Of a stretch of DNA of 64,000 nt, positions 1-64,000 are shown one piece after another (positions within the stretch are counted from its first letter, which is position 1; each line of letters begins with the position of its first letter). The DNA lies in assembly GCA_963749235.1 (NCBI GenBank), contig CAVVLV010000001.1, forward strand, positions 410,989-474,988. The letters are read 5' to 3'. The position numbers and the translations under genes are program-made. The notes under the pieces are model-generated. The model was given only the letters and a program-made list of their open reading frames with translations. It was not told where the DNA came from and ran no database searches. The DNA is from an uncultured Thermoplasmata archaeon. GTDB taxonomy: Archaea > Thermoplasmatota > Thermoplasmata > Lutacidiplasmatales > UBA184.

Positions 1-1
1 T

Positions 2-2188
2 ATCTCGTTTGACTGGCGGGACAACCGCATGTACGTTGCCAATGGAGGATCCGACAATGTGAGCGTTGTCGATGCGCGCATGAACGTGCCCCTTGCTTCT
101 ATCGCAGTCTCCTACGACCCCGTCGCGCTCTCTCAGAACAATGATACCGGGATTGTGTACGCTGCGGATTGGACGGCAGGCAATGTCGCGGTCATCAACG
201 AGAGTGTCTCGAAAACCGTCAGGTTCCTCGCCCTCAACCCTGGACCCGATCAGGTCACGTGGAACGGACTTACGGGGGAAGTAGACGCCACAACCTTCTA
301 CTCCGGCCAACTGGTTCAAGTCGATGGGTTTTCGGATCAGCTCGTATCCGCAAGCCCGGTATGGTACGCCCTTACGGGTATCGCCGTCGACTCTTCGAAT
401 GGACATGCGTACGTCGCGAGCGGTGCCCGAAGCGAGGTCTATGACGTCGATGGATCTGGTTCCATCCTCGGATTAGCCCCCGTCGGAGACTTCCCAATTG
501 CACTTGCGTACGACGGCACGAATGGTATGGTCTATTCGACCAGCTTGTACAACGACTCGGTATCTGTCATCAACAGCACGACCGATCACTTGGCGAGCAC
601 CATCTCTCTTGGCGGGGTCCTGGGAGCTAACCCCGCCGATATCGTCTTCGACTCAAGTTCCGGCTACCTCTTTATCGCAATGCACGGTTGCCTCTGCTTT
701 GGACCCGCGAACATCACGATACTCAACACGCGGACGAATCGGATAGTTGGCTCCATCCAAGACTGGGTGAATCCCGGGCCTAGTTCCATCGTGATCGACA
801 AACAGAATCGCGAACTCTACGTGACGGACGATTACTCCAACCTGCTTTGGGCGTTCAATCTGTCCACGGACAACCTGACGTCGTTGACACCCGTTGGCCT
901 TGCCCCAGAAGGAGCTGCTCTGGACCCGCTCAACGGGTACCTCTATGTCACCAACAGCGGTTCCAACAACGTGAGTGTAGTCAATACATCGACTAACTCC
1001 GTTCTAGGTTCCATTAATGTGGGCTCGGATCCATTCGGAGTGACATTTGACCCGCTGAGTAGAGATATCCTCGTCGCCAACGAGGGCTCGGGGACGCTCT
1101 CGATCATCAGCGGAGCGTACGCTCCGGTCGCGACATTCACCGAGTCAGGACTGCCTACGGGCACGGAATGGTGGGTCAATGCGACCGATGAATCGTCGGC
1201 AAATTCGACGGGGACGACCATTAGCCTAACTCTCGCGGACGGGTCATACCCCTACACAGTAGCCTCCGCCAACAAGCAGTTTCAGGCGACCGGGGGCACG
1301 TTGATCCTGAGCGGAGCCATTGCATCGGTGTCGGTAGTGTTCACCGAGCTGGCCCACGAAGTGACGTTCACCGAAACCGGCCTTCCCGCCGGAACCCCAT
1401 GGGAGGTCTCGCTCAACGGAACACCGCTTACGTCGACCTCCCCGTGGATCAATTTCACGGAGGTCGCGGGTTCCTACCCGTTCATCGTGGGTGGCCTGTT
1501 CTGGTACGACTCCACACCAACCACGGGGGAGGTCTCGGTCGTGGCTTCTAACCAATCGATTCAGATCGCGTTTTCCCTCGTTCTCGACCAGTTCCTCATC
1601 GGTGAGTCGAACTTGCCTTCGGACACGAATTGGTCCATGACGCTCGGCCAGACAACGGAGTGGTCGACCCAACCCTGGCTCGAATTCAACGTGACCAATG
1701 GGACCTACAACTACTCGATCCGGTCCGTCGACGGGTACGCGGTCACATTCCTGACGCACTCGGACTCCGACGCTGTTGAGTTTCGACTCGCTACGACCGA
1801 TACATACTCCGGTCAACTTCAGATCTACACTCGATGGGTGAACGCGACACTAGAGTTCATGAAAGAACCTAGCACCAGTGGGACTGGCGGTCTGTTGGGA
1901 CTCTCCGAGGTCGATTGGGCCGGTATCATCGTCCTGGTCACGGTCGTTGCAATCGTGGGAGTGATCGCATACCGCAGGTCACGACACCCCGTGCATGCTC
2001 CCGTGTCACCCCCCCCCCCCGCCCGCAGACAAGTAGCCGCGCATACCTTCGGCGCGGGTACTCCCCCCTCGCTCCTCTCCGGGGTCCCTCCACCAATGAC
2101 TGGCGCAAGGCGGCGTGGTTCCACGCGCGGTTCGGGATCACGGTTGGACAGTTACGACTCGCTGCACCATTGGCGGAGTATAGGGTAG
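2..2188 (+). CDS. YVTN-family beta-propeller repeat cell-surface protein (5' partial; reading frame open to window start), C-terminal TM anchor + RRSR + Pro-rich tail
   Basis: Repeated ~40-aa units of the type 'YVTNsGSnNVSVvd' throughout; C-terminal hydrophobic helix GIIVLVTVVAIVGVIAY followed by RRSRH and a poly-Pro stretch encoded by a C12 homopolymer; no stop between position 2 and the first ATG at 29. Confidence 0.7.
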   Translation: MSFDWRDNRMYVANGGSDNVSVVDARMNVPLASIAVSYDPVALSQNNDTGIVYAADWTAGNVAVINESVSKTVRFLALNPGPDQVTWNGLTGEVDATTFYSGQLVQVDGFSDQLVSASPVWYALTGIAVDSSNGHAYVASGARSEVYDVDGSGSILGLAPVGDFPIALAYDGTNGMVYSTSLYNDSVSVINSTTDHLASTISLGGVLGANPADIVFDSSSGYLFIAMHGCLCFGPANITILNTRTNRIVGSIQDWVNPGPSSIVIDKQNRELYVTDDYSNLLWAFNLSTDNLTSLTPVGLAPEGAALDPLNGYLYVTNSGSNNVSVVNTSTNSVLGSINVGSDPFGVTFDPLSRDILVANEGSGTLSIISGAYAPVATFTESGLPTGTEWWVNATDESSANSTGTTISLTLADGSYPYTVASANKQFQATGGTLILSGAIASVSVVFTELAHEVTFTETGLPAGTPWEVSLNGTPLTSTSPWINFTEVAGSYPFIVGGLFWYDSTPTTGEVSVVASNQSIQIAFSLVLDQFLIGESNLPSDTNWSMTLGQTTEWSTQPWLEFNVTNGTYNYSIRSVDGYAVTFLTHSDSDAVEFRLATTDTYSGQLQIYTRWVNATLEFMKEPSTSGTGGLLGLSEVDWAGIIVLVTVVAIVGVIAYRRSRHPVHAPVSPPPPARRQVAAHTFGAGTPPSLLSGVPPPMTGARRRGSTRGSGSRLDSYDSLHHWRSIG
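2009..2020 (+). repeat. C12 homopolymer tract inside the cytoplasmic tail-coding region of the YVTN protein
   Basis: 12 consecutive C read directly in sequence (encodes PPPP); slippage-prone. Confidence 0.9.
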
Positions 2189-2245
2189 GAGGCCCGGCCG
2201 GGATTTTCTAAATGGGAGGATTTCGATACAATTATTGTCGTCGAA

Positions 2246-3862
2246 TTGAGTTACCTTGGGTTAGCAAAATCCGTTTTCACTCAGGGTTCTATCGTCTTGA
2301 AAGTGTATCCGCCGCCAAGGCGGATCATGAAGCCTCGGGTTAACCCAATCGGCCGCGCCATTATTTCGGTCGCGATTGCTGTGCTCTTTTTCGGTGGGCT
2401 GATGTACGCGACGGGCGACGCGATTGCGGGATCCGATGGGGGTTGCTACTGCCCCAATTGCGGCAGCTGCGGTCTGTGTCCCACAAACTACAACTTGTAC
2501 CCGGTTGCGGCGGCGGCATCAAATGAGACCAATGCGTCCATTACGTTCTATCTAAGCTCCTCGAGTGGGGAGCCCAACGGCGTCGCCAACGTCAACTTCG
2601 GTCTCAACACTTCTTACCTGTGGCCGGCTGCAACAACTGTCGGAGTAGGAGGGATGTTGTATCCAACGACAGTTTCTGTCGGATATCTTGCCCCGAACCT
2701 GACGTACGACTACAAGGTGAGCGCCTCAGCGAGCTGCACGGACACCAATGGCCACCACAACTATGCAGGGTCGACCATCGGGACCTGGACCGACAAGGCA
2801 AACACCATGGGCGCGGTGTCCGGCTACTTCACGAACACAACTGGTTCTCCGGCCCCTGTCGGATCGGTTGTGACACTCTACTGCTATTCTTCTAGCGGCG
2901 TCGCCATCGACAACAACTATGGATGGACGACAACGGCCGGGTATTACTCGCTCTACTTGCCTAGCTTTGCGGTAAATCGGTGCACCGGGGGTCTCGCATT
3001 GAACTTCTTCACGCAGAACAACAAGAACGGAAACAACTGGAACGGAAATTTCAATGTCACTTTCCTCGTTTACACGTACGGTGACTACAACATCGTCGTA
3101 CCGCAAATCTACGTCAGTCCGTACTACCCGATCGGGGTGGGACCCAGTAATGTGATGCAAACAAACGGTGCGGCTGGAAGTTACATCACGTATACTCAGG
3201 GGACGACGTTGACGACCAGCTCCACAACCTGCTGGCAGCTCTTCTGGCTGTTTACTGGGTGCGTTGCCTCCGCGACAAGCGCCGGAGCGAGCAAGAGTTA
3301 CTCAGCAGAAAACGAGAGCTTGAATGTGGACCAGCGCTTCTTAACCACGGGCACAATGGGCTTTGTTGCAATGACTAGAGCGACCAACATCTCTGTGGAT
3401 CGCTACGCGACTTTCGGGAATCCGCTTTCCCCTGGACCAGCCCCGATTCCCACCTTCATGACTCCTCAGAATTTTACGGAGTTCCACCTCTACTATGTGT
3501 CGGGCTGGGGTACAGGAGGACAGGGCCAGTTCATCCAGTACAAGTACCCTATTGGCGGCTCGGTCACGACGAGCACTGTCACTGAAACCGTGGGCGTGCA
3601 GTCGGTTGACTTCTCTATCGGTGTTGACATCTACGACGTAGATATTTCGACATCCGTGGCGGACGTAACATGGTCCCAAACTGCTACCGAGACCCAATCC
3701 AACACGCTCTCGTGGGAGGCGTTCGCGAATGGGTCGAACGGGGAATGCTTCGTGGTTTACGGGGAGGGGGGTTCTCAGTCATCTAACACCGCTGACGCCA
3801 TCGGGCTGTGGGCCTACACGCCGAACGGCGGGCCGGCAGGGTCAAATTGTCCTGACCCCTAG
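2246..3862 (+). CDS. Secreted/membrane-anchored hypothetical glycoprotein (N-terminal signal-anchor, Cys-rich CYCPNCGSCGLCP motif, carboxypeptidase-regulatory-like beta-sandwich segment)
   Basis: Hydrophobic N-terminus IISVAIAVLFFGGLMYA; many N-x-S/T sequons; AT-rich TATA-like region just upstream (2189-2245); no recognisable catalytic motifs. Confidence 0.55.
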   Translation: MSYLGLAKSVFTQGSIVLKVYPPPRRIMKPRVNPIGRAIISVAIAVLFFGGLMYATGDAIAGSDGGCYCPNCGSCGLCPTNYNLYPVAAAASNETNASITFYLSSSSGEPNGVANVNFGLNTSYLWPAATTVGVGGMLYPTTVSVGYLAPNLTYDYKVSASASCTDTNGHHNYAGSTIGTWTDKANTMGAVSGYFTNTTGSPAPVGSVVTLYCYSSSGVAIDNNYGWTTTAGYYSLYLPSFAVNRCTGGLALNFFTQNNKNGNNWNGNFNVTFLVYTYGDYNIVVPQIYVSPYYPIGVGPSNVMQTNGAAGSYITYTQGTTLTTSSTTCWQLFWLFTGCVASATSAGASKSYSAENESLNVDQRFLTTGTMGFVAMTRATNISVDRYATFGNPLSPGPAPIPTFMTPQNFTEFHLYYVSGWGTGGQGQFIQYKYPIGGSVTTSTVTETVGVQSVDFSIGVDIYDVDISTSVADVTWSQTATETQSNTLSWEAFANGSNGECFVVYGEGGSQSSNTADAIGLWAYTPNGGPAGSNCPDP

Positions 3863-3888
3863 AACTCCGGGGGCGTGACGCCCGGGGC

Positions 3889-5205
3889 GTGCCGATGGGT
3901 AGCGGAGAACCAAACCAGCCGAGACGGCGAGCCGCGTTCGCAGGCTTGGTGGTCGGGATTGTCGTTGCAAGTGGAGTCTTCGCAGGATGGGCGGTCACCC
4001 GACCGAACGCCACAGCCAGCCCTCCAGTGATTGACGACGGGCCTACGCTGTATGGCGCCCTACGCGCCATCAATGAGTCCGTACGCAATCAACTAGGTGG
4101 CCCTTGGACGCTGTACGGGGTTTGGGGAATCGCTACTCCACTACCGTTCAGCCCGACATCGATTCCTTGGCCTCGGATCAACGAGAGTGTCAACTCCTGC
4201 AGCGCTGAGTTTCCCGGAGTTACCCTTTGGAACTCCACGATCCCACTGTTTAACGGGACTTTCAACTCCGGGACGGCCCCGTTTTGGCAGTTCGTCTTCT
4301 TCTCCAACGCAAGCCATAGCATCGAGGTAGCAACCGATGTCCTCGGGACCGCTCACGTCTACGCACCCATGCCGTACAACAGCACGTGCGCGGAGTCGAC
4401 CTGGCTTTCTACCGCGTCTCCCTGGAACTGGGCTCTAATGTTGACCAGCTTTCCAGTCGATTCCTCGGTTGCCGCCAAGACGGCGTGGGCCGCAGGCGGA
4501 TCGGAGTGGACGTCGAACAATCCGGGAGGGTACGTGACGTATTACTACGGATTCGCCTACTGGGGCTCGGGCAACCTTATCGGGAACACCGTCAAGTATT
4601 CGCGATGTGGGATCGTCGGTTTCGCCGCCGTTCAACCCGTTCAGATGTTCATTACGAACCCGGGCGGGTCTCTAATTCAGAACTTCAACGGAACTCAAGG
4701 GTGCGGGAATGTGTACCGCCTGGACCCCACGATTTACGCTCCCTACGTGGTCGATTTTTCGATACCGAAAAGTTCCGGCGCAGACGCCTCGACCTGGGTA
4801 AACATGACCCTTGGTTTGACCTCCCCTCCGCTCGACAACACTTTTCCAGCCACGTACGACGCGGGCGGCTTGGTCACATGGATGGTCGCGCTTAACCTCA
4901 CCAACGCCGGTAGTTCTGCGCTGGGGACGGGGGCTCCGGGATGCTCACAATGGGTTTCGAATCTCAGTTCGTGCTCGGGGAACGCCACGGGTTGGTTTGC
5001 GGTTCTTACTTCCGCGAGCGGGGAGTGGCTCGACAGCTTCGGCACTACCTTGCACGGCTCGGCCTGGGTGATCCCTAACGCCGCATTCGTCTCTCAACAA
5101 CACATCACCATCGTTATCCCGAGTTCGTGGAACGTAACCGGAGACTCTCTGAGCATTTCGAGCACCACACAAAACGTCACGGCCAGCGGCTCCGCGAATC
5201 TGTAA
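3889..5205 (+). CDS. Secreted hypothetical glycoprotein with N-terminal signal-anchor
   Basis: N-terminal TM LVVGIVVASGVFAGWAV; dense N-x-S/T sequons; same orientation and compositional style as the upstream surface protein. Confidence 0.55.
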   Translation: MPMGSGEPNQPRRRAAFAGLVVGIVVASGVFAGWAVTRPNATASPPVIDDGPTLYGALRAINESVRNQLGGPWTLYGVWGIATPLPFSPTSIPWPRINESVNSCSAEFPGVTLWNSTIPLFNGTFNSGTAPFWQFVFFSNASHSIEVATDVLGTAHVYAPMPYNSTCAESTWLSTASPWNWALMLTSFPVDSSVAAKTAWAAGGSEWTSNNPGGYVTYYYGFAYWGSGNLIGNTVKYSRCGIVGFAAVQPVQMFITNPGGSLIQNFNGTQGCGNVYRLDPTIYAPYVVDFSIPKSSGADASTWVNMTLGLTSPPLDNTFPATYDAGGLVTWMVALNLTNAGSSALGTGAPGCSQWVSNLSSCSGNATGWFAVLTSASGEWLDSFGTTLHGSAWVIPNAAFVSQQHITIVIPSSWNVTGDSLSISSTTQNVTASGSANL

Positions 5206-5328
5206 GTGCCAGACCCGCCCGTGGTCGGGGCCTTCCCCGCTCGCTCCGCTCGCGGGTCCGCCCCGCGCCGGGATTGTTATCACGGTGAACGGATTTCACG
5301 GCTGACGCGGAAATCGACGCATGACGTC

Positions 5329-5336
5329 CTTTGACC
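5329..5336. repeat. 8-bp target-site duplication (CTTTGACC), left copy, of the IS66-family element
   Basis: Identical octamer at 6990-6997 immediately outside both terminal inverted repeats. Confidence 0.8.
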
Positions 5337-6989
5337 GTAACTGTTCACGCGGTTGAGCGCGCCCTCGAAGGCTGACCGCTCAGGATCCGGGTCAGTGCGC
5401 TCGTGATGACCTGCAGGAACTCCTGCCCCTTCCGCTTCGTCGTCTCGTGCACGCTCTTGAGACGAGCGTAGGTCCGGGCGCCTACCGCGCTCCGCATCCC
5501 GCCGCTCATCTTCCGCTTCACGCAGATCGAGCGGATGGCTCGCTCCCCGGCGTTGTTGTGCCATGGGATCCGAGCATCCCGCACGAACTCGAAGAGGTGC
5601 GACATCCGCTTCACCAGGTTCCGCGAGATCCGCGCCACATCCTCGTCCTTCGAACTCGGGTCGCACCAGCGACGGATCCGGCGTTCGTAGGCGCGGGCCT
5701 TCTTCTCCCTCGCGTGGAGCGCTGAGGCCGGGGTCTTCTCGGACCACTCCACCGCCGAGCGCACCAGCGCTCTCAGTCGATGAGCGAATCGAAGGAAGGT
5801 GGTCGGTGGGTGCCCGCGCCGCTCGTAATGCGGTGGCGATAGGTCGCGCGGACCTCGAGGGCGGATGCCATGCGCGACCTCCACCGCCTGGAGATGACGG
5901 TTGATGTGGATCCAGCAGACCCCTCGCTTCCCGTTGAGGCAGTTGTAGGCGCACCAGTCGTCGGAGACCACCGTGCCGGGGAAGTCCCGACCCAGCACCC
6001 GTTCCACGACATCCTGCCCCCGACTCGGGTCGAGCTCGTAGTAGGCGGCGAGCTCCGAGGCGAACGACCAGGCCCACCAGTTCGCGCCCCCCACTCGGAG
6101 CGAGGTCTCGTCGGGTTGCACGAGGTGCGCCGAGCGCACCTCCTCGCGGATCGCCGCGTACTCCGGCCCCAGCTGCTCCGCGGTGAACTCCAACAGCCCC
6201 TGGATCTCCCCGACACTCACCGAGAGGCCGGCCATCGTGAGGAACACCTCCTGGATGCGGCGCACGGGGAGCCCCATCATCGACAGGAGGACCACCATGC
6301 TCGCGAGGCGCGGGCCGAACTGGCGGCCCGGGAGCGCCTGGTCGGTCGTTCCCTGCACGTAGCGATGGCACCGTCGGCACCAGTAGCGGTGGACGAGGAT
6401 CCTCAGGACGAACAGGTAGGCCGGGACCAACTCGGTGACAAACCGCTCGTAGGAGTCCGATGGGTCGTCGAGCTTCTTCCCACACTCCGGACAGCGGTCG
6501 AGCGTCAGGTCTAGGGTCTCGTCCACATGGTCGGGTCGCGGACGGACGTGAGGAGCGTGGCCGGGTTGACCCCCCGGATGCCGGCCCTTGGGACGAGGCT
6601 CGGCGGGAGCGGGCATCGAGGGTCGGTCGACCTGCTTGGAGGGAGGGGTGGCGACCTTCAGCGAGGCGAGATGACGCTTGAGCCGATCCAGCTCACGTTC
6701 TCGCTCTCCGAGCTCCCGCTCCCGTTCTTCGAGCTTCCGACGGAGCTCGCGGTTCTCACGGCGGAACTCATCGCGTTCGGCCTCGAGCCGCTCGAGGCGC
6801 CGGAGGATCTCTTGGCGTTGCTTCTGGTCGAGGGTGATCGGTCCTTCGTCCTCGGGAGCGAGAAGGAGGCGGGGGTCCCGAGCGGCCATGAGGTCCTCGG
6901 GCGACCGGTGAACGGCTCGCTAGATTTCAGTACTTTCTATGAACGCGCACGCGCGCGCGTTCGGCCTGCTCAATTCGGTGAACTGATAC
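5337..6989 (-). mobile_element. IS66-family insertion sequence, single-ORF (ISBst12-like) type, 1653 bp, intact
   Basis: Imperfect ~27-bp terminal inverted repeats beginning GTAA (left GTAACTGTTCACGCGGTTGAGCGCGC; right reverse-complement GTATCAGTTCACCGAATTGAGCAGGC); flanked by perfect 8-bp direct repeats; 8-bp TSD and GTAA termini are IS66 hallmarks. Confidence 0.8.
5345..6889 (-). CDS. IS66-family transposase (514 aa) with N-terminal leucine-zipper/coiled coil and CxxC zinc-finger
   Basis: Coiled-coil ERLEAERDEFRRENRELRRKLEE; CPECGKKL...CRRCHRY zinc finger; conserved IS66 TnpC blocks (DETslrV, WAwsF, DdWcaY, HnNaaERaiR). Confidence 0.85.
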   Translation of the reverse strand: MAARDPRLLLAPEDEGPITLDQKQRQEILRRLERLEAERDEFRRENRELRRKLEERERELGERERELDRLKRHLASLKVATPPSKQVDRPSMPAPAEPRPKGRHPGGQPGHAPHVRPRPDHVDETLDLTLDRCPECGKKLDDPSDSYERFVTELVPAYLFVLRILVHRYWCRRCHRYVQGTTDQALPGRQFGPRLASMVVLLSMMGLPVRRIQEVFLTMAGLSVSVGEIQGLLEFTAEQLGPEYAAIREEVRSAHLVQPDETSLRVGGANWWAWSFASELAAYYELDPSRGQDVVERVLGRDFPGTVVSDDWCAYNCLNGKRGVCWIHINRHLQAVEVAHGIRPRGPRDLSPPHYERRGHPPTTFLRFAHRLRALVRSAVEWSEKTPASALHAREKKARAYERRIRRWCDPSSKDEDVARISRNLVKRMSHLFEFVRDARIPWHNNAGERAIRSICVKRKMSGGMRSAVGARTYARLKSVHETTKRKGQEFLQVITSALTRILSGQPSRARSTA

Positions 6990-6997
6990 CTTTGACC
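6990..6997. repeat. 8-bp target-site duplication (CTTTGACC), right copy
   Basis: Matches 5329-5336 exactly. Confidence 0.8.
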
Positions 6998-7029
6998 TAT
7001 CCTCGGTCTCATCACTGCACTATCGCAAC

Positions 7030-7521
7030 ATGAATCGGCCAGCGCGCTGGGCTGGCGTCGGATTTTTCCTGTTCTTCGCCATCCTCATCGCTTGGCAGCT
7101 CGCAGTCCACGGCTTCGAACCGATCCTTCTGGCCCTTGTCGCCGGGGACGCGTTCCTGGTTTGGTTCGTGATGTACTACACTGCTCCCGGCCCGGTCGAA
7201 CTACGGCAGGCCGAGTCGGGTTTCGAGTTTGTCTACGCGGGGGGCCGGGCACGCCAAGTCGCGATTAAGGGGGCCCAGCTACACTTCAAGCTGGTCGAGC
7301 GCGTCTTGAAACCGAACCCTGGTCGATTTGAGAAGGCCATCGACGACGCTCGCTACTTCGCGGTGGTGGGAGTCGACCGAATTGCCCTAACCCCGGAAGC
7401 GTTCGAATTCCTTGCTGGAAGCATCCTGCGTGCAGGCTACGCTACGCGGACCCGAATCAAGCCGAACCCCCCAGTGGGTTTTTGGCACATCCAGGAGTTC
7501 GATCGCGCGAAATCCAGCTGA
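7030..7521 (+). CDS. Small membrane protein: two N-terminal TM helices + cytoplasmic beta-rich (bacterial-PH-like) domain
   Basis: Hydrophobic segments VGFFLFFAILIAWQLAV and ILLALVAGDAFLVWFVMYY; no enzymatic motifs; the family call is inference. Confidence 0.45.
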   Translation: MNRPARWAGVGFFLFFAILIAWQLAVHGFEPILLALVAGDAFLVWFVMYYTAPGPVELRQAESGFEFVYAGGRARQVAIKGAQLHFKLVERVLKPNPGRFEKAIDDARYFAVVGVDRIALTPEAFEFLAGSILRAGYATRTRIKPNPPVGFWHIQEFDRAKSS

Positions 7522-7572
7522 GTTTTGCTCCGCCTCTGGATCAGACTTCCCAATCTTTCACCACCCCCTTTC

Positions 7573-10500
7573 CTAATCATCTGGGACAGCCGTGTCAGCT
7601 GGGCCAGGGGCCCCATTCTCTCTCGGCGAACTGCTGGCCCGACCTTCTGTCCCACCTTGGCTCTCCGGTTGGGCGGATTTGGGGTGGGACGGGCCCATTG
7701 GGACAGCTGCGTCAGAGATTGGTCCAGCAGGTCGCAAGTCGTAGACTCGAAACCGTGTTCCCTCAAGCCGGCTCCGTCTTCGGTCTAGTCCAAGGGACCG
7801 CAATGCAGTGCCTACCTGCTGCTCGGAGTACGTTCCACGCTCGGAGGCCCTCAGGAGCGCGAGAACCTCTTGGGGGGTGGATTCGGCTCTTCCCGCGACC
7901 AGAAGGGCGCTCACGACCTCCCGAACCTGGCTGACTAGGGGGTCGGTCTCAACCACCGGCAACGGGGGCCGGTCCGCCACCTCCGCCTCGACAGCCCCAG
8001 ACCCGCTCAGGAACGGCCAGACCTGTATCCCAGGAGTGGCGAACGGCCGGAACGCCGCCCTCCCCTCCTTCCACACCAGCCCGACCCCGTCGGCCCACAG
8101 AGAGAGGCCCGGGAACCCATCCTCGACCAACGCCAGGGTCCTCGGCACCGCGGAGCGGTCCGGCAGGACGATCAGGACCCGGTGGCCAGCCGCGCGGGCT
8201 TTCTTCACGTTCCGGATGACCTGCCCCGCCGCCTTGGCCACGGTCGAACACTCGACTTCGACATTGTAGGTCGCCGAGCCCCACTGGAACTGGCCGTCGG
8301 GGGTCAGGATGCCCGCGACCTGCTTCGGGACGCTGAGAGCTATCCCGCGCTTCTCCAGGAAGACTGCGAACTCGGTGAGCGTCTCAATGTGCTCCTCCCC
8401 CTCGTTCCGACGGCCCTCCAGGGCCGCCAGATGGACCTGTCCCCGCGAAGTGAGGCGGAGTCGCCCGGCGTCTTCGTTGGGCTCCACATCGCCTTCGGAA
8501 GCGGCCAGCGCGAGCGCACCGTCCAGCTGGGCCCCAGGGAGCATGGTCGAGTCCTCCAGCTCCTCCCGGGTCCTCGGGCCCGTGGAGAGGCCCGCCATCA
8601 CGCCTTGGACCACCTCGGGCCCGACGAGCCACGGGGAGGCCTCTGAGTCCTCCCGCTGGGCGTATCTTCGGGAACTCTCGGTCACGGTCCGGTGGTTCTC
8701 GGTCGCCAAGGGACCCAGAGGCGGGCTGGGGTCGGTCGTGAGCTTCACGAGGCCCCCTGACACGGCCAGGGCGACCTCGTGCGGCCGGAGGCCGTCCACT
8801 AGGTCCTGGGGGGTCCAGCCGTGGGTCTGCCCGTTGACGATCTTCCACGCGTCGTCCATGTCCTCGACGCCCAGCGAGAACAACAACCACGCGTCCACGT
8901 TGCCGAGCAGGGCGGCCCGGACCCGGGGCGGGACGCGGTGGAGGAACTGCGTCGCGACCACGACGTGGAGGCCGAACTTCGCTCCCTCGCTCAGCATGTC
9001 GGCCAGCGCGGGGATGGCGTAGTTGTGCACCTCGTCGAGGACGAGGTAAACCGAGTGGTCGGGCCGTCCGGACCGCTGGACCGCCGCCCACAGCTGGCTC
9101 AGGTAGACCGCGCCGAGGAAGTTCGCTCCTTCGGCTCCCAGAGCCGATTTGGAGAGGTTCAGGAGCAGCAGGCGGTGCCTCAGCAGGCGGTCGAAGGAGA
9201 CCGCCCCGCTCCGCTGGCAGAGCGCGACCCGCAACAGGGGGTTGGTCGCGATCTTGCCGACCTTGTCGAGCGACGACATCGTGAACTGGTAGTCCAGCCG
9301 CGGCAGGTGCCGCTCGAGGAAGTCGCGGAGAGGCCCGGGAGGGGCGGTCCGGATGAATCTCTGGAGCGCGGGCTTGGACGAGAGCAGGTGGTACGCGTCG
9401 ACCAGATTCGAACCCGGTGTCTGTGACAACCCTTGGACCAAGGCGCGGAGGACCAGTTCGGCCCTCCCGCCGATGCTCTCCTCGCCCCACGCGCTCCGGA
9501 TCGCGGCGAGGAGGTCGCCCGCGAGCGCCTCGGCCCAGCGGTCACGTTCTGTATCGCTTTCTTCGTCGTCGACCGGGTCCGGCTGTCGGAGCAGGTTGAG
9601 GGGAACCGAGACCATGGTTGTGCCATCTTCTTGGAAGGTGGCGTGGGCCGGGTCGATCTCGATTGTCTCCGAGGCAATCTCTGGAGAGAGGCGCGACTCG
9701 ATCCCCCCTACGAGCGTCCCCGTGGGCTCGACCACGACTACGGTCGCATCGGGTTGCTTCGCGAGGATCTGGAGAACCAGATTCAGAGCCAGGGTGGACT
9801 TTCCCGACTGGGTCCGCCCCAGTAGGGCCGCGTGATTCCACTCCGGGGGGAGTGCCACGTGACGACCGTCATAGGCCCCGAGGATGAACTGCGGACGGGG
9901 ACTGGGCTCGGGATCAGGGTGGTACCGCAAGACCCGAACCGTCGGCAACTGGGGGGCGACCGGGGAGCGGGAAACCAGGCTCTCCCTACCCGCCCTTCCC
10001 CGCGGAGCTCCTGCGTACGAGCACTCCGGGTGGTACGTGGCCCACGGGATCGAGAGAAGGTGTCCGAGTTCGGTCGCGGAGACATCGCGGCGCCCGCGCC
10101 GGTTCGAGAACCGCGCGAAGTCGTGGGTCGCGAAGGCCGCGTGGAAGGGTTGCTCCTTCTTGCGCGGAATGACCTTCCACGTCCGCCAGGGGACGCCGCC
10201 GAGGGTGGTCCACTGTTCGAGCCATGCCCCGAGCGCGATCAGCGACTGGTCCGGTTGCGGGCCCATCAAGTGGGCGCGCAGCTCGACGTGGTAGGCTGGT
10301 TCGGCCCGACGGGCGTCCATCTCGGCCCGCAAGGCGCGGCCGTGCCGCTCCGCGTAGCTCATATAACGGGCCGAGAAGAGACCCGACTCCCAGACCCGGG
10401 CCCGCTGGAACAGGAGCTGAAGGACCACGTCGTGGTCCTGGAGCGTCTGAGAGCCGAGGGTCCGAAGGAGGAAACCTGCCGCGTCCGCATCTTGAGGTAT

Positions 10501-10821
10501 GCGAAGTGGCAAGTGGTGATGCCGTTGCACCGCGACCGCCCGTGCGAAGATCCCGCGGGTGGTGAGGTCGGCGAGCGGGCACGCGATCGGCGACCCCGCC
10601 GCGACGCGATGGCGCGTGTTCTCGAGATAGATCAACATCGATTCGAGGTCGGTCGCCTGGGGAGACCCGAGCGCGTATCGGACCCGCCCCGCCGGCTCTC
10701 GGTGGATCTCGAGCCAGAACGGGGCGAGCGAGGTCCAGACCAGCGGTGGCATCTCGGGCGGCTCCTCGGTCGGCGTGGGCAGCAGCAGTTCGCGGTGGAC
10801 ATTTTCAGTGGTGGCGTCCAT
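7573..10821 (-). CDS. Large (1082 aa) FtsK/HerA-superfamily P-loop ATPase with N-terminal unknown domain, central wHTH, PD-(D/E)xK-like nuclease-like domain and C-terminal wHTH
   Basis: Walker A GRTQSGKST; Walker B VYLVLDEVHN; FtsK-like LHVVVATQ motif; segment ILTPDGQF...YNVEVECSTVAK resembles restriction-endonuclease-fold core; helix-turn-helix-like segments near residues ~740 and ~1000. Confidence 0.7.
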   Translation of the reverse strand: MDATTENVHRELLLPTPTEEPPEMPPLVWTSLAPFWLEIHREPAGRVRYALGSPQATDLESMLIYLENTRHRVAAGSPIACPLADLTTRGIFARAVAVQRHHHLPLRIPQDADAAGFLLRTLGSQTLQDHDVVLQLLFQRARVWESGLFSARYMSYAERHGRALRAEMDARRAEPAYHVELRAHLMGPQPDQSLIALGAWLEQWTTLGGVPWRTWKVIPRKKEQPFHAAFATHDFARFSNRRGRRDVSATELGHLLSIPWATYHPECSYAGAPRGRAGRESLVSRSPVAPQLPTVRVLRYHPDPEPSPRPQFILGAYDGRHVALPPEWNHAALLGRTQSGKSTLALNLVLQILAKQPDATVVVVEPTGTLVGGIESRLSPEIASETIEIDPAHATFQEDGTTMVSVPLNLLRQPDPVDDEESDTERDRWAEALAGDLLAAIRSAWGEESIGGRAELVLRALVQGLSQTPGSNLVDAYHLLSSKPALQRFIRTAPPGPLRDFLERHLPRLDYQFTMSSLDKVGKIATNPLLRVALCQRSGAVSFDRLLRHRLLLLNLSKSALGAEGANFLGAVYLSQLWAAVQRSGRPDHSVYLVLDEVHNYAIPALADMLSEGAKFGLHVVVATQFLHRVPPRVRAALLGNVDAWLLFSLGVEDMDDAWKIVNGQTHGWTPQDLVDGLRPHEVALAVSGGLVKLTTDPSPPLGPLATENHRTVTESSRRYAQREDSEASPWLVGPEVVQGVMAGLSTGPRTREELEDSTMLPGAQLDGALALAASEGDVEPNEDAGRLRLTSRGQVHLAALEGRRNEGEEHIETLTEFAVFLEKRGIALSVPKQVAGILTPDGQFQWGSATYNVEVECSTVAKAAGQVIRNVKKARAAGHRVLIVLPDRSAVPRTLALVEDGFPGLSLWADGVGLVWKEGRAAFRPFATPGIQVWPFLSGSGAVEAEVADRPPLPVVETDPLVSQVREVVSALLVAGRAESTPQEVLALLRASERGTYSEQQVGTALRSLGLDRRRSRLEGTRFRVYDLRPAGPISDAAVPMGPSHPKSAQPESQGGTEGRASSSPRENGAPGPADTAVPDD

Positions 10822-10945
10822 GCTCTCGAGGAGGGAGGGTCGAGGGTGATACGGCCGCCGGCGTTCGCGGAAGATGAACGGAGCCGCCTTTCACAATTCA
10901 CTGGCCAACTTCGCTACTTAGTGTCGAGTCCGCTCGCTGACCGCG

Positions 10946-11215
10946 GTGGCGGCCGAGATGGCGCAGGGAGGCATCCACGTTTCCTCCAAGGCATCGTCCG
11001 AAGCACAGTCCTCGCGGCCGCCATCTCATTTCCCGCGGTTCGGTGGAGCGGACCTGATGGTTTCGCTCCGAGAGCTGAAGGCGATGGTCCAAGGGCTGGA
11101 CGCGTCGAACCCTGTTCGGATCCTCGTCCTGGGCGAGCCCGACGAGATCCCACGTTCCGAGTATGCAGCCAAGGTGCCTGGGTGGTACCGCCTTATCGTG
11201 ACCCCGGCGGATTGA
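10946..11215 (+). CDS. Small hypothetical protein (89 aa) between ATPase and integrase, opposite strand
   Basis: Only non-overlapping ORF in the 370-bp gap; no recognisable motif; could be non-coding. Confidence 0.25.
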   Translation: MAAEMAQGGIHVSSKASSEAQSSRPPSHFPRFGGADLMVSLRELKAMVQGLDASNPVRILVLGEPDEIPRSEYAAKVPGWYRLIVTPAD

Positions 11216-12527
11216 GCACGACCTGGTGCCCATTCACGGTCGTGACAACCGTCCACCCCTCATCGAGGTACCGGGGCAGTTCCGTACCTTCCACGAGGCG
11301 TTGGCGTGTCCCGTTCGCATCGGCGTTCTGTCCCATCTTCTTGGTCACGAGTTCCTGGAACGCGCCCACGTCCAAGCTGTCGAAATCCAGCTTGGCGAGC
11401 TCCTTCTCGGTGTATCCCAAGCCCATCAGCATCACCTTGGCCATCTTGGATTGCGCGTCCTGATCGGTGCGCGAAGGGACCGTGGAAAGGAACGGCTCGC
11501 AGCGCCGGTAGGCCGCCCGCATCTCCTCGACCATTGTCGGCTGAAGTTTCTTCGATAGATTGTACCGGCCGCTCACGCCCAGGTCATGCCCGAGGATCGC
11601 CTCGCGGAAGTCCCGCGGGATACGCCCCTTCGCCTCCGCGAGGAGCAGTTGCGTGGAGGCGTAGCTCCGGAGCACGTAGGGCCTCCAGCTGGTGTCGCTC
11701 GGCACCACCTTGTTGATGGCCGTCCGCAGTTCGGCGGTGAGCGCTTTGACCGTCACGAACCCGTTCTCGGTCTGCGTGTCGCGAACTGCGACAAGAGGGG
11801 ATTGTCCCGAGAGAGCTTCCGGGTCCACGGTCGCGCCGCTCCTCCACCGGGGCCGAGTGCGTCGCTCCTTCAGGTAGGCGATGAGGGTCTGAGCAAGCTC
11901 CTCGGAACCGAAGGTCACGTAGGCACGGCGGTTCTTGCTCAGCGCCCCCGGAACCCGGATCAAGAAGGGCAGGGTTCGGAATTCGAGGGTTCGTACGTCC
12001 AGTTCCGGCAGGTCGCCCAGCCGGAGGGCGGTATCGCCGGACCGGTAGACGGAGAACGCGCCCGGCCGAAGTCCCGAGTGAGCCATGAGCAGCGCGGATA
12101 CCTGGCCCCGCAGCGGAAGGGCGCGGAGCAGCCGCCCGAGTTCGTCCTGCGTCGGAACCCGCTCGTTCTCGATCGAGACGCCGCGGATCACGGCGAGTCG
12201 GGGGAAACCGTGGAAATCGACCTCGTGATGTCGGAGGAAGCTGGACACCCCGACGAAGGTCTTCGCGATGTACGTCGTGAGGCGTCCCCGCTTCTGAAGG
12301 TCGCCTGCATACACCACCCATCGCTTCCGAAGGCGGGAGGGATCCGAGCGGGCCTCGGCCAGCAGTTCCGAAGGGCCAAGACCGACCTCATGGAGGCAGA
12401 GGCCCAACTGTCGCAGGTTGACGTCCGCCGTCCTGACGGAACGGAGCTGATTCTCATCGAACCAGCTTCGGATCAGGGGGTCTTCCCGCAGTTTCTGGTG
12501 ATTGAGCCGCGGGGGTTTTCGGGGCAT
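11193..12527 (-). CDS. Tyrosine recombinase / phage-type integrase (444 aa) with ~100-aa C-terminal extension
   Basis: Conserved catalytic region ...VLRSYASTQL...ILGHDLGVSGRYNLS (R, H-x-x-R, Y); located immediately downstream of a tRNA 3' end. Confidence 0.8.
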   Translation of the reverse strand: MPRKPPRLNHQKLREDPLIRSWFDENQLRSVRTADVNLRQLGLCLHEVGLGPSELLAEARSDPSRLRKRWVVYAGDLQKRGRLTTYIAKTFVGVSSFLRHHEVDFHGFPRLAVIRGVSIENERVPTQDELGRLLRALPLRGQVSALLMAHSGLRPGAFSVYRSGDTALRLGDLPELDVRTLEFRTLPFLIRVPGALSKNRRAYVTFGSEELAQTLIAYLKERRTRPRWRSGATVDPEALSGQSPLVAVRDTQTENGFVTVKALTAELRTAINKVVPSDTSWRPYVLRSYASTQLLLAEAKGRIPRDFREAILGHDLGVSGRYNLSKKLQPTMVEEMRAAYRRCEPFLSTVPSRTDQDAQSKMAKVMLMGLGYTEKELAKLDFDSLDVGAFQELVTKKMGQNADANGTRQRLVEGTELPRYLDEGWTVVTTVNGHQVVLNPPGSR

Positions 12528-12581
12528 GAGTGGGCACCCCTATTCCTCCCTATAAAGAATCCAACGCCCCGAAATTTGGGA
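12528..12581 (-). promoter_or_regulatory. Putative integrase promoter (TTTATA box ~27 nt upstream of ATG on minus strand)
   Basis: Minus-strand sequence ...GGATTCTTTATAGGGAGGAATAGGGGTGCCCACTCATG; AT-rich island in a GC-rich context. Confidence 0.4.
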
Positions 12582-12688
12582 CGCCCGTGCTGGGATTCGA
12601 ACCCAGGTCTGAGGCTCCGCAGGCCTCTAGGATAATCCATTGCAGCAGGTCGGGGGAAGACCCCGGCCCGTAGCTACCCCACACGGGC
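12582..12688 (-). tRNA. tRNA-Arg(GCG), intron-containing (107 nt; ~33-nt intron in the D-arm region)
   Basis: Acceptor GCCCGTG/CACGGGC, T-arm CTGGG-TTCGAAT-CCCAG, anticodon arm GAGGC-CTGCGGA-GCCTC, discriminator G; D-stem GGGT...ATCC with A14,G18,G19 separated by a 33-nt insertion. Confidence 0.55.
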
Positions 12689-12730
12689 AATCGGTTGGGA
12701 CGATGTCCCGGCGGCGGCGAGCGGGGTCGG

Positions 12731-12781
12731 CTATAAAAGCCCGGGGACGCGCGCTACGATGGGCGCGCCACACTTTATAGC
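12731..12781. promoter_or_regulatory. Divergent promoter region with two TATA boxes (GCTATAAAAGC and CTTTATAG) between tRNA-Arg and gatD
   Basis: AT-rich palindromic TATA elements at 12732-12739 and 12774-12780, spaced appropriately for the tRNA (minus) and gatD (plus). Confidence 0.45.
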
Positions 12782-12822
12782 GCGCCTCTCTCCCCGATTC
12801 ATCCGGCACCCGGATTCGCTCG

Positions 12823-14139
12823 ATGGGGGACGAAAAGGGGAAGGACCCGTGGCCCGAACTGCGCCTATTGCCGATGGGTCGGCGCATCCAGTTGGAGGAC
12901 GGCCACGGAGGGACCTGGGTTGGCACCGTCGTTCCCAATCATGGGTTTACGGCCGACCGGATCCTTCAACTTAAACTGGCGAACGGCTACAACGTCGGGC
13001 TGCGGATCGGGTCCAGCGCCCGATTCCATGTGCTGCCGGACGTCTCCCGGGATGCGCGCGCCGCGCCCGCAACGCCGGCCGCCCGGCGCGGGCGCGAAGG
13101 GGAGCCGTGGGTCGCGTTGCTGACGACCGGAGGGACGATCGCGTCCCGGGTCGACTACGAAACCGGAGGGGTCCGCCCGGTCAAGGGAGAGGACGAAATC
13201 CTCGCCTTCTATCCGGAGCTCGAACGGTCGGGACCGGTGCGAATCCTCCCCGTGTTCGATCGACTGAGCGAGGATCTCCGGCCCGACGATTGGATCGTGC
13301 TCGGTGAGAAGGTCGTCACCGCGTTTAAGGACGGGGCCGTCGGAGTGGTCATCGCTCACGGGACGGACACGCTCGCGTACACTGCGGCTGCCCTCAGCTT
13401 CCTCTTGGTCGACCTCCCCGGGCCGGTTGCCCTCGTGGGTGCTCAGCGATCTCCCGACCGGCCTTCCTCGGATGGCCCCTCTAACCTCCAGGCCGCGGTC
13501 CAGGTGGCACGGGAAGCGCCGCTCGGTGAGGTGGTCGCCGTGATGCATTCCGGCCTCTCGGATACGAGCTTCGCGATCCATCGGGGCACTTGGGTTCGCA
13601 AGATGCACTCGAGCCGTAGGGATGCGTTCGAGACCCGCAACGGACCCCTGCTCGGGAAGGTCGAAGGAGGCCGCGTCACGGTGGCCGAGTTCGGTCGCCC
13701 CCGGACGCCCGGCCCGGCCCGTTTGGATGGCCCGATCGACCCGCGGGCGGCCCTCCTCTGGTTTTATCCGGGGCTGCATCCGACTTATGCGCAGCTCCTC
13801 GTCCGGGAGTTGCGCGGGATCGTCCTCGCCGGTACCGGTCTCGGCCACGTTGGGGCCGATCACCTCGAGTGGATCCGAGCCGCGACCGCCGCGGGCAAGG
13901 TGGTCGCGATGACGACCCAGTGCCTCGCCGGTCGAGCCGACCCGTACGTGTATGCCACTGGCCGCGAGCTCCACCATGCCGGGGTGGTTTACCTCGACGA
14001 CCTCCTGCCCGAGACGGCGTACACGAAGATGCTCTGGGCGCTCGGCCATTCCGATACTCCGGCCGGGGTCGTGGAGCGATTGAAGACCCCGCGGGCGGGA
14101 GAGTTCCTCGACCGTCACACAGGAGGGCCGCCGACATGA
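12823..14139 (+). CDS. gatD: Glutamyl-tRNA(Gln) amidotransferase subunit D
   Basis: Asparaginase-like TGGTIAS motif, archaeal GatD N-terminal domain; stop overlaps gatE start. Confidence 0.85.
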   Translation: MGDEKGKDPWPELRLLPMGRRIQLEDGHGGTWVGTVVPNHGFTADRILQLKLANGYNVGLRIGSSARFHVLPDVSRDARAAPATPAARRGREGEPWVALLTTGGTIASRVDYETGGVRPVKGEDEILAFYPELERSGPVRILPVFDRLSEDLRPDDWIVLGEKVVTAFKDGAVGVVIAHGTDTLAYTAAALSFLLVDLPGPVALVGAQRSPDRPSSDGPSNLQAAVQVAREAPLGEVVAVMHSGLSDTSFAIHRGTWVRKMHSSRRDAFETRNGPLLGKVEGGRVTVAEFGRPRTPGPARLDGPIDPRAALLWFYPGLHPTYAQLLVRELRGIVLAGTGLGHVGADHLEWIRAATAAGKVVAMTTQCLAGRADPYVYATGRELHHAGVVYLDDLLPETAYTKMLWALGHSDTPAGVVERLKTPRAGEFLDRHTGGPPT

Positions 14140-16012
14140 AGGCCGGCCTCGAAGTGCACCAGCAGCTCTCGACCGGCAAGCTGTTCTGTGCGTGTCCGAC
14201 CGAACTTTCCGAGGAAGTCACGCGGACGTTCGTCCGCTCTCTCCGGGCGGCCGGCGGCGAGAATCGTTCCGTTGACGCCGCAGCCGCCCTCCAAGCCGCG
14301 CGCGGCTTCCAGTATCGATACGAGGTCGTCCCACCATGCTGTCACGTCGAGATGGACGAGGAGCCTCCGCACCCGCTCGACCCGCCCGCCCTGGAGGCGG
14401 CGCTCCTGCTCGCCCTCATGGTGGGAGCGCGTCCCGTCGATGAGGTCGAGGTCATGCGGAAGATCGTGGTCGACGGCTCTACGACTTCCGGTTTCCAGCG
14501 AACGGCGTTGGTGGCCACGGGGGGCCACATCGAGGTGAACGGACGTACTCACCGCATCGACTCGATCTGTCTCGAGGAGGACGCCGCCCGCCGGATGGGG
14601 GAATCGCCCGACGGGGTCACGTACCGGCTCGATCGGCTCGGGATCCCGCTCATCGAAGTCGCAACGGGACCGGACATCACGAGCGGGGCCGAGGCCCGTG
14701 AGGTCGCCGCCGAGATCGGTTCGCTCCTGCGCGCGACCGGGAGGGTCCGCCGGGGGATCGGCACGATACGGGAAGACCTCAATGTCTCCACCGAAGGAGG
14801 TCGACGGATCGAGATCAAAGGGGTCCAAGAGCTCCGAAAGATCCAGGACTACGTCGATCGGGAGGTCGACCGCCAGGGAGTGCTGCTGGGGGTTCGGGAC
14901 GAGCTCGTCCGTCGCGGGGGCCTCCGTTCCGGACGACCCTCCGCGCGACGTAACGGCCCTGTTCACGGAGATCCACTACGGACCGATGGCGGAGGTCCAT
15001 CGAACCGGCGGCGTCGCCCTCGCGCTCGTCCTGCGAGGATTTCACGGCCTTCTCGCGTCCCCCGCCGGCACCGAGGAGCGACTCGGAAGGGAGCTCGCGA
15101 GCTACGCGAGAGCGGTGGGCCTGGGCGGTTTGCTCCACTCGGACGAGCTACCCGGCCATGGGATCGAAGAGGGGCTCCTGCGCGAGATGCGCCCGGCCCT
15201 CGGTCTGGGGGAGCTCGATGCGTTCGTTCTCGTGTCCGCCCCGTCCCGAGAAAAGGCTCTTCGGGCGCTCGAGCGGGTCGCGACGCGAGCCCGTGCCGCG
15301 ATCGAGGGGATACCCGAGGAAACGCGCGACCCACTTCCCGACGGTCGGACCCGGTTCTCCCGCCCTCTCCCGGGCCGGGATCGGATGTATCCCGAGACCG
15401 ACGTGCCCTCCGGTCGAGGTCACGAGCGAACTCCTCACGAGGCTCGGCGGCGACCTTCCCGAGCGGCCCTCGACACGACGGGAGCGATTGGCGCGCCAGT
15501 ACGAACTTCCGATGGAGCTCATCCGGCAACTGGACAGTACCGAGAGCCTCGAGGAGTTCGAAGCCCTTGTCCAGCGGGGTCACCCCTCGGGTCTGGTGGC
15601 CCGTCTCCTGACCCAGGACGTCCCCGCGGCGCTCGGCGACCGTCCGGATGCCGCCCCGTTCGCGCTCGACCTCCTCGACTCCGTTCTCGCGGCGGCCGCG
15701 TCGGGCCGCTTCTCGAAGGAGGGGATCCCGGCGGTGTTGGCCGCGCTCGTCGCCGGGGCGCAGTCGGTCGATGCCGCCGTCGATCGCGCGGGGTTTTCGA
15801 CCCCTCCGGGCGAGGACCTCGATTCGATCGTGGATCGGGTTGTCCGTGCGAACGCTCTCCTGGTCCAGGAGCGGGGCGAGGCCGCGCTGTCTCCCCTCAT
15901 GGGGGACGTCATGCGGGAAGTACGCGGCAAGCGCGACGGTCGTGAGGTGGCCGAATCCTTGCGGCGCGCGATCGCGCGACTCCGAAGCGGGGATCCGGCG
16001 TCGTCTCCGTAG
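14136..16012 (+). CDS. gatE: Glutamyl-tRNA(Gln) amidotransferase subunit E, reading frame interrupted twice (+1 at G5 run ~14914-14918; +1 near ~15408)
   Basis: N-terminal MKAGLEVHQQL...CPTEL; middle and C-terminal GatB/YqeY-like segments continue in the other two frames; total length ~625 aa matches GatE. Confidence 0.75.
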
Positions 16013-16019
16013 GAGCGTC

Positions 16020-16754
16020 ATGGTACCCCCTTCGCGTCGGCGTGCGCTCCCCCGTCCGCGTCGCGCATACCGAGTGGTCGTGACCGACGTCGACGGGACC
16101 CTGACCGACGCGTCGCGCCGATTGGATCCGGGGGCGGTCGCGGCGATACGCTCGCTCGAGGACCGCGGCATCCCGGTGGTGCTGGCGACCGGGAACGTCC
16201 TCCCCATCGCTCTCGCGCTGCACCGCTCGCTGGGACTCTCCGGCCCGATCGTCGCCGAGAACGGAGGTCTGGTCTGGACTTCGGGACCGAACGGCGAGAA
16301 CCGGATCGAGCGGCTGGCCAACCCGGCTCTCGCCCGCTCGGCGTTCCGGATCCTCGTGCGGGCCGGTCTTCCGGTACGGCGCCTCTTCACCGATCGATGG
16401 CGCGAGAGCGAAGTGGCCCTGGAGGCGAACGTTTCGGTGGCCCGCATCCGCCGCGCGCTCGCGGGACGCCCGGTCCACGTGGAAGCCACCGGGTATGCGA
16501 TCCACTTGATGGAGTCCGGTGCGGGCAAACGCCCTGCGCTGGACCGGGTCTTCGCCGGACTCGGGATCGGCTGGTCCGAAGCGATCGTTCTCGGGGACGG
16601 CGACAACGACGTCGAGATGCTGCGGGCCGCGGGGTTCGGCGTGAGCTTTCCGTCGGCCAGCCCCCGGGCCCGCGCCGCCGCCCGGTACGTGACCCGCCGG
16701 GCGTACGCGGCGGGATTTGTCGAAGGCCTTAAAACGAGCGGAGTTCTCGACTGA
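16020..16754 (+). CDS. HAD-superfamily hydrolase, archaeal phosphoglycolate-phosphatase/Cof-like
   Basis: Motif I VVTDVDGTLTD, motif III K, motif IV GDGDNDVEM. Confidence 0.7.
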   Translation: MVPPSRRRALPRPRRAYRVVVTDVDGTLTDASRRLDPGAVAAIRSLEDRGIPVVLATGNVLPIALALHRSLGLSGPIVAENGGLVWTSGPNGENRIERLANPALARSAFRILVRAGLPVRRLFTDRWRESEVALEANVSVARIRRALAGRPVHVEATGYAIHLMESGAGKRPALDRVFAGLGIGWSEAIVLGDGDNDVEMLRAAGFGVSFPSASPRARAAARYVTRRAYAAGFVEGLKTSGVLD

Positions 16755-17307
16755 CCGGTCTCCACGGGAGAGACCCGCGATGTTCGTCGGTCAGTGCGCG
16801 CGGTGCGGGATTCCGGCCACGCTCGGGTGTACGATCTGCGGGCGGACGTTCTGCCGCGGCTGTCTCGACGCCGACGAGCGACTCTGTTCGGATTGTCTGC
16901 AGTCCCAGCGCCAGACCAAGAACCCTGTCGAAGCCCGGGCGCCGCCCTCCCGTCGGATCGTCCGGCCGCCCAGCGCCCCCGGTCGGGTCTAGGTACTCGA
17001 CGCCGGGGAGTACCAGGGGACCGCCCGGGGTGGCGCGGCCGACCCCGAGAAGGACGACCCCCATCGCTCCGGTCACGAGACCGAAGCCGAGGACCGCCCA
17101 CGCATACTCGCCGAAATTGGGACCGATATGGACGCCGAACACCGTGGCGGGCGAGGTCCGCGCGGCCCAATGGAGCGCTACGTTGACGACCACGCCGAAG
17201 ACCCATCCCATGGCGATGAGGATCCCACCGGCAACGAAGTACCCTGCGCGCTCGTCCCCGCCCGGGTTCTCCGGCGGGGTGGCGGGGGCCTCTTGCAGGT
17301 CGTCCAC
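16729..17307 (-). CDS. Hypothetical membrane protein (2 TM) - 3' extent uncertain, overlaps zinc-ribbon ORF on opposite strand
   Basis: Hydrophobic helices YFVAGGILIAMGWVFGVVVNVAL and AWAVLGFGLVTGAMGVVLLGV; C-terminal 100 aa low-complexity, possibly artefactual. Confidence 0.3.
   Translation of the reverse strand: MDDLQEAPATPPENPGGDERAGYFVAGGILIAMGWVFGVVVNVALHWAARTSPATVFGVHIGPNFGEYAWAVLGFGLVTGAMGVVLLGVGRATPGGPLVLPGVEYLDPTGGAGRPDDPTGGRRPGFDRVLGLALGLQTIRTESLVGVETAAAERPPADRTPERGRNPAPRALTDEHRGSLPWRPVSRELRSF
16780..16992 (+). CDS. Small zinc-ribbon protein (8 Cys in four CxxC pairs)
   Basis: CARCG...CTICG...CRGC...CSDC spacing typical of a double zinc ribbon; overlaps an antisense ORF. Confidence 0.45.
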   Translation: MFVGQCARCGIPATLGCTICGRTFCRGCLDADERLCSDCLQSQRQTKNPVEARAPPSRRIVRPPSAPGRV

Positions 17308-17381
17308 GAGGGCGCGACCGGGCCGGCCGATTATGAGGTTTTGGGAAGGCGCTGCGGCGTGGGGGGGCCGGGCAGCGCGGG

Positions 17382-18005
17382 GTGGTCGGACGCTTTATTT
17401 CGGACGCCCCCGTCCTCCGGACGTCGCTCATGACGCCGCCCGATCCCCCCCGGGAAGTGACGTACCGCGCTGCCACCCTTGCGGACGCCGCGCGGCTCGC
17501 CGACGTCCATCTCCGCTCGGTGCTGGTCGCCGACCGCGGCGTCTCCTCCGAGGACCAGCTCGCGCGTCTCTCCGAGCAATTGGTCGAGCGCGAAGGGCGA
17601 TGGCGCGAGCAGCTCGCCGCACGTCCGGAGGAGCCCGTGCTGGTGGCGGAGCAACCGCCCCTCGGGATCATCGGCTATGCGGTCGGCGCCGCCACCCGCA
17701 AGCCGAGCTTCGGATACGATGGTGAGCTCGTCTCGATCTACCTGCTCCCCGAGTTCCAGCACCGGGGGATCGGACGGGAGCTCGTGCGCCGAATGGTTCG
17801 GACCCTCTATGAACGGGGGTTCGAGCGAGTGCTCGTCCGGGTGCTCACGGCGAACTCGGCTCGTCACTTCTACGAGCGACTCGCGGCGTACCCGATCGGG
17901 GTGACGAAAGTGACCGTCGGAGAGCTGGAACTCGAGGAGAGCCTCTACGGATGGCCGGATGCCGCCCGGGCGTTCGAGGCGAAATCGAGCCCGACCGGCG
18001 TCTAG
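17382..18005 (+). CDS. GNAT-family N-acetyltransferase
   Basis: Acetyl-CoA binding motif QHRGIGRELVRRMV and GNAT core. Confidence 0.7.
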   Translation: MVGRFISDAPVLRTSLMTPPDPPREVTYRAATLADAARLADVHLRSVLVADRGVSSEDQLARLSEQLVEREGRWREQLAARPEEPVLVAEQPPLGIIGYAVGAATRKPSFGYDGELVSIYLLPEFQHRGIGRELVRRMVRTLYERGFERVLVRVLTANSARHFYERLAAYPIGVTKVTVGELELEESLYGWPDAARAFEAKSSPTGV

Positions 18006-18301
18006 CCGAAACCGGTGATCGCCTTGGGGTCGCGGGGACCGCCGGGCCGCATCGGCGCCTTGCGAAGCTCCTTCGGGCACTCGACGAGCCGTACGAGCGG
18101 GGCGGACTGCACGATGTACGCCGGGAGCCCCGTGTTCGGGTCGTTCCCCGCGCGCAGGATGTTCATGATCTCGAGACGGATCTCCACGATCGACCCGTCC
18201 TTCAACTTCAAGCGGACCCGACCGTCCCCCTCCAGCACGCTGTAGTCGACGATCTCGGCGTTCGCGAGGTCCGGCGGAGGACCGCCGGGGTTGCCCATCA
18301 T
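18002..18301 (-). CDS. Hypothetical 99-aa protein occupying the position where rpl1 normally follows rpl11
   Basis: 4-nt overlap with rpl11 stop (translational coupling geometry); no recognised motif. Confidence 0.45.
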   Translation of the reverse strand: MMGNPGGPPPDLANAEIVDYSVLEGDGRVRLKLKDGSIVEIRLEIMNILRAGNDPNTGLPAYIVQSAPLVRLVECPKELRKAPMRPGGPRDPKAITGFG

Positions 18302-18765
18302 CGAGCGCCCCGAGCCGCGATACGCTCCTTGAGCAGCGTTCGCGGGTCTTGGCCGCCGACCGTGATGCCGAGGGAGACGCAGCTGCCGATCACCTGATTG
18401 GCCCGCTCCTCGTCCGTGCGGCCCTCGAGGTCGTCCCCCTTCGCTTCCGCGATCCGCTTGATGGCGGCGAGCGAGACGTCCCCGATGGTCTCGGTCTTCG
18501 GCTTGCCCGAGCCCTTCTCCTTCTTGGCCTCCTTCAACAGGAGGGCCGCCACGGGGGGCCGACCGACGACGAGCGTGAACGCGCGAGTGTTCGGGTCGAC
18601 CCGGATGATCACCGGCACGCGCATGCCGGCGAACTGCTTGGTCTCCTCGTTGATCTTCGTGACGACCTGGCCGACGTTGACGCCGAGCGGGCCCAAGGCC
18701 GAGCCCAGCGTCGCTCCGGCCGCCGCCTTGCCGCCTTCCACCAGGACGCTGACCTCAACTGCCAC
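18298..18765 (-). CDS. rpl11: 50S ribosomal protein L11
   Basis: Full-length match to L11 (PVIIRVDP...GSGKPK...IAE.K..DL). Confidence 0.9.
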   Translation of the reverse strand: MAVEVSVLVEGGKAAAGATLGSALGPLGVNVGQVVTKINEETKQFAGMRVPVIIRVDPNTRAFTLVVGRPPVAALLLKEAKKEKGSGKPKTETIGDVSLAAIKRIAEAKGDDLEGRTDEERANQVIGSCVSLGITVGGQDPRTLLKERIAARGAR

Positions 18766-19762
18766 CTTTCGAACCTCCCCGTTCCAGCATGCGGACGTGG
18801 TCGCCCCGGACCGTGACCGGGATCGGCACGACCGCTTCGATGAGCTCCACCGTGATCTCCTCCTTGGCCTGGTCGATCTTCTTGACGCGGGCCTTCTCGC
18901 CCTTGAACGGTCCCGATATCAGCTCGACGATCGCGCCCTCCACGAACCCTTCGACGGTGATCTTGGGCACGAGGAGCGGCTCGACCTCCTTGAGCGTCGT
19001 CTCCCCTTCGACGAGGCCGCGGGCTTTGCGGATCCCTTTCAGCATCTCGCGGACCGCCTCGAAGCTCATCCCTTCCGCGAAGACGTACCCGCGGAGCGAG
19101 CTCGGGACGAGGAGCGCGAACACGACGTCCGGCTTCTCCTCCGTCCGGGCAAGCAGGGTGTCGGCGACCTCCCGCTCGTAGCCGCGCGAAGTCTTGATCG
19201 CGAGCACGGCCTGGCGGGCGACGCAGGCGAGCGTGAGCAGGATCGGGTTCCCATCGTCCTCGAGCTCCGCGGCGAGGCGGACCTCCACGCGGTCCCCGTA
19301 TCGCACGCCCACGGGCGCCGTGACCTCGAACGAGAGCGGCACACCCTGGTTCGGTTGGAGCGGGACGGAGTGGGTCTCCTTGCGCGGGAACAATTCGGTC
19401 AGATGCCGCTTCCCCGGAGGCGACCATCGCACGGGCCACTCGGCCCCCTCGTCCGGGTAGGTCGACGTGTAGCCGATCTCGATCGTCAGCTTCGCAACCG
19501 TGGGACCGGGGAGACGGCTCGTGAGCACGGCGGAGAGGGTCGTAATGAGGCCGGCGGTGACGTTGCGCACGGTATCGTCCGCGGCCTGGAGCGAGAGGAA
19601 GGCCCGGCTGTCGTGCTTCGGCGTCGCGGCCGGGGCGGCCGGTGTCGGGGCGGCGGGCGCGACCGCGGTCGGGGTCGCCGCGGGCTTTTTCGCGGCCTCC
19701 GGCGGCGTGCCGGAAAGGAGGCCGATCTCCTCCTCGTTCGCTCGGCCTGCCATGTTCCCCAC
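18755..19762 (-). CDS. spt5: Transcription elongation factor Spt5 (NusG homolog) with unusual ~185-aa Ala/Pro-rich N-terminal extension
   Basis: NGN domain VLAIKTSRGYEREVADTLLARTEE...VFALLVPSSLRGYVFAEG and KOW motif GPFKGEKARVKKID in the C-terminal 150 aa; ORF fills the whole gap to secE. Confidence 0.75.
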   Translation of the reverse strand: MGNMAGRANEEEIGLLSGTPPEAAKKPAATPTAVAPAAPTPAAPAATPKHDSRAFLSLQAADDTVRNVTAGLITTLSAVLTSRLPGPTVAKLTIEIGYTSTYPDEGAEWPVRWSPPGKRHLTELFPRKETHSVPLQPNQGVPLSFEVTAPVGVRYGDRVEVRLAAELEDDGNPILLTLACVARQAVLAIKTSRGYEREVADTLLARTEEKPDVVFALLVPSSLRGYVFAEGMSFEAVREMLKGIRKARGLVEGETTLKEVEPLLVPKITVEGFVEGAIVELISGPFKGEKARVKKIDQAKEEITVELIEAVVPIPVTVRGDHVRMLERGGSKGGS

Positions 19763-19765
19763 CGT

Positions 19766-20008
19766 CTACAGGGTCGACAGGCCGGCCCAGAGCCACGGCC
19801 CGACCTGGTTGAAGAAGATGTACAGCATGAATCCCGTGGAACCGATCAGGATCGCGCCGAGAAACGTGATCCCGAGGACCTTGACGTACTCCTCCGAGGT
19901 CGGCCGACGGGCCATCCGGAGGATGCGGCCGTACTTGCCGTGGCCGAAGGTGCGCAGGCGACCGTCGAAGTCGTCTTGCGCACGGCGAGCGCGGTCGAGG
20001 AATGCCAT
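19766..20008 (-). CDS. secE: Preprotein translocase subunit SecE / Sec61-gamma
   Basis: 80 aa, single C-terminal TM GITFLGAILIGSTGFMLYIFF; conserved position between ftsZ and spt5. Confidence 0.7.
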   Translation of the reverse strand: MAFLDRARRAQDDFDGRLRTFGHGKYGRILRMARRPTSEEYVKVLGITFLGAILIGSTGFMLYIFFNQVGPWLWAGLSTL

Positions 20009-20014
20009 GGTACC

Positions 20015-21170
20015 CTAGTGTACGACGTCCAATTCGGGGCCCGACTTGCGGCCCGGACCCGACGGCGCCGACGACCCCCCGAAAATCTGGGGGGATTTAA
20101 CTCCGGTCACCACCAGCATCACGCGGATGGTGCTCTGCATCGTGGGATCGACGGCTGCACCCCAGATGATGCGGGCGGTCGGGCTGATCGTCTTCTGCAC
20201 GACCTCCGCCGCCTTCTGGGCCTCGCTGACGGTCATGTCGGGGCCGCCGGTGACGTTGATGAGGGCCCCGGTGGCTCCCGCGATGTCGACCCGGAGGAGC
20301 GGGGAGTGGATCGCCTCCATGACCGCATCCTCGGCCCGGTTCTCGCTCTCGGACTCTCCGATCCCGATGAGGGCGACGCCGCCGCCCTTCATGATCGTCC
20401 GGAGGTCGTTGAAGTCCAGGTTGACCAGCCCCGGCCGCGTGATGATCTCGGTGATCCCGCGAATGGCGCGGGCGAGGACCGAGTCGGCGACCTTGAACGC
20501 GGTCTGGATCGGGAGCCGGGGAACGAGCTCGAGCAGGCGGTCGTTCGGGATCGTGATGACCGTGTCGATGGTGGAGCGGAGTTTTTCCAACCCCCACATC
20601 GCGTTCTCGTTGCGGACGAGCCCCTCGGAGGCGAACGGGAGCGTGCAGACGGCGATCGTGAGCGGGTTCCCCCCGTTCGCGTCCTTCGCCGCCTGCGCGA
20701 CCACCGAGGCGGACCCCGTACCGGTCCCGCCGCCGAGCCCGAGCGTGATGAACACCATGTCGGAGTTGGCGAGCGCCTTCTTGATCTCGTCCTCCGCTTC
20801 GCGCGCGGCCTGCTCGCCGACCTGCGGCAGAGCGCCGGCCCCGAGTCCGCGGGTCAAGCGACGGCCCAAGAGGATCTTCTTCGGAGCATGGATCGCGAGG
20901 AGGTGCTGGGCGTCGGTGTTGCAGGCGATCATATCGGCGCCCGACAGACCCTCCTCGGCGAGCCGGTTGATCGTGTTGCAGCCGCCGCCACCGCAGCCCA
21001 CGACCTTGATGTTGGTCTTGAGGGACGCGAGGACCGCCTCGAGCTCGGCGTCGTCGTTCGTGGGCGGAGGCGGTTCGGGCCCTCGACGGGTCTCTCCGGG
21101 CAGATGAGCCAGAATTTCCTGGGCGAGCGGTCGCGTCACGCGGTTCCTCGCCGGCGGGAGCAGGGACCCC
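20015..21170 (-). CDS. ftsZ: Cell division GTPase FtsZ (start at 21170 or up to 21262)
   Basis: Tubulin signature GGGTGTGSA, VVGCGGGGCN, T7 loop. Confidence 0.9.
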
Positions 21171-21171
21171 A

Positions 21172-21179
21172 TTATAAAG
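21172..21179 (+). promoter_or_regulatory. TATA box (TTATAAAG) ~23 nt upstream of the MptE-like gene start; overlaps ftsZ 5' end
   Basis: Isolated AT-rich octamer in GC-rich context at the divergent ftsZ/mptE junction. Confidence 0.4.
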
Positions 21180-21201
21180 CGTTGGCCGGGTTTGCGCCGC
21201 C

Positions 21202-22353
21202 GTGGAGTATTCCGACTGGGCCCCCTACTACGCGCGCATCCGCGTGCAGCTCGGCCTCCCATTCGACCGGGAAGAGGCCGCCCTGGCCGGCTTGAAGCGG
21301 GTCCTTCCGAAGGCCGCCCTCGAACGGCCGCTCGAGCGTATCGGTCGAAAGTTGGCCGGTCGGGAGGTCGTCATCGTCGGGCTCGCCCCCGGCGCCGGGC
21401 CGCCCCCCCTCTGGCGACGTCCCGCCGGAGCGGATCCCCTCGCGGTGGTCGCGGCCGACGGGGCAACCTCGACGTGTTTGACTGCGGGGATCGTGCCGGA
21501 CGTGGTCGTCACCGACCTGGACGGCCCCATCCCGGCCGAGGTCGCGGCGAACCAGCGCGGGAGCGTGGTCGTCGTGCATGCCCACGGGGACAACCAGGGC
21601 GCCGTCGCCGAGTGGGTCCCCCAATTCCCGGGGGAGCTCGTGGGCTCTTGGGCGGGTCCCCCCGGCGGGGGAGTCATCGACGTCGGCGGATTCACGGACG
21701 GGGACCGGGCCGTCTTCCTCGCCGAGCACGTGGGCGCCCGCCGCATCCTGCTCTGGGGGTTCGACTTCCTCCGGGTCGATGAACCCGACCGGGCGATCCG
21801 AACCCGGAAGCGGGTGAAGCTCGCCTGGGCCCAGCGCTTGGTCGGGGCCCTCGCGCGGCAGGGCCACGTCCCGATCTCGATGTGGGCGAAGGACGGAACG
21901 CTCGCGCCCTATCCGACCGGGATCGCCGAGCGCGACGACCAGGTAGACGACGTTCGAGCCGTCCTCGTACAGCGGCACGAAGGGCATCTCTTCGAGCCAC
22001 TGGATCGCTGCCGCGCTCAGGGGCGCGGCCGAATCCGACGGGTTGAGCGCCACGCCGCCGTACATGACCGAGTCCACAGCCACGAGGTCGATCGGTCGAT
22101 CCACGTAGGGGGTGCCCGAACTTCGCAGTTCGGCATAGGCGGTCGCCGACTGCCCCGGAGTTCCGGTGAAGAGCACGGGCGTCGTGGTCCACGTGGCCGG
22201 ATTTCCGTCAAATCCGAAGATCGCGGACGAGAGTCGATGGTCGGTCGCGACGCTCCATGTCGCCGGAGCCGCAATGCCGACCCACATCCAGAGTGCCATG
22301 TCGCCGTGGGTCATCCCTTCCTCGAACCCTCCGAGGAACGCCTGGGGGGATAG
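21202..22353 (+). CDS. MptE-like (DUF115) 6-hydroxymethylpterin diphosphokinase family protein; C-terminal extent uncertain (functional domain ~21202-21950)
   Basis: Motifs VVIVGLAPGAG, AADGATS, PDVVVTDLDGP, VVHAHGDN. Confidence 0.55.
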   Translation: MEYSDWAPYYARIRVQLGLPFDREEAALAGLKRVLPKAALERPLERIGRKLAGREVVIVGLAPGAGPPPLWRRPAGADPLAVVAADGATSTCLTAGIVPDVVVTDLDGPIPAEVAANQRGSVVVVHAHGDNQGAVAEWVPQFPGELVGSWAGPPGGGVIDVGGFTDGDRAVFLAEHVGARRILLWGFDFLRVDEPDRAIRTRKRVKLAWAQRLVGALARQGHVPISMWAKDGTLAPYPTGIAERDDQVDDVRAVLVQRHEGHLFEPLDRCRAQGRGRIRRVERHAAVHDRVHSHEVDRSIHVGGARTSQFGIGGRRLPRSSGEEHGRRGPRGRISVKSEDRGRESMVGRDAPCRRSRNADPHPECHVAVGHPFLEPSEERLGG

Positions 22354-23792
22354 ACGATCGCCGCATTCGCCGCGACGATGACCACGATCCCCAATGCCCC
22401 GGCGAGAGCTGCCCGCCGACCGACCGAGCGGTCGAGGCGGGAGACGAGCCGCGCCGCACCGACCGCGGCGACGAGACCGACGGGGATCAGGATGTACTCG
22501 ACATGACGGGATGCCGGGATGGCGGCCGTGAAACCTTGGAAGGAGGGACCCAACCCGGAGGCGAGGAGGGCGACCATGGCGGAAAGACCGAGGACGCCGG
22601 CCCACGTCAAAGCGAACAGTCCGAGGCGGGAAGTGGTCAAGAGACGACGACTTCCGGCGCACAGCACCCCGAGGCCGAGGACGGGGACGAACCACAGGAT
22701 CGCTTCCGGCTGGGTTCGCTGCGTGGTGCCCGGAAGGGGGAACACGAGAAGCGCCGCGATCCCAACAAACACCACGACCGCGAGGATCCCGGCGTCGCGC
22801 AGCAGGCTCCGGTCGGTCGGCAAACGCACCCAGGATCGTCGCGCGGCGTAGTGTCGCCGACGAAGATGGATCAGGAATCCCGAGACCAGGAGCGCCGCGA
22901 CCAGGGCCGCCTCCAGTCCACCGAAGCCGACCCACGCACTCTGCGCGAGGCCCGGCAAGAGCACTTTGGCGACGAACGAGTAGGTGCCGTAGAACCAGAA
23001 GGCGAAGGTCGCCGTGACGAACCCGCCCAGGAAGACGAGTTCGCGCGTCGGGAAGCGTTTGCTCCACAGGCCCGGGTGCCACAGCTCGAGCAGGAGGAGC
23101 CCGCCGAGCGCCCCGATGACGAAGAAGTAGGTCGACAGGTGGTGGGTGATGATGAGCGCGCCCCCGGTAAGGGCGAGCGGAAAATACCATCGCACGTCCC
23201 GCCGACTCTCGAGGAACATCCAGAGGGCCGCGACCGCGAGAAAGTCCCCGAGGGCGAGCGGCGCCGGGTGGGCGATGGAGAACAGTCTCGGCATCGCGAC
23301 CGAGCCGAGCGCGGCGGCGAGGAGAGCCACCGAGTCGTGAGGATAGAGCCGGCGGAAGAGCAGAAACAGCGGGAAGACCGAGAGCACGGCGACGACGGGG
23401 ATCACGACCGTGAGCGCGGAGAACGCGTCGAGACCGAGAGCGCCCCCGCTCGCGCCCGCGAGGAGGTAGATCCCGGGGAAATCCGGATACGCGCTTCCCC
23501 ACCCACCATACGCCGCGCCGTGGGGGATCGAGCCCGTCGACATCAGCGCCGCGGTGAGGGTGTAGTACTCTCCCGAGTCGGAGCCGAAGAGGGCATAGGA
23601 GAGGTACGGTTCGAGCGCGAGGAAGACGAGGAGGAGCGCGAGCCCGAGAAGGAGGATCGCGATCTCCGGACGTACCGGGGGAGCGTCCCCGTCGGAGCCC
23701 CGTTCCCGCGGGGAGGGGTGCGGGGACGACGCCGGTGCCATCGGGACCCCCACACGACCGGCCGTCAAAAATCGTCCCGCTCCATCGGTCAC
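22311..23792 (-). CDS. Polytopic integral membrane protein (~12 TM), possible GT-C-fold glycosyltransferase (PMT/ArnT-like)
   Basis: Repeated hydrophobic helices throughout; no soluble domains; family assignment is inference. Confidence 0.45.
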   Translation of the reverse strand: MTDGAGRFLTAGRVGVPMAPASSPHPSPRERGSDGDAPPVRPEIAILLLGLALLLVFLALEPYLSYALFGSDSGEYYTLTAALMSTGSIPHGAAYGGWGSAYPDFPGIYLLAGASGGALGLDAFSALTVVIPVVAVLSVFPLFLLFRRLYPHDSVALLAAALGSVAMPRLFSIAHPAPLALGDFLAVAALWMFLESRRDVRWYFPLALTGGALIITHHLSTYFFVIGALGGLLLLELWHPGLWSKRFPTRELVFLGGFVTATFAFWFYGTYSFVAKVLLPGLAQSAWVGFGGLEAALVAALLVSGFLIHLRRRHYAARRSWVRLPTDRSLLRDAGILAVVVFVGIAALLVFPLPGTTQRTQPEAILWFVPVLGLGVLCAGSRRLLTTSRLGLFALTWAGVLGLSAMVALLASGLGPSFQGFTAAIPASRHVEYILIPVGLVAAVGAARLVSRLDRSVGRRAALAGALGIVVIVAANAAIVYPPRRSSEGSRKG

Positions 23793-23867
23793 CGCCGGTG
23801 GCGCATCCTCCCACGGCCGTACCTCTAAATAGGGGGGCTTGGTGCGGCCGATTCAAGGCGTTCTCCG

Positions 23868-24245
23868 ATGGCTCCGTCTCGTTCCTCGAAAACCGCCGCC
23901 CGGACCTCGAAGCCGGCCGCGAAAAAGTCCGTCCGACCGGCCCCCAAGGCCGCCGTGCGCAAGCCTACCCCTAGCCCCTCGAAGAAGGCGCCCCCGCCCA
24001 AGCTCGCCATAAAGAAGCCCGCGCCGAAGGAGAAGGCACCCGCCGCGCCCGCGCCCCCTCCCATCCCGGAGATCCGTCGGACCGACGGCCGGAGGCACCT
24101 CCTCTCCCTTTCGTTCGTTCGCGACGGCGACGAGTTCCTCGCCCGGATGGAGACCGACAGCGGTCACATCACCGAGCTCAAGAACCGGGCCCTCGACCAA
24201 CTCCTGACCCTCGTGGCCGGCGAACTCGAAGACCTCCTCGAGTAA
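23868..24245 (+). CDS. Small basic protein with Lys/Ala/Pro-rich histone-H1-like N-terminal tail + ~55-aa C-terminal domain
   Basis: AKKSVRPAPKAAVRKPTPSPSKKAPPPKLAIKKPAPKEKAPAAP; TATA-like TCTAAATAG ~40 nt upstream. Confidence 0.4.
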   Translation: MAPSRSSKTAARTSKPAAKKSVRPAPKAAVRKPTPSPSKKAPPPKLAIKKPAPKEKAPAAPAPPPIPEIRRTDGRRHLLSLSFVRDGDEFLARMETDSGHITELKNRALDQLLTLVAGELEDLLE

Positions 24246-24265
24246 CCGGATCCGAGGTTCGTTCC

Positions 24266-24781
24266 CTACTCCGGGTCGAACAGGCCGGACTCGACCTCAT
24301 AGGCCCGCCGGCGGCCCAGCTGATCGGTGATCTCGACGAGGTCCACGGCCCGGGTCGAAAGGACGCCGTCGGGGAAGTGCTTCACGACCCGGGGAGCGAG
24401 TCCGGAAAGGGGCCCGAACGTCCGCCGGGTCCCCCATCTCCCGATGACCACGACCTCCTGCTCACCAACCTCCACGTACCGGGGAGCGGGGGAGAGGGCG
24501 AAGATCGCGCTGCCGATGATCAGGAGCGCTGCGACCGCGAGGAACAGTTCGAGACCCTGCTCCACGCCCGGGTGGCTCGCCTCCGCGGATGCGAGGTCGA
24601 GCGCGGTGAGGACCAGCGTCAGGGCGAGGACGACGGTCACGTAGACGATGGTGGTGCGGACCGCTCGCTGCGTGCCCGCCCGATTGGGTCGTCGCCCCGA
24701 AATCGCCGCAGGCCTGACGACCTCGACCCGAGGACGCTCCCCGCGGGAACGTGGAATGCGGACAGCGCGCGGTCCCGACAC
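24266..24781 (-). CDS. Membrane protein (2 TM) with cytoplasmic beta-rich (bPH-like) domain
   Basis: Helices IVYVTVVLALTLVLTAL and LFLAVAALLIIGSAIFAL followed by a soluble domain. Confidence 0.4.
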   Translation of the reverse strand: MSGPRAVRIPRSRGERPRVEVVRPAAISGRRPNRAGTQRAVRTTIVYVTVVLALTLVLTALDLASAEASHPGVEQGLELFLAVAALLIIGSAIFALSPAPRYVEVGEQEVVVIGRWGTRRTFGPLSGLAPRVVKHFPDGVLSTRAVDLVEITDQLGRRRAYEVESGLFDPE

Positions 24782-24853
24782 GGGCCCTGACTGGTCGAGG
24801 GGGGTGGGGCACCCTTAAAACTAGTGGTCCTCGGCGGACCGCGCCCACCCGTC

Positions 24854-25963
24854 CTACGTAATGAGGGCCGCGTCGATCGGTGCGGCCGACGGGGCAACGG
24901 GCCGGGGCAGCGGTTTCGAAAGGTCGACGAGGGGAACCTTTCGGGCGATCTCCCTCGCCATCGCGGAACAGGAGGAGGGCGGGACCGGGTGCGCCGTGTA
25001 CCCCGGTAGGGCGAGGTCGTAGGTGACGACCTTCTTCTCGGCGATGGTCTCCCATACGGCCCGGAAGACGCGGTCGGCCGCCTCCCGCTGGCCGATGTGA
25101 CGAAGAAGGAGTTCGAGGCAAAGGATCTCGGCGACCGGGTCGGCCTTGTCCTGGCCGGCATACTTGGGCGCCGAACCGTGGACGGGTTCGAAGACGGCGA
25201 GCGTGTCGCCGTAGAGGGCTCCGGGGGCCACGCCCAGCCCCCCGGCGAGGCCGGCGCACAGGTCGGACAGGATGTCGCCCATGAGGTTGGTCGTGATGAT
25301 GACGTCGTACTCCTCGGGCTTCTTGACGAGCTGCATGCACATGTTGTCGATCAAGCGCTCGTCGGCCGTGATGTCCGGATACTTCGCGGCCATCTCCCGG
25401 AACGCGGTCTGGAACAGCGCCCCGGTGGTTTTCATGATGTTCGCCTTGTGGACCCCCGTGACGTGGCGCCGATGTTCGCGCCGGGCCATCTCGAACCCGA
25501 ACTTGCAGATCCGGTCGCTCGCCTTCCGCGTGATCACGTTGACCGTCTCGGCGGCCGAATGCTCCCGGTCGACCCAGTGCTCGACCCCCGAGTAGAGGCC
25601 CTCGGTCGCCTCCCGGACGACGATCAGGTCGGTCTCCGGGAATCGGGTCCCCTCCCCGGCGATCGAACGGGCCGGTCGGACGGAGGCGTAGAGGTCCAGT
25701 TCCTGGCGGAGCGCGACGTTGACCGATCGGAATCCGCCCCCGATCGGGGTCGTGATGGGGCCCTTGAGCGCGAGCCGGTTCTTCCGGACCGAATCCAAGA
25801 CGGCGGGAGGAAGCGGAGTTCCGGTCGCCTTGATGGCCGCTTCACCGGCGTCGACGACCTCCCAATCGATCGAGACCCCGGTCGCCTCCGCCACCAACTG
25901 CGCCGCGCGCGTGACTTCAGGCCCGATCCCGTCACCGGGAATCAACGTCACGCGAGTCCCCAT
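24854..25963 (-). CDS. Isocitrate/3-isopropylmalate dehydrogenase family enzyme
   Basis: N-terminal LIPGDGIGPEV, substrate-binding SVNVALRQ..DLY, metal-binding DN(M/L)..Q blocks. Confidence 0.8.
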   Translation of the reverse strand: MGTRVTLIPGDGIGPEVTRAAQLVAEATGVSIDWEVVDAGEAAIKATGTPLPPAVLDSVRKNRLALKGPITTPIGGGFRSVNVALRQELDLYASVRPARSIAGEGTRFPETDLIVVREATEGLYSGVEHWVDREHSAAETVNVITRKASDRICKFGFEMARREHRRHVTGVHKANIMKTTGALFQTAFREMAAKYPDITADERLIDNMCMQLVKKPEEYDVIITTNLMGDILSDLCAGLAGGLGVAPGALYGDTLAVFEPVHGSAPKYAGQDKADPVAEILCLELLLRHIGQREAADRVFRAVWETIAEKKVVTYDLALPGYTAHPVPPSSCSAMAREIARKVPLVDLSKPLPRPVAPSAAPIDAALIT

Positions 25964-26044
25964 CGGAGTCTCCGGGGGCGTCGGAGCTTTCGGCGGATTT
26001 AAGGAACCCGCCGACCCCGAGCCGTAGGACTTCCGTCCTCCCAC

Positions 26045-26106
26045 CGTTCACTTGCCGATTTTGTGTTTAATCAGTATTCTTATACAACTTAGTAATACAA
26101 TGTCCC
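26045..26106. promoter_or_regulatory. ~60-bp AT-rich island (promoter of the Orc1/Cdc6-like gene; divergent from IDH gene)
   Basis: TTGTGTTTAATCAGTATTCTTATACAACTTAGTAATACAATG stands out against ~67% GC background. Confidence 0.45.
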
Positions 26107-27321
26107 ATGTTCGAGGTATCCCACCCCGAAGTCCTCGCCCGAGATTGGGTCCCCCCTGTGGTCCTCGGCCGCGAGAGGGAAGTGGCCGAGGTCGTCCGAC
26201 GGCTCGATCCCCCTCTCCCCCGGTGCCCTCCGCCGTGGATCGTGGGGGTCGTGGGGGCGTCTGGGAGCGGGGCGAGCGCCGTGGCTCGCCGGGCGGCGCG
26301 CGAGGTGGCGGACCGGCTCCGTTCGAACTCTCCGGGCCCCGCTCCTCGGGTCATCGCGGTGCGGTCGACGGGCCTCCGGGGGACCCACGGAGTCGCCACC
26401 GCGCTGCTGCGGCACCTGGACGAGGGGTTCGACGGTCGGGGGTTCGCCGTGGCCGAGATCCTGGCCGGGTTCCTGCGCCGCTTGCGGAGGGAGGCACGGC
26501 CGGCGATACTCCTCGTGGATGACCTGCACGTGGGGGGCCCGAACCTCGGTCCCCTGCTGCGCGCCCTCGAAGATCCGGACCGATTCCTCCCCGAGGGGGA
26601 GTTCGGCCTCCCTCCGACCTGGACGATCCTCGCCGGCTCTTCCGAGGGTTGGGTCTCCGCCGTCGCGGCGGCGGGGGAACGGTTCCCGATCGGGGAGCCG
26701 GTTCGCCTGTCCGCATACACCAACCGTGGATTGTCGGTACTGCTGGGCGACCGCGCCGAGCGGGCGCTCGGGAGACCGATCGCGGACTCGGCGGTGGTCC
26801 GCATCGTGGAGCAGACGATGGCCGAGGGCGGCGGGGCCCGCCGTGCCCTCGACCTCCTCCGACGGGAACTCATCGGCGGCCCCTCGCTCTCCGGCGACGC
26901 GGGTGTGCCCTGGGGTGCGCCGCCCTCCCTCGTCGAAGTGGAGACTCGGGTGGTCCGGGCGATCGAGGCGGTGACCCGCGACCACGCCGCGCGGGTCGGC
27001 GATGTCCGACGCTGCGAGGCCGAGCTAGCGCGGATCCAGGGGACGAGACCGCTGCCGGCCACGACCTTGTGGCGACGGATCGTTCGCTTGGAGCGCGCCG
27101 GGTACGTCCGACGGGAGATCCGCCCCGGTGGGACGGGCGGCACGCGGTCGATCGTGCGCGTCCTGACTCCCGTCGAGGAATGGGTCACGTCCGGCCGTCG
27201 TCCGGAAACTCATCGAGACGACGTACGGTGGAGCGCGCTCCCACCGGACGGGGGCGAGGAGGCTCGGCCACCGGAGCTGATGGCAGCCGTTCTGCGTCCT
27301 CCTTCCGACCCAGCTGACTGA
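26107..27321 (+). CDS. Orc1/Cdc6-family AAA+ paralog with degenerate Walker A (GASGSGAS, Lys missing) and C-terminal winged helix
   Basis: Aligns to Orc1 blocks: LGREREVAEV, Walker B ILLVDDLH, sensor TWTILAGSSE, wHTH LWRRIVRLERAGYVRRE. Confidence 0.65.
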   Translation: MFEVSHPEVLARDWVPPVVLGREREVAEVVRRLDPPLPRCPPPWIVGVVGASGSGASAVARRAAREVADRLRSNSPGPAPRVIAVRSTGLRGTHGVATALLRHLDEGFDGRGFAVAEILAGFLRRLRREARPAILLVDDLHVGGPNLGPLLRALEDPDRFLPEGEFGLPPTWTILAGSSEGWVSAVAAAGERFPIGEPVRLSAYTNRGLSVLLGDRAERALGRPIADSAVVRIVEQTMAEGGGARRALDLLRRELIGGPSLSGDAGVPWGAPPSLVEVETRVVRAIEAVTRDHAARVGDVRRCEAELARIQGTRPLPATTLWRRIVRLERAGYVRREIRPGGTGGTRSIVRVLTPVEEWVTSGRRPETHRDDVRWSALPPDGGEEARPPELMAAVLRPPSDPAD

Positions 27322-29608
27322 GCACGCTCCGCGCCAGCACGGGCGAGTGCAGGGCGCTCGCGACCCGCTCGAACGGAGCCTGTCGGATCGCTTCCCGATC
27401 CGCGAAGCCCGCGCGGAAGAGGAGCCGTGCTCGCACCCGACCGATCCCCCGGAGGCGCACGAGGTCCAAGAGCTCCTCCCGCGCCCCGTACCGAACCCGC
27501 AGCGACAGGTCGTCGATCGTCCGACCCAAGCGCCGCTGGAAGACCGTCGCAAGACGCCCGGCGCCGAACAGAAGCCATTCGGCGTCCTCGACCTTGGTGC
27601 GGAGGTCGCCCGCTCCGAGACCGTACCGTTCGGTGAGCTCGACGATCGGGACCTCGTCGATCCACGCTTCGAGGATCGTCGCCGTCTTGAGAGAGGCGAG
27701 GAGTCCGTCCAAATCGAGGTGGATCGGCGGCTCGTCCGGCTTGACCAAGAGCTCCTCCGCCTCCTCCGTGAACCGGCCGAGCAGATCGGCCTCCTCTCCG
27801 CGCCGAAGGTAGAGGGGAGGAAGGTCGGGGGTCGCCGCGATGGCGGCGAGGAGGGCGAAGGCCCCGACCCCGATGGGGGCCCGCTCGAGGACCTGGCGGA
27901 GCACGACTGCACTGAGCGGGTCGAGGTAGAGCTCGCTGGTCAGGGCGCCGAAGCGGGTCGCCTTCAGGTGGGTTCCGGGAAGCAGGAATTCGTTCTCCTC
28001 GAGAAAGCGCCGAACGTTCCGGACCTTCGTCTCGAGCTCCACGAGCGGAAGAGTGCGGCCGTAGAACGTCGCGGCGAAGAAGGAGGTCAGTTCGGACTCC
28101 TCGTGCACCGCGCCACTCGCGACCAGGGCGAGGACGTGCATGCGCAACGCGGGCTCGGCCGCGAGGCGGCTTACCACGTCCTCGGGGGGGGCCGACAGGT
28201 ACCCGTCGAGCAGGCCTTCGATCGCGTCCTCCGTGCGAGCGATCAGGAGCGCCTCCCCCGCCGCGTCGAACCGAGGTCGGCCGGCCCGACCCAACATCTG
28301 ATGGATCTCCCCAGCCGGGATGGGAGCCTGCATCCCGACCCGGTCGTCGTAGCGCGTCGTGTCCCGGACGATCACCCGGCGGGCGGGGAGGTTGATGCCG
28401 GCGGCCAGCGTCGGGGTCGCCACGAGGACCTTGAGTGTCCGGTCGAGGAATGCCCGCTCGACGACGCGTCGTTCGGGATTCGTCAGCGAGGCGTTGTGGA
28501 ACGCGACGCCGGCGGGGAGCATCCCGTTCAATCGTCGCATCCCGGCGGTCTCCTCGTCCGAACCGGTGACGAGCTCCGCGGCCCAGGTGCGGGCCCGGAC
28601 CCGCTCCTCCGGGGTCAGCAGGGCCCGGACCGTCGGGATCAGCCCTTCGGCGACCTGCTCGCTCGCCCGTCGACTGTTGACGAAGACGAGGGCCTGCCCT
28701 CCCTCCTCGATCACGGTGCGGACGAGGCGGGGCACCGCTTCGCCGGGCGGGGGGATCTCCCGATCCGTCGTGTCCGTGAACCGGATCCGCCCGTCCGAGT
28801 AGACACCGAGCTTGAGAGGAACCGGACGGAAGTCGCTCGCGATGTGGCGCGCGTCCAACCAATCGGCGACCTCGCGGGAGTTCCCGACCGTCGCCGAGAG
28901 CGCGACCAGTTGGAGGTCGGGGTAGGACCGTCGGAGGCGGGTGATACTTACCTCAAGGGTCGGCCCTCGCTCGGGGTCGCGCAATAGGTGGACCTCGTCC
29001 ACGACCACGACCCCCAGCCGGTCGAGCCACGGGCTCCCGCGACGCAGGAGCGCGTCGGCCTTTTCGCTCGTGGCCACCAGGACGTCGAGCTTGTCCAACT
29101 GCTCGTTGGACAGGTCGAAGTCTCCCGTGGAGAGGCCAACCTTGAGTCCCAGCTCCTCGAATCGGCCGAGTTCTTCGGCCTTCTCCTGGGCTAGGGCGCG
29201 CAGCGGCACCAAGTACAAGCCGGTCCGGTGAGCGCGAACCGCCCGCACGAGGGCGAGGTAGGCGACCAAGGACTTCCCGCTCGCCGTCGGGCAGGCCAGG
29301 AGGACGCTCTCACCGGCGAGGACCGGCCCCAATGCCGCCGCCTGAGGTGGGAACAGGGCGGAGATGCCGTCGCGTTCCAGCACGGCTCGCAGGTCGGCGT
29401 CCAGGGGGAGCTCGGCCAGCGGGACCGAGCGGTGGGCCGAAGGGGTCTCCCCGCGAGACCGCCGGGGTGGGACAGTTCGGCGCGGCACGGACGCCGCAGG
29501 GACGTCCGTGCTAAGCCCTTTGCGACGGGGCCGCCTCGAGGAGCGTACGACCGAGGAGGAGCTCCTGGATCTCGCTCGTGCCCTCGACGATCGGGAAGAC
29601 GCGGGCAT
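27185..29608 (-). CDS. Ski2-like ATP-dependent DNA helicase (Hel308/Hjm-like) with Arg/Ser-rich N-terminal extension
   Basis: Motif I ACPTASGKS, II DEVH, III SAT, VI HNASLTNPERRVVE; overlaps the Orc1-like gene 3' end by ~135 nt. Confidence 0.75.
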   Translation of the reverse strand: MPASSRSSRARARSRSSSSVVRSSRRPRRKGLSTDVPAASVPRRTVPPRRSRGETPSAHRSVPLAELPLDADLRAVLERDGISALFPPQAAALGPVLAGESVLLACPTASGKSLVAYLALVRAVRAHRTGLYLVPLRALAQEKAEELGRFEELGLKVGLSTGDFDLSNEQLDKLDVLVATSEKADALLRRGSPWLDRLGVVVVDEVHLLRDPERGPTLEVSITRLRRSYPDLQLVALSATVGNSREVADWLDARHIASDFRPVPLKLGVYSDGRIRFTDTTDREIPPPGEAVPRLVRTVIEEGGQALVFVNSRRASEQVAEGLIPTVRALLTPEERVRARTWAAELVTGSDEETAGMRRLNGMLPAGVAFHNASLTNPERRVVERAFLDRTLKVLVATPTLAAGINLPARRVIVRDTTRYDDRVGMQAPIPAGEIHQMLGRAGRPRFDAAGEALLIARTEDAIEGLLDGYLSAPPEDVVSRLAAEPALRMHVLALVASGAVHEESELTSFFAATFYGRTLPLVELETKVRNVRRFLEENEFLLPGTHLKATRFGALTSELYLDPLSAVVLRQVLERAPIGVGAFALLAAIAATPDLPPLYLRRGEEADLLGRFTEEAEELLVKPDEPPIHLDLDGLLASLKTATILEAWIDEVPIVELTERYGLGAGDLRTKVEDAEWLLFGAGRLATVFQRRLGRTIDDLSLRVRYGAREELLDLVRLRGIGRVRARLLFRAGFADREAIRQAPFERVASALHSPVLARSVLSQLGRKEDAERLPSAPVAEPPRPRPVGARSTVRRLDEFPDDGRT

Positions 29609-30662
29609 CCCGTAAGAGTCGTCCGGCCGCCGCCGAGCCCCGCACTCCGTCGGGGCCGGCGACGTCTACGCCGGCCGAGGCGACCGAGACGGCCGCCCGG
29701 GAGGCGACCAACTTCGCGACCGAGGCCTCCGCCTGGAACGGGAGCCCCGCATCCTTTCGGTCGGCGGCGCGCTCGACCAGTGCGCGGGCGGCGGAGAGCT
29801 CCGTGAAGGCACGGGCCAGCGCGATCCGTTTCCAGTCCGCGTCGTCGGCCCGGACCGCGGTCCGCATCTCTTCGAACGCCGCTCGGGCCACCCCGAGTGC
29901 GCAACTGGCGATCCCGACGCGCCCCCCCGTGAGCGCGCCCAGCGCGACGTGGAGGCCGGCCCCCTCCGAACCGAGGAGAGCCTCGGGCGCCAGTCGTACG
30001 TGGTCGAAGAGGAGTTCGGTCGTCTCGCTCCCCCTCAGTCCGAGCTTTTCGAACCGCTGGGCGACCGAGAAGCCGGGGCTGGGCCCAGGCACGAGGAACG
30101 CCGAGATCCCCTTCGATCCGAGCCCGGGGTCGTGCGTTGCGAAGACGAGCAGGAGGCCCGCGTTGGCCGCGTTCGAGATGAACGTCTTCGACCCGGTCAA
30201 CGTGTACCCGTCGGAGGTCCTCTCGTACCGGGTGCGTAAAGCCGCGGTGTCGGAACCGGCCCCGGGCTCGGTCAGCGCGAACGCGCCCACCCGCTCGCCG
30301 CGGGCCAAGGGCGGAAGCCACTCGGCTTGCTGCGCGGCTGTGCCCCAGGTGGCGATGGGTAGGGAACAGACGGAGACGTGCACGGCAAGGGTGACCCCCA
30401 CGGCGGCGCTCGCCGCCGACATCTCTTCGAGGACGGCGGAGAGCTCCGTCGTCCGGGCCGGGCGTCCTCCCCATTCGGTCGGGAGGCCGAGTCCGAAAAA
30501 GCCGTCGCGCGCCAACGCACGGAGGAGCTCTACGGGAATCCGATCCTCCCGGTCGATCTCGACCGCCCGCGGACGCACTTCCCGGTCCGCGACCTCCCGA
30601 GCCCAGGCCCGCATCGGCTCGTTGGTCGGCGGACCTCGTTCCGTCACGGGGCCTCCCAGCAC
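29511..30662 (-). CDS. Acyl-CoA dehydrogenase
   Basis: ACAD N-terminal, middle (TEPGAGSD) and C-terminal domains. Confidence 0.85.
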   Translation of the reverse strand: MLGGPVTERGPPTNEPMRAWAREVADREVRPRAVEIDREDRIPVELLRALARDGFFGLGLPTEWGGRPARTTELSAVLEEMSAASAAVGVTLAVHVSVCSLPIATWGTAAQQAEWLPPLARGERVGAFALTEPGAGSDTAALRTRYERTSDGYTLTGSKTFISNAANAGLLLVFATHDPGLGSKGISAFLVPGPSPGFSVAQRFEKLGLRGSETTELLFDHVRLAPEALLGSEGAGLHVALGALTGGRVGIASCALGVARAAFEEMRTAVRADDADWKRIALARAFTELSAARALVERAADRKDAGLPFQAEASVAKLVASRAAVSVASAGVDVAGPDGVRGSAAAGRLLRDARVFPIVEGTSEIQELLLGRTLLEAAPSQRA

Positions 30663-30678
30663 GACGCACCCTTAATGG

Positions 30679-32621
30679 GTGGCGGCGGGTCGACCGCTCC
30701 GAGCGGTGGAGGGGAGAATGCCGGGGACTCCGACACCGAAGGACCGGTTCACCGCCCTCGACACGCTCGCGGTGGTGCGCGAGCTCCGCGCCCATCCCCG
30801 GGCCCGCGTGGACAAGGCGTTCGACCTTCCCGACGGGGGCTGGTCGCTCGCTCTTCGGGTTCCGGGCGAGGGACGTCTCGAACTCCTCCTCGTGCCCGGA
30901 CGGTACACCGCGATCCTCCCCTTCGGTTCCGAACGGGCCGAAGAACTCTCCCCGTTCGCCCGGGACCTCCGACGGGTGCTCACCGGCGCCGTCTTGGATC
31001 GCGTGACGGAGCCCGCCGGGGAGCGATCCCTCGAGATCGGGTTCACCCGCGGCGACGCCGCCGGTGGGATCCTGGTGCTGCTCGAGATGTTCGGGACGGG
31101 CAATCTCACGGTCGCCGTGGATGGGAAGATCGCCGCGGTCGCGCACTCGCGCCGGTGGGCGCATCGGGTGGTGCGGGTTGGGGCCGAGTACGCCCGGGCC
31201 CCCGGCCGCGCCGACCCCTGGGAGCTTACCGCGGAAGCGATCGAGGAGATCCTCTCGCGATCTCGTACAGACCTGACCAGTACGCTCGCCGCGCGACTCG
31301 GCCTCGGAGGACCGCTAGCGGAGGAGCTCGTGGCCCGCATCGCCGTCGACGGACAAGCGCCGGCCTCCGGCGACGCCCCCCTGCGGGCCCGGGCCCTTCA
31401 TGCCGCCCTCGCGACCCTGCGGTCCGAGGTCGGGGACCGCCGGCCGGATTCCTCTATGCACGGGAGGGCGCCCTGCTCGATGCCACCCCGTACCCCTCGT
31501 CCCGCTGGATGGGCGTCGAGGGCGTGCTTGAGGAGAAACGCGCGCACTTTTCCGAAGCCGCCCGCGACTACTTCCGCACGGTGGTACCCGCCGCTCCCGA
31601 CGTGGCGGCGCTCCAGGCCTCCTCCGAGCGCAAGGAGATCGACCGGATGCTCGTCCAACAGCGCGCCGCCGTCGTCCAGCTCGAGGGGGAGGTCGCGCAG
31701 CTGCAAGCGCGCGCCGAGCTGATCCTGGCCCACTATCCCGAAGCCGAGGCGGCCCTCCTCGCGGCCGAGACCGCCAGTCCGGGGGATCTGCCGGTGGAGC
31801 TCGTCCTGGAGGGCCAACGGGTGACTCTTTCCCGCCGTCGCACACCGCGGGAGACGGCCCAGGACCTGTTCGAGGAATCGAAGCGGCAGGCGACCAAGCT
31901 TGCCGGAGCCCGGCACGCCCTGGAGGAGACGGAAGCGAGGGCCACCCATCCCTCCACCGGAGAAGCCGTGGTCGCGGCGCGAGCCCGCGCGAGGGCGGCC
32001 CCCCCGAAGAAACAGTTCTGGTTCGAGAAGTTCCGCTGGTTCGTGAGCTCGGAAGGGGCGATCGTGATCGCAGGGCGGGACGCGGCGTCCAATGACCTGG
32101 TCGTTCGACGGAACCTGAAGGACGGGGACTTCTACCTCCATGCCGACCTGCACGGGGCGGCGAGCGTGATCGTCAAGCGGCCGGCGCCCGGGAGCCCGGA
32201 GGTGACCGAGGTCACCCTCCGCGAGGCGGGCCAGTGGGCCGTGGCGTTTTCGAAGGCGTGGCGGGCCGGCCTCGCCTCCGCCTCGGCGTTCTGGGTGACC
32301 CCGGACCAGGTCTCAAAATCCGCCGCGTCGGGCGAGTTCGTTCCGCGGGGCGCCTGGGTCGTCCACGGGACGAAGCATTTCCTGAAGGACCTGCCGCTCG
32401 AGCTCGCGCTCGGCACGGTCCGAGTGGAGGCCGAGGAACGATGGACCGCGGCCCCCGAATCGGCCGTACGGTCGCGGGGAACGGTCCGCTACCTTCTGTC
32501 ACCCGGCGAGGACCGGGATCGGGCGACCCGCGAGGTCGAACTGGCCAAGGACCTCGGCGTTTCCCGCTCGTTGCTCCAATCGCTACTGCCGGCCGGGGGC
32601 CTCTCGCCCCGGCGCACGTAG
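30679..32621 (+). CDS. NFACT-family protein (Rqc2/NEMF/FbpA homolog, DUF814), reading frame interrupted once (~31440-31455)
   Basis: NFACT-N in frame 1; NFACT-R/DUF814 block FEKFRWFVSSEGAIVIAGRDAASNDLVVRR...FYLHADLHGAASVIV in the adjacent frame. Confidence 0.7.
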
Positions 32622-33253
32622 ACGCGCTGCACCTCTTCGGCTGCGAACCGGTCGCCCGCCTGGCGCCAGGTTTGCTGGCGGGCCCGGAGGCCCACGATCG
32701 TCGCCACCGTCGTCGGCAGCTGGATGGTCGCGCCGACCTCCAGCATCGTCCCGGGCGCGATCGGTAGCCGACCGGCCTGCGTCCGACGGCCCTCGACCAG
32801 CGAGTAGAGGACGTTCGGTCCCGTCTTCCGGACCGCCCACACGGTGCGAACGTCCTTGACACGTCCCGAGGAGACCGGCTTTCCCGCCCGGTCCTCGATC
32901 TTGTGGATCTCGAGCGGCTCGGGGTACTCCGGCACACCGGTCCCGAGCTGGACCTTTCGATCCGCGGGGAGGGCGATACGCTTCCGTTCGGAGCGGGGCC
33001 CGTCCGAGACGATCAACCATAGTTCGTCGGTCGTGGGGAGGGTGGAGACGAACGGGTGGGAAAGGCCACAGTTCCGGCACCGGGCCACGCCGCGCACGAC
33101 GGAGGCCCGCGGCCCGGGACCCCGTCCTTCCAGGTGAAGGATGCGGTGCGGGGTCTCCCCACCACACACCTCGCACGGGAGGCGGGCGGAGTGCAACGCG
33201 GCCGCCCCGGGTTTCGCCGGGGGGCCCGCGGGGGCCTCCTCCTCCTCGGACAT
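32489..33253 (-). CDS. Zn-ribbon + beta-barrel hypothetical protein (acidic MSEEEE N-terminus)
   Basis: CEVCGG...CRNCG zinc ribbon followed by a conserved-looking beta-rich domain; C-terminal 40 aa overlap the NFACT gene end and may be artefactual. Confidence 0.45.
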   Translation of the reverse strand: MSEEEEAPAGPPAKPGAAALHSARLPCEVCGGETPHRILHLEGRGPGPRASVVRGVARCRNCGLSHPFVSTLPTTDELWLIVSDGPRSERKRIALPADRKVQLGTGVPEYPEPLEIHKIEDRAGKPVSSGRVKDVRTVWAVRKTGPNVLYSLVEGRRTQAGRLPIAPGTMLEVGATIQLPTTVATIVGLRARQQTWRQAGDRFAAEEVQRVYVRRGERPPAGSSDWSNERETPRSLASSTSRVARSRSSPGDRR

Positions 33254-33342
33254 GGGAAGGGGCAGGCCGGGTCGGTGGCTTGAGTCTTCGCCCCCTCGGG
33301 GAAAGCGGAGCCGGCCCCCTCCTTCGCAGGGTGCGGTCCGCT

Positions 33343-34326
33343 CTAGCCGAGCTTCCACCGGCGGAGGCTCGACCGGAACAGGAGTCGACGGGCCAGCCCG
33401 GGCGAGACCACCGCCGCCAGGGCGGCGAGGCGTACCCCCTGATCCCCCCGGCCCGCCCCCCGAGATAGGGCGCGCAGTGCAGCTCGACGGGGCCTTTCTC
33501 CGGCCTCGAGGGCGGCGAAGAAACGGAACCCTTCCGTGGCCCGCATCAAGTACTGGGTCATCGGCGCGTCCGGCCCGGCCCGTTCGGCCGCGATGCGAGC
33601 GAGCGTTCCGTTCGCACGAGCGAATCGTTCGGATGCGACTCGGTGGCGGGCCCGGAACTCCTCGGGCGTCGCCCCTCGAGCATGCGACATGTTCTGGTCG
33701 TGAAGGCGGAGCAGGGTCAGCGGTTCCGCAGTGATCCGCATTCCGGATCGACCGCTCAGGAGGGCCGCGACCAGCCAGAACAGGTCGGCTGACCACCCAG
33801 CTTCACGCGCGGCCGGGATCCATTCGACGGCCCAACTTCGCCGAACCGAGGTCGACGAGCAGTTTCCGGGCCAGATGCTGCGGACGAGCTCGCCAAAGTC
33901 CTGGCCGTCCCACCCGTCGAAGCGCTCGGGGTGGGTGCCGGCCAGTTCCGGGTGGCTCGCCTGGATCGGACGCCCCTGGGAGTCGATGGGGCGCTGGGCG
34001 TGGTCGTAATAGTGCAGGGTGGGCGACGCCCCGAAGAGCTCGCGAACGCGGGGGACCTTTTCGGGCGTCCAGACGTCGTCGTCGTCCAGCAAGGCCACGA
34101 CATCTCCTCGAGCGGCCTCGAGCCCGCGACACTGCTTCTCCGCCGTATCGGGGGTGGGGCAGAGAATGTCGAGGTAGCGGCCCTCGCAGCCCTCGATCGG
34201 TCCCGTGAAGTTACGGACGACCACGACCTCGTCCGCTCCCCCCTCCACGGCGGAGCGCACAGCGAAGGGCAGGAAGGCGACCCGGTCGTGGGCGGTGATG
34301 ACCGCCGTGATCGTGGGAGTACTCAC
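33343..34326 (-). CDS. Glycosyltransferase family 2
   Basis: ITAVITAHDR...VVVVRNFTG...ALLDDDDVW (GT-A DxD). Confidence 0.75.
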   Translation of the reverse strand: MSTPTITAVITAHDRVAFLPFAVRSAVEGGADEVVVVRNFTGPIEGCEGRYLDILCPTPDTAEKQCRGLEAARGDVVALLDDDDVWTPEKVPRVRELFGASPTLHYYDHAQRPIDSQGRPIQASHPELAGTHPERFDGWDGQDFGELVRSIWPGNCSSTSVRRSWAVEWIPAAREAGWSADLFWLVAALLSGRSGMRITAEPLTLLRLHDQNMSHARGATPEEFRARHRVASERFARANGTLARIAAERAGPDAPMTQYLMRATEGFRFFAALEAGERPRRAALRALSRGAGRGDQGVRLAALAAVVSPGLARRLLFRSSLRRWKLG

Positions 34327-34494
34327 TGATGACCCGTCCCCGTGGAATCCGACCGAGAACGGGGGCGGTCTTAGCTCTGCACTCTCTTCGGCCGGGCGGC
34401 GGGTGGGCCGTCGAGAGAACGGTCCCGCGGCGCGAGGTCAATCCGGCCTGACGCCTCGGACATAACCCTCCCGCCCGGTCTCGGAGAGCGAGGA

Positions 34495-36457
34495 GTGATG
34501 GCGCCCGGTCCCATTCCCGCGCAACCGACGGTCGCGTCCGTGGCCTCCCTGGCCTCCCGGCTCGAGCGGGTGCGCTCGAGCCTGGTCGATCTGGAAGCGG
34601 CGGCCGAGCTCGGTCCGTACGGTTCGCAGCGGGACAGCGCCCGCAACCTCCTGCACTACCTGGCGTTCCGCCGATTCGACCTTCGACGGGACCAGGCCCG
34701 CCTCACCCACTGGGGCCTCTCCTCGCTCGGCCGGTCGGAAGGGCACGTGCTGTACAACCTGGATGCGGTTCTCGGATGGCTCCACTCGCTTCAGGGTGGG
34801 ACTCGCCCGGAACGCCCCGCCCCGACCGGGCCCGACCCCGAGCGGGGGCGCCACCTCCTCGCGAGGAATTCCCAAGCGCTCCTGGGTCCGACCCATCCCG
34901 GTCGAGGCGTGCGCATCATGGTTACGATGCCCGCCGAGGCGGCCACGGACTATGAGCTCGTGCGCGAACTCGTGGAGGTCGGGATGGACTGTGCGCGGAT
35001 CAACTGCGCTCACGAGGGACCCGACGAGTGGGCCCGCATGGTCGCGCACGTCCGTCGGGCGGAGCGTTCCACCGGCCGCCGCTGCCGGATCGAGATGGAC
35101 CTGACGGGTCCCAAGATCCTGTACCGGAGCGATCCGACCGGGACCGGCCGTCCTCAAGGTTCGTCCGACGCGCGATGCGTTCGGGCAGGTGACCGCGCCG
35201 GCGTCGGTGTGGCTAGTCCCGGAGGAGGAGGACGGGACGCTCCACCCCGCTGGACGATCGGTTCCAGTCCCGAACGACTGGCTCGCCCGACGTCGGATCC
35301 CCGAACAAGTCGAGGTGGTCGACCTCCGCGGGGCCCGACGGACGTTGCGGCTTCAGGAGCGGGCCGGCAAGTGCGTCCGCGCCGAGCTCTCTAAGACGGT
35401 CTACCTCGAACGTGGGAACCTCCTTACGGGACTCGCGGCCGACGGACGCGAGGATCGCGCGCGGATCGGACCGATCGAGCCCGTCCCGCAACGCCTCCGC
35501 CTCGAACGCGGTGACACGCTGATCGTGACCGCCCGCCCGGAACCGGGCGAAGCGGCGCGACGGATAGCCGACGGGCGAGTGCTCCGCCCGGCTCACATCG
35601 CCTGCACGCTGCCCGAGGGACTTCGGTCCGTCCGGACCGGCCAGTCGATCTGGTTCGATGACGGGCGGATCGGTGGGGTTGTGCGGTCGGCGACCGAGGG
35701 GCGGCTGCGGGTGGAGGTCACCCATGCCCCTCCCGAAGGGACCTGGCTGGGTGCGGACAAGGGGATCAACCTCCCCGACACCCAGCTCGACCTGCCCGCC
35801 TTGACGGAGAAGGATTTGGAGGACCTTCGGTTCGTCGTGCGACACGCGGACCTGGTCGGTCTCTCGTTCGTCCACACTCCCTCGGACCTTGAGCAATTGC
35901 GAGCCGAGCTCGCCCGGCTCGGGCGCCCACGCATGGGCGTCGTACTCAAGCTGGAAGTTCGACGAGGGTTCGCCGAACTCCCGGGGATCCTCCTCGCGGC
36001 CCTCCGCAGCCCTCCCGTCGGCGTGATGATCGCCCGGGGGGACCTCGCGGTGGAGGTCGGCTTCGAGCGACTCGCCGAGGTCCAGGAGGAGATTCTGTGG
36101 CTCTGCGAGGCCGCTCACATGCCCGCGATCTGGGCCACCCAGGTCTTGGAGGGCTTGACGAAGAGCGGACTGCCGTCCCGGGCGGAGGTGACGGACGCCG
36201 CGATGGGGGAGCGGGCCGAGTGCGTGATGCTGAACAAGGGGCCGCACGTGGTCGCGGCGGTCCGAGCCCTGGACAGCATCTTACGTCGCATGCAGTCGCA
36301 CCAGGCGAAGAAGACCGCGATGCTCCGCCACCTTCAGGTCGTCGAACGGTTCTTTCACGGGCGGCGCGCGGGCACGACCTCCCGGCGTGGCGGACGACTG
36401 GCGCGGGCGGGTCCGTCACGCGGAGGTCGCGCCGCCGATGGGGCTGCCCGAATTTGA
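34495..36457 (+). CDS. pyk: Pyruvate kinase with ~90-aa N-terminal extension, reading frame interrupted once (~35110-35190)
   Basis: RIMVTMP...GMDCARINCAHEG in frame 1; MIARGDLAVE and C-terminal domain in frame 2. Confidence 0.7.
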
Positions 36458-36546
36458 ATCGGGGTCCCGGGCTCCCAAAGCCCGAAGGATGGACCAATAG
36501 AGCAGGGCGAGGTGTGACCCTCGTCCCGTAGCTACCCCACAGCCCC
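36439..36546 (-). tRNA. tRNA-Pro(UGG), intron-containing (108 nt; 33-nt intron at the same D-arm position as tRNA-Arg)
   Basis: Acceptor GGGGCTG/CAGCCCC, T-arm CCCGA-TTCAAAT-TCGGG, anticodon arm CGGGC-TTTGGGA-GCCCG, discriminator A. Confidence 0.5.
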
Positions 36547-36556
36547 GCATCGAAGG

Positions 36557-36985
36557 TCAGACGGCGTCCACCCGTTTCAACGTTCGGCCGATGCGGCACT
36601 CGGCTGGGTTCGGGTCGACCTTCTCGATCCGGTACCGCTGCTTCGCGGGCAGGTTCGGTCCCGCACAGTCCCACCAGTTCGGGCAGTCCAGGCGGCGGCA
36701 CGGGTACCGGCTCACGTCGACCGAGCTCCCGACGACCGCGCTCCGGGCCTCGACCAGGAGCGGTCTGGGGACGACCTTGACCTCCACCACGTGGGCGTCG
36801 GTCTCCTGGAGGGCGCACGGGTGCTTGATCGGACGGACCTTGGTGATCGCGTACCGCCGGCCGGTGTCGAGCGTGAGGCACGCGTGCCGATAGGGACACG
36901 TGCGGCAGACCGGGGCCCCGCCACCGTAGACGAATTCGAACCCTTCGTGCGCCTCGCTAATGCCGATAAGCGTGATTTCCGCCAT
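36557..36985 (-). CDS. UPF0179-family archaeal protein (Cys-rich, ~142 aa)
   Basis: MAEITLIGISEAHEGFEFVYGGG..C..C; conserved Cys pattern. Confidence 0.55.
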   Translation of the reverse strand: MAEITLIGISEAHEGFEFVYGGGAPVCRTCPYRHACLTLDTGRRYAITKVRPIKHPCALQETDAHVVEVKVVPRPLLVEARSAVVGSSVDVSRYPCRRLDCPNWWDCAGPNLPAKQRYRIEKVDPNPAECRIGRTLKRVDAV

Positions 36986-36986
36986 G

Positions 36987-38025
36987 TTATCCGATCACTC
37001 CCGTGACGTTGGCCAGCCGTTCGGCGGCCTCGCGCGTGAGGCCGTTGTCTCCCAAGATCGTGTAGCGGTCCGGGCGCACCGAGTGCGCCATGACGAGCGC
37101 GTGCACGATCTCCTCCGTCCGGACGCCGAGTTCGCGGGCGGTCGTCGGAGCGCCGATCGTGTGGAGCGCGCTCTTCAATCGACGCCAGTCGCCGCCGTGG
37201 AGGTACATCATCATGATCGCGCCGACCCCGCACTGTTCGCCGTGGAGGCTCGGGTGCTCGCTGACCCGGTCGAGCGCGTGGCTGAAGAGGTGCTCGCTGC
37301 CCGAGCAGGGTCGCGAGGATCCCGCCACGCTCATCGCGATCCCGGCGACCAGGATGGGCCGGATCGCGATCCAGACCGACTCCTCCAAGTTCGGTTTGAT
37401 CGAGGCCGCGTGGTCCATGATCTCCTGGGCCGCGTACTCGGAAAGGGTCGCCGCCGTGCTCGAGTACCTCTTCGTTGCGTAGGCGCACCGCGAGTCGCCA
37501 GTCCAAGACCGCGGTCACATTGGAGATGACGTCCGCACACCCAGAGGCGAGCAGCCGGAACGGCGCCTTCACGATGAGTTCGGTGTCCGCGATGACCCCG
37601 ACCGGTACGGCCGCCTGGGTGCTGGTCGCGGTCGCGCTGCCGTGGATCGACGCGCGCGGGGAGGAGATCCCGTCATGCCCGGCCGAGGTAGGAAGGCTCA
37701 CGAACGGGACCCGAAGGCGGTTCGCGACGACCTTCGTGATATCGATCTTGCTGCCGCCCCCGGCGCCGACCAGGAATCGCGCGCCGGCGGCCCGCGCCTC
37801 CCGTTCCACGCGGTCGACCTCCTCTTCCGTAGCGATGTTCGCGATGATGGTGGATGCGTCGAACTTCGATTCCTTCAAGATCTCGGTCGCCCGGTATCCC
37901 GCGAGCTCGGCGGTCTTCGGTCCGGTGATCACGACGCCCCGGTCCGGGAAATCGAACTGACGGCACGTCGAACCCAGGTCTGCGAGCACCCCGTGGCCGA
38001 CGAGCACGACCCGGGGGAACACCAT
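36987..38025 (-). CDS. egsA: Glycerol-1-phosphate dehydrogenase [NAD(P)+], reading frame interrupted once (~37420-37450)
   Basis: N-terminal Rossmann [12 protein letters not shown] and metal-binding C-terminal half [11 protein letters not shown]...HGEQCGVG lie in adjacent frames. Confidence 0.75.
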
Positions 38026-38143
38026 CCCACGGGCCTTGCCGAAGGGGGAGTCGAGGACCGACGGGGTCGAATGCGCGCGGCCGCCCTCTCCTGACATCCT
38101 CGAGCGGGCGGACGGGGGGAAGGCCCTCTTTAGCCTTCCGTGG

Positions 38144-38842
38144 CTATCGGCCGGGGACCTCGCCCCAGAGCACCTTGTGCTCTTGGAGCATGACGCGAAC
38201 ATCCAGGCGGTCAGCGAGGACCCAATCGGCGAGTCGGCCCGCGTCGGTTCCCCATACCGGCTGGAAGACGATCGTGGCCGGACCCGAGTACTTTCGAACG
38301 ACGCGTCTCGCGTACAAGTAGTCCGCTCGATCGCTGACCACGAATTTCATCACGTCCCCCGACCGGAGGAGGGGGAGGTTGGCCCACCGGTTCTTCCCCT
38401 GCATCTTCGAGCTGGGACACTTCACGTCCACGCTCAGGATCACCCGAGGGAGATCCAGGTACGGAGTGACATCGAGCGACCCCCCGGTTTCGATCACGGT
38501 CGTGAGTCCCCGGTGGGAAATCTGGCGGACGAGGTCGACCGACTCCCGTTGGAGCAGCGGCTCCCCTCCGGTGAGGCAGACATACCGGGTGTGGTGCCGG
38601 GACACATCGCGGAGCAGCGACGGGATGGATCGCTCGCGGCCCGGCCCGAACGAGTACGCCGTGTCGCACCAAGCGCACCGGAGATTGCATCGAGCGGTCC
38701 GGATGAAGGTGGTGCGCACTCCGGAGAGGGGGCCCTCTCCCTGCACCGAGTGGAAGACCTCGATAATCCGCACGAAAGTGCACTCTGGTCCGAACCACAT
38801 TAGGCTTCGGGCCCGGAGATTTCGGACCGTCGCGCTTCCCAA
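38144..38842 (-). CDS. queE: 7-carboxy-7-deazaguanine synthase (radical SAM)
   Basis: CNLRCAWCDT cluster; QueE-like length. Confidence 0.75.
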   Translation of the reverse strand: MGSATVRNLRARSLMWFGPECTFVRIIEVFHSVQGEGPLSGVRTTFIRTARCNLRCAWCDTAYSFGPGRERSIPSLLRDVSRHHTRYVCLTGGEPLLQRESVDLVRQISHRGLTTVIETGGSLDVTPYLDLPRVILSVDVKCPSSKMQGKNRWANLPLLRSGDVMKFVVSDRADYLYARRVVRKYSGPATIVFQPVWGTDAGRLADWVLADRLDVRVMLQEHKVLWGEVPGR

Positions 38843-38880
38843 GAATCCCTCATATACGGTGGCCGGGTCGAACTCCCCCG

Positions 38881-41779
38881 ATGCCGCTCCCCGACGCTGC
38901 CCGATGGCCGGAGGCGTGGGCCGGCGCTGGGCTCGCGCGGGCTCACCGGATCCCCGGGCGACGCAAGTTCTTCGCGTTGGTCGCCTATCCGGGTCCGAGT
39001 GGCTTCCTCCACGTCGGTCACCTGCGCGGGTACGCGTACGCCGACGTGCTCCACCGATACCATCGCACGACCGGGGCCCAGGTCCTCTTCCCGTTCGGGG
39101 TACACGCCTCGGGTCTTCCGGCCGTGACGTGGGCCCATCGCGTCAAGGAGCGAGAGCCCGCCACAATGGCCCAGCTCGAGGAGCGCGGGGTGGATGCGGC
39201 GACCGTCGCCCGGATCGAGGACCCGGAGGAAGCCGCCCGGTTCCTCGGTCGGGAGTATCTCCGCGTACTCCGGCGCCTGGGCGTGCTCGTCGATGAGGCG
39301 ACCTTCGCGACGACGGTGGACGAGGATTACCGGGCGTTCATCCGTTGGCAGTTTCTTGCGCTGCGGGAGGCCGGGGCGCTCGTCCAGGGCACCTACTTCG
39401 CCTCGGTCTGTCCGGTCTGCGGCCCGGTCGCGGTCGATCCGTCGGAGACCGACCTGTCGTCCGGCGGCGACGCAGAAACGATCCGCTTCACTACGGTCCC
39501 GTTCCGCCTGGAGGACGGCCGGGTCCTTCTGGCGGCCACGTTGCGACCGGAGACGGTGTACGGCGTGACCAACCTCTGGCTCGCCCCGGAAGAACGGCTC
39601 GTGGCGTGGCATCACGCAGGCGGGACGTTCCTCCTGGCCCGGGCCGGGGCGGAACGGATGGTCGAACAGCATGGGGGCCACGTCGGTCACGAGATCGCTG
39701 CCTCGGAGCTCCTCGGCCGGGAGGTCCTGGTCCCGCTCCGCGACGTACGGGTGCCCATCCTCGAGAGCCCTCTGGTCGACCCGGTGGTGGGTTCCGGCGT
39801 GGTGATGTCGGTCCCGGCGCACGCGCCGGCGGACGCGGCGGCCCTCCGGGCGCTGCCCTCGGCCTCCCGTGCTCGGATCGGCGAACCCACCGTCCTCCTC
39901 GAGATCGGGCCGGAGGCTTTGAGCTCCTCCGAGAGTGAGCTCACTATCGGCGAGGGACTTCCCGCCGAGCGTGCGCTCCGGGCGGCCGGCGCCAAGGGGC
40001 TCGCCGACCGGGACGGTCTGGCCCAGGCGACCGAGCGCCTGTACCGACTTGAATTCCTCCACGGCCGCATGACGATCGCGGCGCTCGCTGGAGTTCCTGT
40101 CCGCGAGGCCCGGGACCGGGTGGCGGCCGTTCTGCGGGAGCAGGGAGCCGGGCTCGAGATGCAGGAGTTCTCGAAGCCGGTCGTCTGCCGCAACGGACAC
40201 TCGGTCGTAATCCGTCGAGTCCCCGACCAGTGGTTCCTCCACTACGGGGACCCCGAGTGGAAGGCGGCCACCCTTGCCGCGACGGCGAACCTGTTGACCG
40301 CTCCCCCTGAGTACGGTCGGGAGCTCCCGTCGATCCTGGATTGGTTCGCAGATCGACCTTGCACCCGCAAGGGTCCTTGGCTAGGGACGCCCTTCCCCCT
40401 CGACCCGGCCTGGACGATCGAGCCGATCGCGGACTCGACGTTCTACATGGCCTACTTCGTGGTCCGACGGTTCGTCTCGGCCGGTCGACTCCGATCCGAA
40501 CAGTTGACCCCTGCCTTCTTTGAATTCGTCTTCCGGGGTCGGGGGACGGGAGAGCCCACCGTCGACCGGGCCCTCCTGGAGGAGGTACGCTCCGAGTTCC
40601 TGTACTGGTATCCGCTCGACCTAAACATCGGTGGGAAGGAACACAAACGCGTCCACTTCCCGGTGTTTCTCTACACCCACGTCCGGTTGCTTCCACCCGA
40701 GCTCCAGCCGAAGGGGATCTTGGTGCACGGCTGGACGACGGGGCCCGCGGGCGTGAAGATCTCGAAGAAGGAGATCTCGGCCAAGGGCGGTCGAATCCCT
40801 CCGATCGACCAGGGGATGGACCGATGGGGGCCGGATGGCCTTCGCCTCTACTACATCACGTCGGCCTCACCGGCTCAAGATATCGAGTTCGACCCCACCA
40901 CCGTCGACGCCGCCACCCAGCGGGTCGACGACGTCGGACGGTTGGTCCGGGAGACGGTCGGAGACGGCCGGGGACCGCCGGAGCTCGATGCCTGGTTGAT
41001 CTCCCGTACCCACGACTGGGTCCGACGCCGCCCGGGAGGCGTTCGAGGGGATGGACCTCCGGAGGGCCGCGGAGATCGTCTACGTGGAGGTCCCCGCGCT
41101 CGTCCGCCGGTACTACGCTCGCGGTGGGGCCGCGGGGGCCGCCACCGACCGGGTGGGGCGGTCGTGGATCCGCTTCCTCGGGCCCATCACCCCCTTCCTC
41201 GCCGAGGAGCTCGGCGCGGGGCGGGAGAGCGCCCTGGTTGCCTCCCTCCCTTTGCCAACGCCCGACGCATTTGTCGAATCTCCCGAAGCGGAGGCCCGGG
41301 AAACCTTCCTGGACCGGGTGGAGGAGGACCTTCGGGCCGTGCTGCGAGCCGCCGAGGGGCGGGGCGGCGCCCCGCCCGAGGAGGTCATCTTCTACGTCGC
41401 GGCACCCTGGAAGGCGACGGTCGAGAGCTGGCTCCGGGAGGAGGGAGACCGACGCGAGCCGGTGGGGGTGCGCGAGATCATGGCGCGGACGAGCTCCCAT
41501 CCCGAACTGGCCGCCCATCGGGCCGAGATCCCCCGGTACGTGGAGCGCGTCGGGTCACTGCTGCGGTCCGAGGAGGCCGTCCCGCCGTCCGGCTTGGACG
41601 AGGTCACGACGCTCCGGTCTTCGGAGGCTTACCTTACTCGACGGTTCGGCTTCCGTTCTGTGGCGGTCTACACCGAGTCCGAGGCGGCGCCCCATGATCC
41701 CAAAGGACGACGCGAACGTGCCCGACCGGGGCGGCCCGCGTTCTATCTGGTCGGTGGGAACCCGCCTACGACTGGGTGA
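38881..41779 (+). CDS. leuS: Leucyl-tRNA synthetase, archaeal type, reading frame interrupted once (~41020-41050)
   Basis: HVGHLRGY (HIGH), KISKK-like KMSKS region, anticodon-binding C-terminus continues in adjacent frame. Confidence 0.8.
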
Positions 41780-41798
41780 CGCGGCGCACCGGCCCCGA

Positions 41799-42360
41799 TC
41801 AGCGCAACGGACGCCGGGCTCGCTTCGGGAAATTCAGGTACATCCGCGACGGGGTCGGGTGCGAAGAAACGCGTCGGTACTTCGCGGAGCTCTTGTCGGA
41901 GTAGCTCCGTCGGATCGGTCCCGAGATCTCGAAATAGATCAGCTGGCCGACCGGCATCTTCGCGTAGATCCGGACCGGCACCTTGACGCTCATCTCGAGC
42001 GTCCAGTAGTTGCAGAACCCCTCGTCCCCCTTTCCGGCGGTCGAGTGGATATCGATACCAAGCCGCCCGACGCTCGACTTCCCCTCGAGGAACGGGACGA
42101 ACCCGTGCGTTTCCGTGTACTCTTCGGTTACGCCCAGGTAGAGTTGCGCCGGGGATGAGCACGAAGCCGCTCGGGGGGATCCGGAATTCCCGCACCGGAT
42201 TCGCACGCTTCGCGTCGAGGGCCCCGGAGCGGTAGACGGACAGGTACGGTCCCAGGTGAACATCGTACGAGTTCGTCCCCAAGCAGTCGGCCCGGAACGG
42301 TCGGATGACGATCCGGCCCCGGTCCATCTCTTCGCGGATCTTCGCGTCCGAGAGGATCAT
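41799..42360 (-). CDS. dcd: dCTP deaminase, reading frame interrupted once
   Basis: N-terminal MILSDAKIREEMDRGRIVI...GTNSYDVHLG and C-terminal GKSSVGRLGIDIHSTAG in adjacent frames. Confidence 0.7.
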
Positions 42361-42392
42361 GCGGACCGGGGGGCGCGACCCGGCCGCGCTAT

Positions 42393-43253
42393 TTAACGGA
42401 GGGCGGGAGCGGCGTCGCGCTTTCGAGCAACAACGACGCGTACCCCACCACGTCCCGCATCGGGGTCGCCTCCCCCGAGTGGCCCCAACGGAGTAGCCGG
42501 ACCGAAAGCGGTTCGTCGGCGAGAGCGGCGAGCAGTCACGGTCGTGGGGGCGATCCCGCACATGGAGATCTCCTGCTCCGTCACGGTGTCGTAGAGTCCG
42601 CGCGCGTCGCGCGCCCGAATCCGGTCGATCGCCAGCGCGTCCAGCCGTCGGGCCGTCGCCGCGGGAACGTAGTGGGAGAAGTCCGTCGACGCGAGGAGCA
42701 GTACGTCGCGGTCCGTGACCGCGGCTCGGACGACCCGGGCGACCTCTTCGAGGCGGGCGAACGAATCGAACCCGACCTCGAGCGCCACGAACCGGGGGTG
42801 CGGGAGCACGTACTCGAGGAACGGGAGCTGGATCTCGATCGAGTGCTCCCGAGCGTGGGCGGCCTCATCGACCTCCAGCGGAGGATGGTCGAGGGCTCCC
42901 CGGAGGGTTGGGTCGCATGCGGTCGGGCCGAGCGGGGTCTTCCAATCCCGAGCGGAGAGCGCGGCCCCGCGGCTCGCCCCGTAGTGGTCCACGCCCAGGA
43001 TCAGGACCGATTCCGGCGGTCGTTCGCCGGCGATCGCGTAGTAGGCGAGGGCCGCGATGGGTCCGGAATACTCATACCCCGCATGCGGGACGACCCCCGC
43101 CCGGATGTGCCGCGTCGGGGCCCGTTGGCGGGACGGCAGGTCACCGGGGCCGCGGTCGGAACGGAAACACCCCTCGAGCTGATGGGCCAAGTCGGCCCCG
43201 TCCTCCTCATAGAACTGTCCGGCGAAGGCGGGGAGACGGAGCTTGGTCGACAC
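42393..43253 (-). CDS. AmmeMemoRadiSam system protein B (MEMO1 family)
   Basis: VVPHAGYEYSG and LGVDHYG motifs. Confidence 0.7.
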   Translation of the reverse strand: MSTKLRLPAFAGQFYEEDGADLAHQLEGCFRSDRGPGDLPSRQRAPTRHIRAGVVPHAGYEYSGPIAALAYYAIAGERPPESVLILGVDHYGASRGAALSARDWKTPLGPTACDPTLRGALDHPPLEVDEAAHAREHSIEIQLPFLEYVLPHPRFVALEVGFDSFARLEEVARVVRAAVTDRDVLLLASTDFSHYVPAATARRLDALAIDRIRARDARGLYDTVTEQEISMCGIAPTTVTARRSRRRTAFGPATPLGPLGGGDPDAGRGGVRVVVARKRDAAPALR

Positions 43254-43259
43254 GGTCCC

Positions 43260-43736
43260 CTACGGCGGCCGAAGCAATGCCACGACCGGCTCGGCGTCGG
43301 ATTTCTCGAGAGGTACGCGCGAACGGGGGTGGAAGGGGTTGGCCTCCCCGTACCGCGGGATCACATGGAAATGGACGTGGAAGACAATCTGGCCGGCGGG
43401 CGCGCCGGCGTTCAGCGCGACGTTGTAGTCGGGGGCGAGTCGCCCGACCCGCCGGCACATCCGGTCCAGGGTCCGGATGAGCGAGAACTGCTGCGCCTCG
43501 GGAAGGTCGGTGAGCCGCTCGCCGTGATGTTTCGGGATGACGAGGAAGTGGCCCCGCGTGAACGGGAAGATGTCAAGGAAGGCCATGGTCGTGGCGTCCT
43601 CATACAGCAGGTAGGACGGAGCCCGGCCGGCGATGATCTCGCAGAATACGCAGGCGGGTCGCTCCGACGCGCCAGGAGAGGGCATCGAGGAAGCGAACCG
43701 CCCCGGCGTCCTAAAGGGTTGCCTCGCCCGGATCAT
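43260..43736 (-). CDS. HIT-family (histidine triad) hydrolase
   Basis: CVFCEII and HVHFHVIPR motifs. Confidence 0.75.
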   Translation of the reverse strand: MIRARQPFRTPGRFASSMPSPGASERPACVFCEIIAGRAPSYLLYEDATTMAFLDIFPFTRGHFLVIPKHHGERLTDLPEAQQFSLIRTLDRMCRRVGRLAPDYNVALNAGAPAGQIVFHVHFHVIPRYGEANPFHPRSRVPLEKSDAEPVVALLRPP

Positions 43737-43784
43737 TCCGGGGTGGGGCGAGCCTCATTAGGGGTGCCCCGCTAGTCTTCCACC

Positions 43785-46112
43785 ATGCGCCTTCCCACCG
43801 CCGCGAGCGTGCTCTTCGTGACCGTGGTCCTGCTCCTCCTGACCCCCGTCGGGTCCGTGGGGAGCCCGATGCCCCGGGCGGCCCCGGCCCCGGCGCCCGC
43901 GCTCACGACGGACGCGCTGCCGCTTCCCGCCGGTGCCCCTTCCGCGCCGCTCGCCGCCGACGTGTCGGTCGGGATCACCCTGACCCTGCCCTTCTCCCAT
44001 TCCGCCCAGCTGGCCACCTTCCTCTCGGCGGTCGAGGATCCCGCCGCCGCGGAGTATCGTCAGTTCCTCTCCGCCCCCGAATTCCGCGCCGAATTCGACC
44101 CGAGCTCCGCGACGGTCGCGGCGGTCTCCGAGGAATTGCTCTCCCAAGGAGCGACCCAACTTTCGGTCGGGCCGGACCGGGCGACCGTCAGCGCGGTCCT
44201 ACCGGCCGGCGCGGTCGATTCGCTGTTCGGAGTCCAACTTCGGGTCTTCGGCGTCCACGACGGGACCCCGATATACACCGCGGTCGGCACGGCTTCCCTG
44301 CCTTCCGGGCTGGCGGGTATCGTCTCGGGGATCGGCGGCCTCACCGACGCTGCCAACCTCGCCGTCAGCCTCGAAATGACGCAGTCGCTGCCTCGTCCCT
44401 TCCCCGTTCGGGACCCGGGCGCGTTCGTCGATTCGAACACCTCGCAGCAGTGGTTCGTCGGGTCGGACTACACGCAAGCGTACGGGGCGAGCGAGCTCCT
44501 TCCCGGAGGTTCGCTGGGGGTGAAAGCGACGTACCCGACCCACGTCGCGATCGCGACCCTCCTGTTCAGCTCCTGGAACCAGTCGTCGAACACGAACCTG
44601 CCGCCGTGGGACCCGAACGTCGTCTACACGTACTTCAACAACACGTCCGCGCCGGGGTGGCCCCACCCGCACCTGGTCGGCGTACCGGTCACCATCAACG
44701 GGGTGACCGCCCCGTTGCCGGCCTCGCTCGGAGCGGTGAACGATTCGTCGGGGGCGGAGTTCGAAAACTCCCTGGACCTCGAGATGGCCGAGGACCTCGC
44801 CCCCGGGGCCTCCATCTTCAACTTCTACGTTCCGGGGACGACGGTGCAGGCCGGGGCCCTCACGGACGTGGCGGACGACCTTTCGGAGGCGCTCTCGGCC
44901 GCGCTCAATTACCCCTATTCCAACCTCACGCTCGGCGTCGTGAGCGGCTCGTTCGGGCTGCCGGACCTGAACGACACGGCATGGAACTCGGCGCTCCAAG
45001 AAGCGGCCGCCACGGGCGTGACGGTCGCGATCGCGAGCGGCGACCAGGGGGACGCTCCCAACGCCGTCTCCGGGCGGTCCGCGGGACCGTGGCCGACCTG
45101 GCCGGCGACCGCTGCCTTCCAGACGAGCGGGGTCCTATCGGTCGGGGGAGTCTCGATCTCGATCCACGGCACCCCGACGGCCATCTACAACGGGAACGAA
45201 CTCAACGTCACCTACGATTCCAACGAGACCGGTATTTCGGGGATGGTCGCCTGGTGGAACGACCAGGGACCTCAGGGAGGCTGGGCGGGGTCGGAAGGGG
45301 GCCTCAGCACGGTGATCCCGGAGCCGGCCTGGCAGTTCGATTCCGCGGCCCAACCCGCGATCGCTGCCGCCGGGAATCTCCAAGGAACGGGGTTCCTCGG
45401 CCGCGCCGGACCGGACCTCGCGTTCCCCGCGAACGCCACGCTCGCCTATGTCTACGCGGACGCGCAGGAGAACCTGTACTTTGACGTCCTCGCCGGGACC
45501 AGCGTGTCGGCGCCGCTCTTCGCCGGGTTCCTGGCCGACGAGATCGCCGTAAGCGGCCATTCGTTCGGCTACCTGGACCCCGAACTGTACCGGATGGGGA
45601 GCTTCTTCGCGAACACTTCCCTCTCCTCCGACCCCTTCCTGGATGTCACGGTCGGCAACAACTACGTCTTTTCCGCGGGACCTGGCTGGGACGCGACGAC
45701 CGGCTGGGGCGGGCTCGCCGCCCCGCTCCTTTTCGCCGCGCTCGCGAATTCGACCGTCGACAACTACACCTACACGGGTCCCACGCCCGGCCTGGGCACT
45801 CCGTCCAGCTCGTCCAACCAGTTCCCATGGGTGGCGGTCGTACTCATCGTCGTCCTCGGGATCGCGTCCGCGGTGGCGCTGGCGATCGCCTTCGGCCGTC
45901 CGCGCCGGTCGGGGCCGGCGGCACCCCCGTCGGCCGTATGGGGCCCCCCACCCGGTTACGCGATGCCGTCATCGGGGCCTCGCGACCTCTACGGGATGCC
46001 CCCTCCGACGGGAATGCCGCTGCCTGCGTCCGGAGCGACCTTCCTCTGCCCGTACTGCGGCGCTCCGCGCCCGGCGGAGCCGGTGCGGTGCCCGCGCTGC
46101 GGCGCATTGTGA
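43785..46112 (+). CDS. Sedolisin-like (S53) serine peptidase with pro-domain, C-terminal TM anchor and terminal zinc ribbon
   Basis: N-terminal signal, pro-kumamolisin-like activation domain, GTSVSAP catalytic-Ser motif, SGDQGD; TM WVAVVLIVVLGIASAVALAIAF then RPRRSG + Pro-rich + CPYCG...CPRCG. Confidence 0.7.
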   Translation: MRLPTAASVLFVTVVLLLLTPVGSVGSPMPRAAPAPAPALTTDALPLPAGAPSAPLAADVSVGITLTLPFSHSAQLATFLSAVEDPAAAEYRQFLSAPEFRAEFDPSSATVAAVSEELLSQGATQLSVGPDRATVSAVLPAGAVDSLFGVQLRVFGVHDGTPIYTAVGTASLPSGLAGIVSGIGGLTDAANLAVSLEMTQSLPRPFPVRDPGAFVDSNTSQQWFVGSDYTQAYGASELLPGGSLGVKATYPTHVAIATLLFSSWNQSSNTNLPPWDPNVVYTYFNNTSAPGWPHPHLVGVPVTINGVTAPLPASLGAVNDSSGAEFENSLDLEMAEDLAPGASIFNFYVPGTTVQAGALTDVADDLSEALSAALNYPYSNLTLGVVSGSFGLPDLNDTAWNSALQEAAATGVTVAIASGDQGDAPNAVSGRSAGPWPTWPATAAFQTSGVLSVGGVSISIHGTPTAIYNGNELNVTYDSNETGISGMVAWWNDQGPQGGWAGSEGGLSTVIPEPAWQFDSAAQPAIAAAGNLQGTGFLGRAGPDLAFPANATLAYVYADAQENLYFDVLAGTSVSAPLFAGFLADEIAVSGHSFGYLDPELYRMGSFFANTSLSSDPFLDVTVGNNYVFSAGPGWDATTGWGGLAAPLLFAALANSTVDNYTYTGPTPGLGTPSSSSNQFPWVAVVLIVVLGIASAVALAIAFGRPRRSGPAAPPSAVWGPPPGYAMPSSGPRDLYGMPPPTGMPLPASGATFLCPYCGAPRPAEPVRCPRCGAL

Positions 46113-46149
46113 TCGGGACGTCCGCTCCGGACCCGTCGACCGCGGCCCG

Positions 46150-46785
46150 TTAGGGGGCCGGGGGCGCGACCTCGAGGGTCGGCTCCGTCGGTTCGGGCGA
46201 CTCGGGGCCGGGAGCGTCGGGGCCCGAGGAAGCGGTCGCCTCAGGTGGGGCGGTGGCGACCGGCGCCGGCGGGACGCCGAGCTTCTGCTCCAGGAACCGG
46301 CGGATCTCCTCCGGTCGCGTCGAGGCGATGCCGAAGTACTCGGCGAAGCGCTTGGTCGTCGTGAGCTCGAGCGTGGAACCTTTGGGATCGGTCTTGACGA
46401 GCCCGATCCCGCGGAGGTGCTGGACCTCCTCGTAGGCCACGTCGCCGAGCATCCGGACGAGGTGGCTCTGGAGGATCGGCTGGTGGTAGGCGATGAGCGT
46501 GAGGGCCTTCACGGTCCGGGGCGCCATCTCGACGGGCGTCACCGCGTGGACCGCGGGCACGTACGATTCCTGGAGCTGGAGCGCGTAGCGGTCGCCGACC
46601 CGGCGAACCTCGAGCGCGGACTGGCGGTGCTCGTACGTCTGTTCGAGCGTGCGGACCGCCTTCTGGACGGGGCGGTAGTCGGCGAGCGCGAGCGCGTCGG
46701 TCAGCTCCTTCACGCTCATCGGTTTCCCTGCGGCGAACAGGACGGCCTCGATCTGGAAGACGAGCTCATCGAGCTTGGACGGCAT
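46150..46785 (-). CDS. scpB: Segregation and condensation protein B
   Basis: Tandem winged helices; overlaps scpA stop. Confidence 0.8.
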   Translation of the reverse strand: MPSKLDELVFQIEAVLFAAGKPMSVKELTDALALADYRPVQKAVRTLEQTYEHRQSALEVRRVGDRYALQLQESYVPAVHAVTPVEMAPRTVKALTLIAYHQPILQSHLVRMLGDVAYEEVQHLRGIGLVKTDPKGSTLELTTTKRFAEYFGIASTRPEEIRRFLEQKLGVPPAPVATAPPEATASSGPDAPGPESPEPTEPTLEVAPPAP

Positions 46786-47753
46786 GCATTCCCTCCTTCT
46801 CCACGACCGCGACCCGGGTCTCGGCGGTCCGGACCACCAGGACCGGCGACTGTCCCAGGACCTCCTGACGGAGCTCCACGGAACGCTCCCGGGCGAGGAA
46901 GAGGAGTGCGAGGAAGATGGCGACGAGCCGGTCCCGACCCGAGAGCGGGCTCCAGAGCTCGAGCATCGGGAACTCGGTGCCGACCGGGTGGTGGCAAGCG
47001 GCTTCCCAGGTGTCCAAGAGGTCGTGTTCCGGGATGTCGCCGTGGACGAGCACCTCGGGGGGAGCACGCTGCTCCTCGCGGAGCCGCTCGCGGAGCTCCT
47101 CGACGCGGAGACTCCGTCGTGCATCGGCCTCGGCCTCGCCGAACGCCCGGACCAGCTCCAGGAGCGAGACCGGTCGGGTCTCGGGGTGCCGCACCATCTC
47201 GAGGAGGGGGGGCGGGCTGGCCGAACCGAGAACGCTCGGTCGTCACGTCGACGGCTTCCGGGGTCGTGAGCAGGGGGAGGTATCCTTCGTCCTGGACGTC
47301 GGACGCCATGAGCTCCGGGCTCCCATCCGGGTTGGGCTCGGGGAGGTCCCGGGTCTTCAAGACCGCCTCGGATTGCAAGTAGAGGATGTTCCACGCCATG
47401 TAGACGAGCCGTCCGGCGATCGCGAAGTTCAGGTCGCCGTCCTCGCGGACTCGGTCGAGGTACGACTGGGTGAACTTCACGAGGTCGATCTCCCAGGGGT
47501 CGAACTCCTCGTCCATGACGAGCTCGAACAGGAGCGCGGTCGCCCGCTGGAAGGGGTCGGGGATCACCAGGTGGACGCCCTCCTTCAGGCTCTGGACCAA
47601 CGTGAGGTACCGTTCGAGGACCGGGGCCGCGTCCTCGTTCTCCCCCAGGAGGGAGCGATGGAAGACCAGGTACCGCAGCACCTTCTCCGCGGTCTCCCGC
47701 GGAATGCCGTTCGGCCCGATGAGGTCGGTCGCCTCGGTCGTAGCGAGGCTCAT
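46766..47753 (-). CDS. scpA: Segregation and condensation protein A (kleisin), reading frame interrupted once (~47200)
   Basis: N-terminal kleisin domain and C-terminal winged helix found in adjacent frames; ATGA overlap with smc stop. Confidence 0.7.
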
Positions 47754-50700
47754 CGTGCCTCGAGCGGGGTGTTGGGGGGAAGCGCGTCGGCCGTGCGGGC
47801 CCCTTCGCGCGCTTCCACGTCGTGGATGTCGTCCAGGTGGATCCCGATGACGCGGGAGCAGCCGTCGCCGCGCATCGTTACGCCGAACAGGTGGTGGGCG
47901 AACTTGAGCGTCACTTTGCGCAAGGAGATCACGATGAACTGGGCCCGCTCGGCATTCCGCCGAAGCAGGCGGCCCACGTACTCGGCGTTGAGCCCGTCCA
48001 AGGACATGTCGACCTCGTCAAAGACGTAGAGCGGGCTCGGGTCGTACCGCTGGAGCGAGAAGATGAACGCGAGGCTCGCGAGCGACTTCTCCCCGCCCGA
48101 CAGTTGTTCGAGCCGCGCTACCGTCTTTCCGACGGGACGCGCCTTGATCAGGAGTCCACCGGCGAGGGGGTCGTCCGGGTTCTCGAGGGCGATCTCGCCC
48201 TCGCCACCGGCGCTGAGTTCCCCGTAGATCTCCTTGAAGTTCGTGTTGACCTGGACGACGACCTCGGCGATCTTGAGGCGCTTCTTCTTCTCGATCTCGC
48301 CCACGAGGGCGACCAGCTCGGCCTTCTCCGAAGTGAGCCGGGTGGCTTCGGTCCCGAACTCATCCAAGCGCGCCTTCTCGGCGTCGAACTCCTCGACCGC
48401 ACGGAGGTTCACGGCTCCCAACCCCTCGAGTTGCTGGGTGAGCGTCGCGATCTTCCGTTTCAACTCATCCAACGGGACCGGCTTTTCGTCGGCCTCGGGC
48501 TCAGGGAATTCCCGGAGCGCCTCCTGGAGTTCGTTGTACTTGGCCTCGGCCTGGGCGAGTCGGGTCTCCTCCTGGACGACCAGTCCCTGACGGGTCGTGA
48601 GGTTGGCCTGGACCTCGCCGAGCTTTCCCGTGACGTCCAGGCGCTCGGTCTCGAGCGTCCGCTTCTTGTCCGCGAGGACCTTCTGGGTCTCGCTCTGCTT
48701 CGACTCGACCGACTTCAGCGCATCGAGGGCGGCCCGCGCGTCGCGGGCGTCCTTCTCGGACTTCAGGATCTCCTTCTTCTTCGCTGCCAGCTCCGCCTCG
48801 ACCTTGTCGAGCTCGGTCCGGTGGGTGGCGAGGTTCGCGATCAGGGCGGTCAGGGAGGCGCGGGTCGATTCGAGCTCCCCGTTCGCCTTCATCCGCTCGT
48901 CCGCCGTCTTCTGGGCGGACTCCTGGAGGGCGCGCAGGCGGGTCGAGATCGCCTCGGGAAGTTGGCCGAGGTATTCCTCCTGGGCCTTCGCGATCCGCTC
49001 CTTCAGTTGGGCGAGCGAGGCCGCCAATTTTTGAACGGAAGTTTCCGCCGCGGTGAGGGTGAGGGTCGCCTGTTGGGCCTCCTTCTCCGCGGTCGTGATG
49101 CGGGCCCGGGCCGCGCCGAGTTTCTCGCGGGCTGATGTCAGGTCGCCGTCCAGCATCTTACGGGTGGATTGGTGCGCCTGGTCCTGGATCGACCGGGTGG
49201 CGAGTTCCTGGGCGACCACCCGAAGGCGGTCGCTCGTCTTCTGGAGCTCGATGCGCGCCGCGGACTCGGCCTCGCTCTTTTCGCGAAGCTCGTCCCCGAG
49301 CCGCCTCAATTCGACCGCACTGTCGGCGCCCCGGCCCTGGCTGGAGGGGTCGAGGTAGCCGCCCGAAATGGCCCCGGTCGCTTCGATGAGGTCCCCCGTC
49401 AGGGTGACGAGCCGGACTCCGCCCATCTGGGCCCGAGCCTGGGCGAGGTCGCCCATGACGACCGTCTCGCCGAAGACGTACCAGAAGGCGGCCCGCAGCG
49501 ATTCATCAAAGTGGACCAGGTCGACCGCGAACCCTTGGGCTCCGGTGGCCTTGGCCACGACCAGGGACTTCCCGTGGGGGCGGCCTGGGAGCATCTTGTT
49601 GAGGGGGAGGAACGTCGCCCGGCCGCGCTTCTCCTGGCGGAGGAGCTGGATGCACTGTTCGGCGACCTGGTCGCTCTCGACGACCAGGGCCTGGAATCGG
49701 TTGCCTCCCGCCATCTGGAGGGCCGTCTTGTGCTTCGGGTCATACTGGGCGAGCTCTTCGACCGTGCCCCGGATGCCGCCGATCTTGCCCAGATTCCGTT
49801 GGGAGAGGAGATAGTCGACGGCCGCGAGCTGGTTCGGCCGGCCGCCGGCCTCGGAGCGCGCCTTGAGCCGGGCGTCCAGCTGGACGTACCGACGGTTGAG
49901 CTCGCCGACTTCACGCTCGAGACGGTCGGCCTCGGCGGTGAGAGCTTGCTCCTGGGCCTTGAGCGAGTGAAGTTCCTTCTGAAGGTCCCCCGAGCTCCCG
50001 GATTCGGACGATCCCTTCCCCGGGGCGGTCTCCTTCATCCGAAGCTCGAGGTCCTTGACCTCGACCTCCCGTTCCCGGAGCTCGTCCTCCGACTGGGCCT
50101 GGACCTGTTCGGCCGTGTGGAGGGCGGCGCTCGACGCCTCCCGACGCTGGACCGCGTCCTGCCAGGATTTCTGCTGGGCGTCGACCTGTCGCTGGAGCTC
50201 GAGTTGGGACTTGCGGGCTTCGGCGAGCCGGTCGGGCCCCTTCCCCTTCGGGGTCGCGGCGCCCTGGATCTCCCGGGTCTGCCGGTCGGCCTCCGCCTGG
50301 AGGCCCTCGAGCTTCTTCGAGAGCGTCTTCTCGGTGGATTCGAACGTCTCCTTCTGGGTCTCGTCCGACCCGACCGCGGCGGCGAGCTCTTCGAGCCGGG
50401 CCGTAAGCGCGTCGCACGCCTCCCGAAGGTGGGACAAGTTCTGGTCGAGCCGGGCGAAGGCGATCTTCTTCCCGTCCAGTTCCTCCTTGAATTTCACGGC
50501 GGCCGCGCCGCCGGCTTCCGCGACCTCGCGGTCGACCGAATCGATCGCGGTCGCGAGCTCCTTCTGGCGAGTATCGAGCTTCGTCCGTTCGGACTGGAGG
50601 CGGTCGATCTCGGCCCGGGCGGCCTCGACCTGCTTCCGGCAGGTGGTCAGCTCCTGTTCGGCGAGCCGGTGACCGGCCCGCGCGAGGCGAGCCTCGGTCC

Positions 50701-51388
50701 GGCGACGGTCGTCCTGGAGCTCCTTGTACTGGATCGCCTGGAGGCGTTGACTGCCCAAGGTCCCGAGTCGGCCCTGCACCTCTCCCAAGAGCGTCTGGAT
50801 GCGGGCGAGGTTCGAGTCCAAGTCGACCCGCTTTGCCGCCGCATGCTCGAGCTCGTCGTCGTACTGGCTGATCCCCGCGAGGCGCTCCACGAGGCCGCGA
50901 CGCGGGACCGGGCCCATCGTCACGATCTTGTTGACGTCGCCTTGCTGGACCAGGTTGTACCCGTCCCCGCTCAGGCGGGCGTGGGACAGGATGGAGTCGA
51001 TCTCGGTCTGGGTCGTTCGCTTGCCGTTGACGTAGAAGTAGGAGTAGTAGCCGTCGGGGTCGTTCGGGGCCAGCTTGACGTAGCGCGTGACCTCGACCTC
51101 GGCCGAGTCGAGCGGGAGCAGTTTGTCGGCATTGTCGAAGACCAGGGAGACCTCGCACTCGGTCGACGGCTTCTTCGAAGACCCGCCGTTGAAGAAGAGG
51201 TGGGTCAACCGCTCGGCCCGGAGGGCCTTCGAGCTGGTCGGTCCGAGGACGAACAAGATCGCGTCGGAGATGTTCGACTTGCCCATGCCGTTCGGGCCCG
51301 CAACGCCCGTGAACCCGGGCTGGAACGGGATCTCGGTCGCCCCGGAGAAGGACTTGAAATTCCTCAGCTTGATCCGTTTCAGATGCAT
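47750..51388 (-). CDS. smc: Chromosome segregation protein SMC (1212 aa, intact)
   Basis: Walker A GPNGMGKSN, long coiled coils, hinge, signature LSGGEKSL, Walker B LYVFDEVD. Confidence 0.9.
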   Translation of the reverse strand: MHLKRIKLRNFKSFSGATEIPFQPGFTGVAGPNGMGKSNISDAILFVLGPTSSKALRAERLTHLFFNGGSSKKPSTECEVSLVFDNADKLLPLDSAEVEVTRYVKLAPNDPDGYYSYFYVNGKRTTQTEIDSILSHARLSGDGYNLVQQGDVNKIVTMGPVPRRGLVERLAGISQYDDELEHAAAKRVDLDSNLARIQTLLGEVQGRLGTLGSQRLQAIQYKELQDDRRRTEARLARAGHRLAEQELTTCRKQVEAARAEIDRLQSERTKLDTRQKELATAIDSVDREVAEAGGAAAVKFKEELDGKKIAFARLDQNLSHLREACDALTARLEELAAAVGSDETQKETFESTEKTLSKKLEGLQAEADRQTREIQGAATPKGKGPDRLAEARKSQLELQRQVDAQQKSWQDAVQRREASSAALHTAEQVQAQSEDELREREVEVKDLELRMKETAPGKGSSESGSSGDLQKELHSLKAQEQALTAEADRLEREVGELNRRYVQLDARLKARSEAGGRPNQLAAVDYLLSQRNLGKIGGIRGTVEELAQYDPKHKTALQMAGGNRFQALVVESDQVAEQCIQLLRQEKRGRATFLPLNKMLPGRPHGKSLVVAKATGAQGFAVDLVHFDESLRAAFWYVFGETVVMGDLAQARAQMGGVRLVTLTGDLIEATGAISGGYLDPSSQGRGADSAVELRRLGDELREKSEAESAARIELQKTSDRLRVVAQELATRSIQDQAHQSTRKMLDGDLTSAREKLGAARARITTAEKEAQQATLTLTAAETSVQKLAASLAQLKERIAKAQEEYLGQLPEAISTRLRALQESAQKTADERMKANGELESTRASLTALIANLATHRTELDKVEAELAAKKKEILKSEKDARDARAALDALKSVESKQSETQKVLADKKRTLETERLDVTGKLGEVQANLTTRQGLVVQEETRLAQAEAKYNELQEALREFPEPEADEKPVPLDELKRKIATLTQQLEGLGAVNLRAVEEFDAEKARLDEFGTEATRLTSEKAELVALVGEIEKKKRLKIAEVVVQVNTNFKEIYGELSAGGEGEIALENPDDPLAGGLLIKARPVGKTVARLEQLSGGEKSLASLAFIFSLQRYDPSPLYVFDEVDMSLDGLNAEYVGRLLRRNAERAQFIVISLRKVTLKFAHHLFGVTMRGDGCSRVIGIHLDDIHDVEAREGARTADALPPNTPLEAR

Positions 51389-51539
51389 CGAGCGCTCCCC
51401 CTCACTGCCTGAGCCTCTCGCCGCTTCCCATGCCGATTCTGGCTGTTTGTCAGACAGATGTCAGCAAGGGTAAGCTGTTCTGTCAGCCATATTTAAGACT
51501 ACGTTTGGTGAGGCACATCAGGGCCCCGCGCCGGCTGAG
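51389..51539 (-). promoter_or_regulatory. smc operon upstream region: AT-richer, three direct TGTCAG(A/C) repeats and TTAAATAT box
   Basis: ttTGTCAGAcagaTGTCAGCaagggtaagctgttcTGTCAGCcatatttaag read directly. Confidence 0.35.
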
Positions 51540-51729
51540 TCAGGGCTCGGACTCGATCTTCTTGATCTTGCGATCCGCCGCGGACAGGGCGCGATCGTCC
51601 TGTTCGGCTTTGCTCTCGTCCGACGTGCGGCCGGTCTGGGTGGCCGTGTTGTCCGCGTCTTCCCATCGAACTGCGGCCTCGGCTCGCTCCAGGTTGGCCG
51701 CTTCCAGCCGCTTGGCTTTCTCGATCACG
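51540..51729 (-). CDS. Small hypothetical protein (~62 aa, GTG start), Lys-rich C-terminus
   Basis: VIEKAKRLEAANLERAEAAV...RKIKKIESEP; no overlap with stronger ORFs. Confidence 0.3.
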
Positions 51730-51772
51730 GGAGAACTCCCATCCGATGATCGGCGATAAGATCGACCTTCGC

Positions 51773-52090
51773 TCACGGCTCTCGACGACTTCGGAGCGCT
51801 CTCGGGGCCCACCCATGACGATCCATGCGGACGCGCGCCCCGCGAAAGGTCACGCCCTCCATCTCCAGTCGGAGTCGCTGTTCCTGGCCCTGTTCCCCCG
51901 GCAAGGCGATGCGGCCCCCCGCACCCACCACCCGATGCCATGGTAGTCCATCTCCCGCTTGGAGCGCCCAAACCGTGAGCCGGGCCGCACGCGGGAATCC
52001 CGCAGCCTCCGCAGCTTGACCATACGTGATCACCTTGCCCCGGGGTACGGCGGCGATGACGCCTCGGATCCGGGCGAGGTTCGTCATGAT
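51773..52090 (-). CDS. atl: Alkyltransferase-like protein (MGMT DNA-binding fold lacking acceptor Cys: PWHRV instead of PCHRV)
   Basis: GKVITYGQAAEAAGFPRAARLTVWAL...LPWHRVV. Confidence 0.7.
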   Translation of the reverse strand: MMTNLARIRGVIAAVPRGKVITYGQAAEAAGFPRAARLTVWALQAGDGLPWHRVVGAGGRIALPGEQGQEQRLRLEMEGVTFRGARVRMDRHGWAPRALRSRREP

Positions 52091-52741
52091 CCGTCCTGGA
52101 GGGGGACCCACCCCCGGCGATATGAGTGATGGGAACGGCTCGGATCGAGTCGCGGCTCCAATGGGCACGCTCCGGCACCGTTCTTCAGTGGCCTGAACCC
52201 GCGACGGGAAGCGTACCGGAGGGAGGGGTCAATACCGTTCTCGACCTCTGAACGTTGAGATGAGCGAGAATGGCCCGCGCGAGGGTACCCGGGACCTTCC
52301 CCGACGGAGCCCGGAGGCGGGCCATCGGGCCGTCGACCCTCATTCCCCGACCGGAATCGCCTACGACCGGCTGGCCCGACGCCAGCGACGTCGACTCGCG
52401 GAGATCCTCGGGATGGTTCGCTCCGGCCTCTCGTTCGAGGTTATCGTCGCCCAGTACGGCCGGGACCATCCTATCGAGCGGGACGTTACCGAGGAGGAGT
52501 TCCGGGCGGCCGAAGGGAAGGACGGGTCCGCACCAGTTGGTCCGGTCTCCCGCGCCCGGTGACCTTCGCTCCTCGTCGGCCCTCGGGCCATTTCGCCCCT
52601 TAGCCGGAAGGATACCTGCCCCACCTGGAGTTGGTGCTTCTTGCGCGACGAATCGATCTCGTAGCGTTGCACCCGCTCGCTTCCGTCCCGCCAAGCTAAT
52701 GAATTCGGAAACCCAGCGCGGGCCCGCCGACATGGCGACCT

Positions 52742-53539
52742 TTGCGGACCGTTTGGGAGGATTCCCCCGCTGGGTCACCGAGGAGTACCTGGACGGAGAC
52801 CCGAAAGTCGGTCTTCACGGCCCCCGCCCATCTTGGAGCGTTCCGTCGGGCCTACCGGAACGCACGCGCCCTCCCGGTTCAGATCGCGAAGCTGACCTCC
52901 ACCCCACCCCCCCAGATGCGGACCTGGCTGAACGACCTGCGACGGACCGGTCTCGCCCAGGAGATCCGTTCCCGTTGCCCGCAGGCCACGGGGATGGGCA
53001 GCCCGAATGCCGAGGTTCTCTACCTTTTCGTGCGGGCCGCTCGACCGCGTGTCGTCGTGGAGACCGGGGTGGAGCGCGGAGTGAGCAGCGCCTACTTCCT
53101 TCAGGGCCTTTCGGACAACGGAGGGGGCGAGCTCTGGTCGATCGATCTTCCTACCATCGGCCCCTCGGGTCGTGTGAACCAGGACGGTCGCCTGGATCGC
53201 GCCCACGTGGATTCGATCGACCAGGTCGGTCAAGCCGTCCCCGACCGGCTTCGGAAACGGTGGCACCTGTCCCTTGGGGACGCCAAGGAGCTGCTGCCCA
53301 AAGTGGCCGCACCGGATCCATGGGACATCTTCTTCCACGACTCCGACCATAGCCGGGCCCACATGCTCTGGGAGTACGAGACGGCCTGGCCGCACCTTCG
53401 ACCGGGAGGGTTCCTTCTCTCGGACGATGTCCCGGACAACGACGCCTTCGTGACGTTCGCCAAATCCGTCGGCGGGACTCCCTTCCTCTGGCTACGCCGC
53501 GGAGCCCTCGCCCGGACCCCTCCTCCCAGCGCGGGATGA
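52742..53539 (+). CDS. Class I SAM-dependent methyltransferase (TylF/CmcI-like)
   Basis: VVETGVERGVSSAYF glycine-rich loop; DSDHS motif. Confidence 0.65.
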   Translation: MRTVWEDSPAGSPRSTWTETRKSVFTAPAHLGAFRRAYRNARALPVQIAKLTSTPPPQMRTWLNDLRRTGLAQEIRSRCPQATGMGSPNAEVLYLFVRAARPRVVVETGVERGVSSAYFLQGLSDNGGGELWSIDLPTIGPSGRVNQDGRLDRAHVDSIDQVGQAVPDRLRKRWHLSLGDAKELLPKVAAPDPWDIFFHDSDHSRAHMLWEYETAWPHLRPGGFLLSDDVPDNDAFVTFAKSVGGTPFLWLRRGALARTPPPSAG

Positions 53540-53543
53540 GCTC

Positions 53544-56500
53544 ATGATAGAAGTCCGAGACTTGGACTCGTCCGTCTCGGAGCGGCGAACTTTCAGGGGC
53601 AGCCCCTCCACGAATGGGAGAGGCCGAGTCAGTCCCTCATTGGCCCCCCTCCCTTCTGCTCTCTCGAGTCCCTACGTCGGGAGGGCGAATCGAGGTTCCC
53701 GAAAGGGGGCCGTCGTAACCCGGACTCTCGCTGTGGCGATCGCAGCCTCCTTTGTCTTCACATTAGTGCCGAGCGGATCGGTTCCGGTCGCGTTCTCAGC
53801 CCCGGACGTGACCTCCGCGGCGTCCCAATCACCTCAGGTCACCGGCCCCACGCTCTCGCTGGTCTGGACTAACGTCACGGCGAGTGCCGGTCCCGTGCCC
53901 CAGTGCCGGGATTCCGAGGGGCTGGCGTACGACACGGCCCTGGGCGAGGTAGTGATGTTCGGTGGGGTCTCTCAATGCGGTGGGCAGCCGAATGCCTACT
54001 CGCTCGCGGACACGTGGACCTATTCGGGCGCGGCGTGGACCAACATTTCGGGGTCCATGGTGACCGTTCCATCGGCTCGCTGGGGCATGGTCATGGTGTA
54101 TGATCCGGCCCTGAGGGAGGTCGTCCTGTTCGGCGGCACCGACGCGTTCGGAAACACCAACGATCAGACGTGGCTCTTCAACGGGACGTGGTTCGACAAC
54201 ACGTCGAACGAGACGGCATCGCCGCCGGCAATGTACGGGGCGGCGGCGACGTACGACCCGTCCCTGGGGGGCGTCCTAGTCTATGGGGGCGTCAGCGGCT
54301 TCGGTGGAACGACCTACAGTGGGACGTATCTCTTCAAGAACGGCCAATGGACCCAGTTGTCGGTCTCCGGTCCAGACCCCTTGCGCTCTGCCGGCCTGGT
54401 CTACGATAACGCCACCAACCAGAGTCTCTTGTTCGGAGGTTGGGATTCCAACAGTAACGCCCCCAGCAATGACGTGTGGGCATTCGCGTCCGGCTCTTGG
54501 TCGAGAATCTCCGTTTCGGGCACACTCCCCTCCGCGCGGTACTCCTTCGGAGAAGTGTATGATCCGGTGACCGCCAGCATCCTAGAATTCGGGGGGTTTG
54601 GGGGGGCGGTCACCCAGTACGTCGTGGGAGACAGCTGGGTGTACGCGAACCATACATGGACCAACGCCACCAGCACCCTCGCAGGGTCCTCCGCTGCACC
54701 TCGAGGCGGCGCCCGGCTGGTTTGGGACCCGGCGACCGATGTGGTCCTCCTCTTCGGAGGACAGGCCAACAGCGTCCGGAACAACGATACGTGGCTGGCC
54801 GTCCCACTCTCGCCGCCCGCGCTTTCGGTGACACCCGCCGCGATCGCACCGGGCCAGCGAGTGGACGTCAACGCCACCGTTACCGGCGGTGAGTTCCCGC
54901 TTACCTACTCCTATTCCGGACTCCCCTCCGGTTGCGTGTCCGTGAATGCGACCAATCTTTCGTGCTCCCCAAGCGGAACCGGGGAGTACACCGTATCGGT
55001 TCGGGTCCACGATCCGACGGGAAGCAACGGCACCGCGTCGGCGAGCCTGACGATTGGTTCCCCCGTAGCGATCACCTCGTTCACCGCGGTCCCCTCCAAT
55101 CTTCCGGTCGGCTCGACCTCGGACCTCAACGTCACCGCTACCGGGGGCTCGGCGCCGTACACCTACAGCTACACCGGGCTACCGCCGAACTGTGCGAGCG
55201 AGAATACCAGCCGCCTGACCTGCGCGAGCGAGTATGCCGGAAGCTTCAATGTGGTCGCCCACGTCGTCGATGCCGACCACGCGACGGCGCCGACGACATC
55301 GGTGATGGTGACGTACGTCTCCCAGGGCCCTTCCGGAACGTTCGGTTGGACCAACATCTCGTCGTTCGAGAAGAAGACCCCCGCCTGCCGGGACTCCGAG
55401 GGCTTGGTCTACGACCCGGCACTCGGAACGACGGTGATGTTCGGCGGGGTCTCGCAGTGTGGCCAGGTGAACTCCTACTCGGACGGGGACACGTGGACCT
55501 TCTCGAGTGGCCAGTGGACGAACATCTCGAGTTCGGTGGCGACGGCCCCCTCGGCGCGATGGGGGATGGTCATGGTGTACGACCCGGCCGAGTCGGAGGT
55601 CGTCTTGTTCGGCGGCTCAGATGTCTACGGGAACGTCAACACTCAAACCTGGACGTTCGACGGGACGTGGACGAACGTGACCGGCTCTCAAACCGTCTCC
55701 CCGCCGGCGTTGTACTCCGCGGGAGCGACCTACGACCCCGTCCTCGGTGGCGTCCTGATCTATGGGGGACAAGCGGGCTTCAACGGACCCACGGTCACTT
55801 ACAACCAGACCTGGCTGTTCAAAGCCGGCCAGTGGTCGCAACTGAATGTCTTCGGCCCTGATCCCCTCCGGTCGCCCTCCCTGGTCTACGACACGGCGAT
55901 CTCCGCGGACCTGTTGTTCGGGGGGGCGGACGGGACCACGGGGACCGACACCGACTCGACCTGGGTGTTCGCGGACGGGGCGTGGACCTTCCTCTCTCCC
56001 TCCTTCGCTCCGTCGGCCCGCTACGACGCGGGGGTCGCGTACCGATCCCACCTCCGCGTCGGTCGTCCTGTTCGGGGGGTTTGTAGCATCGGGGGCTGCG
56101 CTCGAGGACACGTGGGTCTTCGTCAATGGCACCTGGGCCGACCTCACGAGCGAAGTGCACACCGCTCCCTCCGCCCGGGGAGCAGAGCGGCTGGTCTGGG
56201 ACAGTGCCGAGAATTTCGGGATTTCGCTCGGCGGTCAACAGAACGGCTACCGGGTACTCGGACACGTGGGTCTTCCCGACCACTCCGCTCCTCGGCGCTT
56301 CCCTGATCGCTTCCGCGACCGTCGTGGACGTGGGGCAGAACATCTCATGGACCGCCACCACCCTCGGGAGTGCCGGGACGCTCAGCTACACGTATACCGG
56401 CTTGCCGACCGGTTGCGTTTCCACGGACCTCGCGACCCTGTCCTGCCTTCCCACCGGGCCCGGCACATTCGTCGTCACGGTGCAGGTGTCCAATGGTCTG

Positions 56501-57289
56501 GGCCACCAAGTGAACGCGAGTGCGGTGGCCCTCCTCGTCAACCCGGACCCTAGGGTTAGTCCCCTCAGCGCGTCACCCTCCTCGGCCCCAGTCGGTGGTT
56601 CCATCCTGCTGACCACGACGGTGACGGGAGGCACGCTTCCGCTCGCCTACACCTACACGGGTCTGCCGGCCGATTGCCGGACGGCGAACGCCTCCGTGCT
56701 GACCTGCACGAGCTCGCTCGCCGGCTCGTACACCGTGACCGTCCACGTGGTGGACGCCCGGGGTGTCTCGGCCGAGGGTACGGTCCAGATCTCCTTCACG
56801 ACCCCCGTAACCGGAGGTGGAGGCGGTTTCGGTGGCATTTCCTTCCTCGATTGGATCATTCTCGCCGCGGTGATCGCAGCCGCCCTGCTGGTCGGTCTTT
56901 TCCTTGCGAGCCGACGGCGGTCAGCGGATTCCGAATCCTCCGGTGTCGACGAAACCCTTCCTCCTCCTCCACCCGGCGCCGCCCCGGCAACGACTCCACT
57001 TCGACTCTCCCAGCGCGTGGTCGTTCACTTGGGCCAACAAGGTGGGATCGGCCCGTACGCACCCGCCTCGCCTGGACAGACCCAGGCCGGGATCGCGGAG
57101 GAACTGGGAACCGGTCAAAGTAACATCGCCAACGCCCTCGGCCGCTTGGTTGAGTCCGGCCTGGTCGAGGAGCAGCTCGGGCACGTCCAGGGGCAGCCCC
57201 GGCGGCTCAAGGTCTACCAATTGACCTCAAAGGGACAGATGGTGTATCGGGAACTGCGGGGCCTCCCTCACCGAGGACCGGGAGAGTAG
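53544..57289 (+). CDS. Kelch-repeat beta-propeller + PKD-like repeat cell-surface protein with TM anchor and cytoplasmic winged-HTH tail; reading frame interrupted twice (~56042 and ~56245)
   Basis: Signal/TM at N-terminus; many Kelch units (GG...DTW.F..G.W); PKD-like TYTGLP.GC units; TM WIILAAVIAAALLVGLFLA, then SRRRS, PPPPP, and wHTH IAEELGTGQSNIANALGRLVESGLVEE...RLKVYQLT. Confidence 0.65.
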
Positions 57290-57642
57290 GGTCCTTGGGA
57301 CTCGCCCTCCCGTCGGGGGCGTGCGCCCCGCCGCCTGTAGCCTGAACCCTGGCTCTGGGGCCAGTCGCCGGGGTCGCTCTTCCGTGGAAAATCGCCCCGT
57401 GTCCGTGGGAGGATTTCAGCGTGTATCTGGGGTCCGGGGTGTATTCACGCGATATCTCCGGCAGGGGTATTTAGGGCCAGTCGACCGGAAGGAATACTGA
57501 TGACGCTCTCCACCCGCCCCGAGCCCAAAGCTCCCACCGATCCCAGCTTTTCCACCGGCCCGTTCCTCCCGCTTGATTCCCGTCATTTGCCGGTCGCGAG
57601 CCCGCCGGACGTGGTTCCCCTGGCCCGGGGAAGGGGGACCGC

Positions 57643-59980
57643 ATGAGCGCCCCGTTCCCTCGCCGGGGGTCGTTCGTGGTCTTGGTCGTGGGGGTCTTGC
57701 TCCTGGGGGCGCTCGGAGTGACCGTCGCGGTCGACACCCCGGGACTATTCTCCCACGGCCCCCCGCACCTCGCGTCGCAAACCGGCTCGAGCGGTCCGTT
57801 CTCGTGGACCAACATCAGCGCGACCGCGGGTGGGGCGCCGGCGTGTCGGGACTCGGAGGGACTGGTCGATGACGCGGCGCTCGGGGAGGTCATCCTGTTC
57901 GGCGGGGTCTCCCAGTGCGGCCAACCGAACTCCTACTCGCTCGGGGACACCTGGGCCTTCTCGAACGGCACGTGGACGAACCTCTCCTCGTCCCTGACGG
58001 TCGCCCCGTCCCCCCGGTGGGGGATGGCGATGGTCTACGACGCGGCCGCGCAGGAGATCGTACTGTTCGGAGGGACGGACACGTTCGGGAACACGAACGA
58101 CCAGACGTGGACCTTCAACGGGACGTGGACGAACGTCACGGCGGAGCAAACCGTCTCGCCTCCGGCGTTGTTCTCCCCGGGCGCGACATACGACCCCTCG
58201 GTGGGCGGGCTCCTCCTCTACGGCGGGGAGAGTGGGTTCTCGGGCCCGGAGTTCATCTACAACGCGACATGGCTGTTCCACGACGGCCAGTGGAGCGAAC
58301 TGAACGTGATGGGCCCGGACCCGCTCCGCTCTCCTTCGCTCGTGTATGACGCCGCGGCGAACGCCAGCATCCTGTTCGGGGGATACGACGGTCTCACCAA
58401 CGTGCCCATCAATCAGACCTGGTCGTTCGCGAACGATGCGTGGATCCTCCTTCACCCCTCGACCAGTCCCTCCGCCCGATTCACAAGCGGTGCGACCTAC
58501 GACCCCGTCACCGGTGCGATCGTTCTGTTCGCGGGCTTCACCTACCAATTCTGGGCGAGTAACGTCGCGGTCCAGGACACCTGGTCGTTCGCGAACGGGA
58601 CGTGGACCAACGTGACCGTCCCGCACTCGTCGACCCCCAGCCCGCGCGGTGGGGCTCGCATGGTGTGGGACGTGGCGGACGGCTACGGTCTCCTATTCGG
58701 CGGCCAATCGAACGGTGTCCGGTTCAACGACACCTGGACCTTCCCGCTGGCTACGCCCCTTCGCGGCGCGACCCTCACCGCGTCGAGCTCCACGATCTGG
58801 CTCTCGGAGTCAGTCTCCTTCTCGACCTCGACGTCCGGAGGGTTCTACCCGCTGACCTTCGTCTACTCGGGGCTCCCTGCCGGATGCGCGGGCGGCAATC
58901 TGTCGACCTTCACGTGCATCCCCACGGCGATCGGCAATTACACGGTGAGCGTCAACGTCACCGACACCAACCACACGTCGGTCGTCGCCTCCACCATTCT
59001 CTCGGTCGTGACGCCTCCCGTCGGCTCCTTCTCCTGGACGGACATCAGCGCGACCGCGGGTGGGGCGCCGGCGTGTCGGGACTCGGAGGGACTGGTCGAT
59101 GACGCGGCGCTCGGGGAGGTCATCCTGTTCGGCGGGGTCTCCCAGTGCGGCCAACCGAACTCCTACTCGCTCGGGGACACCTGGGCCTTCTCGAACGGCA
59201 CGTGGACGAACCTCTCCTCGTCCCTGACGGTCGCCCCGTCCCCCCGGTGGGGGATGGCGATGGTCTACGACGCGGCCGCGCAGGAGATCGGTACTGTTCG
59301 GAGGGACGGACACGTTCGGGAACACGAACGACCAGACGTGGACCTTCAACGGGACGTGGACGAACGTCACGGCGGAGCAAACCGTCTCGCCTCCGGCGTT
59401 GTTCTCCCCGGGCGCGACATACGACCCCTCGGTGGGCGGGCTCCTCCTCTACGGCGGGGAGAGTGGGTTCTCGGGCCCGGAGTTCATCTACAACGCGACA
59501 TGGCTGTTCCACGACGGCCAGTGGAGCGAACTGAACGTGACGGGCCCGGACCCGCTCCGCTCCCCCACCCTGGTCTACGATGCCGCCACGAGCTCGGACA
59601 TCCTGTTCGGAGGGTTCGACGGAATGACGGGGACCTCCTCGGGCGCGACCTGGAGCTTCGCGAGCGGGGCGTGGACGCTGCTCTCACCCTCGGCGAGCCC
59701 CGGCGCCCGATTCGCGGCCGGCGCGACGTTCGACCCGGCGACCGGCGCGGTCGTCCTGTTCGGCGGCTTCACGACGGAATATGGCAATGTCAACTCGCCG
59801 TTGAGCGACACGTGGACTTTCGTCAACGGAACGTGGGTGAACGTCACCCCCCTTGCGCATTCGGCTCCCAGCCCGCGCGGCGGACCCCGGCTGGTGTGGG
59901 ATGCGACCGACGGATACGGGATCCTGTTCGGTGGCCAGTCCAACGGCTACCGGTACACCGACACCTGGGAGTTCTCCTAG
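57643..59980 (+). CDS. Kelch-repeat cell-surface protein with two ~410-aa modules; reading frame interrupted by 1-nt insertion at ~59291
   Basis: N-terminal signal-anchor; Kelch units; second module continues in ORF 59399-59980. Confidence 0.65.
57812..58332 (+). repeat. Intragenic ~520-bp near-identical direct repeat, copy 1
   Basis: Identical to 59042-59563 except one extra G in copy 2 (atcgtactg vs atcggtactg) and one T/C mismatch near the end. Confidence 0.85.
59042..59563 (+). repeat. Intragenic ~520-bp near-identical direct repeat, copy 2 (offset 1230 bp)
   Basis: See copy 1. Confidence 0.85.
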
Positions 59981-60008
59981 GGCAAGGTCCGGTTCCGATC
60001 CCGGTCTT

Positions 60009-60886
60009 TCAAGGAGGGCCGGGGCCTTGGGGGGGTGAGGATTCAGGAGCGAGCCCGGGTGCGGTAGGCGGGATGTCCCTCAGAAGGATGTCGGGGCCAT
60101 CCCCGTGCCAAGCTCCTTGGAGATAGGCCACTCCTCCGATCGTGATTCCGGCGAGGAACCGTGCGGTGGTCCGCCGGGTCAAGCGCAGGAGTCGGACGTA
60201 TTCCGGATACCGGAATCCAATGACGCGGAAGATCCGCGCTCCCCACATCATGTGCGTACCGCGCCGCCAGGGCGACACGGTCGGGGAGCTCCCCGCTCGC
60301 CTCGGTTTGAGGTCGTCCGCCAACCTTGGCAGCAGCACCCGCTCGAACCTCAGCCCGCCCCGGAAGGCCCGGAGCCAGAGCGGTGGCTCCTCCCGCTCCT
60401 GACGGGGCTCGTAGCCACCCACCCGCTCGAACGCCTCCTTCCGCCACGCGTAGACGTGCGTCGAGGAGGGGTCGAAGTCTCCGTTGCCGATCCCGAACGC
60501 CGCGTCGCAGGACGGATGGTCCCGCACGTGCAGCGCGAGGGCACGAAGGACCCCGGGCGCATACCGGTTGTCACCGTCTACCTGAGTCACCACGATCGAG
60601 GTGTGGGCCAACGCGACGGCGAGATTCCGTCCGTCGCCCCGGTGGCACGACCGCTCGATCACCGTGACTTCAGGGTGGGTCCGTGCGACCTCCGCCAGGA
60701 TCGCTTGGGTTCCGTCATTCGACAGGGAATCCACGATGACCAGTTCGCCCTCGCCGGCGACTTGGGGAAGGACCGTTTCCAGCGAATCGCGAAGCGTCCC
60801 GGCGTTGTTTCGCACGGTCATGGTCACGGAGAACCAAGCGGGGGGGCGTCGAGATGTGTCAAGCACTCCGGGCGGCTCGTCAGTCA
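60009..60886 (-). CDS. Glycosyltransferase family 2
   Basis: WFSVTMTVRNNAG...VIVDSLSNDGT...TQVDGDNRY (DxD). Confidence 0.6.
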
Positions 60887-61129
60887 TTCCACCTTGGGTG
60901 CACGCCCGGGACGGATAATGGGTTGGGGACCCCAAGGGGGTCTCCCGCGATTGCGGACCGGGCTGGCGGTCTTCCCTGGGGGGGCACCCCTCCCCTCCTC
61001 GGCCGCACCGCGTCACCCCAAAGGTACGGAGGAGGGCATATCGCCGCCCGCTGCCGGCGAGTGGCGCTCGGTCGAACGCCGTCATCCCGAGAAGCCAATC
61101 CGGGGCCCGCGTCGTCCCAGACCGAAGGA

Positions 61130-62929
61130 CTAGGGAGGGGGCGGGGGTGGGGTTCCGCGAGATCGACGGGCCACCGCCACAGCCACTACAATTGCTACGA
61201 CGGCCACCGCGGCCACGGCGATCAGGACGATCAGCCAAACCGTCGATAAGCCGCCGAGCAGGTTGTTCGAAGATGAGCTCGATGTGACTTGGAACGAGAA
61301 GTTGCCGGTAGCCCGTTCGCCGATGTCGTCCGTGACCGTGACCCGGGGCGCAAAGGTGCCGGCTACCGCAGGGATACACACGAGGACCGACGTGTTGGCA
61401 CTGGCGCACCCCGACGGCAAGGACGCCCACGTGTAGGTGTACGGGGGCAACCCCTGGCGAGCATCGGTCGTGAGGGTCACGCTCTGGCCCAGCGCGAAGG
61501 TCGACAAATTCTGGCTGACCGAGATCGTGAGCGGGGAAACGACCTCGATCCGGAAGCTGTCATGGGCCGAAGTGCTGAGTACCGTGGATACCGACACGTT
61601 GACCGTGTAATTGCCCGGAGCGTGGAACGTGTGACTCACATTGGCGACGGCCGAGAAAGGAGACCCATCTCCAAAGGTCCATCCGTACGAGTACGGGGGA
61701 AGGCCCCCAGTCACCCAGGCAGTGAAACTGACCGGGGAGCCGGCGGCCCCGGTCGTCGGGGCCGAATGCGCGGAGAGTTCCAGGGTCGAGCCGAAGGCCC
61801 ACGTATCGGACTCGTACGAACCCGAAAGCGCAAAGCCGCCGAACTGCCAGACGAGCTCGGAAGAAGGGTCGTAGGCGAGATCCTGAGCCCAGCGCGGGCT
61901 CGGCGCCGAGGGAGTGGCAAACAGGGGCCAGCCATCCGAGGCGTTGTAGGCCCACGTGTCGTTGTAGACGTTCGACCCCACATGGCCGCCGGTCAGGACG
62001 GCGGCGTTGAGGGCCGCGTCGTACGTCAGGACCTGGTAATTCCGCGGGGAGGGGCTCGGAGCGGGGAAGAGCTCGATCCATGCTCCACCCGCAAATGTCC
62101 ACGTGTCGCCGAAGCTCGACGTTTGGACCGCGCTCCAACCGCCGAAGAGGAGGACGAAGCGGTCGGCCGCATCGTACGTCATCGCCAGGGAGAACCGGGG
62201 GGCCGGCGCGTTAGCGGGGTGCGCGAGGGACCACGAGCCCGCATGGTAGGTCCACGTATCGTTGAACGAATTCGAACCGGTCTCGTTCGCTCCCCCGAAT
62301 AGTACGACCTCGTGATCGACGGCGTCGTACGCCATTCCCGGGGAGAACCGGGCCGGCGGGGAGATCGCAGGGTGCACCGGGCTCCAAACGTCGCCGACGA
62401 AGGTCCAAGTGTCCTGGTAGAGGGTGTTCCCGTCGAAGCCGCCGAATAGGACGACATATCCATCGGCCGCGTCGTAGGCAATCCCGGCGTCCGCCCGGGC
62501 CGGAGGAGCGGGACCGATGAGAGTGGCCGTAAGGTTGGTCCAGATCCCGTTCACGAACTTCCAGGTGTCCCCCAACGCCGGGCAGGCGTGGCTGTAGTAG
62601 TAAGTGCCCGAGCTGGGACACCCGCCGAAGAGCAGCGTCATGTTGTCCGCCGGGTCGTACACCATGGCGGCCCCGGCGAGTCCCGGGGGCGAAGACGCAG
62701 GCGGCTCCTCGGTCCATCCCCATACGGCCGAGACAGCCGGGCCCCGAGGGGACCCGGCCGTGATGCGCGGGGTCGAGTGACTCATGCCCCGGGTCAGTTC
62801 GTTGGAAGTGGTGACGCTCCCCGGAAGAACTCGGGAAGCCGGGCTTGCACCTCCGGCGATCGGGCTTAGCACTACGACAAACACGATGGTGAAGCACACC
62901 AAGGCCCGTAGCGCGAGCAGGAATCTCAA
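61130..62929 (-). CDS. Kelch-repeat + PKD-domain cell-surface protein, C-terminal TM anchor + RRSRGTPPPPPP tail
   Basis: Signal peptide; Kelch units; PKD block PYSYGWTFGDGS...HTFHAPGNYTVNVSV; TM VWLIVLIAVAAVAVVAIVVAVAVA. Confidence 0.7.
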   Translation of the reverse strand: MRFLLALRALVCFTIVFVVVLSPIAGGASPASRVLPGSVTTSNELTRGMSHSTPRITAGSPRGPAVSAVWGWTEEPPASSPPGLAGAAMVYDPADNMTLLFGGCPSSGTYYYSHACPALGDTWKFVNGIWTNLTATLIGPAPPARADAGIAYDAADGYVVLFGGFDGNTLYQDTWTFVGDVWSPVHPAISPPARFSPGMAYDAVDHEVVLFGGANETGSNSFNDTWTYHAGSWSLAHPANAPAPRFSLAMTYDAADRFVLLFGGWSAVQTSSFGDTWTFAGGAWIELFPAPSPSPRNYQVLTYDAALNAAVLTGGHVGSNVYNDTWAYNASDGWPLFATPSAPSPRWAQDLAYDPSSELVWQFGGFALSGSYESDTWAFGSTLELSAHSAPTTGAAGSPVSFTAWVTGGLPPYSYGWTFGDGSPFSAVANVSHTFHAPGNYTVNVSVSTVLSTSAHDSFRIEVVSPLTISVSQNLSTFALGQSVTLTTDARQGLPPYTYTWASLPSGCASANTSVLVCIPAVAGTFAPRVTVTDDIGERATGNFSFQVTSSSSSNNLLGGLSTVWLIVLIAVAAVAVVAIVVAVAVARRSRGTPPPPPP

Positions 62930-63202
62930 CCTCCGCCCGAAACCGACCCTCCCGTCTAGGTTCTGTCTCGAGGGACGGAGCGAGCCAGTCTATGGACCCT
63001 CGTGGCGGGAAACCAAGCTGGGGCGAGGGGGGCGAATGCAGGCCCTCGGCTTGCATCCCGGCCCTTTTGCTGAGGGCGCGTTCTCCGGCAAGTTTATATA
63101 CTATAGAGTCGCGTGGCCGCCCTGAACGGCACGGTGGAAACTTGAACGCAATGGTACTCGAACCAGCCCCCGGAGCCCCCCGAGGCGCAATCGATCAAGT
63201 CG

Positions 63203-63823
63203 ATGCTCCACATCGCGAGGATCCTCGCGTTGATCTTCGGCATTCTCCTGTTCTTGGTCGGCCTTGCCTATGCCGCGTACATCGCCTATCTGGCGAGCGT
63301 CTGTTCGAGCTTCATCGGCTACGATGCGTATTGTGGAGGGGCGGTCGCCTTCGCCCTCATCCCCGCGATCTTCATCGTGATCTTTGGGGTCTTTGACATC
63401 TTGATCTGGATCAAGACCAAGGCCATCGAGGCCATGGTCAACCAGCACCAGTACGAGCAGGCCAAGAGCGCGACCCTGATCTGGATGATCCTCGGGTTCA
63501 TCCTCGGTGGGATCCTGATCGGGATCATCCTCCTGATCGCGTACATCAAGTTCGACCCCCTGATCACCGCCGCGCGCAACCAGGGACAGATGGGCGGTGG
63601 CGGCGGATACCCGCCGCAGGGTTACGCCCAACCCGGGTACCCCCAGCAGGGGGCTCCGCCGGCGTACGCTCCCCCGCCCCAGGCCGCGCCTCCCCCCGCA
63701 CCGATGGCACCCCCGGCTGCAGCTCCCGCCGCGGCCCCGTTCTGCTCCAAGTGCGGGAAGCCGACCACCTACATCGCGCAGTACGGTCGATACTACTGCT
63801 ACGATGACAAGATCTACGCCTGA
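63203..63823 (+). CDS. Membrane protein (4 TM) with Gln/Pro-rich linker and C-terminal zinc ribbon
   Basis: Hydrophobic helices; GGGGYPPQGYAQPGYPQQGAPPAYAPPPQ; CSKCG...YYCYDD; TTTATATACTATAG box ~100 nt upstream. Confidence 0.5.
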   Translation: MLHIARILALIFGILLFLVGLAYAAYIAYLASVCSSFIGYDAYCGGAVAFALIPAIFIVIFGVFDILIWIKTKAIEAMVNQHQYEQAKSATLIWMILGFILGGILIGIILLIAYIKFDPLITAARNQGQMGGGGGYPPQGYAQPGYPQQGAPPAYAPPPQAAPPPAPMAPPAAAPAAAPFCSKCGKPTTYIAQYGRYYCYDDKIYA

Positions 63824-64000
63824 TCGGGTCGTCACACCGTAGGCGAACTCCTTCCGACCCGCCCGGGCCACCTGGGCGGGTTCGAAATCTTCCTCAGACA
63901 GCCAACATCCGGCCTCTCATCTCCACCTACCGTTCGGCTCGAGAAGAGACCCGTCGCCCCGGGACCATGTGGGCCACGGGATGGGTCGACCGTACGGGTC

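Follow-up and report, generated by a model that had tools for sequence, protein, structure and literature searches.

Mobile elements that integrate into tRNA genes are well known in archaea and are of an ordinary kind. In bacteria, the AICEs of actinomycetes also integrate into tRNA genes; they use a single FtsK-like protein, TraB, occur in mycelial hosts and have no glycoprotein module. Among the archaeal systems, pNOB8-type integrases are defined by the tetrad R..YxxR..Y, and SNJ2, a temperate pleolipovirus, integrates into a tRNA gene (PMC5861418). The ICEs of Thaumarchaeota carry a pair of ATPases, VirB4/TrbE and VirD4/TraG (PMC6563490). Integrated archaeal elements carrying Fsx1 combine XerC/D-type recombinases, ATPases of the HerA/VirB4/VirD4 type and an anchored surface glycoprotein, and a movement that depends on cell contact or fusion has been proposed for them (PMC9259645). 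Accretion arrays, in which elements accumulate at the att site of a tRNA gene and the integrase is lost after integration, have also been described (PMC8371274).

The current work concerns a stretch of 64,000 nucleotides (the window) from an uncultured soil Thermoplasmata archaeon. The region to the left of its tRNA-Arg gene is very probably an integrated mobile element with its own integrase at the 3' end of the tRNA, and it belongs to a family that is undescribed. A sequence-only reading had proposed an integrase-bounded island at this site; the interpretation is supported by synteny, by a discontinuity in identity and by att-like repeats in relatives.

The tRNA-Arg(GCG) gene (12582..12688, minus strand) was missed by ARAGORN and by Rfam at the gathering score; the Rfam tRNA model aligned to 12588-12644 on the minus strand with 25.9 bits (E=0.003). 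Removal of a 32-nt insert (12640..12671, minus strand) leaves a clean 74-nt tRNA-Arg(GCG) cloverleaf, with the 5' exon at 12672-12688 and the 3' exon and discriminator at 12582-12639. The insert is a non-canonical intron of the D-loop, located after tRNA position 17, with a relaxed bulge-helix-bulge. Its structure consists of helix H (GUAG/CUGC), the bulges CUA and AAU, and an inner helix (CGGG/CCUG). The outer helix is absent, and the intron thus takes the relaxed HBh' form, which has been described for introns in the D-loop (PMC5829648). The exons are the same in all 53 loci compared, and the 45 distinct introns all differ. Compensatory changes are seen in the H and h' helices, bulge 1 is invariant and bulge 2 reads A-N-U; 352 of 360 helix cells are paired (97.8%), as opposed to 26-46% in shifted registers. 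The insert conforms to the archaeal BHB type of tRNA intron, in which a 4-bp helix between two 3-nt bulges is flanked by further helices, and its splicing is predicted. From the cloverleaf, the invariant exons and the covarying intron helices, the intron-containing tRNA-Arg of the earlier reading can be taken as real. The intron mode of ARAGORN returned a tRNA-Arg(TCG) with a 37-nt intron in the anticodon loop, which was rejected because its "anticodon" falls in a species-variable segment. No further cryptic tRNAs were found at 36-38.5 kb.

The pairing of gatD with tRNA-Arg is kept in approximately 50 related genomes, and the DNA on the far side of the tRNA is hypervariable. The start of gatD, formerly placed directly after the tRNA, is corrected to 12823. 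Of the 42 informative loci, only 6 have the integrase family of the window at the tRNA-Arg site; the family therefore represents neither conserved core nor XerA, the two conditions under which the island would have had to be abandoned.

Comparison with another Thermoplasmata species (the L-type) places the discontinuity at the tRNA. From approximately 2638 to 12703, excluding a private IS66, the window and the L-type contigs are 99.82% identical (15 differences in 8,415 nt), whereas the core genes gatD, gatE, L11 and Spt5 beside the element reach only 83.5% (1,217 differences in 7,389 nt). Clear substitutions account for 11 of the 15 differences, and the others fall at the block's edges. The switch in identity maps between 12459 and 12704. 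Since a copy this similar occupies the equivalent position in a second species, at least one of the two lineages must have acquired the element very recently. The sequence-only reading had proposed a check for a discontinuity in GC, codon usage or coverage at 12.6 kb. In identity, a discontinuity is present at 12.6-12.7 kb; GC gives only a partial signal, with 52-62% in the glycoprotein block and a value near that of the genome in the block from int to the ATPase, which counts against an integrated element.

It is also conceivable that the junction is an artefact of assembly, in which the conserved tRNA served as a bridge between the core of one species and an island from another that occurs alongside it. 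The tRNA and approximately 16 nt upstream of it are identical in both species, and a Logan contig (L012) breaks off within the tRNA, at 12666. Such a chimera is nevertheless extremely unlikely. A MAG contig from an independent assembly (L011) matches the window across the tRNA/element junction for 14.9 kb with 0 mismatches, and an IS66, a missing IS4 and the 15 differences set the window copy apart from those of the L-type. Homopolymer-indel errors in the window are of the long-read type, consistent with a source contig of >1 Mb, and long reads would span the 107 nt of the tRNA gene; gatD and the glycoprotein gene both map to a >1-Mb contig. The junction is also present in 12 contigs of the L-type species, which come from different samples.

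The integrase (11193..12527, minus strand; 444 aa, intact) lies 54 nt downstream of the tRNA and in the same orientation, as the sequence-only reading had described. It scores 12.8 bits against Pfam PF00589, below the cut-off of 27.1. Weak matches to this domain were obtained for 9 of 30 relatives (best E=7.3e-5), and the window protein matches the phrog_1 integrase (E=2.8e-6). No match was found in a PDB search with the integrase profile, and tblastn detected no relatives in 72,556 plasmids. In the AF2 model (pLDDT 85.8), the top Foldseek matches in the PDB are all tyrosine recombinases (XerA, IntI, lambda Int, XerH, Cre and Tn1549 Int; probability 1.0). The tetrad R154..Y284xxR287..Y322, together with K198 and H314, does not vary among 30 sequences that share 42-76% identity with the window protein; catalytic roles were assigned from spacing and motif rather than superposition. 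As judged from the modelled fold and these residues, the ORF is a very divergent tyrosine recombinase.

A chromosomal resolvase of the XerA type in conserved core would be an alternative identity for this protein, and archaeal XerA is its top structural match. The identity, however, is only 15-16%, and the window protein, at 444 aa, is longer than the approximately 280-300 aa of XerA and has an additional C-terminal region. A XerA resolvase would be a one-copy core gene of all genomes, unlinked to tRNA genes. The family found here always abuts the 3' end of a tRNA and is found beside the tRNA-Arg in few of the related loci, and the interspecies identity of the element far exceeds that of the core. 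The XerA reading is effectively refuted.

Like pNOB8-type elements, the locus shows the R..YxxR..Y tetrad, an int gene that stays intact on integration, a tRNA 3' target and int beside the att junction (PMC5861418); on the tetrad and the unsplit gene alone, the integrase would be classed with the pNOB8 type. It differs in having no detectable sequence similarity to plasmid-borne integrases or PDB entries and in falling below the PF00589 cut-off. It also has approximately 95 extra C-terminal residues and an invariably linked convergent gene. The hosts are mesophilic Thermoplasmata of soil and peat here, and Crenarchaeota for the pNOB8 type. Integrases of the SSV type ("suicidal") have the tetrad R..KxxR..Y and an att site within their own ORF, so that int is split on integration; this type was rejected, as int is intact beside the tRNA and position II is Tyr, not Lys.

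The linked gene encodes a conserved protein of 52 aa (11057..11215, plus strand), tail-to-tail with int and overlapping its 3' end. Wherever it was looked for after an integrase of the family (L015 and L082-L085), it was present. Relative to L082 the gene has 21 nucleotide differences, 19 of them at third codon positions, and 1 amino acid difference. No match was found in Pfam, and the protein is a candidate accessory factor or regulator of recombination. The "orphan" small ORF of 111 aa in the earlier reading is spurious: it is the antisense shadow of this gene.

The att segment at the 3' end of the tRNA, AATCCCAGCACGGGCG, is followed by TCCCAAA. The putative attL core (12575..12603, minus strand) comprises the last ~22 nt of the tRNA (GGTTCGAATCCCAGCACGGGCG) and TCCCAAA, with the crossover point itself inferred. 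Element-specific DNA starts at or below 12574. A third species (L019) parts from the window and the L-type exactly after the tRNA and TCCCAAA (GTCCCAAA), and its native flank (CAAACAAATCAGCCTCGGGGCAG) was not found in the window or the L-type contigs. The last 16 nt of the tRNA occur as 16 direct copies and 0 inverted copies in 12 loci of relatives, where 0.01 would be expected from the control. The repeat unit measures 16-22 nt, and in the relatives 1-3 cassettes that lack an integrase, 0.9-3.4 kb in length, stand in tandem, each closing with a direct copy of this unit. The integrase family members L082-L085 show the same geometry behind tRNA-Ala.

These observations bear on the possibility that homologous recombination swapped a chromosomal segment between species, with the tRNA/promoter block as anchor and the integrase as a passive passenger. 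The tRNA and promoter region are near-identical in three species over approximately 150-200 nt, enough for homologous recombination, and the identical block has no visible boundary on its left. Introgression of this kind would be very unlikely, however, since the right boundary matches to the base the end of an att-like core of which relatives carry 16 copies, since the integrase family holds an equivalent position behind another tRNA elsewhere, and since no catalytic residue is missing from the intact integrase. Integration by the element's own enzyme is preferred. The integrase would have joined the attP of the element with an attB consisting of the last ~16-22 nt of tRNA-Arg(GCG) and about 7 nt. 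The element would have supplied an identical 3' end and so left the tRNA intact, with int unsplit at its present distance downstream, behind its own TATA-like box. The 52-aa protein may modulate integration or excision.

The cassettes of accretion arrays are comparable to bacterial cis-mobilizable elements, and those of the relatives may be remnants or may be mobilised in trans. Their tandem, integrase-less arrangement with terminal tRNA 3' copies resembles the described arrays (PMC8371274); the window itself has no such internal repeat.

The earlier statement that the distal att copy is missing from the window is borne out by searches that tolerate mismatches. In the window, no second copy was found with a 30-mer and an 18-mer at ≤3 mismatches or with a 16-mer at ≤4, other than a single 4-mismatch 16-mer site at 5260-5275, which is at chance level (~0.5 per strand expected in 14 kb). 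Contig L013 extends the sequence 1,450 nt to the left of the window, and no site with ≤3 mismatches in 16 was present in that extension. Thus the direct repeat of the tRNA 3' end that the sequence-only reading proposed to look for is abundant at the same site in relatives, and none was found in the window or in the 1.45 kb beside it. Nor was a distal att seen within approximately 10 kb in any locus with the integrase family of the window, which counts against the reading, or att repeats in the flanks of the related elements L075, L077, L079 and L082-L085. No empty site or excised circle was seen for the window or the L-type species, and a metagenome scan with the lineage-specific tRNA flank matched only two known contigs. 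Because of these negative searches for a distal copy, the limits of the element and its competence for excision are putative. Related elements exceed 17 kb; the present one occupies at least 12.6 kb of the window and is probably >17 kb in total, with a distal end probably outside the window.

The genes between the integrase and the left edge of the window had been regarded as accessory in character. They very probably do belong to a mobile element, but the family has a conserved backbone made up of ATPase, membrane protein and glycoproteins, which are thus not miscellaneous cargo. Their synteny is kept in L075, L076, L079 and L084, in relatives with the integrase family of the window (at tRNA-Arg or tRNA-Ala) as well as in those with canonical integrases. 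The comparison shows a backbone of int, the 52-aa protein, a soluble TrwB/VirD4-like ATPase, a protein with two transmembrane (TM) helices and putatively N-glycosylated surface proteins, glycosylation being predicted from sequons. A GC-rich non-coding motif, CCGCGAGCGGAGCGAGCGGGGA (5234..5255, minus strand), marks the family: it occurs once in the window and, among 83 fetched loci, only in the 16 that carry this or a related element.

The three surface glycoproteins recognised earlier were confirmed as membrane-anchored, sequon-rich proteins. The first, a surface glycoprotein candidate of 438 aa (436 as called; 3889..5205, plus strand), has an N-terminal signal anchor and 14 N-X-S/T sequons, and its homologs show 38-40% identity in L075, L076 and L084 and 28% in L079. 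The second is a 538-aa ORF (2246..3862, plus strand), probably 511 aa from 2327, with an N-terminal anchor, 10 sequons and homologs at 34% in L075 and L084. Both are backbone genes. The third, a surface protein of 1057 aa, is a YVTN/NHL beta-propeller with 20 sequons and an anchor at the C-terminus; the window contains the 3' part of its gene (1..2188, plus strand), which runs off the left edge. Position and low GC suggest that this gene belongs to the element, and the L-type copies stop before it. A 163-aa protein with two N-terminal TM helices (7030..7521, plus strand), putatively bPH-like in the sequence-only reading, always adjoins the ATPase gene, has a 40%-identical homolog at the equivalent position in L075/L076, and is possibly the membrane partner of the ATPase.

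Integrase, NTPase, small membrane protein and anchored glycoproteins resemble the content of temperate pleolipoviruses. In a provirus of this membrane-vesicle type, the role of spikes would fall to the glycoproteins, that of internal membrane protein to the 2-TM protein and that of virion NTPase to the ATPase, whose best matches among viral structures are indeed phage proteins. At the sequence level, however, no homologs of the VP4-like spike or the VP3-like internal membrane protein and no PHROG matches for the membrane protein or glycoproteins were found. A scan of 2.9 million viral contigs found relatives of neither the ATPase nor the integrase, genes for a capsid or for replication were not seen, and the fold of the ATPase is nearest to the conjugative coupling protein TrwB. 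A provirus is distinctly unlikely.

The FtsK/HerA-type ATPase of 1082 aa (7573..10821, minus strand) was confirmed as a soluble P-loop protein whose fold is nearest TrwB/VirD4. Its core, at residues ~310-700, is TrwB/VirD4-like and includes the helical insertion; the extra regions comprise ~300 aa at the N-terminus and ~380 aa at the C-terminus, neither with a match in Pfam. The best fold match is TrwB (E=1.7e-11, target TM 0.6), accompanied by weak TrwB_AAD_bind and TraD matches and by a distant similarity to VirD4/TraG genes on archaeal plasmids. A sequence search of the PDB gave no match for this protein or for the glycoproteins. No TM segment was found, unlike the TM anchor of true coupling proteins, which counts against a role in transfer.

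A resemblance to HerA and TdpA in structure, and to the ATPases of mad8 defence systems (PADLOC mad8 E=5e-13; HerA matches weak), also counts against such a role. The large ATPase may instead be anti-phage defence cargo. Small nuclease-fold matches lie in its C-terminal part, where an invariant PD..ExE..K at residues 841-874 is possibly a nuclease-like motif. The steady linkage to 2-TM and glycoprotein genes across different integrases, however, is atypical of defence cassettes, and TrwB as the best fold match and the VirD4/TraG annotation of the plasmid homologs point the other way. Defence is thus considered unlikely.

If the ATPase acts in transfer, then together with the membrane and surface proteins it may form an apparatus for cell-to-cell movement of DNA, either conjugation-like or dependent on contact or fusion. 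Among the visible genes, no VirB4/TrbE, relaxase, pilin/VirB6-like protein (Pfam, NCBIfam, PHROGs) or replication gene was found, with the part of the element past the window unseen. These absences count against transfer, and the proposed function consequently derives from one ATPase fold and gene linkage. A minimal, undescribed Thermoplasmata apparatus of this kind, its ATPase possibly with a nuclease-like domain, using contact or fusion rather than a VirB4-powered pilus and lying behind the recent spread in peat soils, is a doubtful proposal.

The locus shares with the integrated elements of Thaumarchaeota (PMC6563490) and with Sulfolobus conjugative plasmids a tRNA-targeting tyrosine recombinase, a VirD4/TraG-like ATPase, membrane proteins and tandem arrays at one site. 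In contrast to the thaumarchaeal ICEs, only the VirD4-like ATPase is visible here, soluble, of 1082 aa and with extra domains. An integrase at a tRNA 3' end, variable presence in relatives and foreign ancestry were found, as for integrative elements; of the features of ICEs of the T4SS type, a VirD4/TraG-like coupling ATPase is present, though with no TM anchor. The visible part would be a cryptic integrated element under the published scheme (PMC6563490). By analogy with AICEs, the element may rely on one translocase of the FtsK/HerA superfamily, not on a full T4SS. The combination of recombinase, ATPase and membrane-anchored glycoprotein also recalls the Fsx1 elements (PMC9259645); the 438- and 538-aa proteins differ in having no similarity, at the sequence level, to Fsx1 or solved structures, and in their N-terminal anchors. 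Fusogens of the fusexin type (Fsx1/HAP2) have a class II fusion fold of three domains with a fusion loop.

Insertion sequences record events later than the integration. An IS66-family element (5337..6988, minus strand), intact as first described, encodes a single 514-aa transposase (5345-6889; PF03050 E=7e-40, plus zf-IS66) between imperfect terminal inverted repeats. It is flanked by an 8-bp target duplication, CCTTTGAC, at 5329-5336 and 6989-6996; all L-type copies lack it and hold this 8-mer once, as an empty site. The IS66 is a secondary, recent insertion into the element that is private to the genome of the window. In the L-type contigs, an IS4 interrupts the 538-aa ORF at the point equal to window position 2638, and the window copy is without it. 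Both insertions followed the transfer. An ORF at 6527-7033 was rejected as antisense within the IS66 transposase.

At the sequence level, this locus is evidence that genes passed very recently between two species of archaea, both uncultured, and the integrase and the target site of that transfer are defined. The family is delimited by two conserved modules, a head of integrase and 52-aa partner and a module of ATPase, membrane protein and glycoproteins. Since current domain libraries miss the integrase family, its islands are likely missed in annotation. With short, well-defined tRNA targets, the integrase could serve as a genetic tool. For the Thermoplasmata, this family of elements is a candidate answer to how these archaea exchange DNA.

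To the left of tRNA-Arg lies an integrated mobile element; its kind is well known, but it belongs to a family for which the searchable literature contains no description. Leftward from gatD (12823-14139, + strand), on the core side, lie tRNA-Arg(GCG) (12582-12688, -), the gene of a tyrosine integrase (11193-12527, -), a 52-aa gene (11057-11215, +) overlapping the integrase 3' end, a 1082-aa ATPase gene (7573-10821, -), a gene for a 163-aa protein with 2 TM segments (7030-7521, +), an IS66 element (5337-6988), the GC-rich non-coding motif GCGAGCGNAGCGAGYGGGGA (5234-5255) and the genes of three membrane-anchored, sequon-rich proteins (3889-5205, 2246-3862 and <1-2188). The sequence-only reading had seen here an integrase-bounded island and interpreted it as a tRNA-targeting integrative element; what it saw holds up, and its interpretation is supported by a switch in identity at the tRNA and by the recurrence of the integrase family in related loci. 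The window belongs to an uncultured Thermoplasmata archaeon, and its GC is high, about 68-71%. The proposed check for a GC discontinuity at 12.6 kb gave a partial signal: the glycoprotein genes are at 52-62%, the integrase-ATPase block is at 59-72% and the core is at 68-71%. Composition alone would not be sufficient to place this boundary, which is defined by comparative data.

Twelve contigs, assembled from different samples of peat and bog, encode an identical integrase protein, in every case adjoining gatD/gatE. Window positions 2638-5336 and 6989-12703 differ from those contigs, which come from another Thermoplasmata species, at 15 of 8,415 sites (99.82% identity), whereas 12705-20093, with gatD, gatE, HAD hydrolase, L11 and Spt5, differs at 1,217 of 7,389 (83.5%). 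The tRNA lies inside the interval 12459-12704, within which the identity switches. A locus of a third species (L019) is near-identical to both across promoter, tRNA and intron and departs from them precisely at the end of the discriminator plus TCCCAAA; thus, element-specific DNA starts at or below 12574. These alignments show that the element was caught shortly after a move between species. The near-identical contigs that reach this far (L001-L004) end in another IS66-family element, whose transposase is a second, distant one (from 20638 up to the end of the contig); their common break point is thereby explained. In these four contigs, an IS4-family (DDE_Tnp_1) element at about 18228-19600 also interrupts the homolog of the 538-aa glycoprotein gene, at the point corresponding to window 2638.

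The junction is not a chimeric assembly. An independent MAG contig, L011, has the window's core allele next to the element and matches the window over 14.9 kb with 0 mismatches. The window copy is also a molecule distinct from the near-identical ones: its IS66, flanked by an 8-bp target duplication, is private, and it lacks the IS4; 11 of the 15 differences are clear substitutions, and the remainder lie at the margins of the identical block. Homopolymer indels in the window relative to two short-read assemblies are a long-read signature, consistent with the >1-Mb contig to which its gatD and glycoprotein genes are assigned. When the window is compared with the short-read assemblies L011, L012 and L013, single-base homopolymer indels are located at 14916, 15406, 16992, 21930, 22344, 23822 and 2009. 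Two within gatE disrupt the frame, and gatE is intact (624 aa) in L011; these breaks are most likely long-read consensus errors rather than pseudogenisation. L012, a Logan unitig-style contig of the window's species, has its end (position 1) at window 12666, inside the tRNA intron, 8 nt past the point predicted by a k=31 merge with the near-identical contigs, and this end may reflect another co-occurring variant at the tRNA-Arg site.

Neither ARAGORN nor Rfam at the gathering score detected a tRNA anywhere in the window. At a permissive threshold, positions 6-65 of the Rfam tRNA model are aligned (25.9 bits, E=0.003). The acceptor stem can be closed over a 32-nt D-loop insert. Removal of 12640-12671 at predicted 3-4-3 bulge-helix-bulge sites (H = GUAG/CUGC; bulges CUA and AAU; inner helix CGGG/CCUG) leaves a clean tRNA-Arg(GCG). 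Among 53 loci (the window and 52 related), 45 distinct sequences were compared, in which the 5' exon is identical throughout, the 3' exon varies by a single substitution, and the introns (31-35 nt) are different in all 45. In the proposed register, 352 of 360 helix cells are paired, compared with 26-46% when the partner is shifted, and compensatory GC/AU/UA/CG changes are seen. The clean cloverleaf and this covariation show that an intron-containing tRNA-Arg had been recognized correctly. The predicted intron is non-canonical; with its outer helix missing, it is of the relaxed HBh' form, which D-loop introns of Methanopyrus and Aeropyrum also have (PMC5829648). An HBh'-type intron at D-loop position 17/18 of tRNA-Arg(GCG) is kept throughout a clade of soil and peat Thermoplasmata (L018-L074), with strong covariation. 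Being 5' of the att core, the intron gives the gene no protection from integration.

In GTDB species representatives, 57 gatD loci were fetched, and tRNA-Arg adjoins gatD in essentially all of them. The ORFs beyond the tRNA are nearly all unique or common to few loci, so the proposed synteny comparison favored integration over conserved core. Of the 42 loci that extend 1.5 kb or more past the tRNA, 6 have the window's integrase family there (100, 76, 43, 41, 40 and 40% identity), and a seventh, short locus holds a fragment. The last 16 nt of the tRNA (at most 1 mismatch) recur as 16 extra direct copies in 12 loci and as 0 inverted copies, against a mean of 0.01 over 349 kb for a shuffled core. 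They delimit cassettes of 0.9-3.4 kb that lack an integrase and form tandem arrays of up to three; every cassette terminates in a direct repeat of the last 16-22 nt of the tRNA (L025, L028, L035, L036, L043, L047, L052, L060, L068, L071, L023 and L030). The cassettes may be remnants or may be mobilised in trans. At least four families can be distinguished by their element-side flanks, which have pseudo-T-arm inverted repeats. Similar outer flanks follow many of the copies, and that of L047 corresponds to the DNA immediately after the tRNA in L019. In L028, the whole cassette is a single beta-propeller surface-protein gene. Archaeal elements are known to integrate in tandem and to lose the integrase afterwards (PMC8371274, PMC6563490). 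Decayed copies were also found: a frameshifted ATPase in pieces 82-84% identical behind tRNA-Ala in a 2.18-Mb chromosome (L082, 12487-16256), and, beside tRNA-Arg in L046 (8596-9708), an integrase broken into two frames of 148 and 325 aa. Elements therefore erode in place.

The integrase has no Pfam or NCBIfam match at threshold and none among PDB sequences, even with a 30-sequence profile. Its family has at least 484 members, named integrase by some sources; 9 of 30 reach PF00589 weakly, and the window protein matches phrog_1 (integrase; E=2.8e-6). The AF2 model (pLDDT 85.8) retrieves only tyrosine recombinases as top PDB fold matches, and R154, K198, Y284-x-x-R287, H314 and Y322 are invariant in the family, which supports assignment to the tyrosine recombinases. 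The R..YxxR..Y tetrad is shared with pNOB8-type archaeal integrases, while R..KxxR..Y is of SSV type and R..HxxR..Y of bacterial and SNJ2 type (PMC5861418). Unlike the "suicidal" SSV-type enzymes, the window gene is intact when integrated, and thus is not of that type. L082-L085 encode integrases 45-48% identical to that of the window, each about 40-90 nt downstream of a tRNA-Ala(CGC) gene and co-oriented with it. The family thus acts like integrases specific for tRNA 3' ends, with targets that differ between subclades.

The orphan small ORF reported earlier, an Arg-rich frame of 111 aa overlapping the integrase 3' end, is not the gene; gene callers place the conserved 52-aa gene on the opposite strand. 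Its product (MVSLRELKAMVQGLD...RLIVTPAD) has no Pfam match and is always tail-to-tail with the integrase, with homologs in L015, L083, L084 and L085. Compared with L082, which has an integrase 48% identical to the window's, this gene shows 21 nucleotide differences, 19 of them in third codon positions, and 1 amino-acid change. The 52-aa protein is thus a strongly constrained integrase partner under strong purifying selection, and a candidate recombination directionality factor or regulator.

As the sequence-only reading stated, no distal att is present in the window, nor in the 1,450 nt added leftward by L013. None was found within about 10 kb in any locus with a family integrase, or within 17.6 kb in L084, so these elements are large, and the island most likely continues beyond position 1. 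Neither a circular form nor an empty site was found for the window species and the one with the near-identical copies.

The ATPase family has invariant Walker A (335-342) and Walker B (D596-E597) motifs. In a PDB fold search, the AF2 model of the window protein (pLDDT 79.2) is closest to TrwB, a conjugative coupling protein (E=1.7e-11, target TM about 0.6), followed by TrwK/VirB4, TdpA, HerA and Cagbeta, and tblastn detects VirD4/TraG plasmid genes 20-29% identical, including those of a 29.5-kb Sulfolobus plasmid and haloarchaeal plasmids. It differs from true coupling proteins in having no TM segment, and it has about 300 N-terminal and 380 C-terminal extra residues. An invariant PD..ExE..K motif at residues ~841-874 and small nuclease-fold matches in a viral structure library suggest a fused PD-(D/E)xK-like nuclease domain, for which Pfam gives no support. 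A defence role is possible because PADLOC matches the protein to mad8 (E=5e-13). Among the visible genes there is no VirB4, relaxase or replication gene; by the classification in PMC6563490, what is visible counts as a cryptic integrated element that has a single conjugation-type ATPase, and we infer rather than observe how the element is transferred.

GCGAGCGNAGCGAGYGGGGA occurs once in the 64-kb window, within a conserved block of about 40 nt, and in only 16 of 83 fetched loci, all with the element or a relative (L075, L077, L079, L083 and the near-identical copies among them); none of about 50 element-free gatD loci has it. A terminator, a binding site and an origin are the candidate functions. 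The ATPase family is widespread in Thermoplasmata and is linked to canonical PF00589 integrases in L075/L076, L077/L078 and L079. L075/L076 have, in order, the ATPase, homologs of the 163-aa (40%) and 438-aa (38%) proteins and more 438-/538-aa paralogs; L079 has a 438-aa homolog; and L084, with a window-family integrase at tRNA-Ala, has homologs of the ATPase (65%), 438-aa (40%) and 538-aa (34%) proteins. The region had been called accessory in character, but the ATPase, 163-aa and glycoprotein genes are not random cargo. Their linkage in relatives shows that these elements have a conserved backbone with exchangeable integrase modules.

Follow-up and report, generated by a model that had tools for sequence, protein, structure and literature searches.

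A coupling-protein ATPase with a winged-helix and nuclease-like C-terminal module is encoded by the signature gene of a tRNA-integrating element family in Thermoplasmata

The window analyzed here, a 64,000-nucleotide stretch of DNA from an uncultured Thermoplasmata archaeon, contains a gene for a 1082-aa protein. A family of Thermoplasmata elements that integrate at tRNA genes has this gene as its signature. The ATPase of the protein is of the VirD4/TraG/TrwB coupling-protein (T4CP) type with an inserted all-alpha domain, not a generic HerA, and both this ATPase and an alpha/beta block further along the chain are homologous to TraG-like proteins of archaeal conjugative plasmids. We give somewhat better than an even chance to the overall reading of the protein as a soluble archaeal T4CP of the VirD4/TraG/TrwB clade that would nick the DNA of its element and pump it toward a transfer channel.

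Results

The reading frame is open throughout and coding-type in composition (GC3 0.83), and the existence of >120 full-length homologs shows that it is not a chance ORF. Conservation of individual residues was read from an alignment of 36 full-length homologs with 41-74% identity. An earlier note on this DNA had described the protein from its letters, and the frame, motifs and domain layout given there are borne out: the Walker A GKST, Walker B DEVH and LHVVVATQ sequences were all located, and are invariant or near-invariant in the 36 homologs. The gene and its parts are as follows.

7573..10821, minus strand: complete frame of 1082 aa, encoding the T4CP-like archaeal ATPase and its C-terminal module (wHTH, nuclease-like block, wHTH)
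9967..10821, minus strand: orphan alpha/beta N-terminal domain (aa 1-285), its structure confidently predicted, and behind it a disordered linker (aa 286-306)
8722..9894, minus strand: nucleotide-binding domain of T4CP type (aa ~310-700), interrupted by an all-alpha insertion (aa ~423-546), from Foldseek and Pfam
9793..9819, minus strand: Walker A, GRTQSGKST (aa 335-343)
9025..9045, minus strand: Walker B, LVLDEVH (aa 593-599)
8947..8970, minus strand: LHVVVATQ sensor region (aa 618-625)
8629..8676, minus strand: acidic linker SSRRYAQ(R/P)EDSEASPW (aa 716-731), invariant in the 36 homologs and predicted disordered (pLDDT <50)
8416..8619, minus strand: first winged helix-turn-helix (wHTH; aa ~735-802)
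8017..8406, minus strand: PD-(D/E)xK-like alpha/beta block (aa ~806-935)
7732..7941, minus strand: second wHTH (aa ~961-1030), followed by a disordered tail (aa 1032-1082)

In the ATPase, G335, G340, K341, S342, D596 and E597 of the Walker motifs are invariant in the 36 homologs, and the structure model places the helices of aa 423-546 between Walker A and Walker B. Foldseek matched this domain to TrwB (1e9s/1gki; E 5e-11, TMt 0.56-0.59), with further matches to VirB4/TrwK, DndH-C, HerA and Cag-beta, the top single TM-score being that of the DndH C-domain (TMt 0.67). Pfam TrwB_AAD_bind scored 22.5 bits against a cut-off of 20.5, alongside matches to FtsK, DUF87 and TraG-D_C; among distant homologs, 39 of 44 match TrwB_AAD_bind and 38 of 44 match TraG-D_C. 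The assignment to FtsK/HerA-type ATPases in the earlier note thus holds for the superfamily, whereas a generic HerA is at odds with the TrwB fold match and with TrwB_AAD_bind above its cut-off. The protein has no transmembrane segment, since its highest 19-residue Kyte-Doolittle mean is 1.36.

The N-terminal ~310 aa, in which no motif had been recognizable by eye, likewise found no match in Pfam or among PDB sequences, and Pfam searches with N-domain fragments of 18 homologs returned scattered noise only. The domain has 23 invariant residues (alignment A6), and distant ATPase homologs also align with it from about aa 95-160 on. Two candidate activities were rejected: an HUH-type relaxase, for want of a conserved HUH motif (H178-V-E180 alone is conserved), and a primase-polymerase, as there is no conserved DxD motif.

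The C-terminal module follows the acidic linker, possibly a partner-docking peptide, and comprises in the model a wHTH, the alpha/beta block and a second wHTH, in agreement with the two helix-turn-helix-like segments previously proposed to flank a nuclease-like block. The modeled order of the block is alpha-beta-beta-beta-alpha-beta (helix 809-823, strands 843-847 and 850-856, helix 865-877, strand 881-886), and the segments ILTPDGQF, YNVEVECSTVAK and VLIVLPD fall on strands 2, 3 and 4. D842 opens strand 2, and E855-x-E857 closes strand 3. H811, Q834, D842, E855, E857, Q867, N871 and K874 are invariant in the 36 homologs, and D842 and E855-x-E857 are retained down to ~20% identity. The canonical Lys is indeed missing, as had been noticed: the motif reads D842...E855-V-E857, position 857, usually Lys, being an invariant Glu, and an invariant Lys (K874) lies on the next helix. 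The potential catalytic residues D842, E855 and E857, whose conservation the earlier note had left to be checked, thus do not vary among the 36 homologs.

Comparisons of the block with known nucleases weakly suggest a PD-(D/E)xK nuclease fold, in both sequence and modeled structure. Profile comparison (hhalign) with Hjc, whose sequence was not drawn from a database record, gave E 6e-4 to 9e-4 (p about 1e-3), with D842 and the ExE over D42 and E55-x-K57 of this sequence; the Pfam Hjc model matched a homolog, P0242, weakly (E 0.14) in the same register. Foldseek with the modeled structure reached E values of only about 1e-3; it returned FokI (2fok; E 2.4e-3, prob 0.99) and Nt.BspD6I, and methyltransferases combining a wHTH with a Rossmann fold scored equally. 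By hhalign, the block had no similarity to the FokI cleavage domain (sequence likewise not from a record). Among PDB sequences, no significant match was obtained for the whole protein or for its C-terminal region, block or N-domain taken separately, and Pfam searches with the block regions of 25 homologs gave scattered noise only.

Replic_Relax (PF13814), the MOBC relaxase family (PMC5357655; PMC12857230), has been placed in the PD-(D/E)XK superfamily (PMC3424549). In two distant homologs (P0184 and P0226), an ATPase and a wHTH are followed by a Pfam Replic_Relax match at the position of the block. The block itself has no Pfam match to Replic_Relax. Its hhalign comparison with a 101-sequence TraX alignment was not significant (E 0.005-0.03, Prob <7%), with the register right; against the Replic_Relax regions of P0184 and P0226, hhalign was not significant either, and HMM comparisons with these regions and with TraX found no match. 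Membership of the module in MOBC is weakly suggested.

With the TraG-like proteins that archaeal conjugative plasmids encode (pNOB8 family, pT33-3), the block aligned in hhalign at Prob 93.6% and E 2e-7. The block is present in the TraG-like proteins of pRT2, pNOB8, pING1, pHVE14, pARN3, pAH1 and pT33-3, and also in a haloarchaeal (Natrinema) plasmid; tblastn matched the protein to plasmids of Sulfolobus (pRT2) and Natrinema, and the ATPase is 23.6% identical over aa 250-638 to that of the archaeal conjugative-plasmid TraG/VirD4-like proteins. The belief that no well-described archaeal system has such an architecture therefore fails, as the proteins of all seven named plasmids combine ATPase, wHTH and block. 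The C-terminal module of these plasmid proteins has no description in the searchable literature. The earlier note had set a novel effector against a coupling protein with a C-terminal block of non-nuclease fold: homology to coupling proteins is found, and the block is still nuclease-like.

The protein might instead be a plain coupling protein or translocase whose C-terminal module only binds DNA, the block being a dead scaffold or regulator and the DNA being processed by another protein. Such a role would fit the absence of the (D/E)xK Lys and of a significant match between the block and any nuclease family, as well as the view of Steczkiewicz et al. (PMC3424549) that proteins combining a wHTH with PD-(D/E)xK are possible regulators. 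BamHI, however, has a D...ExE active site with Glu at the Lys position. The residues H, Q, D, E, E, N and K, all seven of them polar or charged, make up a set typical of active sites and are kept to ~20% identity, also in the Sulfolobales, Thermococcus and haloarchaeal plasmids (there with Lys or Arg for His). We consider a module that only binds DNA unlikely.

The surroundings of the gene tie it to a mobile element, with the following features in the window.

12579..12689, minus strand: tRNA-Arg gene with an intron (aragorn -i)
11193..12527, minus strand: tyrosine-recombinase-like integrase, 444 aa (PHROG phrog_1 integrase, 2.8e-6; Pfam Phage_integrase weak, E 0.1)
10946..11215, plus strand: small ORF of 89 aa that diverges from the ATPase gene and overlaps the 3' end of the integrase gene
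7030..7521, plus strand: two-TM membrane protein, 163 aa, convergent with the ATPase gene (from hydropathy)
5345..6889, minus strand: IS66-family transposase (Pfam DDE_Tnp_IS66, 7e-40)
29..5205, plus strand: cargo encoding surface or membrane proteins of 719 aa (NHL-repeat), 538 aa and 438 aa, with GC lowered to 0.57

Among GTDB genomes, 43 loci carry the ATPase gene (42 in records labelled as Thermoplasmata MAGs, and L041, labelled only 'bacterium'), with up to 6 divergent copies per genome. The gene order is tRNA, tyrosine integrase, small ORF and ATPase; here the integrase gene lies 372 nt upstream of the ATPase gene, with the small conserved ORF between them. Where the flank is long enough, essentially all loci have an integrase no more than ~5 kb upstream, and the ATPase gene is a fixed core gene beside it in about 40 loci, which answers the question of co-occurrence with integrases and, with the tRNA genes and multiple copies, upholds the mobile-element membership read earlier from the neighboring integrase. 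Orthologs of the integrase adjoin tRNA genes in 17 loci, the tRNAs varying between Arg, Val, Ile, Ala, Gln, Met, Lys and Thr. The tRNA-Arg gene of the window, recovered only by aragorn -i and missed by default ARAGORN and Rfam, is the presumed integration target and element boundary. The 89-aa ORF occupies the same position in >20 loci at 33-82% identity.

Downstream, gene content varies across loci and consists mostly of membrane or surface proteins. The 163-aa protein has a 40% identical ortholog at the same position in L001, and a different two-TM protein of ~90 aa takes its place in 27 other loci. The IS66 transposase is missing from the otherwise identical contig L007 and is a secondary insertion within the element. 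In about 40 loci, neither VirB4 or channel genes nor any recurring family of VirB4-like or other large Walker-A ATPases was found within 10 kb downstream of the ATPase gene, nor was transfer machinery identified in the host, and the elements seem to be mobilizable and not self-transmissible. Neither att direct repeats nor the element ends were located: searches of the window and of 10-15 kb at 16 loci gave no further copy of the tRNA segment, and the elements probably extend past the sequence covered. The flanking intergenic regions contained no oriT-like repeat arrays.

This fixed position bears on the proposal that the protein is an anti-virus defence or abortive-infection effector combining ATPase and nuclease (HerA-NurA, DndFGH or MADS-like), which the earlier note had entertained. 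The best TM-score, to the DndH C-domain, would suit it, as would a PADLOC match to mad8 (5e-13) with weak HerA models (E above 1e-4) and the defence-type genes downstream in locus L005. The mad8 match, however, spans only the P-loop core (aa 329-636), and the MADS preprint gives no domain information on mad8. A core gene beside the integrase, rather than variable cargo, with divergent copies in one genome, no defence-system partner genes in the conserved neighborhood, and an ATPase and block shared with conjugative-plasmid TraG-like proteins make a defence role poorly supported, and we regard it as highly improbable.

A terminase-like genome-packaging ATPase-nuclease of an integrated virus is extremely unlikely: terminases do join an ATPase to a nuclease, a PHROG terminase model matches weakly (2.9e-4) and the downstream 438- and 538-aa proteins have no assigned function, but neither a capsid nor a portal signature turned up, the genes downstream change from locus to locus with membrane and surface proteins predominating, and the nearest relatives are plasmid coupling proteins.

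The conserved core also invites a role in replication or maintenance, in which rolling-circle-type replication would start from a nick made by the nuclease at an origin that the wHTHs recognize, with the ATPase as helicase or translocase, or in which the protein would be an FtsK-like resolution or segregation motor. It is the sole large conserved gene besides the integrase and small ORF, no other replication gene was recognized, and Replic_Relax was originally named for replication and relaxation (PMC3424549). Yet by clade the ATPase belongs with coupling proteins and not with known replicative helicases, and the homologous proteins of Sulfolobus plasmids are encoded in the conjugation section, apart from the replication regions (PMC4390865); the probability of such a role appears quite low.

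Discussion

Under the coupling-protein reading, the neighboring tyrosine integrase would first excise the element, and both winged-helix domains would then recognize a site on its DNA. There the PD-(D/E)xK-like domain would nick or cut, the role played by MOBC relaxases in bacteria, and a hexameric ring of the ATPase would pump the DNA to a transfer channel. This channel would be supplied in trans, and the element would be mobilizable, because no VirB4 or mating-pore genes lie near the ATPase gene.

Reviews from 2019-2025 describe archaeal conjugative plasmids and ICEs as encoding VirB4- and VirD4-like ATPases and no recognizable relaxase, and treat DNA processing for archaeal transfer as an open question (PMC6563490, PMC9905601, PMC12857230, PMC12282955). 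A block with an invariant acidic triad, set between winged helices and fused to a coupling ATPase, is a concrete candidate for relaxase activity. It is conceivable, if short of an even chance, that the module is the archaeal conjugative relaxase, a MOBC-like non-covalent nickase inside the coupling protein that would be common to Thermoplasmata elements, Sulfolobales conjugative plasmids, Thermococcus pT33-3 and haloarchaeal plasmids; if so, its location would explain the absence of a separate relaxase gene in archaeal conjugative elements. The relaxase question can be addressed directly through point mutations in pT33-3, on which a genetic toolkit is based. Conjugation of this plasmid and mutations of its genes have been reported (PMC12857230, PMC12282955), and mutating its VirB4-like and VirD4-like genes is reported to abolish conjugation (PMC12857230). 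The ATPase gene further marks out a family of tRNA-integrating elements that is widespread in Thermoplasmata and had not been annotated before; nearly all proteins of these elements are labelled 'hypothetical'.

With the bacterial T4CPs TrwB (R388), VirD4 and MobB, the protein shares a RecA-like nucleotide-binding domain, the all-alpha insertion and Walker A/B motifs. It lacks the N-terminal transmembrane domain that is usual in bacterial T4CPs and essential for MobB (PMC7431656), and adds in the same chain an N-terminal domain of ~310 aa and a DNA-binding, nuclease-like C-terminal module of ~350 aa. MobB of CloDF13 is a T4CP on a mobilizable element that also helps relaxation (PMC7431656), and CloDF13, with its own coupling protein MobB and MOBC relaxase MobC, can be likened to a mobilizable Thermoplasmata element. 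In the CloDF13 record, the mob region (MobB, MobC) is frameshifted.

The alpha-beta-beta-beta-alpha-beta core predicted for the block is that of Hjc and other small PD-(D/E)xK nucleases, and its D and ExE align with Hjc at only p about 1e-3, but the block has Glu for Lys and an invariant Q/N/K triad on the following helix. MOBC relaxases (TraX of pAD1/pTEF1, MobC of CloDF13) also have a wHTH and then a PD-(D/E)xK-type domain, and the TraX pattern QHHL...ADF...FEIELT corresponds, as in the block, to a His in helix 1, an Asp in strand 2 and E-x-E in strand 3. On pTEF1, the MOBC gene lies almost next to the T4CP gene. In the protein described here, the module and the T4CP form a single chain, and a second wHTH comes after the block.

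The archaeal conjugative plasmids differ from the Thermoplasmata elements in carrying a VirB4/TrbE homolog and a set of membrane proteins, whereas the Thermoplasmata gene lies in an integrated element, adjoins an integrase and has no VirB4 within 10 kb. No match to the plasmid proteins extends into the N-terminal ~250 residues, and these plasmid proteins have Lys or Arg for the His of helix 1. These TraG/VirD4-like proteins, of ~1000-1370 aa, are nevertheless similar in size; pNOB8 ORF1025, its homologs and the 1370-aa ATP-binding protein of pT33-3 show the same succession of T4CP-type ATPase, wHTH and block, and their block keeps the Q..PD..ExE..QV..N..K motif of its Thermoplasmata counterpart.

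Domain architecture of the ATPase protein

The ORF at 7573-10821 (minus strand; 1082 aa, GC3 0.83) is real, and its Walker A, Walker B and LHVVVATQ motifs lie where the earlier note had placed them. The DNA is from a Thermoplasmata archaeon MAG. A database entry for an identical protein is named 'hypothetical protein VK424_01915', and there are >120 full-length homologs (41-73% identity), almost all unnamed. In an alignment of 36 homologs, the ATPase motifs are invariant, as are many residues of the N- and C-terminal regions. The AlphaFold2 model obtained with this alignment as input is confident (mean pLDDT 81.9), and separate modelling of aa 700-1035 gave the same picture (pLDDT 81.6). A search for transmembrane segments in the protein found none.

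Features of the ATPase protein (domains and disorder as predicted in the AlphaFold2 model)
aa 1-285: N-terminal alpha/beta domain, followed by a disordered linker to the ATPase
aa ~310-700: RecA-like ATPase
aa 335-343: Walker A, GRTQSGKST
aa 423-546: all-alpha insertion between Walker A and Walker B
aa 593-599: Walker B, LVLDEVH
aa 618-625: LHVVVATQ
aa 716-731: acidic peptide SSRRYAQ(P/R)EDSEASPW, invariant, predicted disordered
aa 735-802: first winged helix-turn-helix (wHTH)
aa 806-935: alpha/beta block
aa 961-1030: second wHTH, followed by a disordered tail

The family-invariant acidic peptide (SSRRYAQPEDSEASPW; 8629-8676, minus strand) separates the ATPase from the first winged helix and has the look of a partner-docking motif.

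The central domain is a coupling-protein ATPase

Foldseek searches against the PDB matched the ATPase with TrwB, the coupling protein of R388 (E 5e-11, TMt 0.56-0.59), with the C-domain of DndH (TMt 0.67), and also with VirB4/TrwK, HerA, TdpA and Cag-beta. In Pfam, TrwB_AAD_bind was above cut-off, with FtsK, DUF87 and TraG-D_C sub-threshold. When 1.84 billion representatives were searched with a profile, 9956 relatives were returned, the distant ones having the ATPase alone in common or, in some cases, also part of the N-domain; those sampled were matched by TrwB_AAD_bind (39/44), TraG-D_C (38/44), DUF87 (36/44) and T4SS-DNA_transf (14/44). On these structural and Pfam matches, the domain is therefore the ATPase of a type IV coupling protein (T4CP). 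The protein is a member of the known archaeal TraG/VirD4-like family, and automatic annotation already labels some of its homologs as T4SS DNA-binding proteins. That it serves as a viral packaging enzyme is highly improbable. A defence effector, the alternative raised in the earlier note, is very unlikely: the PADLOC mad8 match (5e-13) is confined to the ATPase core.

A PD-(D/E)xK-like block between two winged helices

The block is ordered helix, strand, strand, strand, helix, strand. Helix 1 contributes H811 to the set of invariant residues, strand 1 Q834, strand 2 P841-D842 (at its start), strand 3 E855-V-E857 (at its end), and helix 2 Q867, N871 and K874. This layout is that of PD-(D/E)xK enzymes with Glu replacing Lys, a variant found in BamHI. 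An HMM of the block matches much more distant archaeal T4CP-like proteins in which the same residues are retained, including Nitrososphaerota proteins and 640-720-aa forms without the N-domain.

Direct evidence for a nuclease fold is modest. Foldseek matched the region with two enzymes that combine wHTH and PD-(D/E)xK domains, Nt.BspD6I and FokI (the latter at E 2.4e-3, prob 0.99); methyltransferases that combine wHTH and Rossmann domains were equal in score. Against Hjc, hhalign gave E 6e-4 to 9e-4, with D42 and E55-x-K57 of Hjc in register with D842 and the ExE of the block; Pfam Hjc showed the same register, weakly (E 0.14), on the homolog P0242. Pfam and PDB sequence searches with the block returned no significant match. 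The nuclease nature of the module, as proposed from the sequence, is plausible but unproven. A non-catalytic DNA-binding tail is unlikely.

The same arrangement in archaeal conjugative plasmids

Searches of plasmids by tblastn matched the ATPase region of proteins named as TraG/VirD4 or 'type IV secretion system DNA-binding', including those of Sulfolobus tengchongensis pRT2 and a Natrinema plasmid, and the block HMM scored their C-termini at 19-20 bits (pRT2) and 36-41 bits (Natrinema). Conservation of the C-terminal region of pRT2 extends to pNOB8, pING1, pHVE14, pARN3, pAH1 and other Sulfolobales plasmids, and to pT33-3, the 103-kb plasmid of Thermococcus nautili 33-3. Aligned, these C-termini comprise a MarR-like wHTH followed by EG...KG(Y/F).V...KQ...RPD...A(I/V)EIES...EQV..N..K, and when the plasmid block was compared with the archaeal block profile, hhalign aligned 104 columns (Prob 93.6%, E 2e-7) and kept the motifs in register. 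Judged from these tblastn, HMM and hhalign comparisons, the whole ATPase-wHTH-block arrangement is shared with coupling proteins of archaeal conjugative plasmids. According to a review, pT33-3 no longer conjugated once its VirB4- and VirD4-like genes were mutated (PMC12857230).

Integrated elements in Thermoplasmata

Upstream of the ATPase gene, the window contains the following features.

10946-11215, plus strand: small conserved ORF, 89 aa
11193-12527, minus strand: tyrosine-recombinase-like integrase, 444 aa
12579-12689, minus strand: intron-containing tRNA-Arg

The gene was recovered from GTDB genomes in 43 loci, 42 with records titled as Thermoplasmata MAGs and one (L041) titled 'bacterium' alone. 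In essentially every locus with enough flank it lies within ~5 kb downstream of an integrase, of which there are two types, and the adjacent tRNA gene varies (Arg, Val, Ile, Ala, Gln, Met, Lys or Thr). One genome carries six copies and another five; some copies are split. This fixed place beside integrase and tRNA, together with the multiple copies, bears out the mobile-element reading. Where the gene is broken into shorter ORFs, as happens in some genomes (for example, L029 10164-11795 and L036 10102-11196), these are probably decaying element copies. The 89-aa ORF, oriented divergently to the ATPase gene and overlapping the integrase gene at the latter's 3' end, is kept in >20 loci; its C-terminal motif is HPLRI(L/V)(L/V)LGEPDE...GW(F/L)RL. 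Its sequence has no match among known families, and a role in excision or regulation is conceivable.

Directly downstream and convergent, a gene codes for a small protein with two TM segments. At 27 loci other than the window the protein belongs to a ~90-aa family that has a Cys-rich loop and a conserved GEWFAAFDAC(V/L)ANPxC loop (for example, L003 13310-13570 and L005 13397-13663); in the window (163 aa) and in locus L001, its place is taken by an unrelated two-TM protein of 163-190 aa. Genes farther downstream differ between loci and include those for NHL, PKD or Kelch surface proteins, a 232-aa family, DUF932 and TM-anchored proteins of 438 and 538 aa. Window positions 1-5205 have a GC content of 0.57, against 0.65-0.72 elsewhere, and code for an NHL-repeat protein that is TM-anchored at its C-terminus and for TM-anchored 538- and 438-aa proteins, the latter two without a Pfam match; homologs of these proteins turn up again close to the ATPase gene at other loci. 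An IS66 transposase gene (5345-6889, minus strand), inserted between two element genes, is missing from the otherwise ~100% identical contig DATGZO010000005.1; it therefore either inserted recently in this strain or reflects a difference between assemblies. In one distant locus (L005 14229-23126), the ATPase gene is followed by defence-type genes (M78 peptidase with DUF4411, AAA_15/AAA_21 ATPase, DNA methylase and large helicase), probably cargo of that element.

No att repeats were found in the window or within 10-15 kb in 16 loci, and the elements are therefore probably longer than the sequence analysed. No VirB4-like ATPase was found within 10 kb downstream of the ATPase gene in about 40 loci. 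A replication or maintenance protein is an unlikely identity for the product.

GatD adjoins the locus; just past it, a 902-aa ORF (14963-17671, minus strand) gave no Pfam match at E <= 0.01. An insertion of ~30-37 nt in the D-arm region, directly after GGGGUAGC, is present in two tRNA genes: the tRNA-Arg, and a putative tRNA-Pro(UGG) identified by reading of the sequence (about 36441-36547, minus strand). Neither is detected by Rfam or by ARAGORN with default settings; aragorn -i recovers only the tRNA-Arg, modelling an intron in the anticodon loop.

Discussion

The most likely reading, which we hold with slightly better than even confidence, is that of an element-encoded coupling protein that would recognise element DNA via its winged helices, nick or cut it with the PD-(D/E)xK-like domain and, as a hexamer, drive it to a transfer channel supplied in trans. 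With the channel supplied in trans, the elements would be integrative mobilizable elements. The analysis establishes the family, fold and domain order of the protein, its conservation, its genomic linkage and its homology to proteins of conjugative plasmids, whereas oligomer, catalysis, target site and transfer are inferred. In the literature searched, which did not include Catchpole et al. 2023, the conserved wHTH/nuclease-like block/wHTH tail of archaeal coupling proteins, its MOBC-like architecture and the Thermoplasmata family of tRNA-integrating elements are apparently undescribed, and archaeal relaxases are repeatedly called unknown. The finding is of interest because it turns the question of the missing archaeal relaxase into one open to simple mutational and biochemical tests.

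A further comparison is with relaxases of the MOBC family (Pfam Replic_Relax; PMC5357655; PMC12857230), which has been placed in the PD-(D/E)XK superfamily and is usually HTH-fused (PMC3424549). Two of its members, TraX of pAD1 and MobC of CloDF13, combine an N-terminal winged helix with a restriction-endonuclease-type active site and act without a covalent DNA intermediate (PMC5357655; PMC12857230). In two distant homologs of the ATPase protein (P0184 and P0226), the wHTH after the ATPase is followed by a Pfam match to Replic_Relax (PF13814; profile positions 95-175). TraX (ADF...FEIELT) and the block (PDG...VEVECST) align in the expected register, and in both the helix before this motif carries a His; the block is not classed as a MOBC member because hhalign against a 101-sequence TraX alignment was not significant (E 0.005-0.03). 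The architecture is nevertheless the same, and the fold probably so. In the CloDF13 record (NC_002119, 6000-9300), the mob region is split into overlapping, frameshift-like ORFs, making MobB and MobC unusable from it. CloDF13 is a mobilizable plasmid with its own T4CP, MobB, which also assists relaxation (PMC7431656), and in pTEF1 the T4CP gene is closely followed by the MOBC gene; the ATPase protein looks like such a T4CP and MOBC pair in one chain.

Follow-up and report, generated by a model that had tools for sequence, protein, structure and literature searches.

Predicted D-loop introns at position 17/17a in the tRNA-Arg(GCG) and tRNA-Pro(UGG) genes of Thermoplasmata archaea

tRNA introns at and away from the canonical site

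The canonical introns of Euryarchaeota, such as those of haloarchaeal tRNA-Trp and tRNA-Met, lie at position 37/38 in the anticodon loop, within a strict hBHBh' motif that has both flanking helices. The two introns that we describe here, in a tRNA-Arg and a tRNA-Pro gene of an uncultured Thermoplasmata archaeon, share the 3-4-3 geometry and the similar length range of these introns, and presumably depend on the same enzyme family and ligase, but they are placed in the D-loop, are without the outer helix and appear to borrow D-stem bases for their central helix. A D-loop intron is known from Methanopyrus kandleri pre-tRNA-Glu(UUC), where a relaxed HBh' motif likewise has a bulge, a central helix and an inner helix without an outer one (PMC5829648). 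That intron sits at position 20b/21 rather than 17/17a, and occurs in a single tRNA of one species beside a second, canonical intron, whereas the present ones recur in a pair of tRNAs throughout the MAGs sampled from a whole clade; the enzyme of M. kandleri is an (αβ)2 endonuclease. A crenarchaeal D-loop intron is also removed by a protein splicing endonuclease, although the tRNA core makes its removal slower than that of an intron at 37/38. It differs in having a full BHB motif and an (αβ)2 enzyme with a Crenarchaea-specific loop, and is hardly cut by the α'2 enzyme of Archaeoglobus, while the present host is a Thermoplasmata archaeon.

Two further systems offer partial parallels. In the Thermoproteales, with their transposed introns, different isoacceptor tRNAs have introns at the same non-canonical site, as here, but those introns are highly similar in sequence, whereas ours share only their structurally constrained ends, with no recent exchange detectable (PMC4090602). 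ARMAN-2, another uncultured lineage of euryarchaeal affiliation, has relaxed non-canonical introns that hid genes from ordinary tRNA finders; these lie in the T-loop (53/54 and 59/60), and a broad-specificity ε2 endonuclease was identified there (PMC3239211). Among the papers searched, we found no description of the D-loop intron reported below.

Two interrupted tRNA genes and their surroundings

The window, that is the whole 64-kb stretch of DNA analysed, has a G+C content of about 69%, and its host order, the Lutacidiplasmatales (formerly TMEG), is described from acid soils with about 69% GC and about 2.1 Mb, in a paper in which introns go unmentioned (PMC9287336). On the minus strand, ARAGORN identifies, after intron removal, a tRNA-Arg(GCG) gene at 12582..12688 (pre-tRNA body of 107 nt including the discriminator G; anticodon GCG at 12618-12620; CCA not encoded) and a tRNA-Pro(UGG) gene at 36439..36546 (108 nt including the discriminator A; anticodon TGG at 36475-36477). 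Read on the minus strand, tRNA-Arg (12688-12582) is GCCCGTG-TG-GGGT-AGCT[ACGGGCCGGGGTCTTCCCCCGACCTGCTGCAA]TGGATTA-TCCT-A-GAGGC-CTGCGGA-GCCTC-AGAC-CTGGG-TTCGAAT-CCCAG-CACGGGC-G, and tRNA-Pro (36546-36439) is GGGGCTG-TG-GGGT-AGCT[ACGGGACGAGGGTCACACCTCGCCCTGCTCTAT]TGGTCCA-TCCT-T-CGGGC-TTTGGGA-GCCCG-GGAC-CCCGA-TTCAAAT-TCGGG-CAGCCCC-A. The original prediction had singled out a 17-nt block identical in both tRNAs, and TGTGGGGTAGCTACGGG indeed occurs exactly twice in the window (12667-12683 and 36525-36541, both on the minus strand), against 0.02 matches expected from shuffles even with two mismatches. The intron-end pattern CTACGGG-N(8-38)-CCTGCT finds only these two sites, where 0.05 would be expected. 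The acceptor stems described earlier (GCCCGTG/CACGGGC and GGGGCTG/CAGCCCC), the anticodon arms (GCG and TGG) and the T-arms are all present, and they are 100% paired across 109 homologues.

Standard tRNA finders pass over both genes. No tRNA was called in the intact window by ARAGORN or by Rfam at the gathering threshold; with relaxed thresholds Rfam returned a partial tRNA at 12588-12644, the 3' part of tRNA-Arg (25.9 bits), and no match at the tRNA-Pro site. Once some 31-41 nt of the D region are deleted, ARAGORN calls tRNA-Arg(GCG) and tRNA-Pro(UGG). It had also been held that failure of covariance models to call tRNAs here would count against these genes; unspliced, the DNA is indeed not called as a tRNA, but the cause is the intron, as the closest intron-less genes among the matches listed (67/75 identical to the predicted spliced product for Arg, 71/75 for Pro) reach full-length Rfam tRNA scores of 50.7 and 51.2 bits, respectively. 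The misses on the intact genes are thus no evidence against them. Furthermore, Rfam in 'gathering' mode missed intron-less tRNA-Pro genes (L205:25-99 and L222:67-141) that score 51.2 bits in 'evalue' mode, despite a threshold of 29 and apparently through a speed filter, so that little weight attaches to a gathering-mode scan that finds no tRNA.

Default ARAGORN also makes a characteristic error in related genomes, where at 27 loci among L002-L124 it reports a false 'tRNA-Arg(gcg)', truncated to 69-73 nt and with its start within the intron (for example L004:2756-2824 and L006:1171-1239). The 3' part of the intron, GCCCGCTG, mimics the acceptor strand GCCCGTG. Such calls could enter automated annotations, and tRNA counts and completeness checks of these MAGs can err unless an intron-aware archaeal mode is used. 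The archaeal mode of tRNAscan-SE is intron-aware and was built for such cases, so some records may already carry the intron as an annotation without comment. When we scanned the window for further tRNAs by T-arm and acceptor, requiring G53-C61, the Arg T-arm alone matched; as this rule is blind to the Pro T-arm (A53-U61), the scan excludes further tRNAs of the G53-C61 type only.

The tRNA-Arg gene is divergent from a gene for GatD, a protein specific to Archaea, at 12823-14139 on the plus strand. A promoter-like TTTTATA box lies at 12732..12738 on the minus strand, 44-50 nt upstream of the mature tRNA-Arg 5' end, and CTTTTATAG recurs at roughly equal distance in the orthologous tRNA-Arg upstream regions read, being absent from the stretch read in locus L246. 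The box is likely the archaeal promoter of tRNA-Arg, with a leader of about 20 nt. The intergenic region as a whole (12690-12822) holds two TATA-like boxes in opposite orientations, both of which recur in relatives: CTTTTATAG would serve the tRNA, and CTTTATAG, read on the other strand, gatD. Upstream of tRNA-Pro, on the same strand, a UPF0179-family gene at 36557..36985 (minus strand; Pfam PF03684, E = 1.1e-33) ends 11 nt from the tRNA, and in 53 orthologous loci conserved sequence extends to the stop codon immediately before tRNA-Pro. From this arrangement, tRNA-Pro is probably co-transcribed with the UPF0179 gene or served by a promoter within the 3' end of that gene.

Two features of the neighbourhood are recorded here as observations in their own right. 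The UPF0179 gene (36557-36985) overlaps, in another frame and by 273 nt, the 3' end of a 496-aa Fe-ADH-like reading frame (36712-38202, minus strand) whose domain spans residues 63-214 only; this frame is probably over-extended or affected by an assembly frameshift. The region adjoining the 3' end of tRNA-Arg (1-12527 of the window) looks foreign and variable, with a G+C content of 56-59% at 1-5000 against about 69% elsewhere in the window, and contains, downstream of the tRNA, an IS66-family transposase (5345-6889, minus strand) and a VirD4/TrwB-like ATPase (7573-10821, minus strand). The 1082-aa and 444-aa genes found there also follow the tRNA in L001, but in L002 and L004 different genes take their place. 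An element may have integrated here, at tRNA-Arg; we looked through the window for a second copy of the tRNA 3' end, such as an attachment site would leave, and found none.

Intron boundaries and the splice motif

We located the splice junctions by comparison with intron-less homologues. In tRNA-Arg, the 5' exon at 12672..12688 comprises tRNA positions 1-17 (acceptor 5' strand, U8, G9, GGGU, A14 G15 C16 U17), followed by a 32-nt intron, ACGGGCCGGGGTCTTCCCCCGACCTGCTGCAA (A18..N49; 12640..12671), and a 3' exon at 12582..12639 that begins with U17a G18 G19 A U U A21, all on the minus strand. This 3' exon, which covers the D-stem 3' strand, anticodon arm, T arm, acceptor 3' strand and discriminator, is near-invariant among the Arg rows of our 109-sequence alignment. 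In tRNA-Pro, comparison with intron-less tRNA-Pro genes gives a 5' exon of tRNA positions 1-17 at 36530..36546, a 33-nt intron, ACGGGACGAGGGTCACACCTCGCCCTGCTCTAT (A18..Y50; 36497..36529), and a 3' exon at 36439..36496, again on the minus strand. On sequence comparison, both introns are therefore assigned to the boundary between U17 and U17a of the D-loop.

The intron-less genes were sought in a metagenome collection with the pattern GTGGGGTAGC-N(0-6)-TGGWYYATCCT...YTKSGGA, which matched at least 120 genes. Among the matches listed, 98 are tRNA-Pro(UGG), four are tRNA-Arg(GCG) and two are tRNA-Arg(UCG), the remaining 16/120 having no ARAGORN call and mostly an anticodon-loop intron. In 118/120 of the matches listed, a single nucleotide separates GGGGTAGC from TGG (T in 81, C in 37). 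Removing the intron from our Arg and Pro genes gives GGGGTAGC-T-TGG, the arrangement found in more than 100 intron-less archaeal tRNA-Pro and tRNA-Arg genes; for Arg the intron-less homologues read GGGGTAGC-T-TGGATTATCC, and the intron-less tRNA-Pro(UGG) genes read GGGGTAGC-T-TGGTCCATCC. This ordinary AGC-U-UGG D-loop in intron-less genes identifies A18..N49 and A18..Y50 as the intron. Across species, the nucleotide just 5' of TGG is A, C, G or T in Arg and C or T in Pro amid nearly invariant exons, which indicates that this base is intronic. The predicted 75-nt products fold in ARAGORN as cloverleaves of tRNA-Arg(gcg) and tRNA-Pro(tgg), with D-loops AGCUUGGAUUA and AGCUUGGUCCA and predicted exon junctions GGGGUAGCU|UGGAUUAUCC and GGGGUAGCU|UGGUCCAUCC. 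A search for positional orthology of the intron-less genes, using tblastn of five window proteins (pyruvate kinase domain, Fe-ADH, LeuRS, GatD and ORF444) against the 120 listed metagenome loci, gave no match.

These boundaries retain the core of the original prediction, a D-loop intron at one shared non-canonical site in two real tRNA genes, of a kind found mainly in particular archaeal lineages, while revising its details. An insertion is present at the same D-arm position in both genes, but instead of 33 nt each the introns measure 32 nt in Arg and 33 nt in Pro, and the stretch from the 17-nt block to ATCC, given earlier as 33 nt in both, is 33 nt in Arg and 34 nt in Pro. The block is not exonic throughout, its last five nucleotides (ACGGG) being intronic; nor does the intron run directly up to the ATCC said to close the D-stem, as seven exonic D-loop nucleotides (TGGATTA or TGGTCCA) come after it. 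The extra nucleotide that had seemed to sit at the 25/26 junction disappears in the covariance-model register, in which the A of ATCC is A21 and not part of the stem: A21 is followed by a D-stem of G10.U25, G11-C24, G12-C23 and U13xU22, and then by N26. The Rfam alignment of an intron-less Pro gene has the same register, with GGGU/UCCU as D-stem, A21 before and U26 after, and this register is common to the intron-less homologues.

The same tRNA-Pro(UGG) D-arm occurs without a D-loop intron in another lineage of high GC content (62-69%; metagenome loci such as L152:2478-2553, L159:24-99 and L219:6470-6545). In some copies there, the anticodon loop is interrupted at its canonical site by about 20 nt (...CTTTGGG|ACCCCTCCATGGGGCAGAAG|AGCCTG...), and others are intron-less, so the tRNA-Pro(UGG) family exists in three states, with a D-loop intron, with an anticodon-loop intron or with none.

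We derived the expected cleavage geometry from the 37/38 case and from published descriptions of relaxed motifs (PMC5829648, PMC3239211). Both introns fit a bulge-helix-bulge of 3-4-3 geometry, in relaxed form. The Arg central helix has four base pairs (G12-C47, U13.G46, A14-U45, G15-C44), its H' strand C44-C47 (12645-12642) pairing with G15-G12; it is paired in all 58 Arg sequences, in which U13 faces either G or A at position 46. In Pro, where the architecture is otherwise that of Arg, G12.U48, A14-U46 and G15-C45 make 3/4 positions pair, and the U13xC47 mismatch has its counterpart in all 51 Pro genes. The 5' bulge of three nucleotides, C16 U17|A18 (12673-12671 in Arg), is closed on both sides, and the 3' bulge, A48 A49|U50 (12641-12639 in Arg; generally A48 N49|U50), is open on its exon side. 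The junction AGCU|UGG obtained from homology falls after the second nucleotide of each bulge, and the bulges are exactly 4 bp apart.

The inner helix h' of Arg consists of C19-G43, G20.U42, G21-C41 and G22-C40, continuing into a CGGGG/CCCCG hairpin. The pairs C19-G43, G20-Y42 and G21-C41 are formed in 99-100% of sequences, though TACGG and YGCTNNANTGG were fixed in the search pattern that supplied the bulk of the sequences compared, so that invariance there is partly by construction. The next inner-helix pairs (alignment columns 22:44, 23:43 and 24:42) vary among GC, AU, CG, UA and GU, and locus L247, reached by GatD synteny alone and lying beyond the search pattern, has a compensatory A20-U42 where others have G20-C/U42. 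In the alignment of 109 distinct pre-tRNAs, 93.2% of cells are paired under the proposed structure, compared with 78.5% for shuffles (0/500 reach the observed value) and 39-50% for slid partners. We also looked for the outer helix h of a strict hBHBh' motif, but G11/G10 face G51/G52 and pairing is impossible, which makes the motif a relaxed HBh'/BHL rather than a strict hBHBh'. In a constrained fold of Arg, a mini-hairpin of three pairs (G51 G52 A53 with U57 C58 C59; in tRNA numbering, G18 G19 A20 with U22 C23 C24) could abut the 3' bulge, and on this model it could substitute for the outer helix in Arg; in Pro only two such pairs are possible. The BHB conformer of Arg is computed at -49.9 kcal/mol, against a minimum of -53.1 kcal/mol for the optimum, which keeps an extended D-stem.

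Taken together, we consider both loci to be functional tRNA genes, each carrying a protein-spliced archaeal intron of 31-36 nt at U17/U17a with a relaxed BHB motif, at a probability of roughly 0.85. Transcription of tRNA-Arg would proceed from the TTTTATA box. In the pre-tRNA, exon residues G12-G15 would leave the D-stem and D-loop and bind CUGC (Arg) or CUCU (Pro) at the 3' end of the intron, giving the 4-bp central helix of the bulge-helix-bulge, with C16 U17 A18 as the 5' bulge, a GC-rich hairpin from C19-G43 onwards as the inner helix, and A(48) N(49) U(50) as the 3' splice-site bulge without a closing outer helix. A tRNA-splicing endonuclease would cut at U17|A18 and N49|U50, and an RtcB-type ligase would join the exons, steps that, like the enzymes themselves, we infer from the sequence. 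The product would regain the ordinary D-loop, AGCUUGGAUUA or AGCUUGGUCCA, leaving G18 and G19 presumably free for T-loop contacts. Counting against this reading are the missing outer helix, the conserved UxC mismatch of Pro, a BHB conformer that is not the minimum-energy fold, the poor cutting of such substrates by known α'2 endonucleases, and a search of the window and comparison loci that found no endonuclease gene (both taken up below).

Two other readings of the same structure were weighed. The splice register could be shifted by one base pair, with U13-C16 pairing with G43-G46 and cuts after A18 and A48; the intron would then measure 30/31 nt and the mature D-loop, AGCUAAUGGAUUA, 13 nt. 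The helix can in fact slip, as C16 and C19 are each able to pair with G43, and because none of these bases varies, covariation does not tell the registers apart. The shift would, however, put a nucleotide that takes all four bases into exons that hardly vary elsewhere, make the D-loop two nucleotides longer than in 118/120 of the intron-less homologues listed, cost one stacked pair and open the inner helix with a G.U pair; on D-loop length and the variable nucleotide we rejected it, and regard it as improbable. Alternatively, the insertions could be retained, the loci being pseudogenes or tRNAs with an extra D-loop hairpin, which would agree with the failure of Rfam and ARAGORN to call the intact loci. 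This seems to us the least credible reading, to be given very little weight, since the exons are near-invariant in more than 100 species-level genomes while the hairpins vary freely yet keep pairing, the signature of selection on a spliced product and on a splicing structure. Moreover, the insert ends exactly where 3-4-3 cleavage would cut, and its removal gives back a standard D-loop. In established tRNA structure G18 and G19 contact the T-loop, which they could not do with a 32-nt hairpin retained next to them, after U17.

Distribution, origin and the splicing enzyme

The intron of tRNA-Arg is present upstream of gatD in 9/9 relatives reached by GatD synteny (L001-L005, GatD 89-69% identical; L245-L248, 67-63%), a sample unbiased as to intron sequence. 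A scan for the intron signature over one genome per species (GTDB representatives) found at least 119 stretches, and the matches listed, among them UBA184 and Candidatus Lutacidiplasma silvani, are all Thermoplasmata-type MAGs except for one chance match. They resolve into 69 tRNA-Arg(GCG) and 53 tRNA-Pro(UGG) genes, with no other tRNA type among them. The intron is kept in both tRNAs across more than 100 species-level Thermoplasmata MAGs, with nearly invariant exons and hypervariable hairpins, and measures 31-35 nt in Arg (61 species) and 32-36 nt in Pro. Among the matches listed, 26 genomes, counting that of the window, show both interrupted genes, and on the 2.3-Mb contig CAWEHV010000002.1 these are about 24 kb apart, as in the window. 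The sole non-archaeal match listed (L055:5103-5145, Nibrella viscosa) is without tRNA features around it, in agreement with the roughly ten chance matches estimated by hand for this pattern in that collection. Viral contigs searched for the signature yielded none.

How the two introns are related is less clear. They have in common their insertion point, a length class of 31-36 nt, first nucleotides ACGG and the last eight nucleotides, with a shared 3' end of the form YGCU-N-Y-A-N (...YGCUNNAN). These features, together with a common hairpin architecture, a D-arm 5' half that is identical between the two genes and the likeness of the hairpins in the window (CGGGG/CCCCG in Arg, CGAGG/CCUCG in Pro), would suit paralogy, in which an ancestral D-loop intron was copied from one gene to the other by transposition or gene conversion via the identical D-arm. 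For the most part, however, the shared ends are what the bulge geometry and pairing with AGC, identical in the two exons, demand, and independent insertion at a favoured site, or convergence at an identical D-arm, is possible. The original prediction had gone further in suggesting paralogous intron spread, which the cores do not bear out: their similarity within a genome (0.059) is no higher than between genomes (0.087; permutation p = 0.90, 26 genomes), leaving no testable trace of a transfer.

Recent gene conversion between the two introns finds no support in the 26 genomes carrying both, and judging from these sequences there appears to be no ongoing exchange between them. Typical hairpins in the sampled genomes are GGGG/CCCC in Arg and GAGG/CCUC in Pro, distinct types which suggest that each intron has evolved orthologously since before the radiation. 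As no excess of within-genome core similarity is seen, any transfer would be ancient and any common origin would predate the radiation of the order. One early spread from gene to gene would be plausible; for paralogy overall we would give slightly less than even odds.

Excision of these introns raises the question of the enzyme. Relaxed motifs are handled efficiently by (αβ)2 and ε2 endonucleases only (PMC5829648, PMC3239211), and reviews hold that Euryarchaeota with α4 or α'2 endonucleases have strict BHB introns at 37/38 only (PMC4090602). The Thermoplasma acidophilum enzyme is an α'2 of narrow specificity (PMC6379350); that of Archaeoglobus fulgidus, also α'2, hardly cuts even a strict BHB in the D-loop unless given the crenarchaeal lysine loop (PMC3241643), and relaxed or D-loop substrates are poorly cut by the α'2 endonucleases of both genera (PMC3241643, PMC5829648, PMC6379350). 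We searched for a homologue with phmmer, using M. jannaschii EndA (validated against PDB 1a79) as the query, and found none among the 9,475 reading frames (minimum length 80 aa) of the window and all comparison loci; a catalytic-motif regular expression over the same sequences also found nothing. Since the characterised Thermoplasma α'2 enzyme is narrow, the host enzyme would be either an α'2 that has gained broad specificity or one of another architecture. Our suggestion that it is an α'2 broadened independently, for instance by a new lysine-bearing loop, or an architecture not yet described in Thermoplasmatota, is tentative, and we think it less likely than not.

The introns themselves are of a known archaeal type, and what sets them apart is their position at 17/17a, their conservation in both tRNAs throughout the Thermoplasmata MAGs sampled, and the unexpected host lineage. 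A relaxed D-loop intron kept by an abundant order of soil and peat provides a natural test of endonuclease specificity against intron position and, if the suggestion about the enzyme is true, would represent an independent case of intron-enzyme co-evolution inside Euryarchaeota.

Follow-up and report, generated by a model that had tools for sequence, protein, structure and literature searches.

A winged-helix-tailed Kelch/PKD surface protein of an uncultured Thermoplasmata archaeon as a putative transmembrane transcription regulator

The window (i.e., the whole 64,000-nucleotide stretch of DNA analyzed here) derives from an uncultured Thermoplasmata archaeon and harbors, at 53544..57289 (+), a gene whose product is a large cell-surface protein, predicted to be glycosylated, that ends in a winged helix-turn-helix (wHTH) domain. 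As judged from its open reading frames and three-frame translation, the gene encodes 1247 aa once two spurious bases are removed, and the corrected product runs from a signal/anchor through two rounds of one Kelch propeller plus two Ig/PKD-like domains to a transmembrane (TM) helix, a linker and the wHTH. Translation of the ORF at 56126-57289 (+) yields two Ig/PKD-like domains, the TM helix, the linker and the wHTH; its last part, 56780-57289, holds in one frame the final portion of an Ig/PKD-like domain, a single TM helix, an SRRRS stop-transfer cluster, a Pro-rich linker and the winged helix. An exact look-up of the window ORF matched no record, tblastn of the tail found no second wHTH copy in the window, and the window has no tRNA or Rfam matches.

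Three-frame translation places a shift from frame 0 to 1 near 56041 and another from frame 1 to 2 near 56252. We compared the window with L035, an independent 9-kb contig from another assembly that is 99.74% identical over 8.85 kb and differs from it by 12 single-base indels over that distance. Neither the extra A at 56041..56041 (+) nor the extra G within a G run at 56252..56252 (+) is present in L035, whose product P0003 is continuous at these positions (as ..YDAGVASDPTSASVV.. and ..QQNGYRYSDTWVF.., respectively). Because so nearly identical a contig is continuous across both sites, the two frameshifts are assembly errors. L035 has private indels of its own at 54147, 54214, 55715, 56727 and 57106, positions at which the frame is kept in the window but lost in L035; the indel errors are thus private to each assembly, and the consensus gene is therefore intact. 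With the two bases deleted the translation is uninterrupted, with zero internal stops, and the comparison with L035 revealed no window indel separating the PKD domains, the TM helix and the wHTH.

On the same strand, a Methyltransf_24 gene (52742..53539, +; Pfam 1.8e-19) ends 4 nt before the window gene, and the two are likely co-transcribed. The gene that follows encodes another Kelch/PKD surface protein and is the presumed regulatory target (57500..59980, +); it is supported by Pfam Kelch matches, the list of indels and a continuous gene call in L035 (7494-8921), and it is read from the window without one A at 57606, with a further frameshift near 59289 and an alternative start ATG at 57643. 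The order of methyltransferase gene before and Kelch/PKD gene after is common to the window, L035 and L001 (a locus from an independent MAG), and the DNA upstream in L001 encodes the same methyltransferase C-terminus.

The N-terminal basic region and hydrophobic segment of the window protein (KGAVVTRTLAVAIAASFVFTLVPSGSVPVAFSAP; 53709..53798, +) were recognized by translation as a signal peptide or signal anchor, and clear signal peptides occupy the corresponding position in relatives. The ectodomain core (53856..56320, +, approximate borders), delimited by the Pfam models Kelch_KLHDC2_KLHL20_DRC7, Beta-prop_ATRN-LZTR1 and PKD, consists of Kelch propeller 1, Ig/PKD pair 1 and Kelch propeller 2, and is followed by a membrane-proximal Ig/PKD-like pair (56300..56800, +; Pfam PKD 2.6e-6, above cut-off). 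With Kelch_KLHDC2_KLHL20_DRC7 at 136.7 bits (Kelch 9e-40) and PKD at 27.8 bits (cut-off 23.5), both domains exceed their Pfam thresholds and, together with the signal/anchor and the TM helix, qualify the product as a Kelch/PKD cell-surface protein. The single TM helix (ISFLDWIILAAVIAAALLVGLFLA, 24 residues; 56837..56908, +) was identified by translation, hydropathy and alignment with the TM helix of the relative P0002, and it is succeeded by the SRRRS cluster and a 27-aa Pro-rich linker (56909..56989, +; translation and family comparison), both predicted to be cytoplasmic. Three Arg lie C-terminal to the TM helix and none N-terminal to it, and an Arg directly after the helix is nearly invariant across the wHTH-tail family. 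N-X-S/T sequons number 24 in the ectodomain (9.9 expected from composition), most of them within its core, vs 0 in the 126-aa tail. The signal/anchor, the post-TM RRR and the sequon asymmetry all agree, and from these sequence features we predict that the ectodomain is outside and the wHTH cytoplasmic. Measured against the published definition of a transmembrane regulator (PMC10269533), the TM helix is met, as is, by prediction, a DNA-binding domain in the same polypeptide; the cytoplasmic placement of that domain is met by prediction only.

The final 99 aa of the protein (56990..57286, +; stop codon 57287-57289, +) constitute the wHTH, which includes IAEELGTGQSNIANALGRLVESGLVEE...RRLKVYQLTSKG, the sequence quoted in the original prediction. 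Its parts (all +) are H1 (57005-57040), H2 (57083-57106), the recognition helix H3 (57116-57157), a beta-hairpin wing (57164-57223) and H4 (57227-57262). An AlphaFold2 model built with a 49-tail family alignment has a pLDDT of 93.3 and the order H1-H2-H3-beta-hairpin wing-H4 (DSSP: H6-17, H32-39, H43-56, E59-66, E72-78, H80-91), which meets the PadR-type alpha1-alpha2-alpha3-beta-beta-alpha4 topology. The profile of the same 49 tails retrieves MarR- and PadR-type structures from the PDB at ~1e-5, aligning with Rv3488 (5zhc) over 88 residues, and Foldseek returns SlyA, MepR-DNA, ZitR-DNA and PadR-DNA with a probability of 1.0 and query-normalised TM-scores of ~0.6-0.65. Helix 3 and an Arg/His-rich wing (RHVxGxPRRLKVYxLT) are conserved in the family. 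By computation, then, the profile, the homologues, AlphaFold2 and Foldseek show that the tail is a winged helix and more than a chance resemblance. The domain nevertheless falls outside the MarR and PadR families by curated thresholds: its Pfam matches (MarR_2 at 6.4e-5, PadR, HTH_27, TrmB and others) are all below cut-off, at 23.5 bits vs 27 for MarR_2, 15.3 vs 24.6 for MarR (PF01047 / PF12802) and 19.4 vs 27 for PadR (PF03551), and E<=1e-3 is attained by no more than 11 of the 77 relatives. No NCBIfam model matched the window tail, and the relative P0010 scores 26.3 against a cut-off of 101.8. Nor does it have the MarR dimer architecture, with 99 aa vs ~140 aa and one helix on each side of the HTH-wing core, and it is outside the ToxR type by both domain type and domain order; the OmpR-type family (Trans_reg_C) is not among its Pfam matches at E<=0.1.

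The original prediction, made from the sequence alone, had proposed a Kelch/PKD ectodomain, a single TM helix and a C-terminal wHTH, and this architecture held after indel correction (translation, Pfam and AlphaFold2). Its placement of the wHTH in the TrmB/MarR/PadR type held at the level of fold (AlphaFold2, Foldseek and the PDB profile), with Pfam scores that remain sub-threshold; the two upstream frameshifts that it pointed out were confirmed, placed at 56041 and 56252 and corrected against L035; and the N-out/C-in topology that it inferred is supported by sequence-based predictions (signal/anchor, RRR and sequons). A wHTH lying in a different true frame would have refuted it; since the TM helix and wHTH are in frame with the preceding PKD domains, this is not the case.

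The wHTH tail defines a large, previously undescribed family that is mostly missed by standard domain models. A word-indexed protein search with the 162-aa tail returned one fragment only, and an exhaustive HMMER search was required: with the TM helix plus tail as query, it yielded 734 clusters (i.e., representatives at 50% identity) at E<=1e-3 and 280 at E<=1e-10. Among the best 150 members, the wHTH ends <=52 residues from the C-terminus in 148. The 148 classified representatives comprise 66 with an ectodomain of >60 aa, a TM helix and the wHTH, 35 with a short N-terminus, a TM helix and the wHTH, 22 without a detectable TM helix and 25 fragments, such that the TM helix lies upstream of the wHTH in 101 of 123 non-fragment members. 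Linkers between the TM helix and wHTH span 19-135 aa (median 78; 27 aa in the window protein). The ectodomains of 70 of the 77 longer members contain PKD domains, and a typical member has a signal peptide, two PKD domains, a TM helix, a linker and the wHTH. P0002 (886 aa, from locus L001) has the same Kelch-PKD-TM-wHTH layout as the window gene, and in P0143 the same wHTH is attached to an AAA_16-TPR STAND module. Scanning species-representative genomes, which we seeded with a closer 8-sequence alignment because the 49-sequence alignment was too diverse, uncovered 28 loci, all in MAGs (27 labelled Thermoplasmata archaeon and one Methanobacteriota archaeon), and several genomes have two such loci. 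Source annotations call these proteins 'hypothetical protein' or assign them generic MarR/PadR labels, and we found no paper or curated model describing the family in the literature searched, Pfam or NCBIfam.

The family usually occurs as a two-gene cassette. Gene A specifies a PKD/Kelch surface protein of 450-1400 aa that ends in a TM helix, a basic stretch and a conserved helix of the EGExLVRELE type, which resembles H4 of the wHTH; gene B, which follows, specifies a TM-linker-wHTH protein, with or without two PKD domains in front. Gene A is directly upstream and on the same strand in ~22 of 25 loci with long-form genes, and short-form genes (TM-linker-wHTH or soluble) follow a gene for a large TM-anchored surface protein in all 10 loci examined (L011, L016, L028, L029, L032, L033, L034, L039, L040 and L041). 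PKD domains were detected in every one of 23 gene A products scanned and Kelch propellers in 9. The gene A-type tail motif EGExLVRE is absent throughout the window. With one TM helix between a Kelch-type ectodomain and the wHTH tail, the window gene has the appearance of an A-type ectodomain joined to a B-type tail, and by a Rosetta-stone argument this fusion and that of P0002 suggest that A and B work together.

A first clue to a promoter element was that translations of the DNA upstream of gene A were oddly conserved. Gene A promoters contain two tandem copies of ~GGCGTATCTCC (GCGTATC-type) with an 11-nt period, followed by a gap of 8-10 nt, an AT-rich TATA-like box, ~27 nt and the ATG, an arrangement from which we infer that the transcripts may be leaderless. 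In the 450 kb examined there are 16 exact GTAT-N7-GTAT dyads, where 1.24 are expected and 50 composition-preserving shuffles gave at most 4. All dyads checked are at gene A promoters (including those of L002, L004, L008-L010, L012, L019, L024, L026 and L028; the L004 site reads GGCGTATCTCCGGCGTATCTTC), and most are 8-10 nt upstream of the TATA-like box; L013, L015 and L021 have the exact dyad upstream and inverted, with a more degenerate forward copy beside the TATA box. The base preceding GTAT tracks the recognition-helix subfamily: helix 3 NALTN (RQNALTNVLRRL) pairs with GC-GTATC at 14 loci, NQVSN (GQNQVSNVLRRL) with GT-GTAT at 5 loci, GTLxK (RQGTLxKVLSRL) with GA-GTAT at 2 loci, and SN(I/V)AN (QSN(I/V)ANALGR) with GTGTAT(T/A)CAC..GATATC in the window and L001. 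Direct read-out predicts such covariation, and shared descent of the cassette lineages confounds it.

In the window, the candidate operator (57421..57459, +) lies between the window gene and the neighboring Kelch/PKD gene and consists of GTGTATC (57421-57427) and a GTGTATTCAC-GCGATATCTCC pair with an 11-nt period (57439-57459). It shares its layout with 20 cassette promoters and is trailed by a TATA-like box (GGTATTTAGG; 57466..57475, +), assigned by sequence reading and alignment with the AT-rich boxes of other promoters, ~29 nt before the ATG at 57500. At 14.9, its PWM score is the best in the window, and it is not significant by PWM alone against shuffled windows, whose maxima average 13.4 and reach 18.9. 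The element owes its credibility to its position and to a counterpart following the orthologous gene in L001, not to its score. A search for GTATC-N6-GTATC with 1 mismatch found nothing relevant in the window, the window element being a degenerate variant. We found no repeat upstream of the window gene itself or of the Methyltransf_24 gene, and at the window's other Kelch/PKD paralog (61130-62929, minus strand) a strong TATA box stands without any repeat. When metagenome contigs were scanned with a 20-mer, 3 matches came up: one (L037) is a true cassette promoter, with repeat, TATA box, ATG and PKD surface protein, and the remaining two are in unrelated bacterial-like contexts, which makes the scan a weak reciprocal test.

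A surface protein with a cytoplasmic wHTH, in a family whose genes sit beside repeat-bearing surface-protein genes, makes a direct link from the cell surface to gene control probable. The evidence tips modestly towards the window protein being a one-component transmembrane transcription regulator, ToxR-like with inverted topology, that remains tethered while acting on the repeats of the adjacent gene; DNA binding, regulation and signal are all inferred. In this model, a type-I membrane protein would expose its Kelch/PKD ectodomain outside the cell and, through a single helix and a short flexible linker, hold a MarR/PadR-like winged helix in the cytoplasm. The winged helix would bind the tandem GTAT-type repeats at 57421-57459, just upstream of the BRE/TATA of the adjacent Kelch/PKD gene; sites of archaeal activators are usually located just upstream of the TATA box. 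The activity of the wHTH would depend on the condition of the ectodomain (i.e., ligand, partner protein or clustering), with or without a contribution from gene A, and the regulator, staying in the membrane like ToxR, TcpP and CadC, would control, and probably activate, the adjacent surface-protein gene. Most relatives would split the job between gene A, a PKD/Kelch surface protein with the repeats in its promoter, and gene B, the wHTH protein.

Support for this reading is circumstantial. The STAND-ATPase member P0143 has the same wHTH as its output domain, and STAND regulators carry their DNA-binding output at the position that the wHTH holds in P0143; moreover, the promoter repeat variants follow the recognition-helix subfamily. 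Several points weigh against it. No experiment shows DNA binding, and direct repeats are unusual for the MarR/PadR fold. MarR/PadR proteins normally bind palindromes as dimers by means of extra helices, which the 99-aa domain lacks. The window linker, at only 27 aa, gives a tethered domain short reach from the membrane, the repeats could possibly be bound by another, soluble factor, the window gene's own promoter has no repeat, and the ectodomain ligand is unidentified.

Three rival explanations deserve consideration, the least credible of which is that the fusion is an artefact (an error-prone assembly having joined a Kelch/PKD gene to a regulator gene) or a frameshifted pseudogene. The window gene does have two frameshifts, with more next door, single-base indel errors are evident in the assembly, and many relatives have one gene for the surface protein and another for the wHTH protein. 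However, PKD domains, TM helix, linker and wHTH share one frame with no window indel, L035 differing there by its own errors only; the frameshifts are private to each assembly and leave the consensus intact; P0002, in an independent MAG, repeats the colinear architecture over 886 aa and has one TM helix as well; and one TM helix separates the ectodomain from the wHTH, whereas a joined gene pair would give two. We regard this explanation as very unlikely, and for the window gene the comparison with L035 and P0002 contradicts it. It is also unlikely that the active form is a soluble wHTH, freed by regulated proteolysis after an ectodomain event (as in Notch, SREBP or RsiW) and acting on the same DNA target. 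A type-I topology with a C-terminal effector is that of Notch-like released factors, the window linker is short at 27 aa, the 22 of 148 members without a detectable TM helix imply that the domain can work untethered, and an S53 peptidase gene lies 7.4 kb upstream, though not adjacent. Against release, no protease gene is conserved in the cassettes and neighborhoods inspected, we saw no conserved cleavage motif in the variable Pro-rich linkers, and membrane-bound transmembrane regulators function without release (PMC10269533).

A possible alternative is that the winged helix is a cytoplasmic module for protein interaction or anchoring rather than a transcription factor, binding the EGExLVRELE helix in the tail of the partner surface protein or tethering the surface complex non-specifically to the nucleoid, with the repeats belonging to another regulator. 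Across this large family of paralogs, the exposed wing and helix 3 show unusual conservation, as would fit a common partner; the conserved tail helix of gene A resembles H4 of the wHTH; the MarR dimerisation helices are missing from the domain; and winged helices bind proteins in other systems. On the other hand, the closest folds are all sequence-specific DNA binders, the STAND-wHTH member fits a DNA-binding output role, the repeat is conserved, cassette-specific and covaries with helix 3, and the subfamilies differ at the helix-3 positions by which bases are usually read. We retain the tethered regulator as the preferred reading. A bolder version of it, which we consider unlikely, sees a lineage-specific form of surface signalling in Thermoplasmata of soil and peat: PKD/Kelch adhesin-like proteins, paired or fused, would detect contact with other cells, with glycans or with the lattice of their own surface and signal via a single helix to a tethered wHTH that activates the surface-protein operon at GTAT repeats, in a self-regulating, Notch-like juxtacrine circuit in which the gene A tail helix is the switch that holds or frees the wHTH.

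Returning to the tethered regulator, the original prediction had suggested looking for homologues of Kelch-TM-wHTH architecture and for conserved palindromes in neighboring promoters. The architecture was found in P0002 of L001, along with >100 relatives with a TM helix upstream of a C-terminal wHTH, and the conserved promoter element found is the tandem GTAT-type direct repeat at gene A promoters. Its proposal of a one-component transcription factor with ToxR-like logic in inverted order is supported circumstantially, with DNA binding inferred only, and for its suggestion of release by intramembrane proteolysis there is no evidence for or against. Its remark that it was not aware of a characterized archaeal system of this kind agrees with our finding no description of the family in the literature searched. 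What it missed is that the two-gene cassette is the common form and that the window gene is a fusion.

Little of archaeal signal transduction has been mapped, and studies of membrane-bound regulators in archaea extend to no more than a handful, of the ArnR type. To these the present analysis adds a family that is large (at least 734 clusters at 50% identity) and mostly invisible to standard domain models, whose layout is ToxR-like but inverted and which comes with a conserved partner gene and a specific predicted operator; the regulator hypothesis is therefore open to direct testing. The family suggests how Thermoplasmata that are wall-less or poor in S-layer may control their abundant Kelch/PKD surface proteins, and it supplies an annotation rule for genes that hundreds of MAGs now list as 'hypothetical' or 'MarR/PadR family'.

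Transmembrane transcription regulators are known in both bacteria and archaea (PMC10269533; ArnR, PMC6396743), and the window protein shares features with several established systems. Like the Notch-type receptors of eukaryotes, it has a type-I topology, a repeat-rich ectodomain and a transcription effector on its cytoplasmic tail, but there is no homology and no evidence of cleavage, and a prokaryotic tail can reach DNA without release. The hybrid two-component systems of Bacteroides (PMC10269533) similarly unite within one polypeptide an N-terminal extracytoplasmic beta-propeller/Y_Y_Y sensor, a TM segment and, at the C-terminus, a cytoplasmic DNA-binding domain; they relay the signal via histidine-kinase and receiver domains to an AraC HTH, whereas the window protein has only a Pro-rich linker. 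Short PadR/MarR regulators (Rv3488, 5zhc; B. subtilis PadR, 5x11; MepR, 4lln; SlyA, 1lj9) have the same H1-H2-H3-wing-H4 order and provide the best profile and structural matches, but they are soluble, palindrome-binding homodimers with added dimerisation helices, unlike the window domain, which is 99 aa long, membrane-tethered, below the Pfam and NCBIfam cut-offs and associated with direct repeats. ArnR and ArnR1 of Sulfolobus acidocaldarius (PMC6396743) are, likewise, archaeal, membrane-anchored HTH regulators of surface-structure genes; however, they show no sequence relationship to the wHTH-tail family, are crenarchaeal rather than from Thermoplasmata, and ArnR reportedly has an N-terminal HTH and C-terminal TM helices without a large ectodomain (consistent with the abstract of PMC6396743).

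A further close functional parallel is with ToxR, TcpP and CadC (surveyed in the transmembrane-regulator census, PMC10269533), which are single-pass proteins that join an extracytoplasmic sensor to a cytoplasmic winged-helix DNA-binding domain. They also act at tandem direct repeats upstream of the promoter, for which the wHTH-tail family has candidate sites, and ToxR and TcpP often have a second membrane protein encoded next door (ToxS and TcpH), as gene A is in the wHTH-tail family. In contrast to theirs, which is OmpR/PhoB-like, the winged helix of the window protein is MarR/PadR-like, and most members of its family escape Pfam-based detection of DNA-binding domains; its ectodomain is a giant Kelch/PKD array; and, the host being an archaeon, its target would be a TBP/TFB promoter. 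Its layout is also inverted: whereas ToxR and CadC proceed from an N-terminal wHTH through a TM helix to a C-terminal periplasmic domain, the window protein places its sensor at the N-terminus and, by prediction, outside the cell, with the DNA-binding domain at the C-terminus.

In gene A products, the PKD/Kelch surface proteins that most relatives encode separately from the TM-linker-wHTH protein, the C-terminus consists of a TM followed by a basic stretch and then by a conserved cytoplasmic helix of EGExLVRELE type; this arrangement is seen at loci L008, L011, L013, L014, L017, L028, L029, L032, L034, L040 and L041. The helix is similar to helix H4 of the wHTH (RGEALARELR), and could be either a remnant of gene fission or a helix through which the wHTH protein is contacted.

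In addition to the TATA-proximal dyad, some cassette promoters (L013:2443, L015:2625 and L021:2178) have an inverted GTATC dyad about 25-40 nt further upstream, bringing the half-sites to four in total. The 11-mer repeat can also occur beyond archaeal cassettes, since three tandem copies of GTATCTCCGGC lie at 1110-1150 of L038, an unrelated, bacterial-like metagenome contig.

Two further Kelch/PKD genes lie downstream of the wHTH gene. Its neighbour ends at 59980 without a C-terminal TM, directly abutting a GT2 gene that converges on it from the minus strand (60009-61430), and about 1 kb of its sequence is duplicated internally (57745-58856 versus 59022-59968, 86% identity). The other (61130-62929, minus strand) encodes a 599-aa surface protein with a C-terminal TM and RRSRGTPPPPPP that lacks the wHTH; in its promoter, at about 63095-63110, there is a strong TATAGTATATAAA box without any GTAT repeats. 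Elsewhere, a surface protein with many N-glycosylation sequons runs in from the window edge (29-2188, plus strand) and has a TM at its C-terminal end, followed by a long cytoplasmic tail rich in Pro and Arg. An IS66-family transposase (DDE_Tnp_IS66, 7e-40, plus zf-IS66) occupies 5345-6889 on the minus strand. Long ORFs at 7573-10821 and 14963-17671 (both minus) and at 2246-3862 and 3889-5205 (both plus) have good codon-position GC bias and no Pfam match at 1e-5.

The gene neighbouring the wHTH gene is frameshifted at 57606 and at about 59289. In a pairwise comparison, positions 50008-58856 were 99.74% identical to the independent contig L035 (ERZ25039509 contig_119389), from which they are separated by 12 single-base indels, several within short homopolymers. 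Both assemblies look like error-prone long-read products, so the additional frameshifted ORFs of the window are probably errors as well.

The family wHTH also occurs outside membrane proteins: P0143 and the product of L025:3061-6324 represent a soluble protein of 989-1087 aa in which an AAA_16 ATPase and TPR repeats precede the same C-terminal wHTH. A lone GCCGTATCTCC unit with a TATA-like box is found at L025:1704. The AAA_16-TPR part of this protein is STAND/MalT-like.
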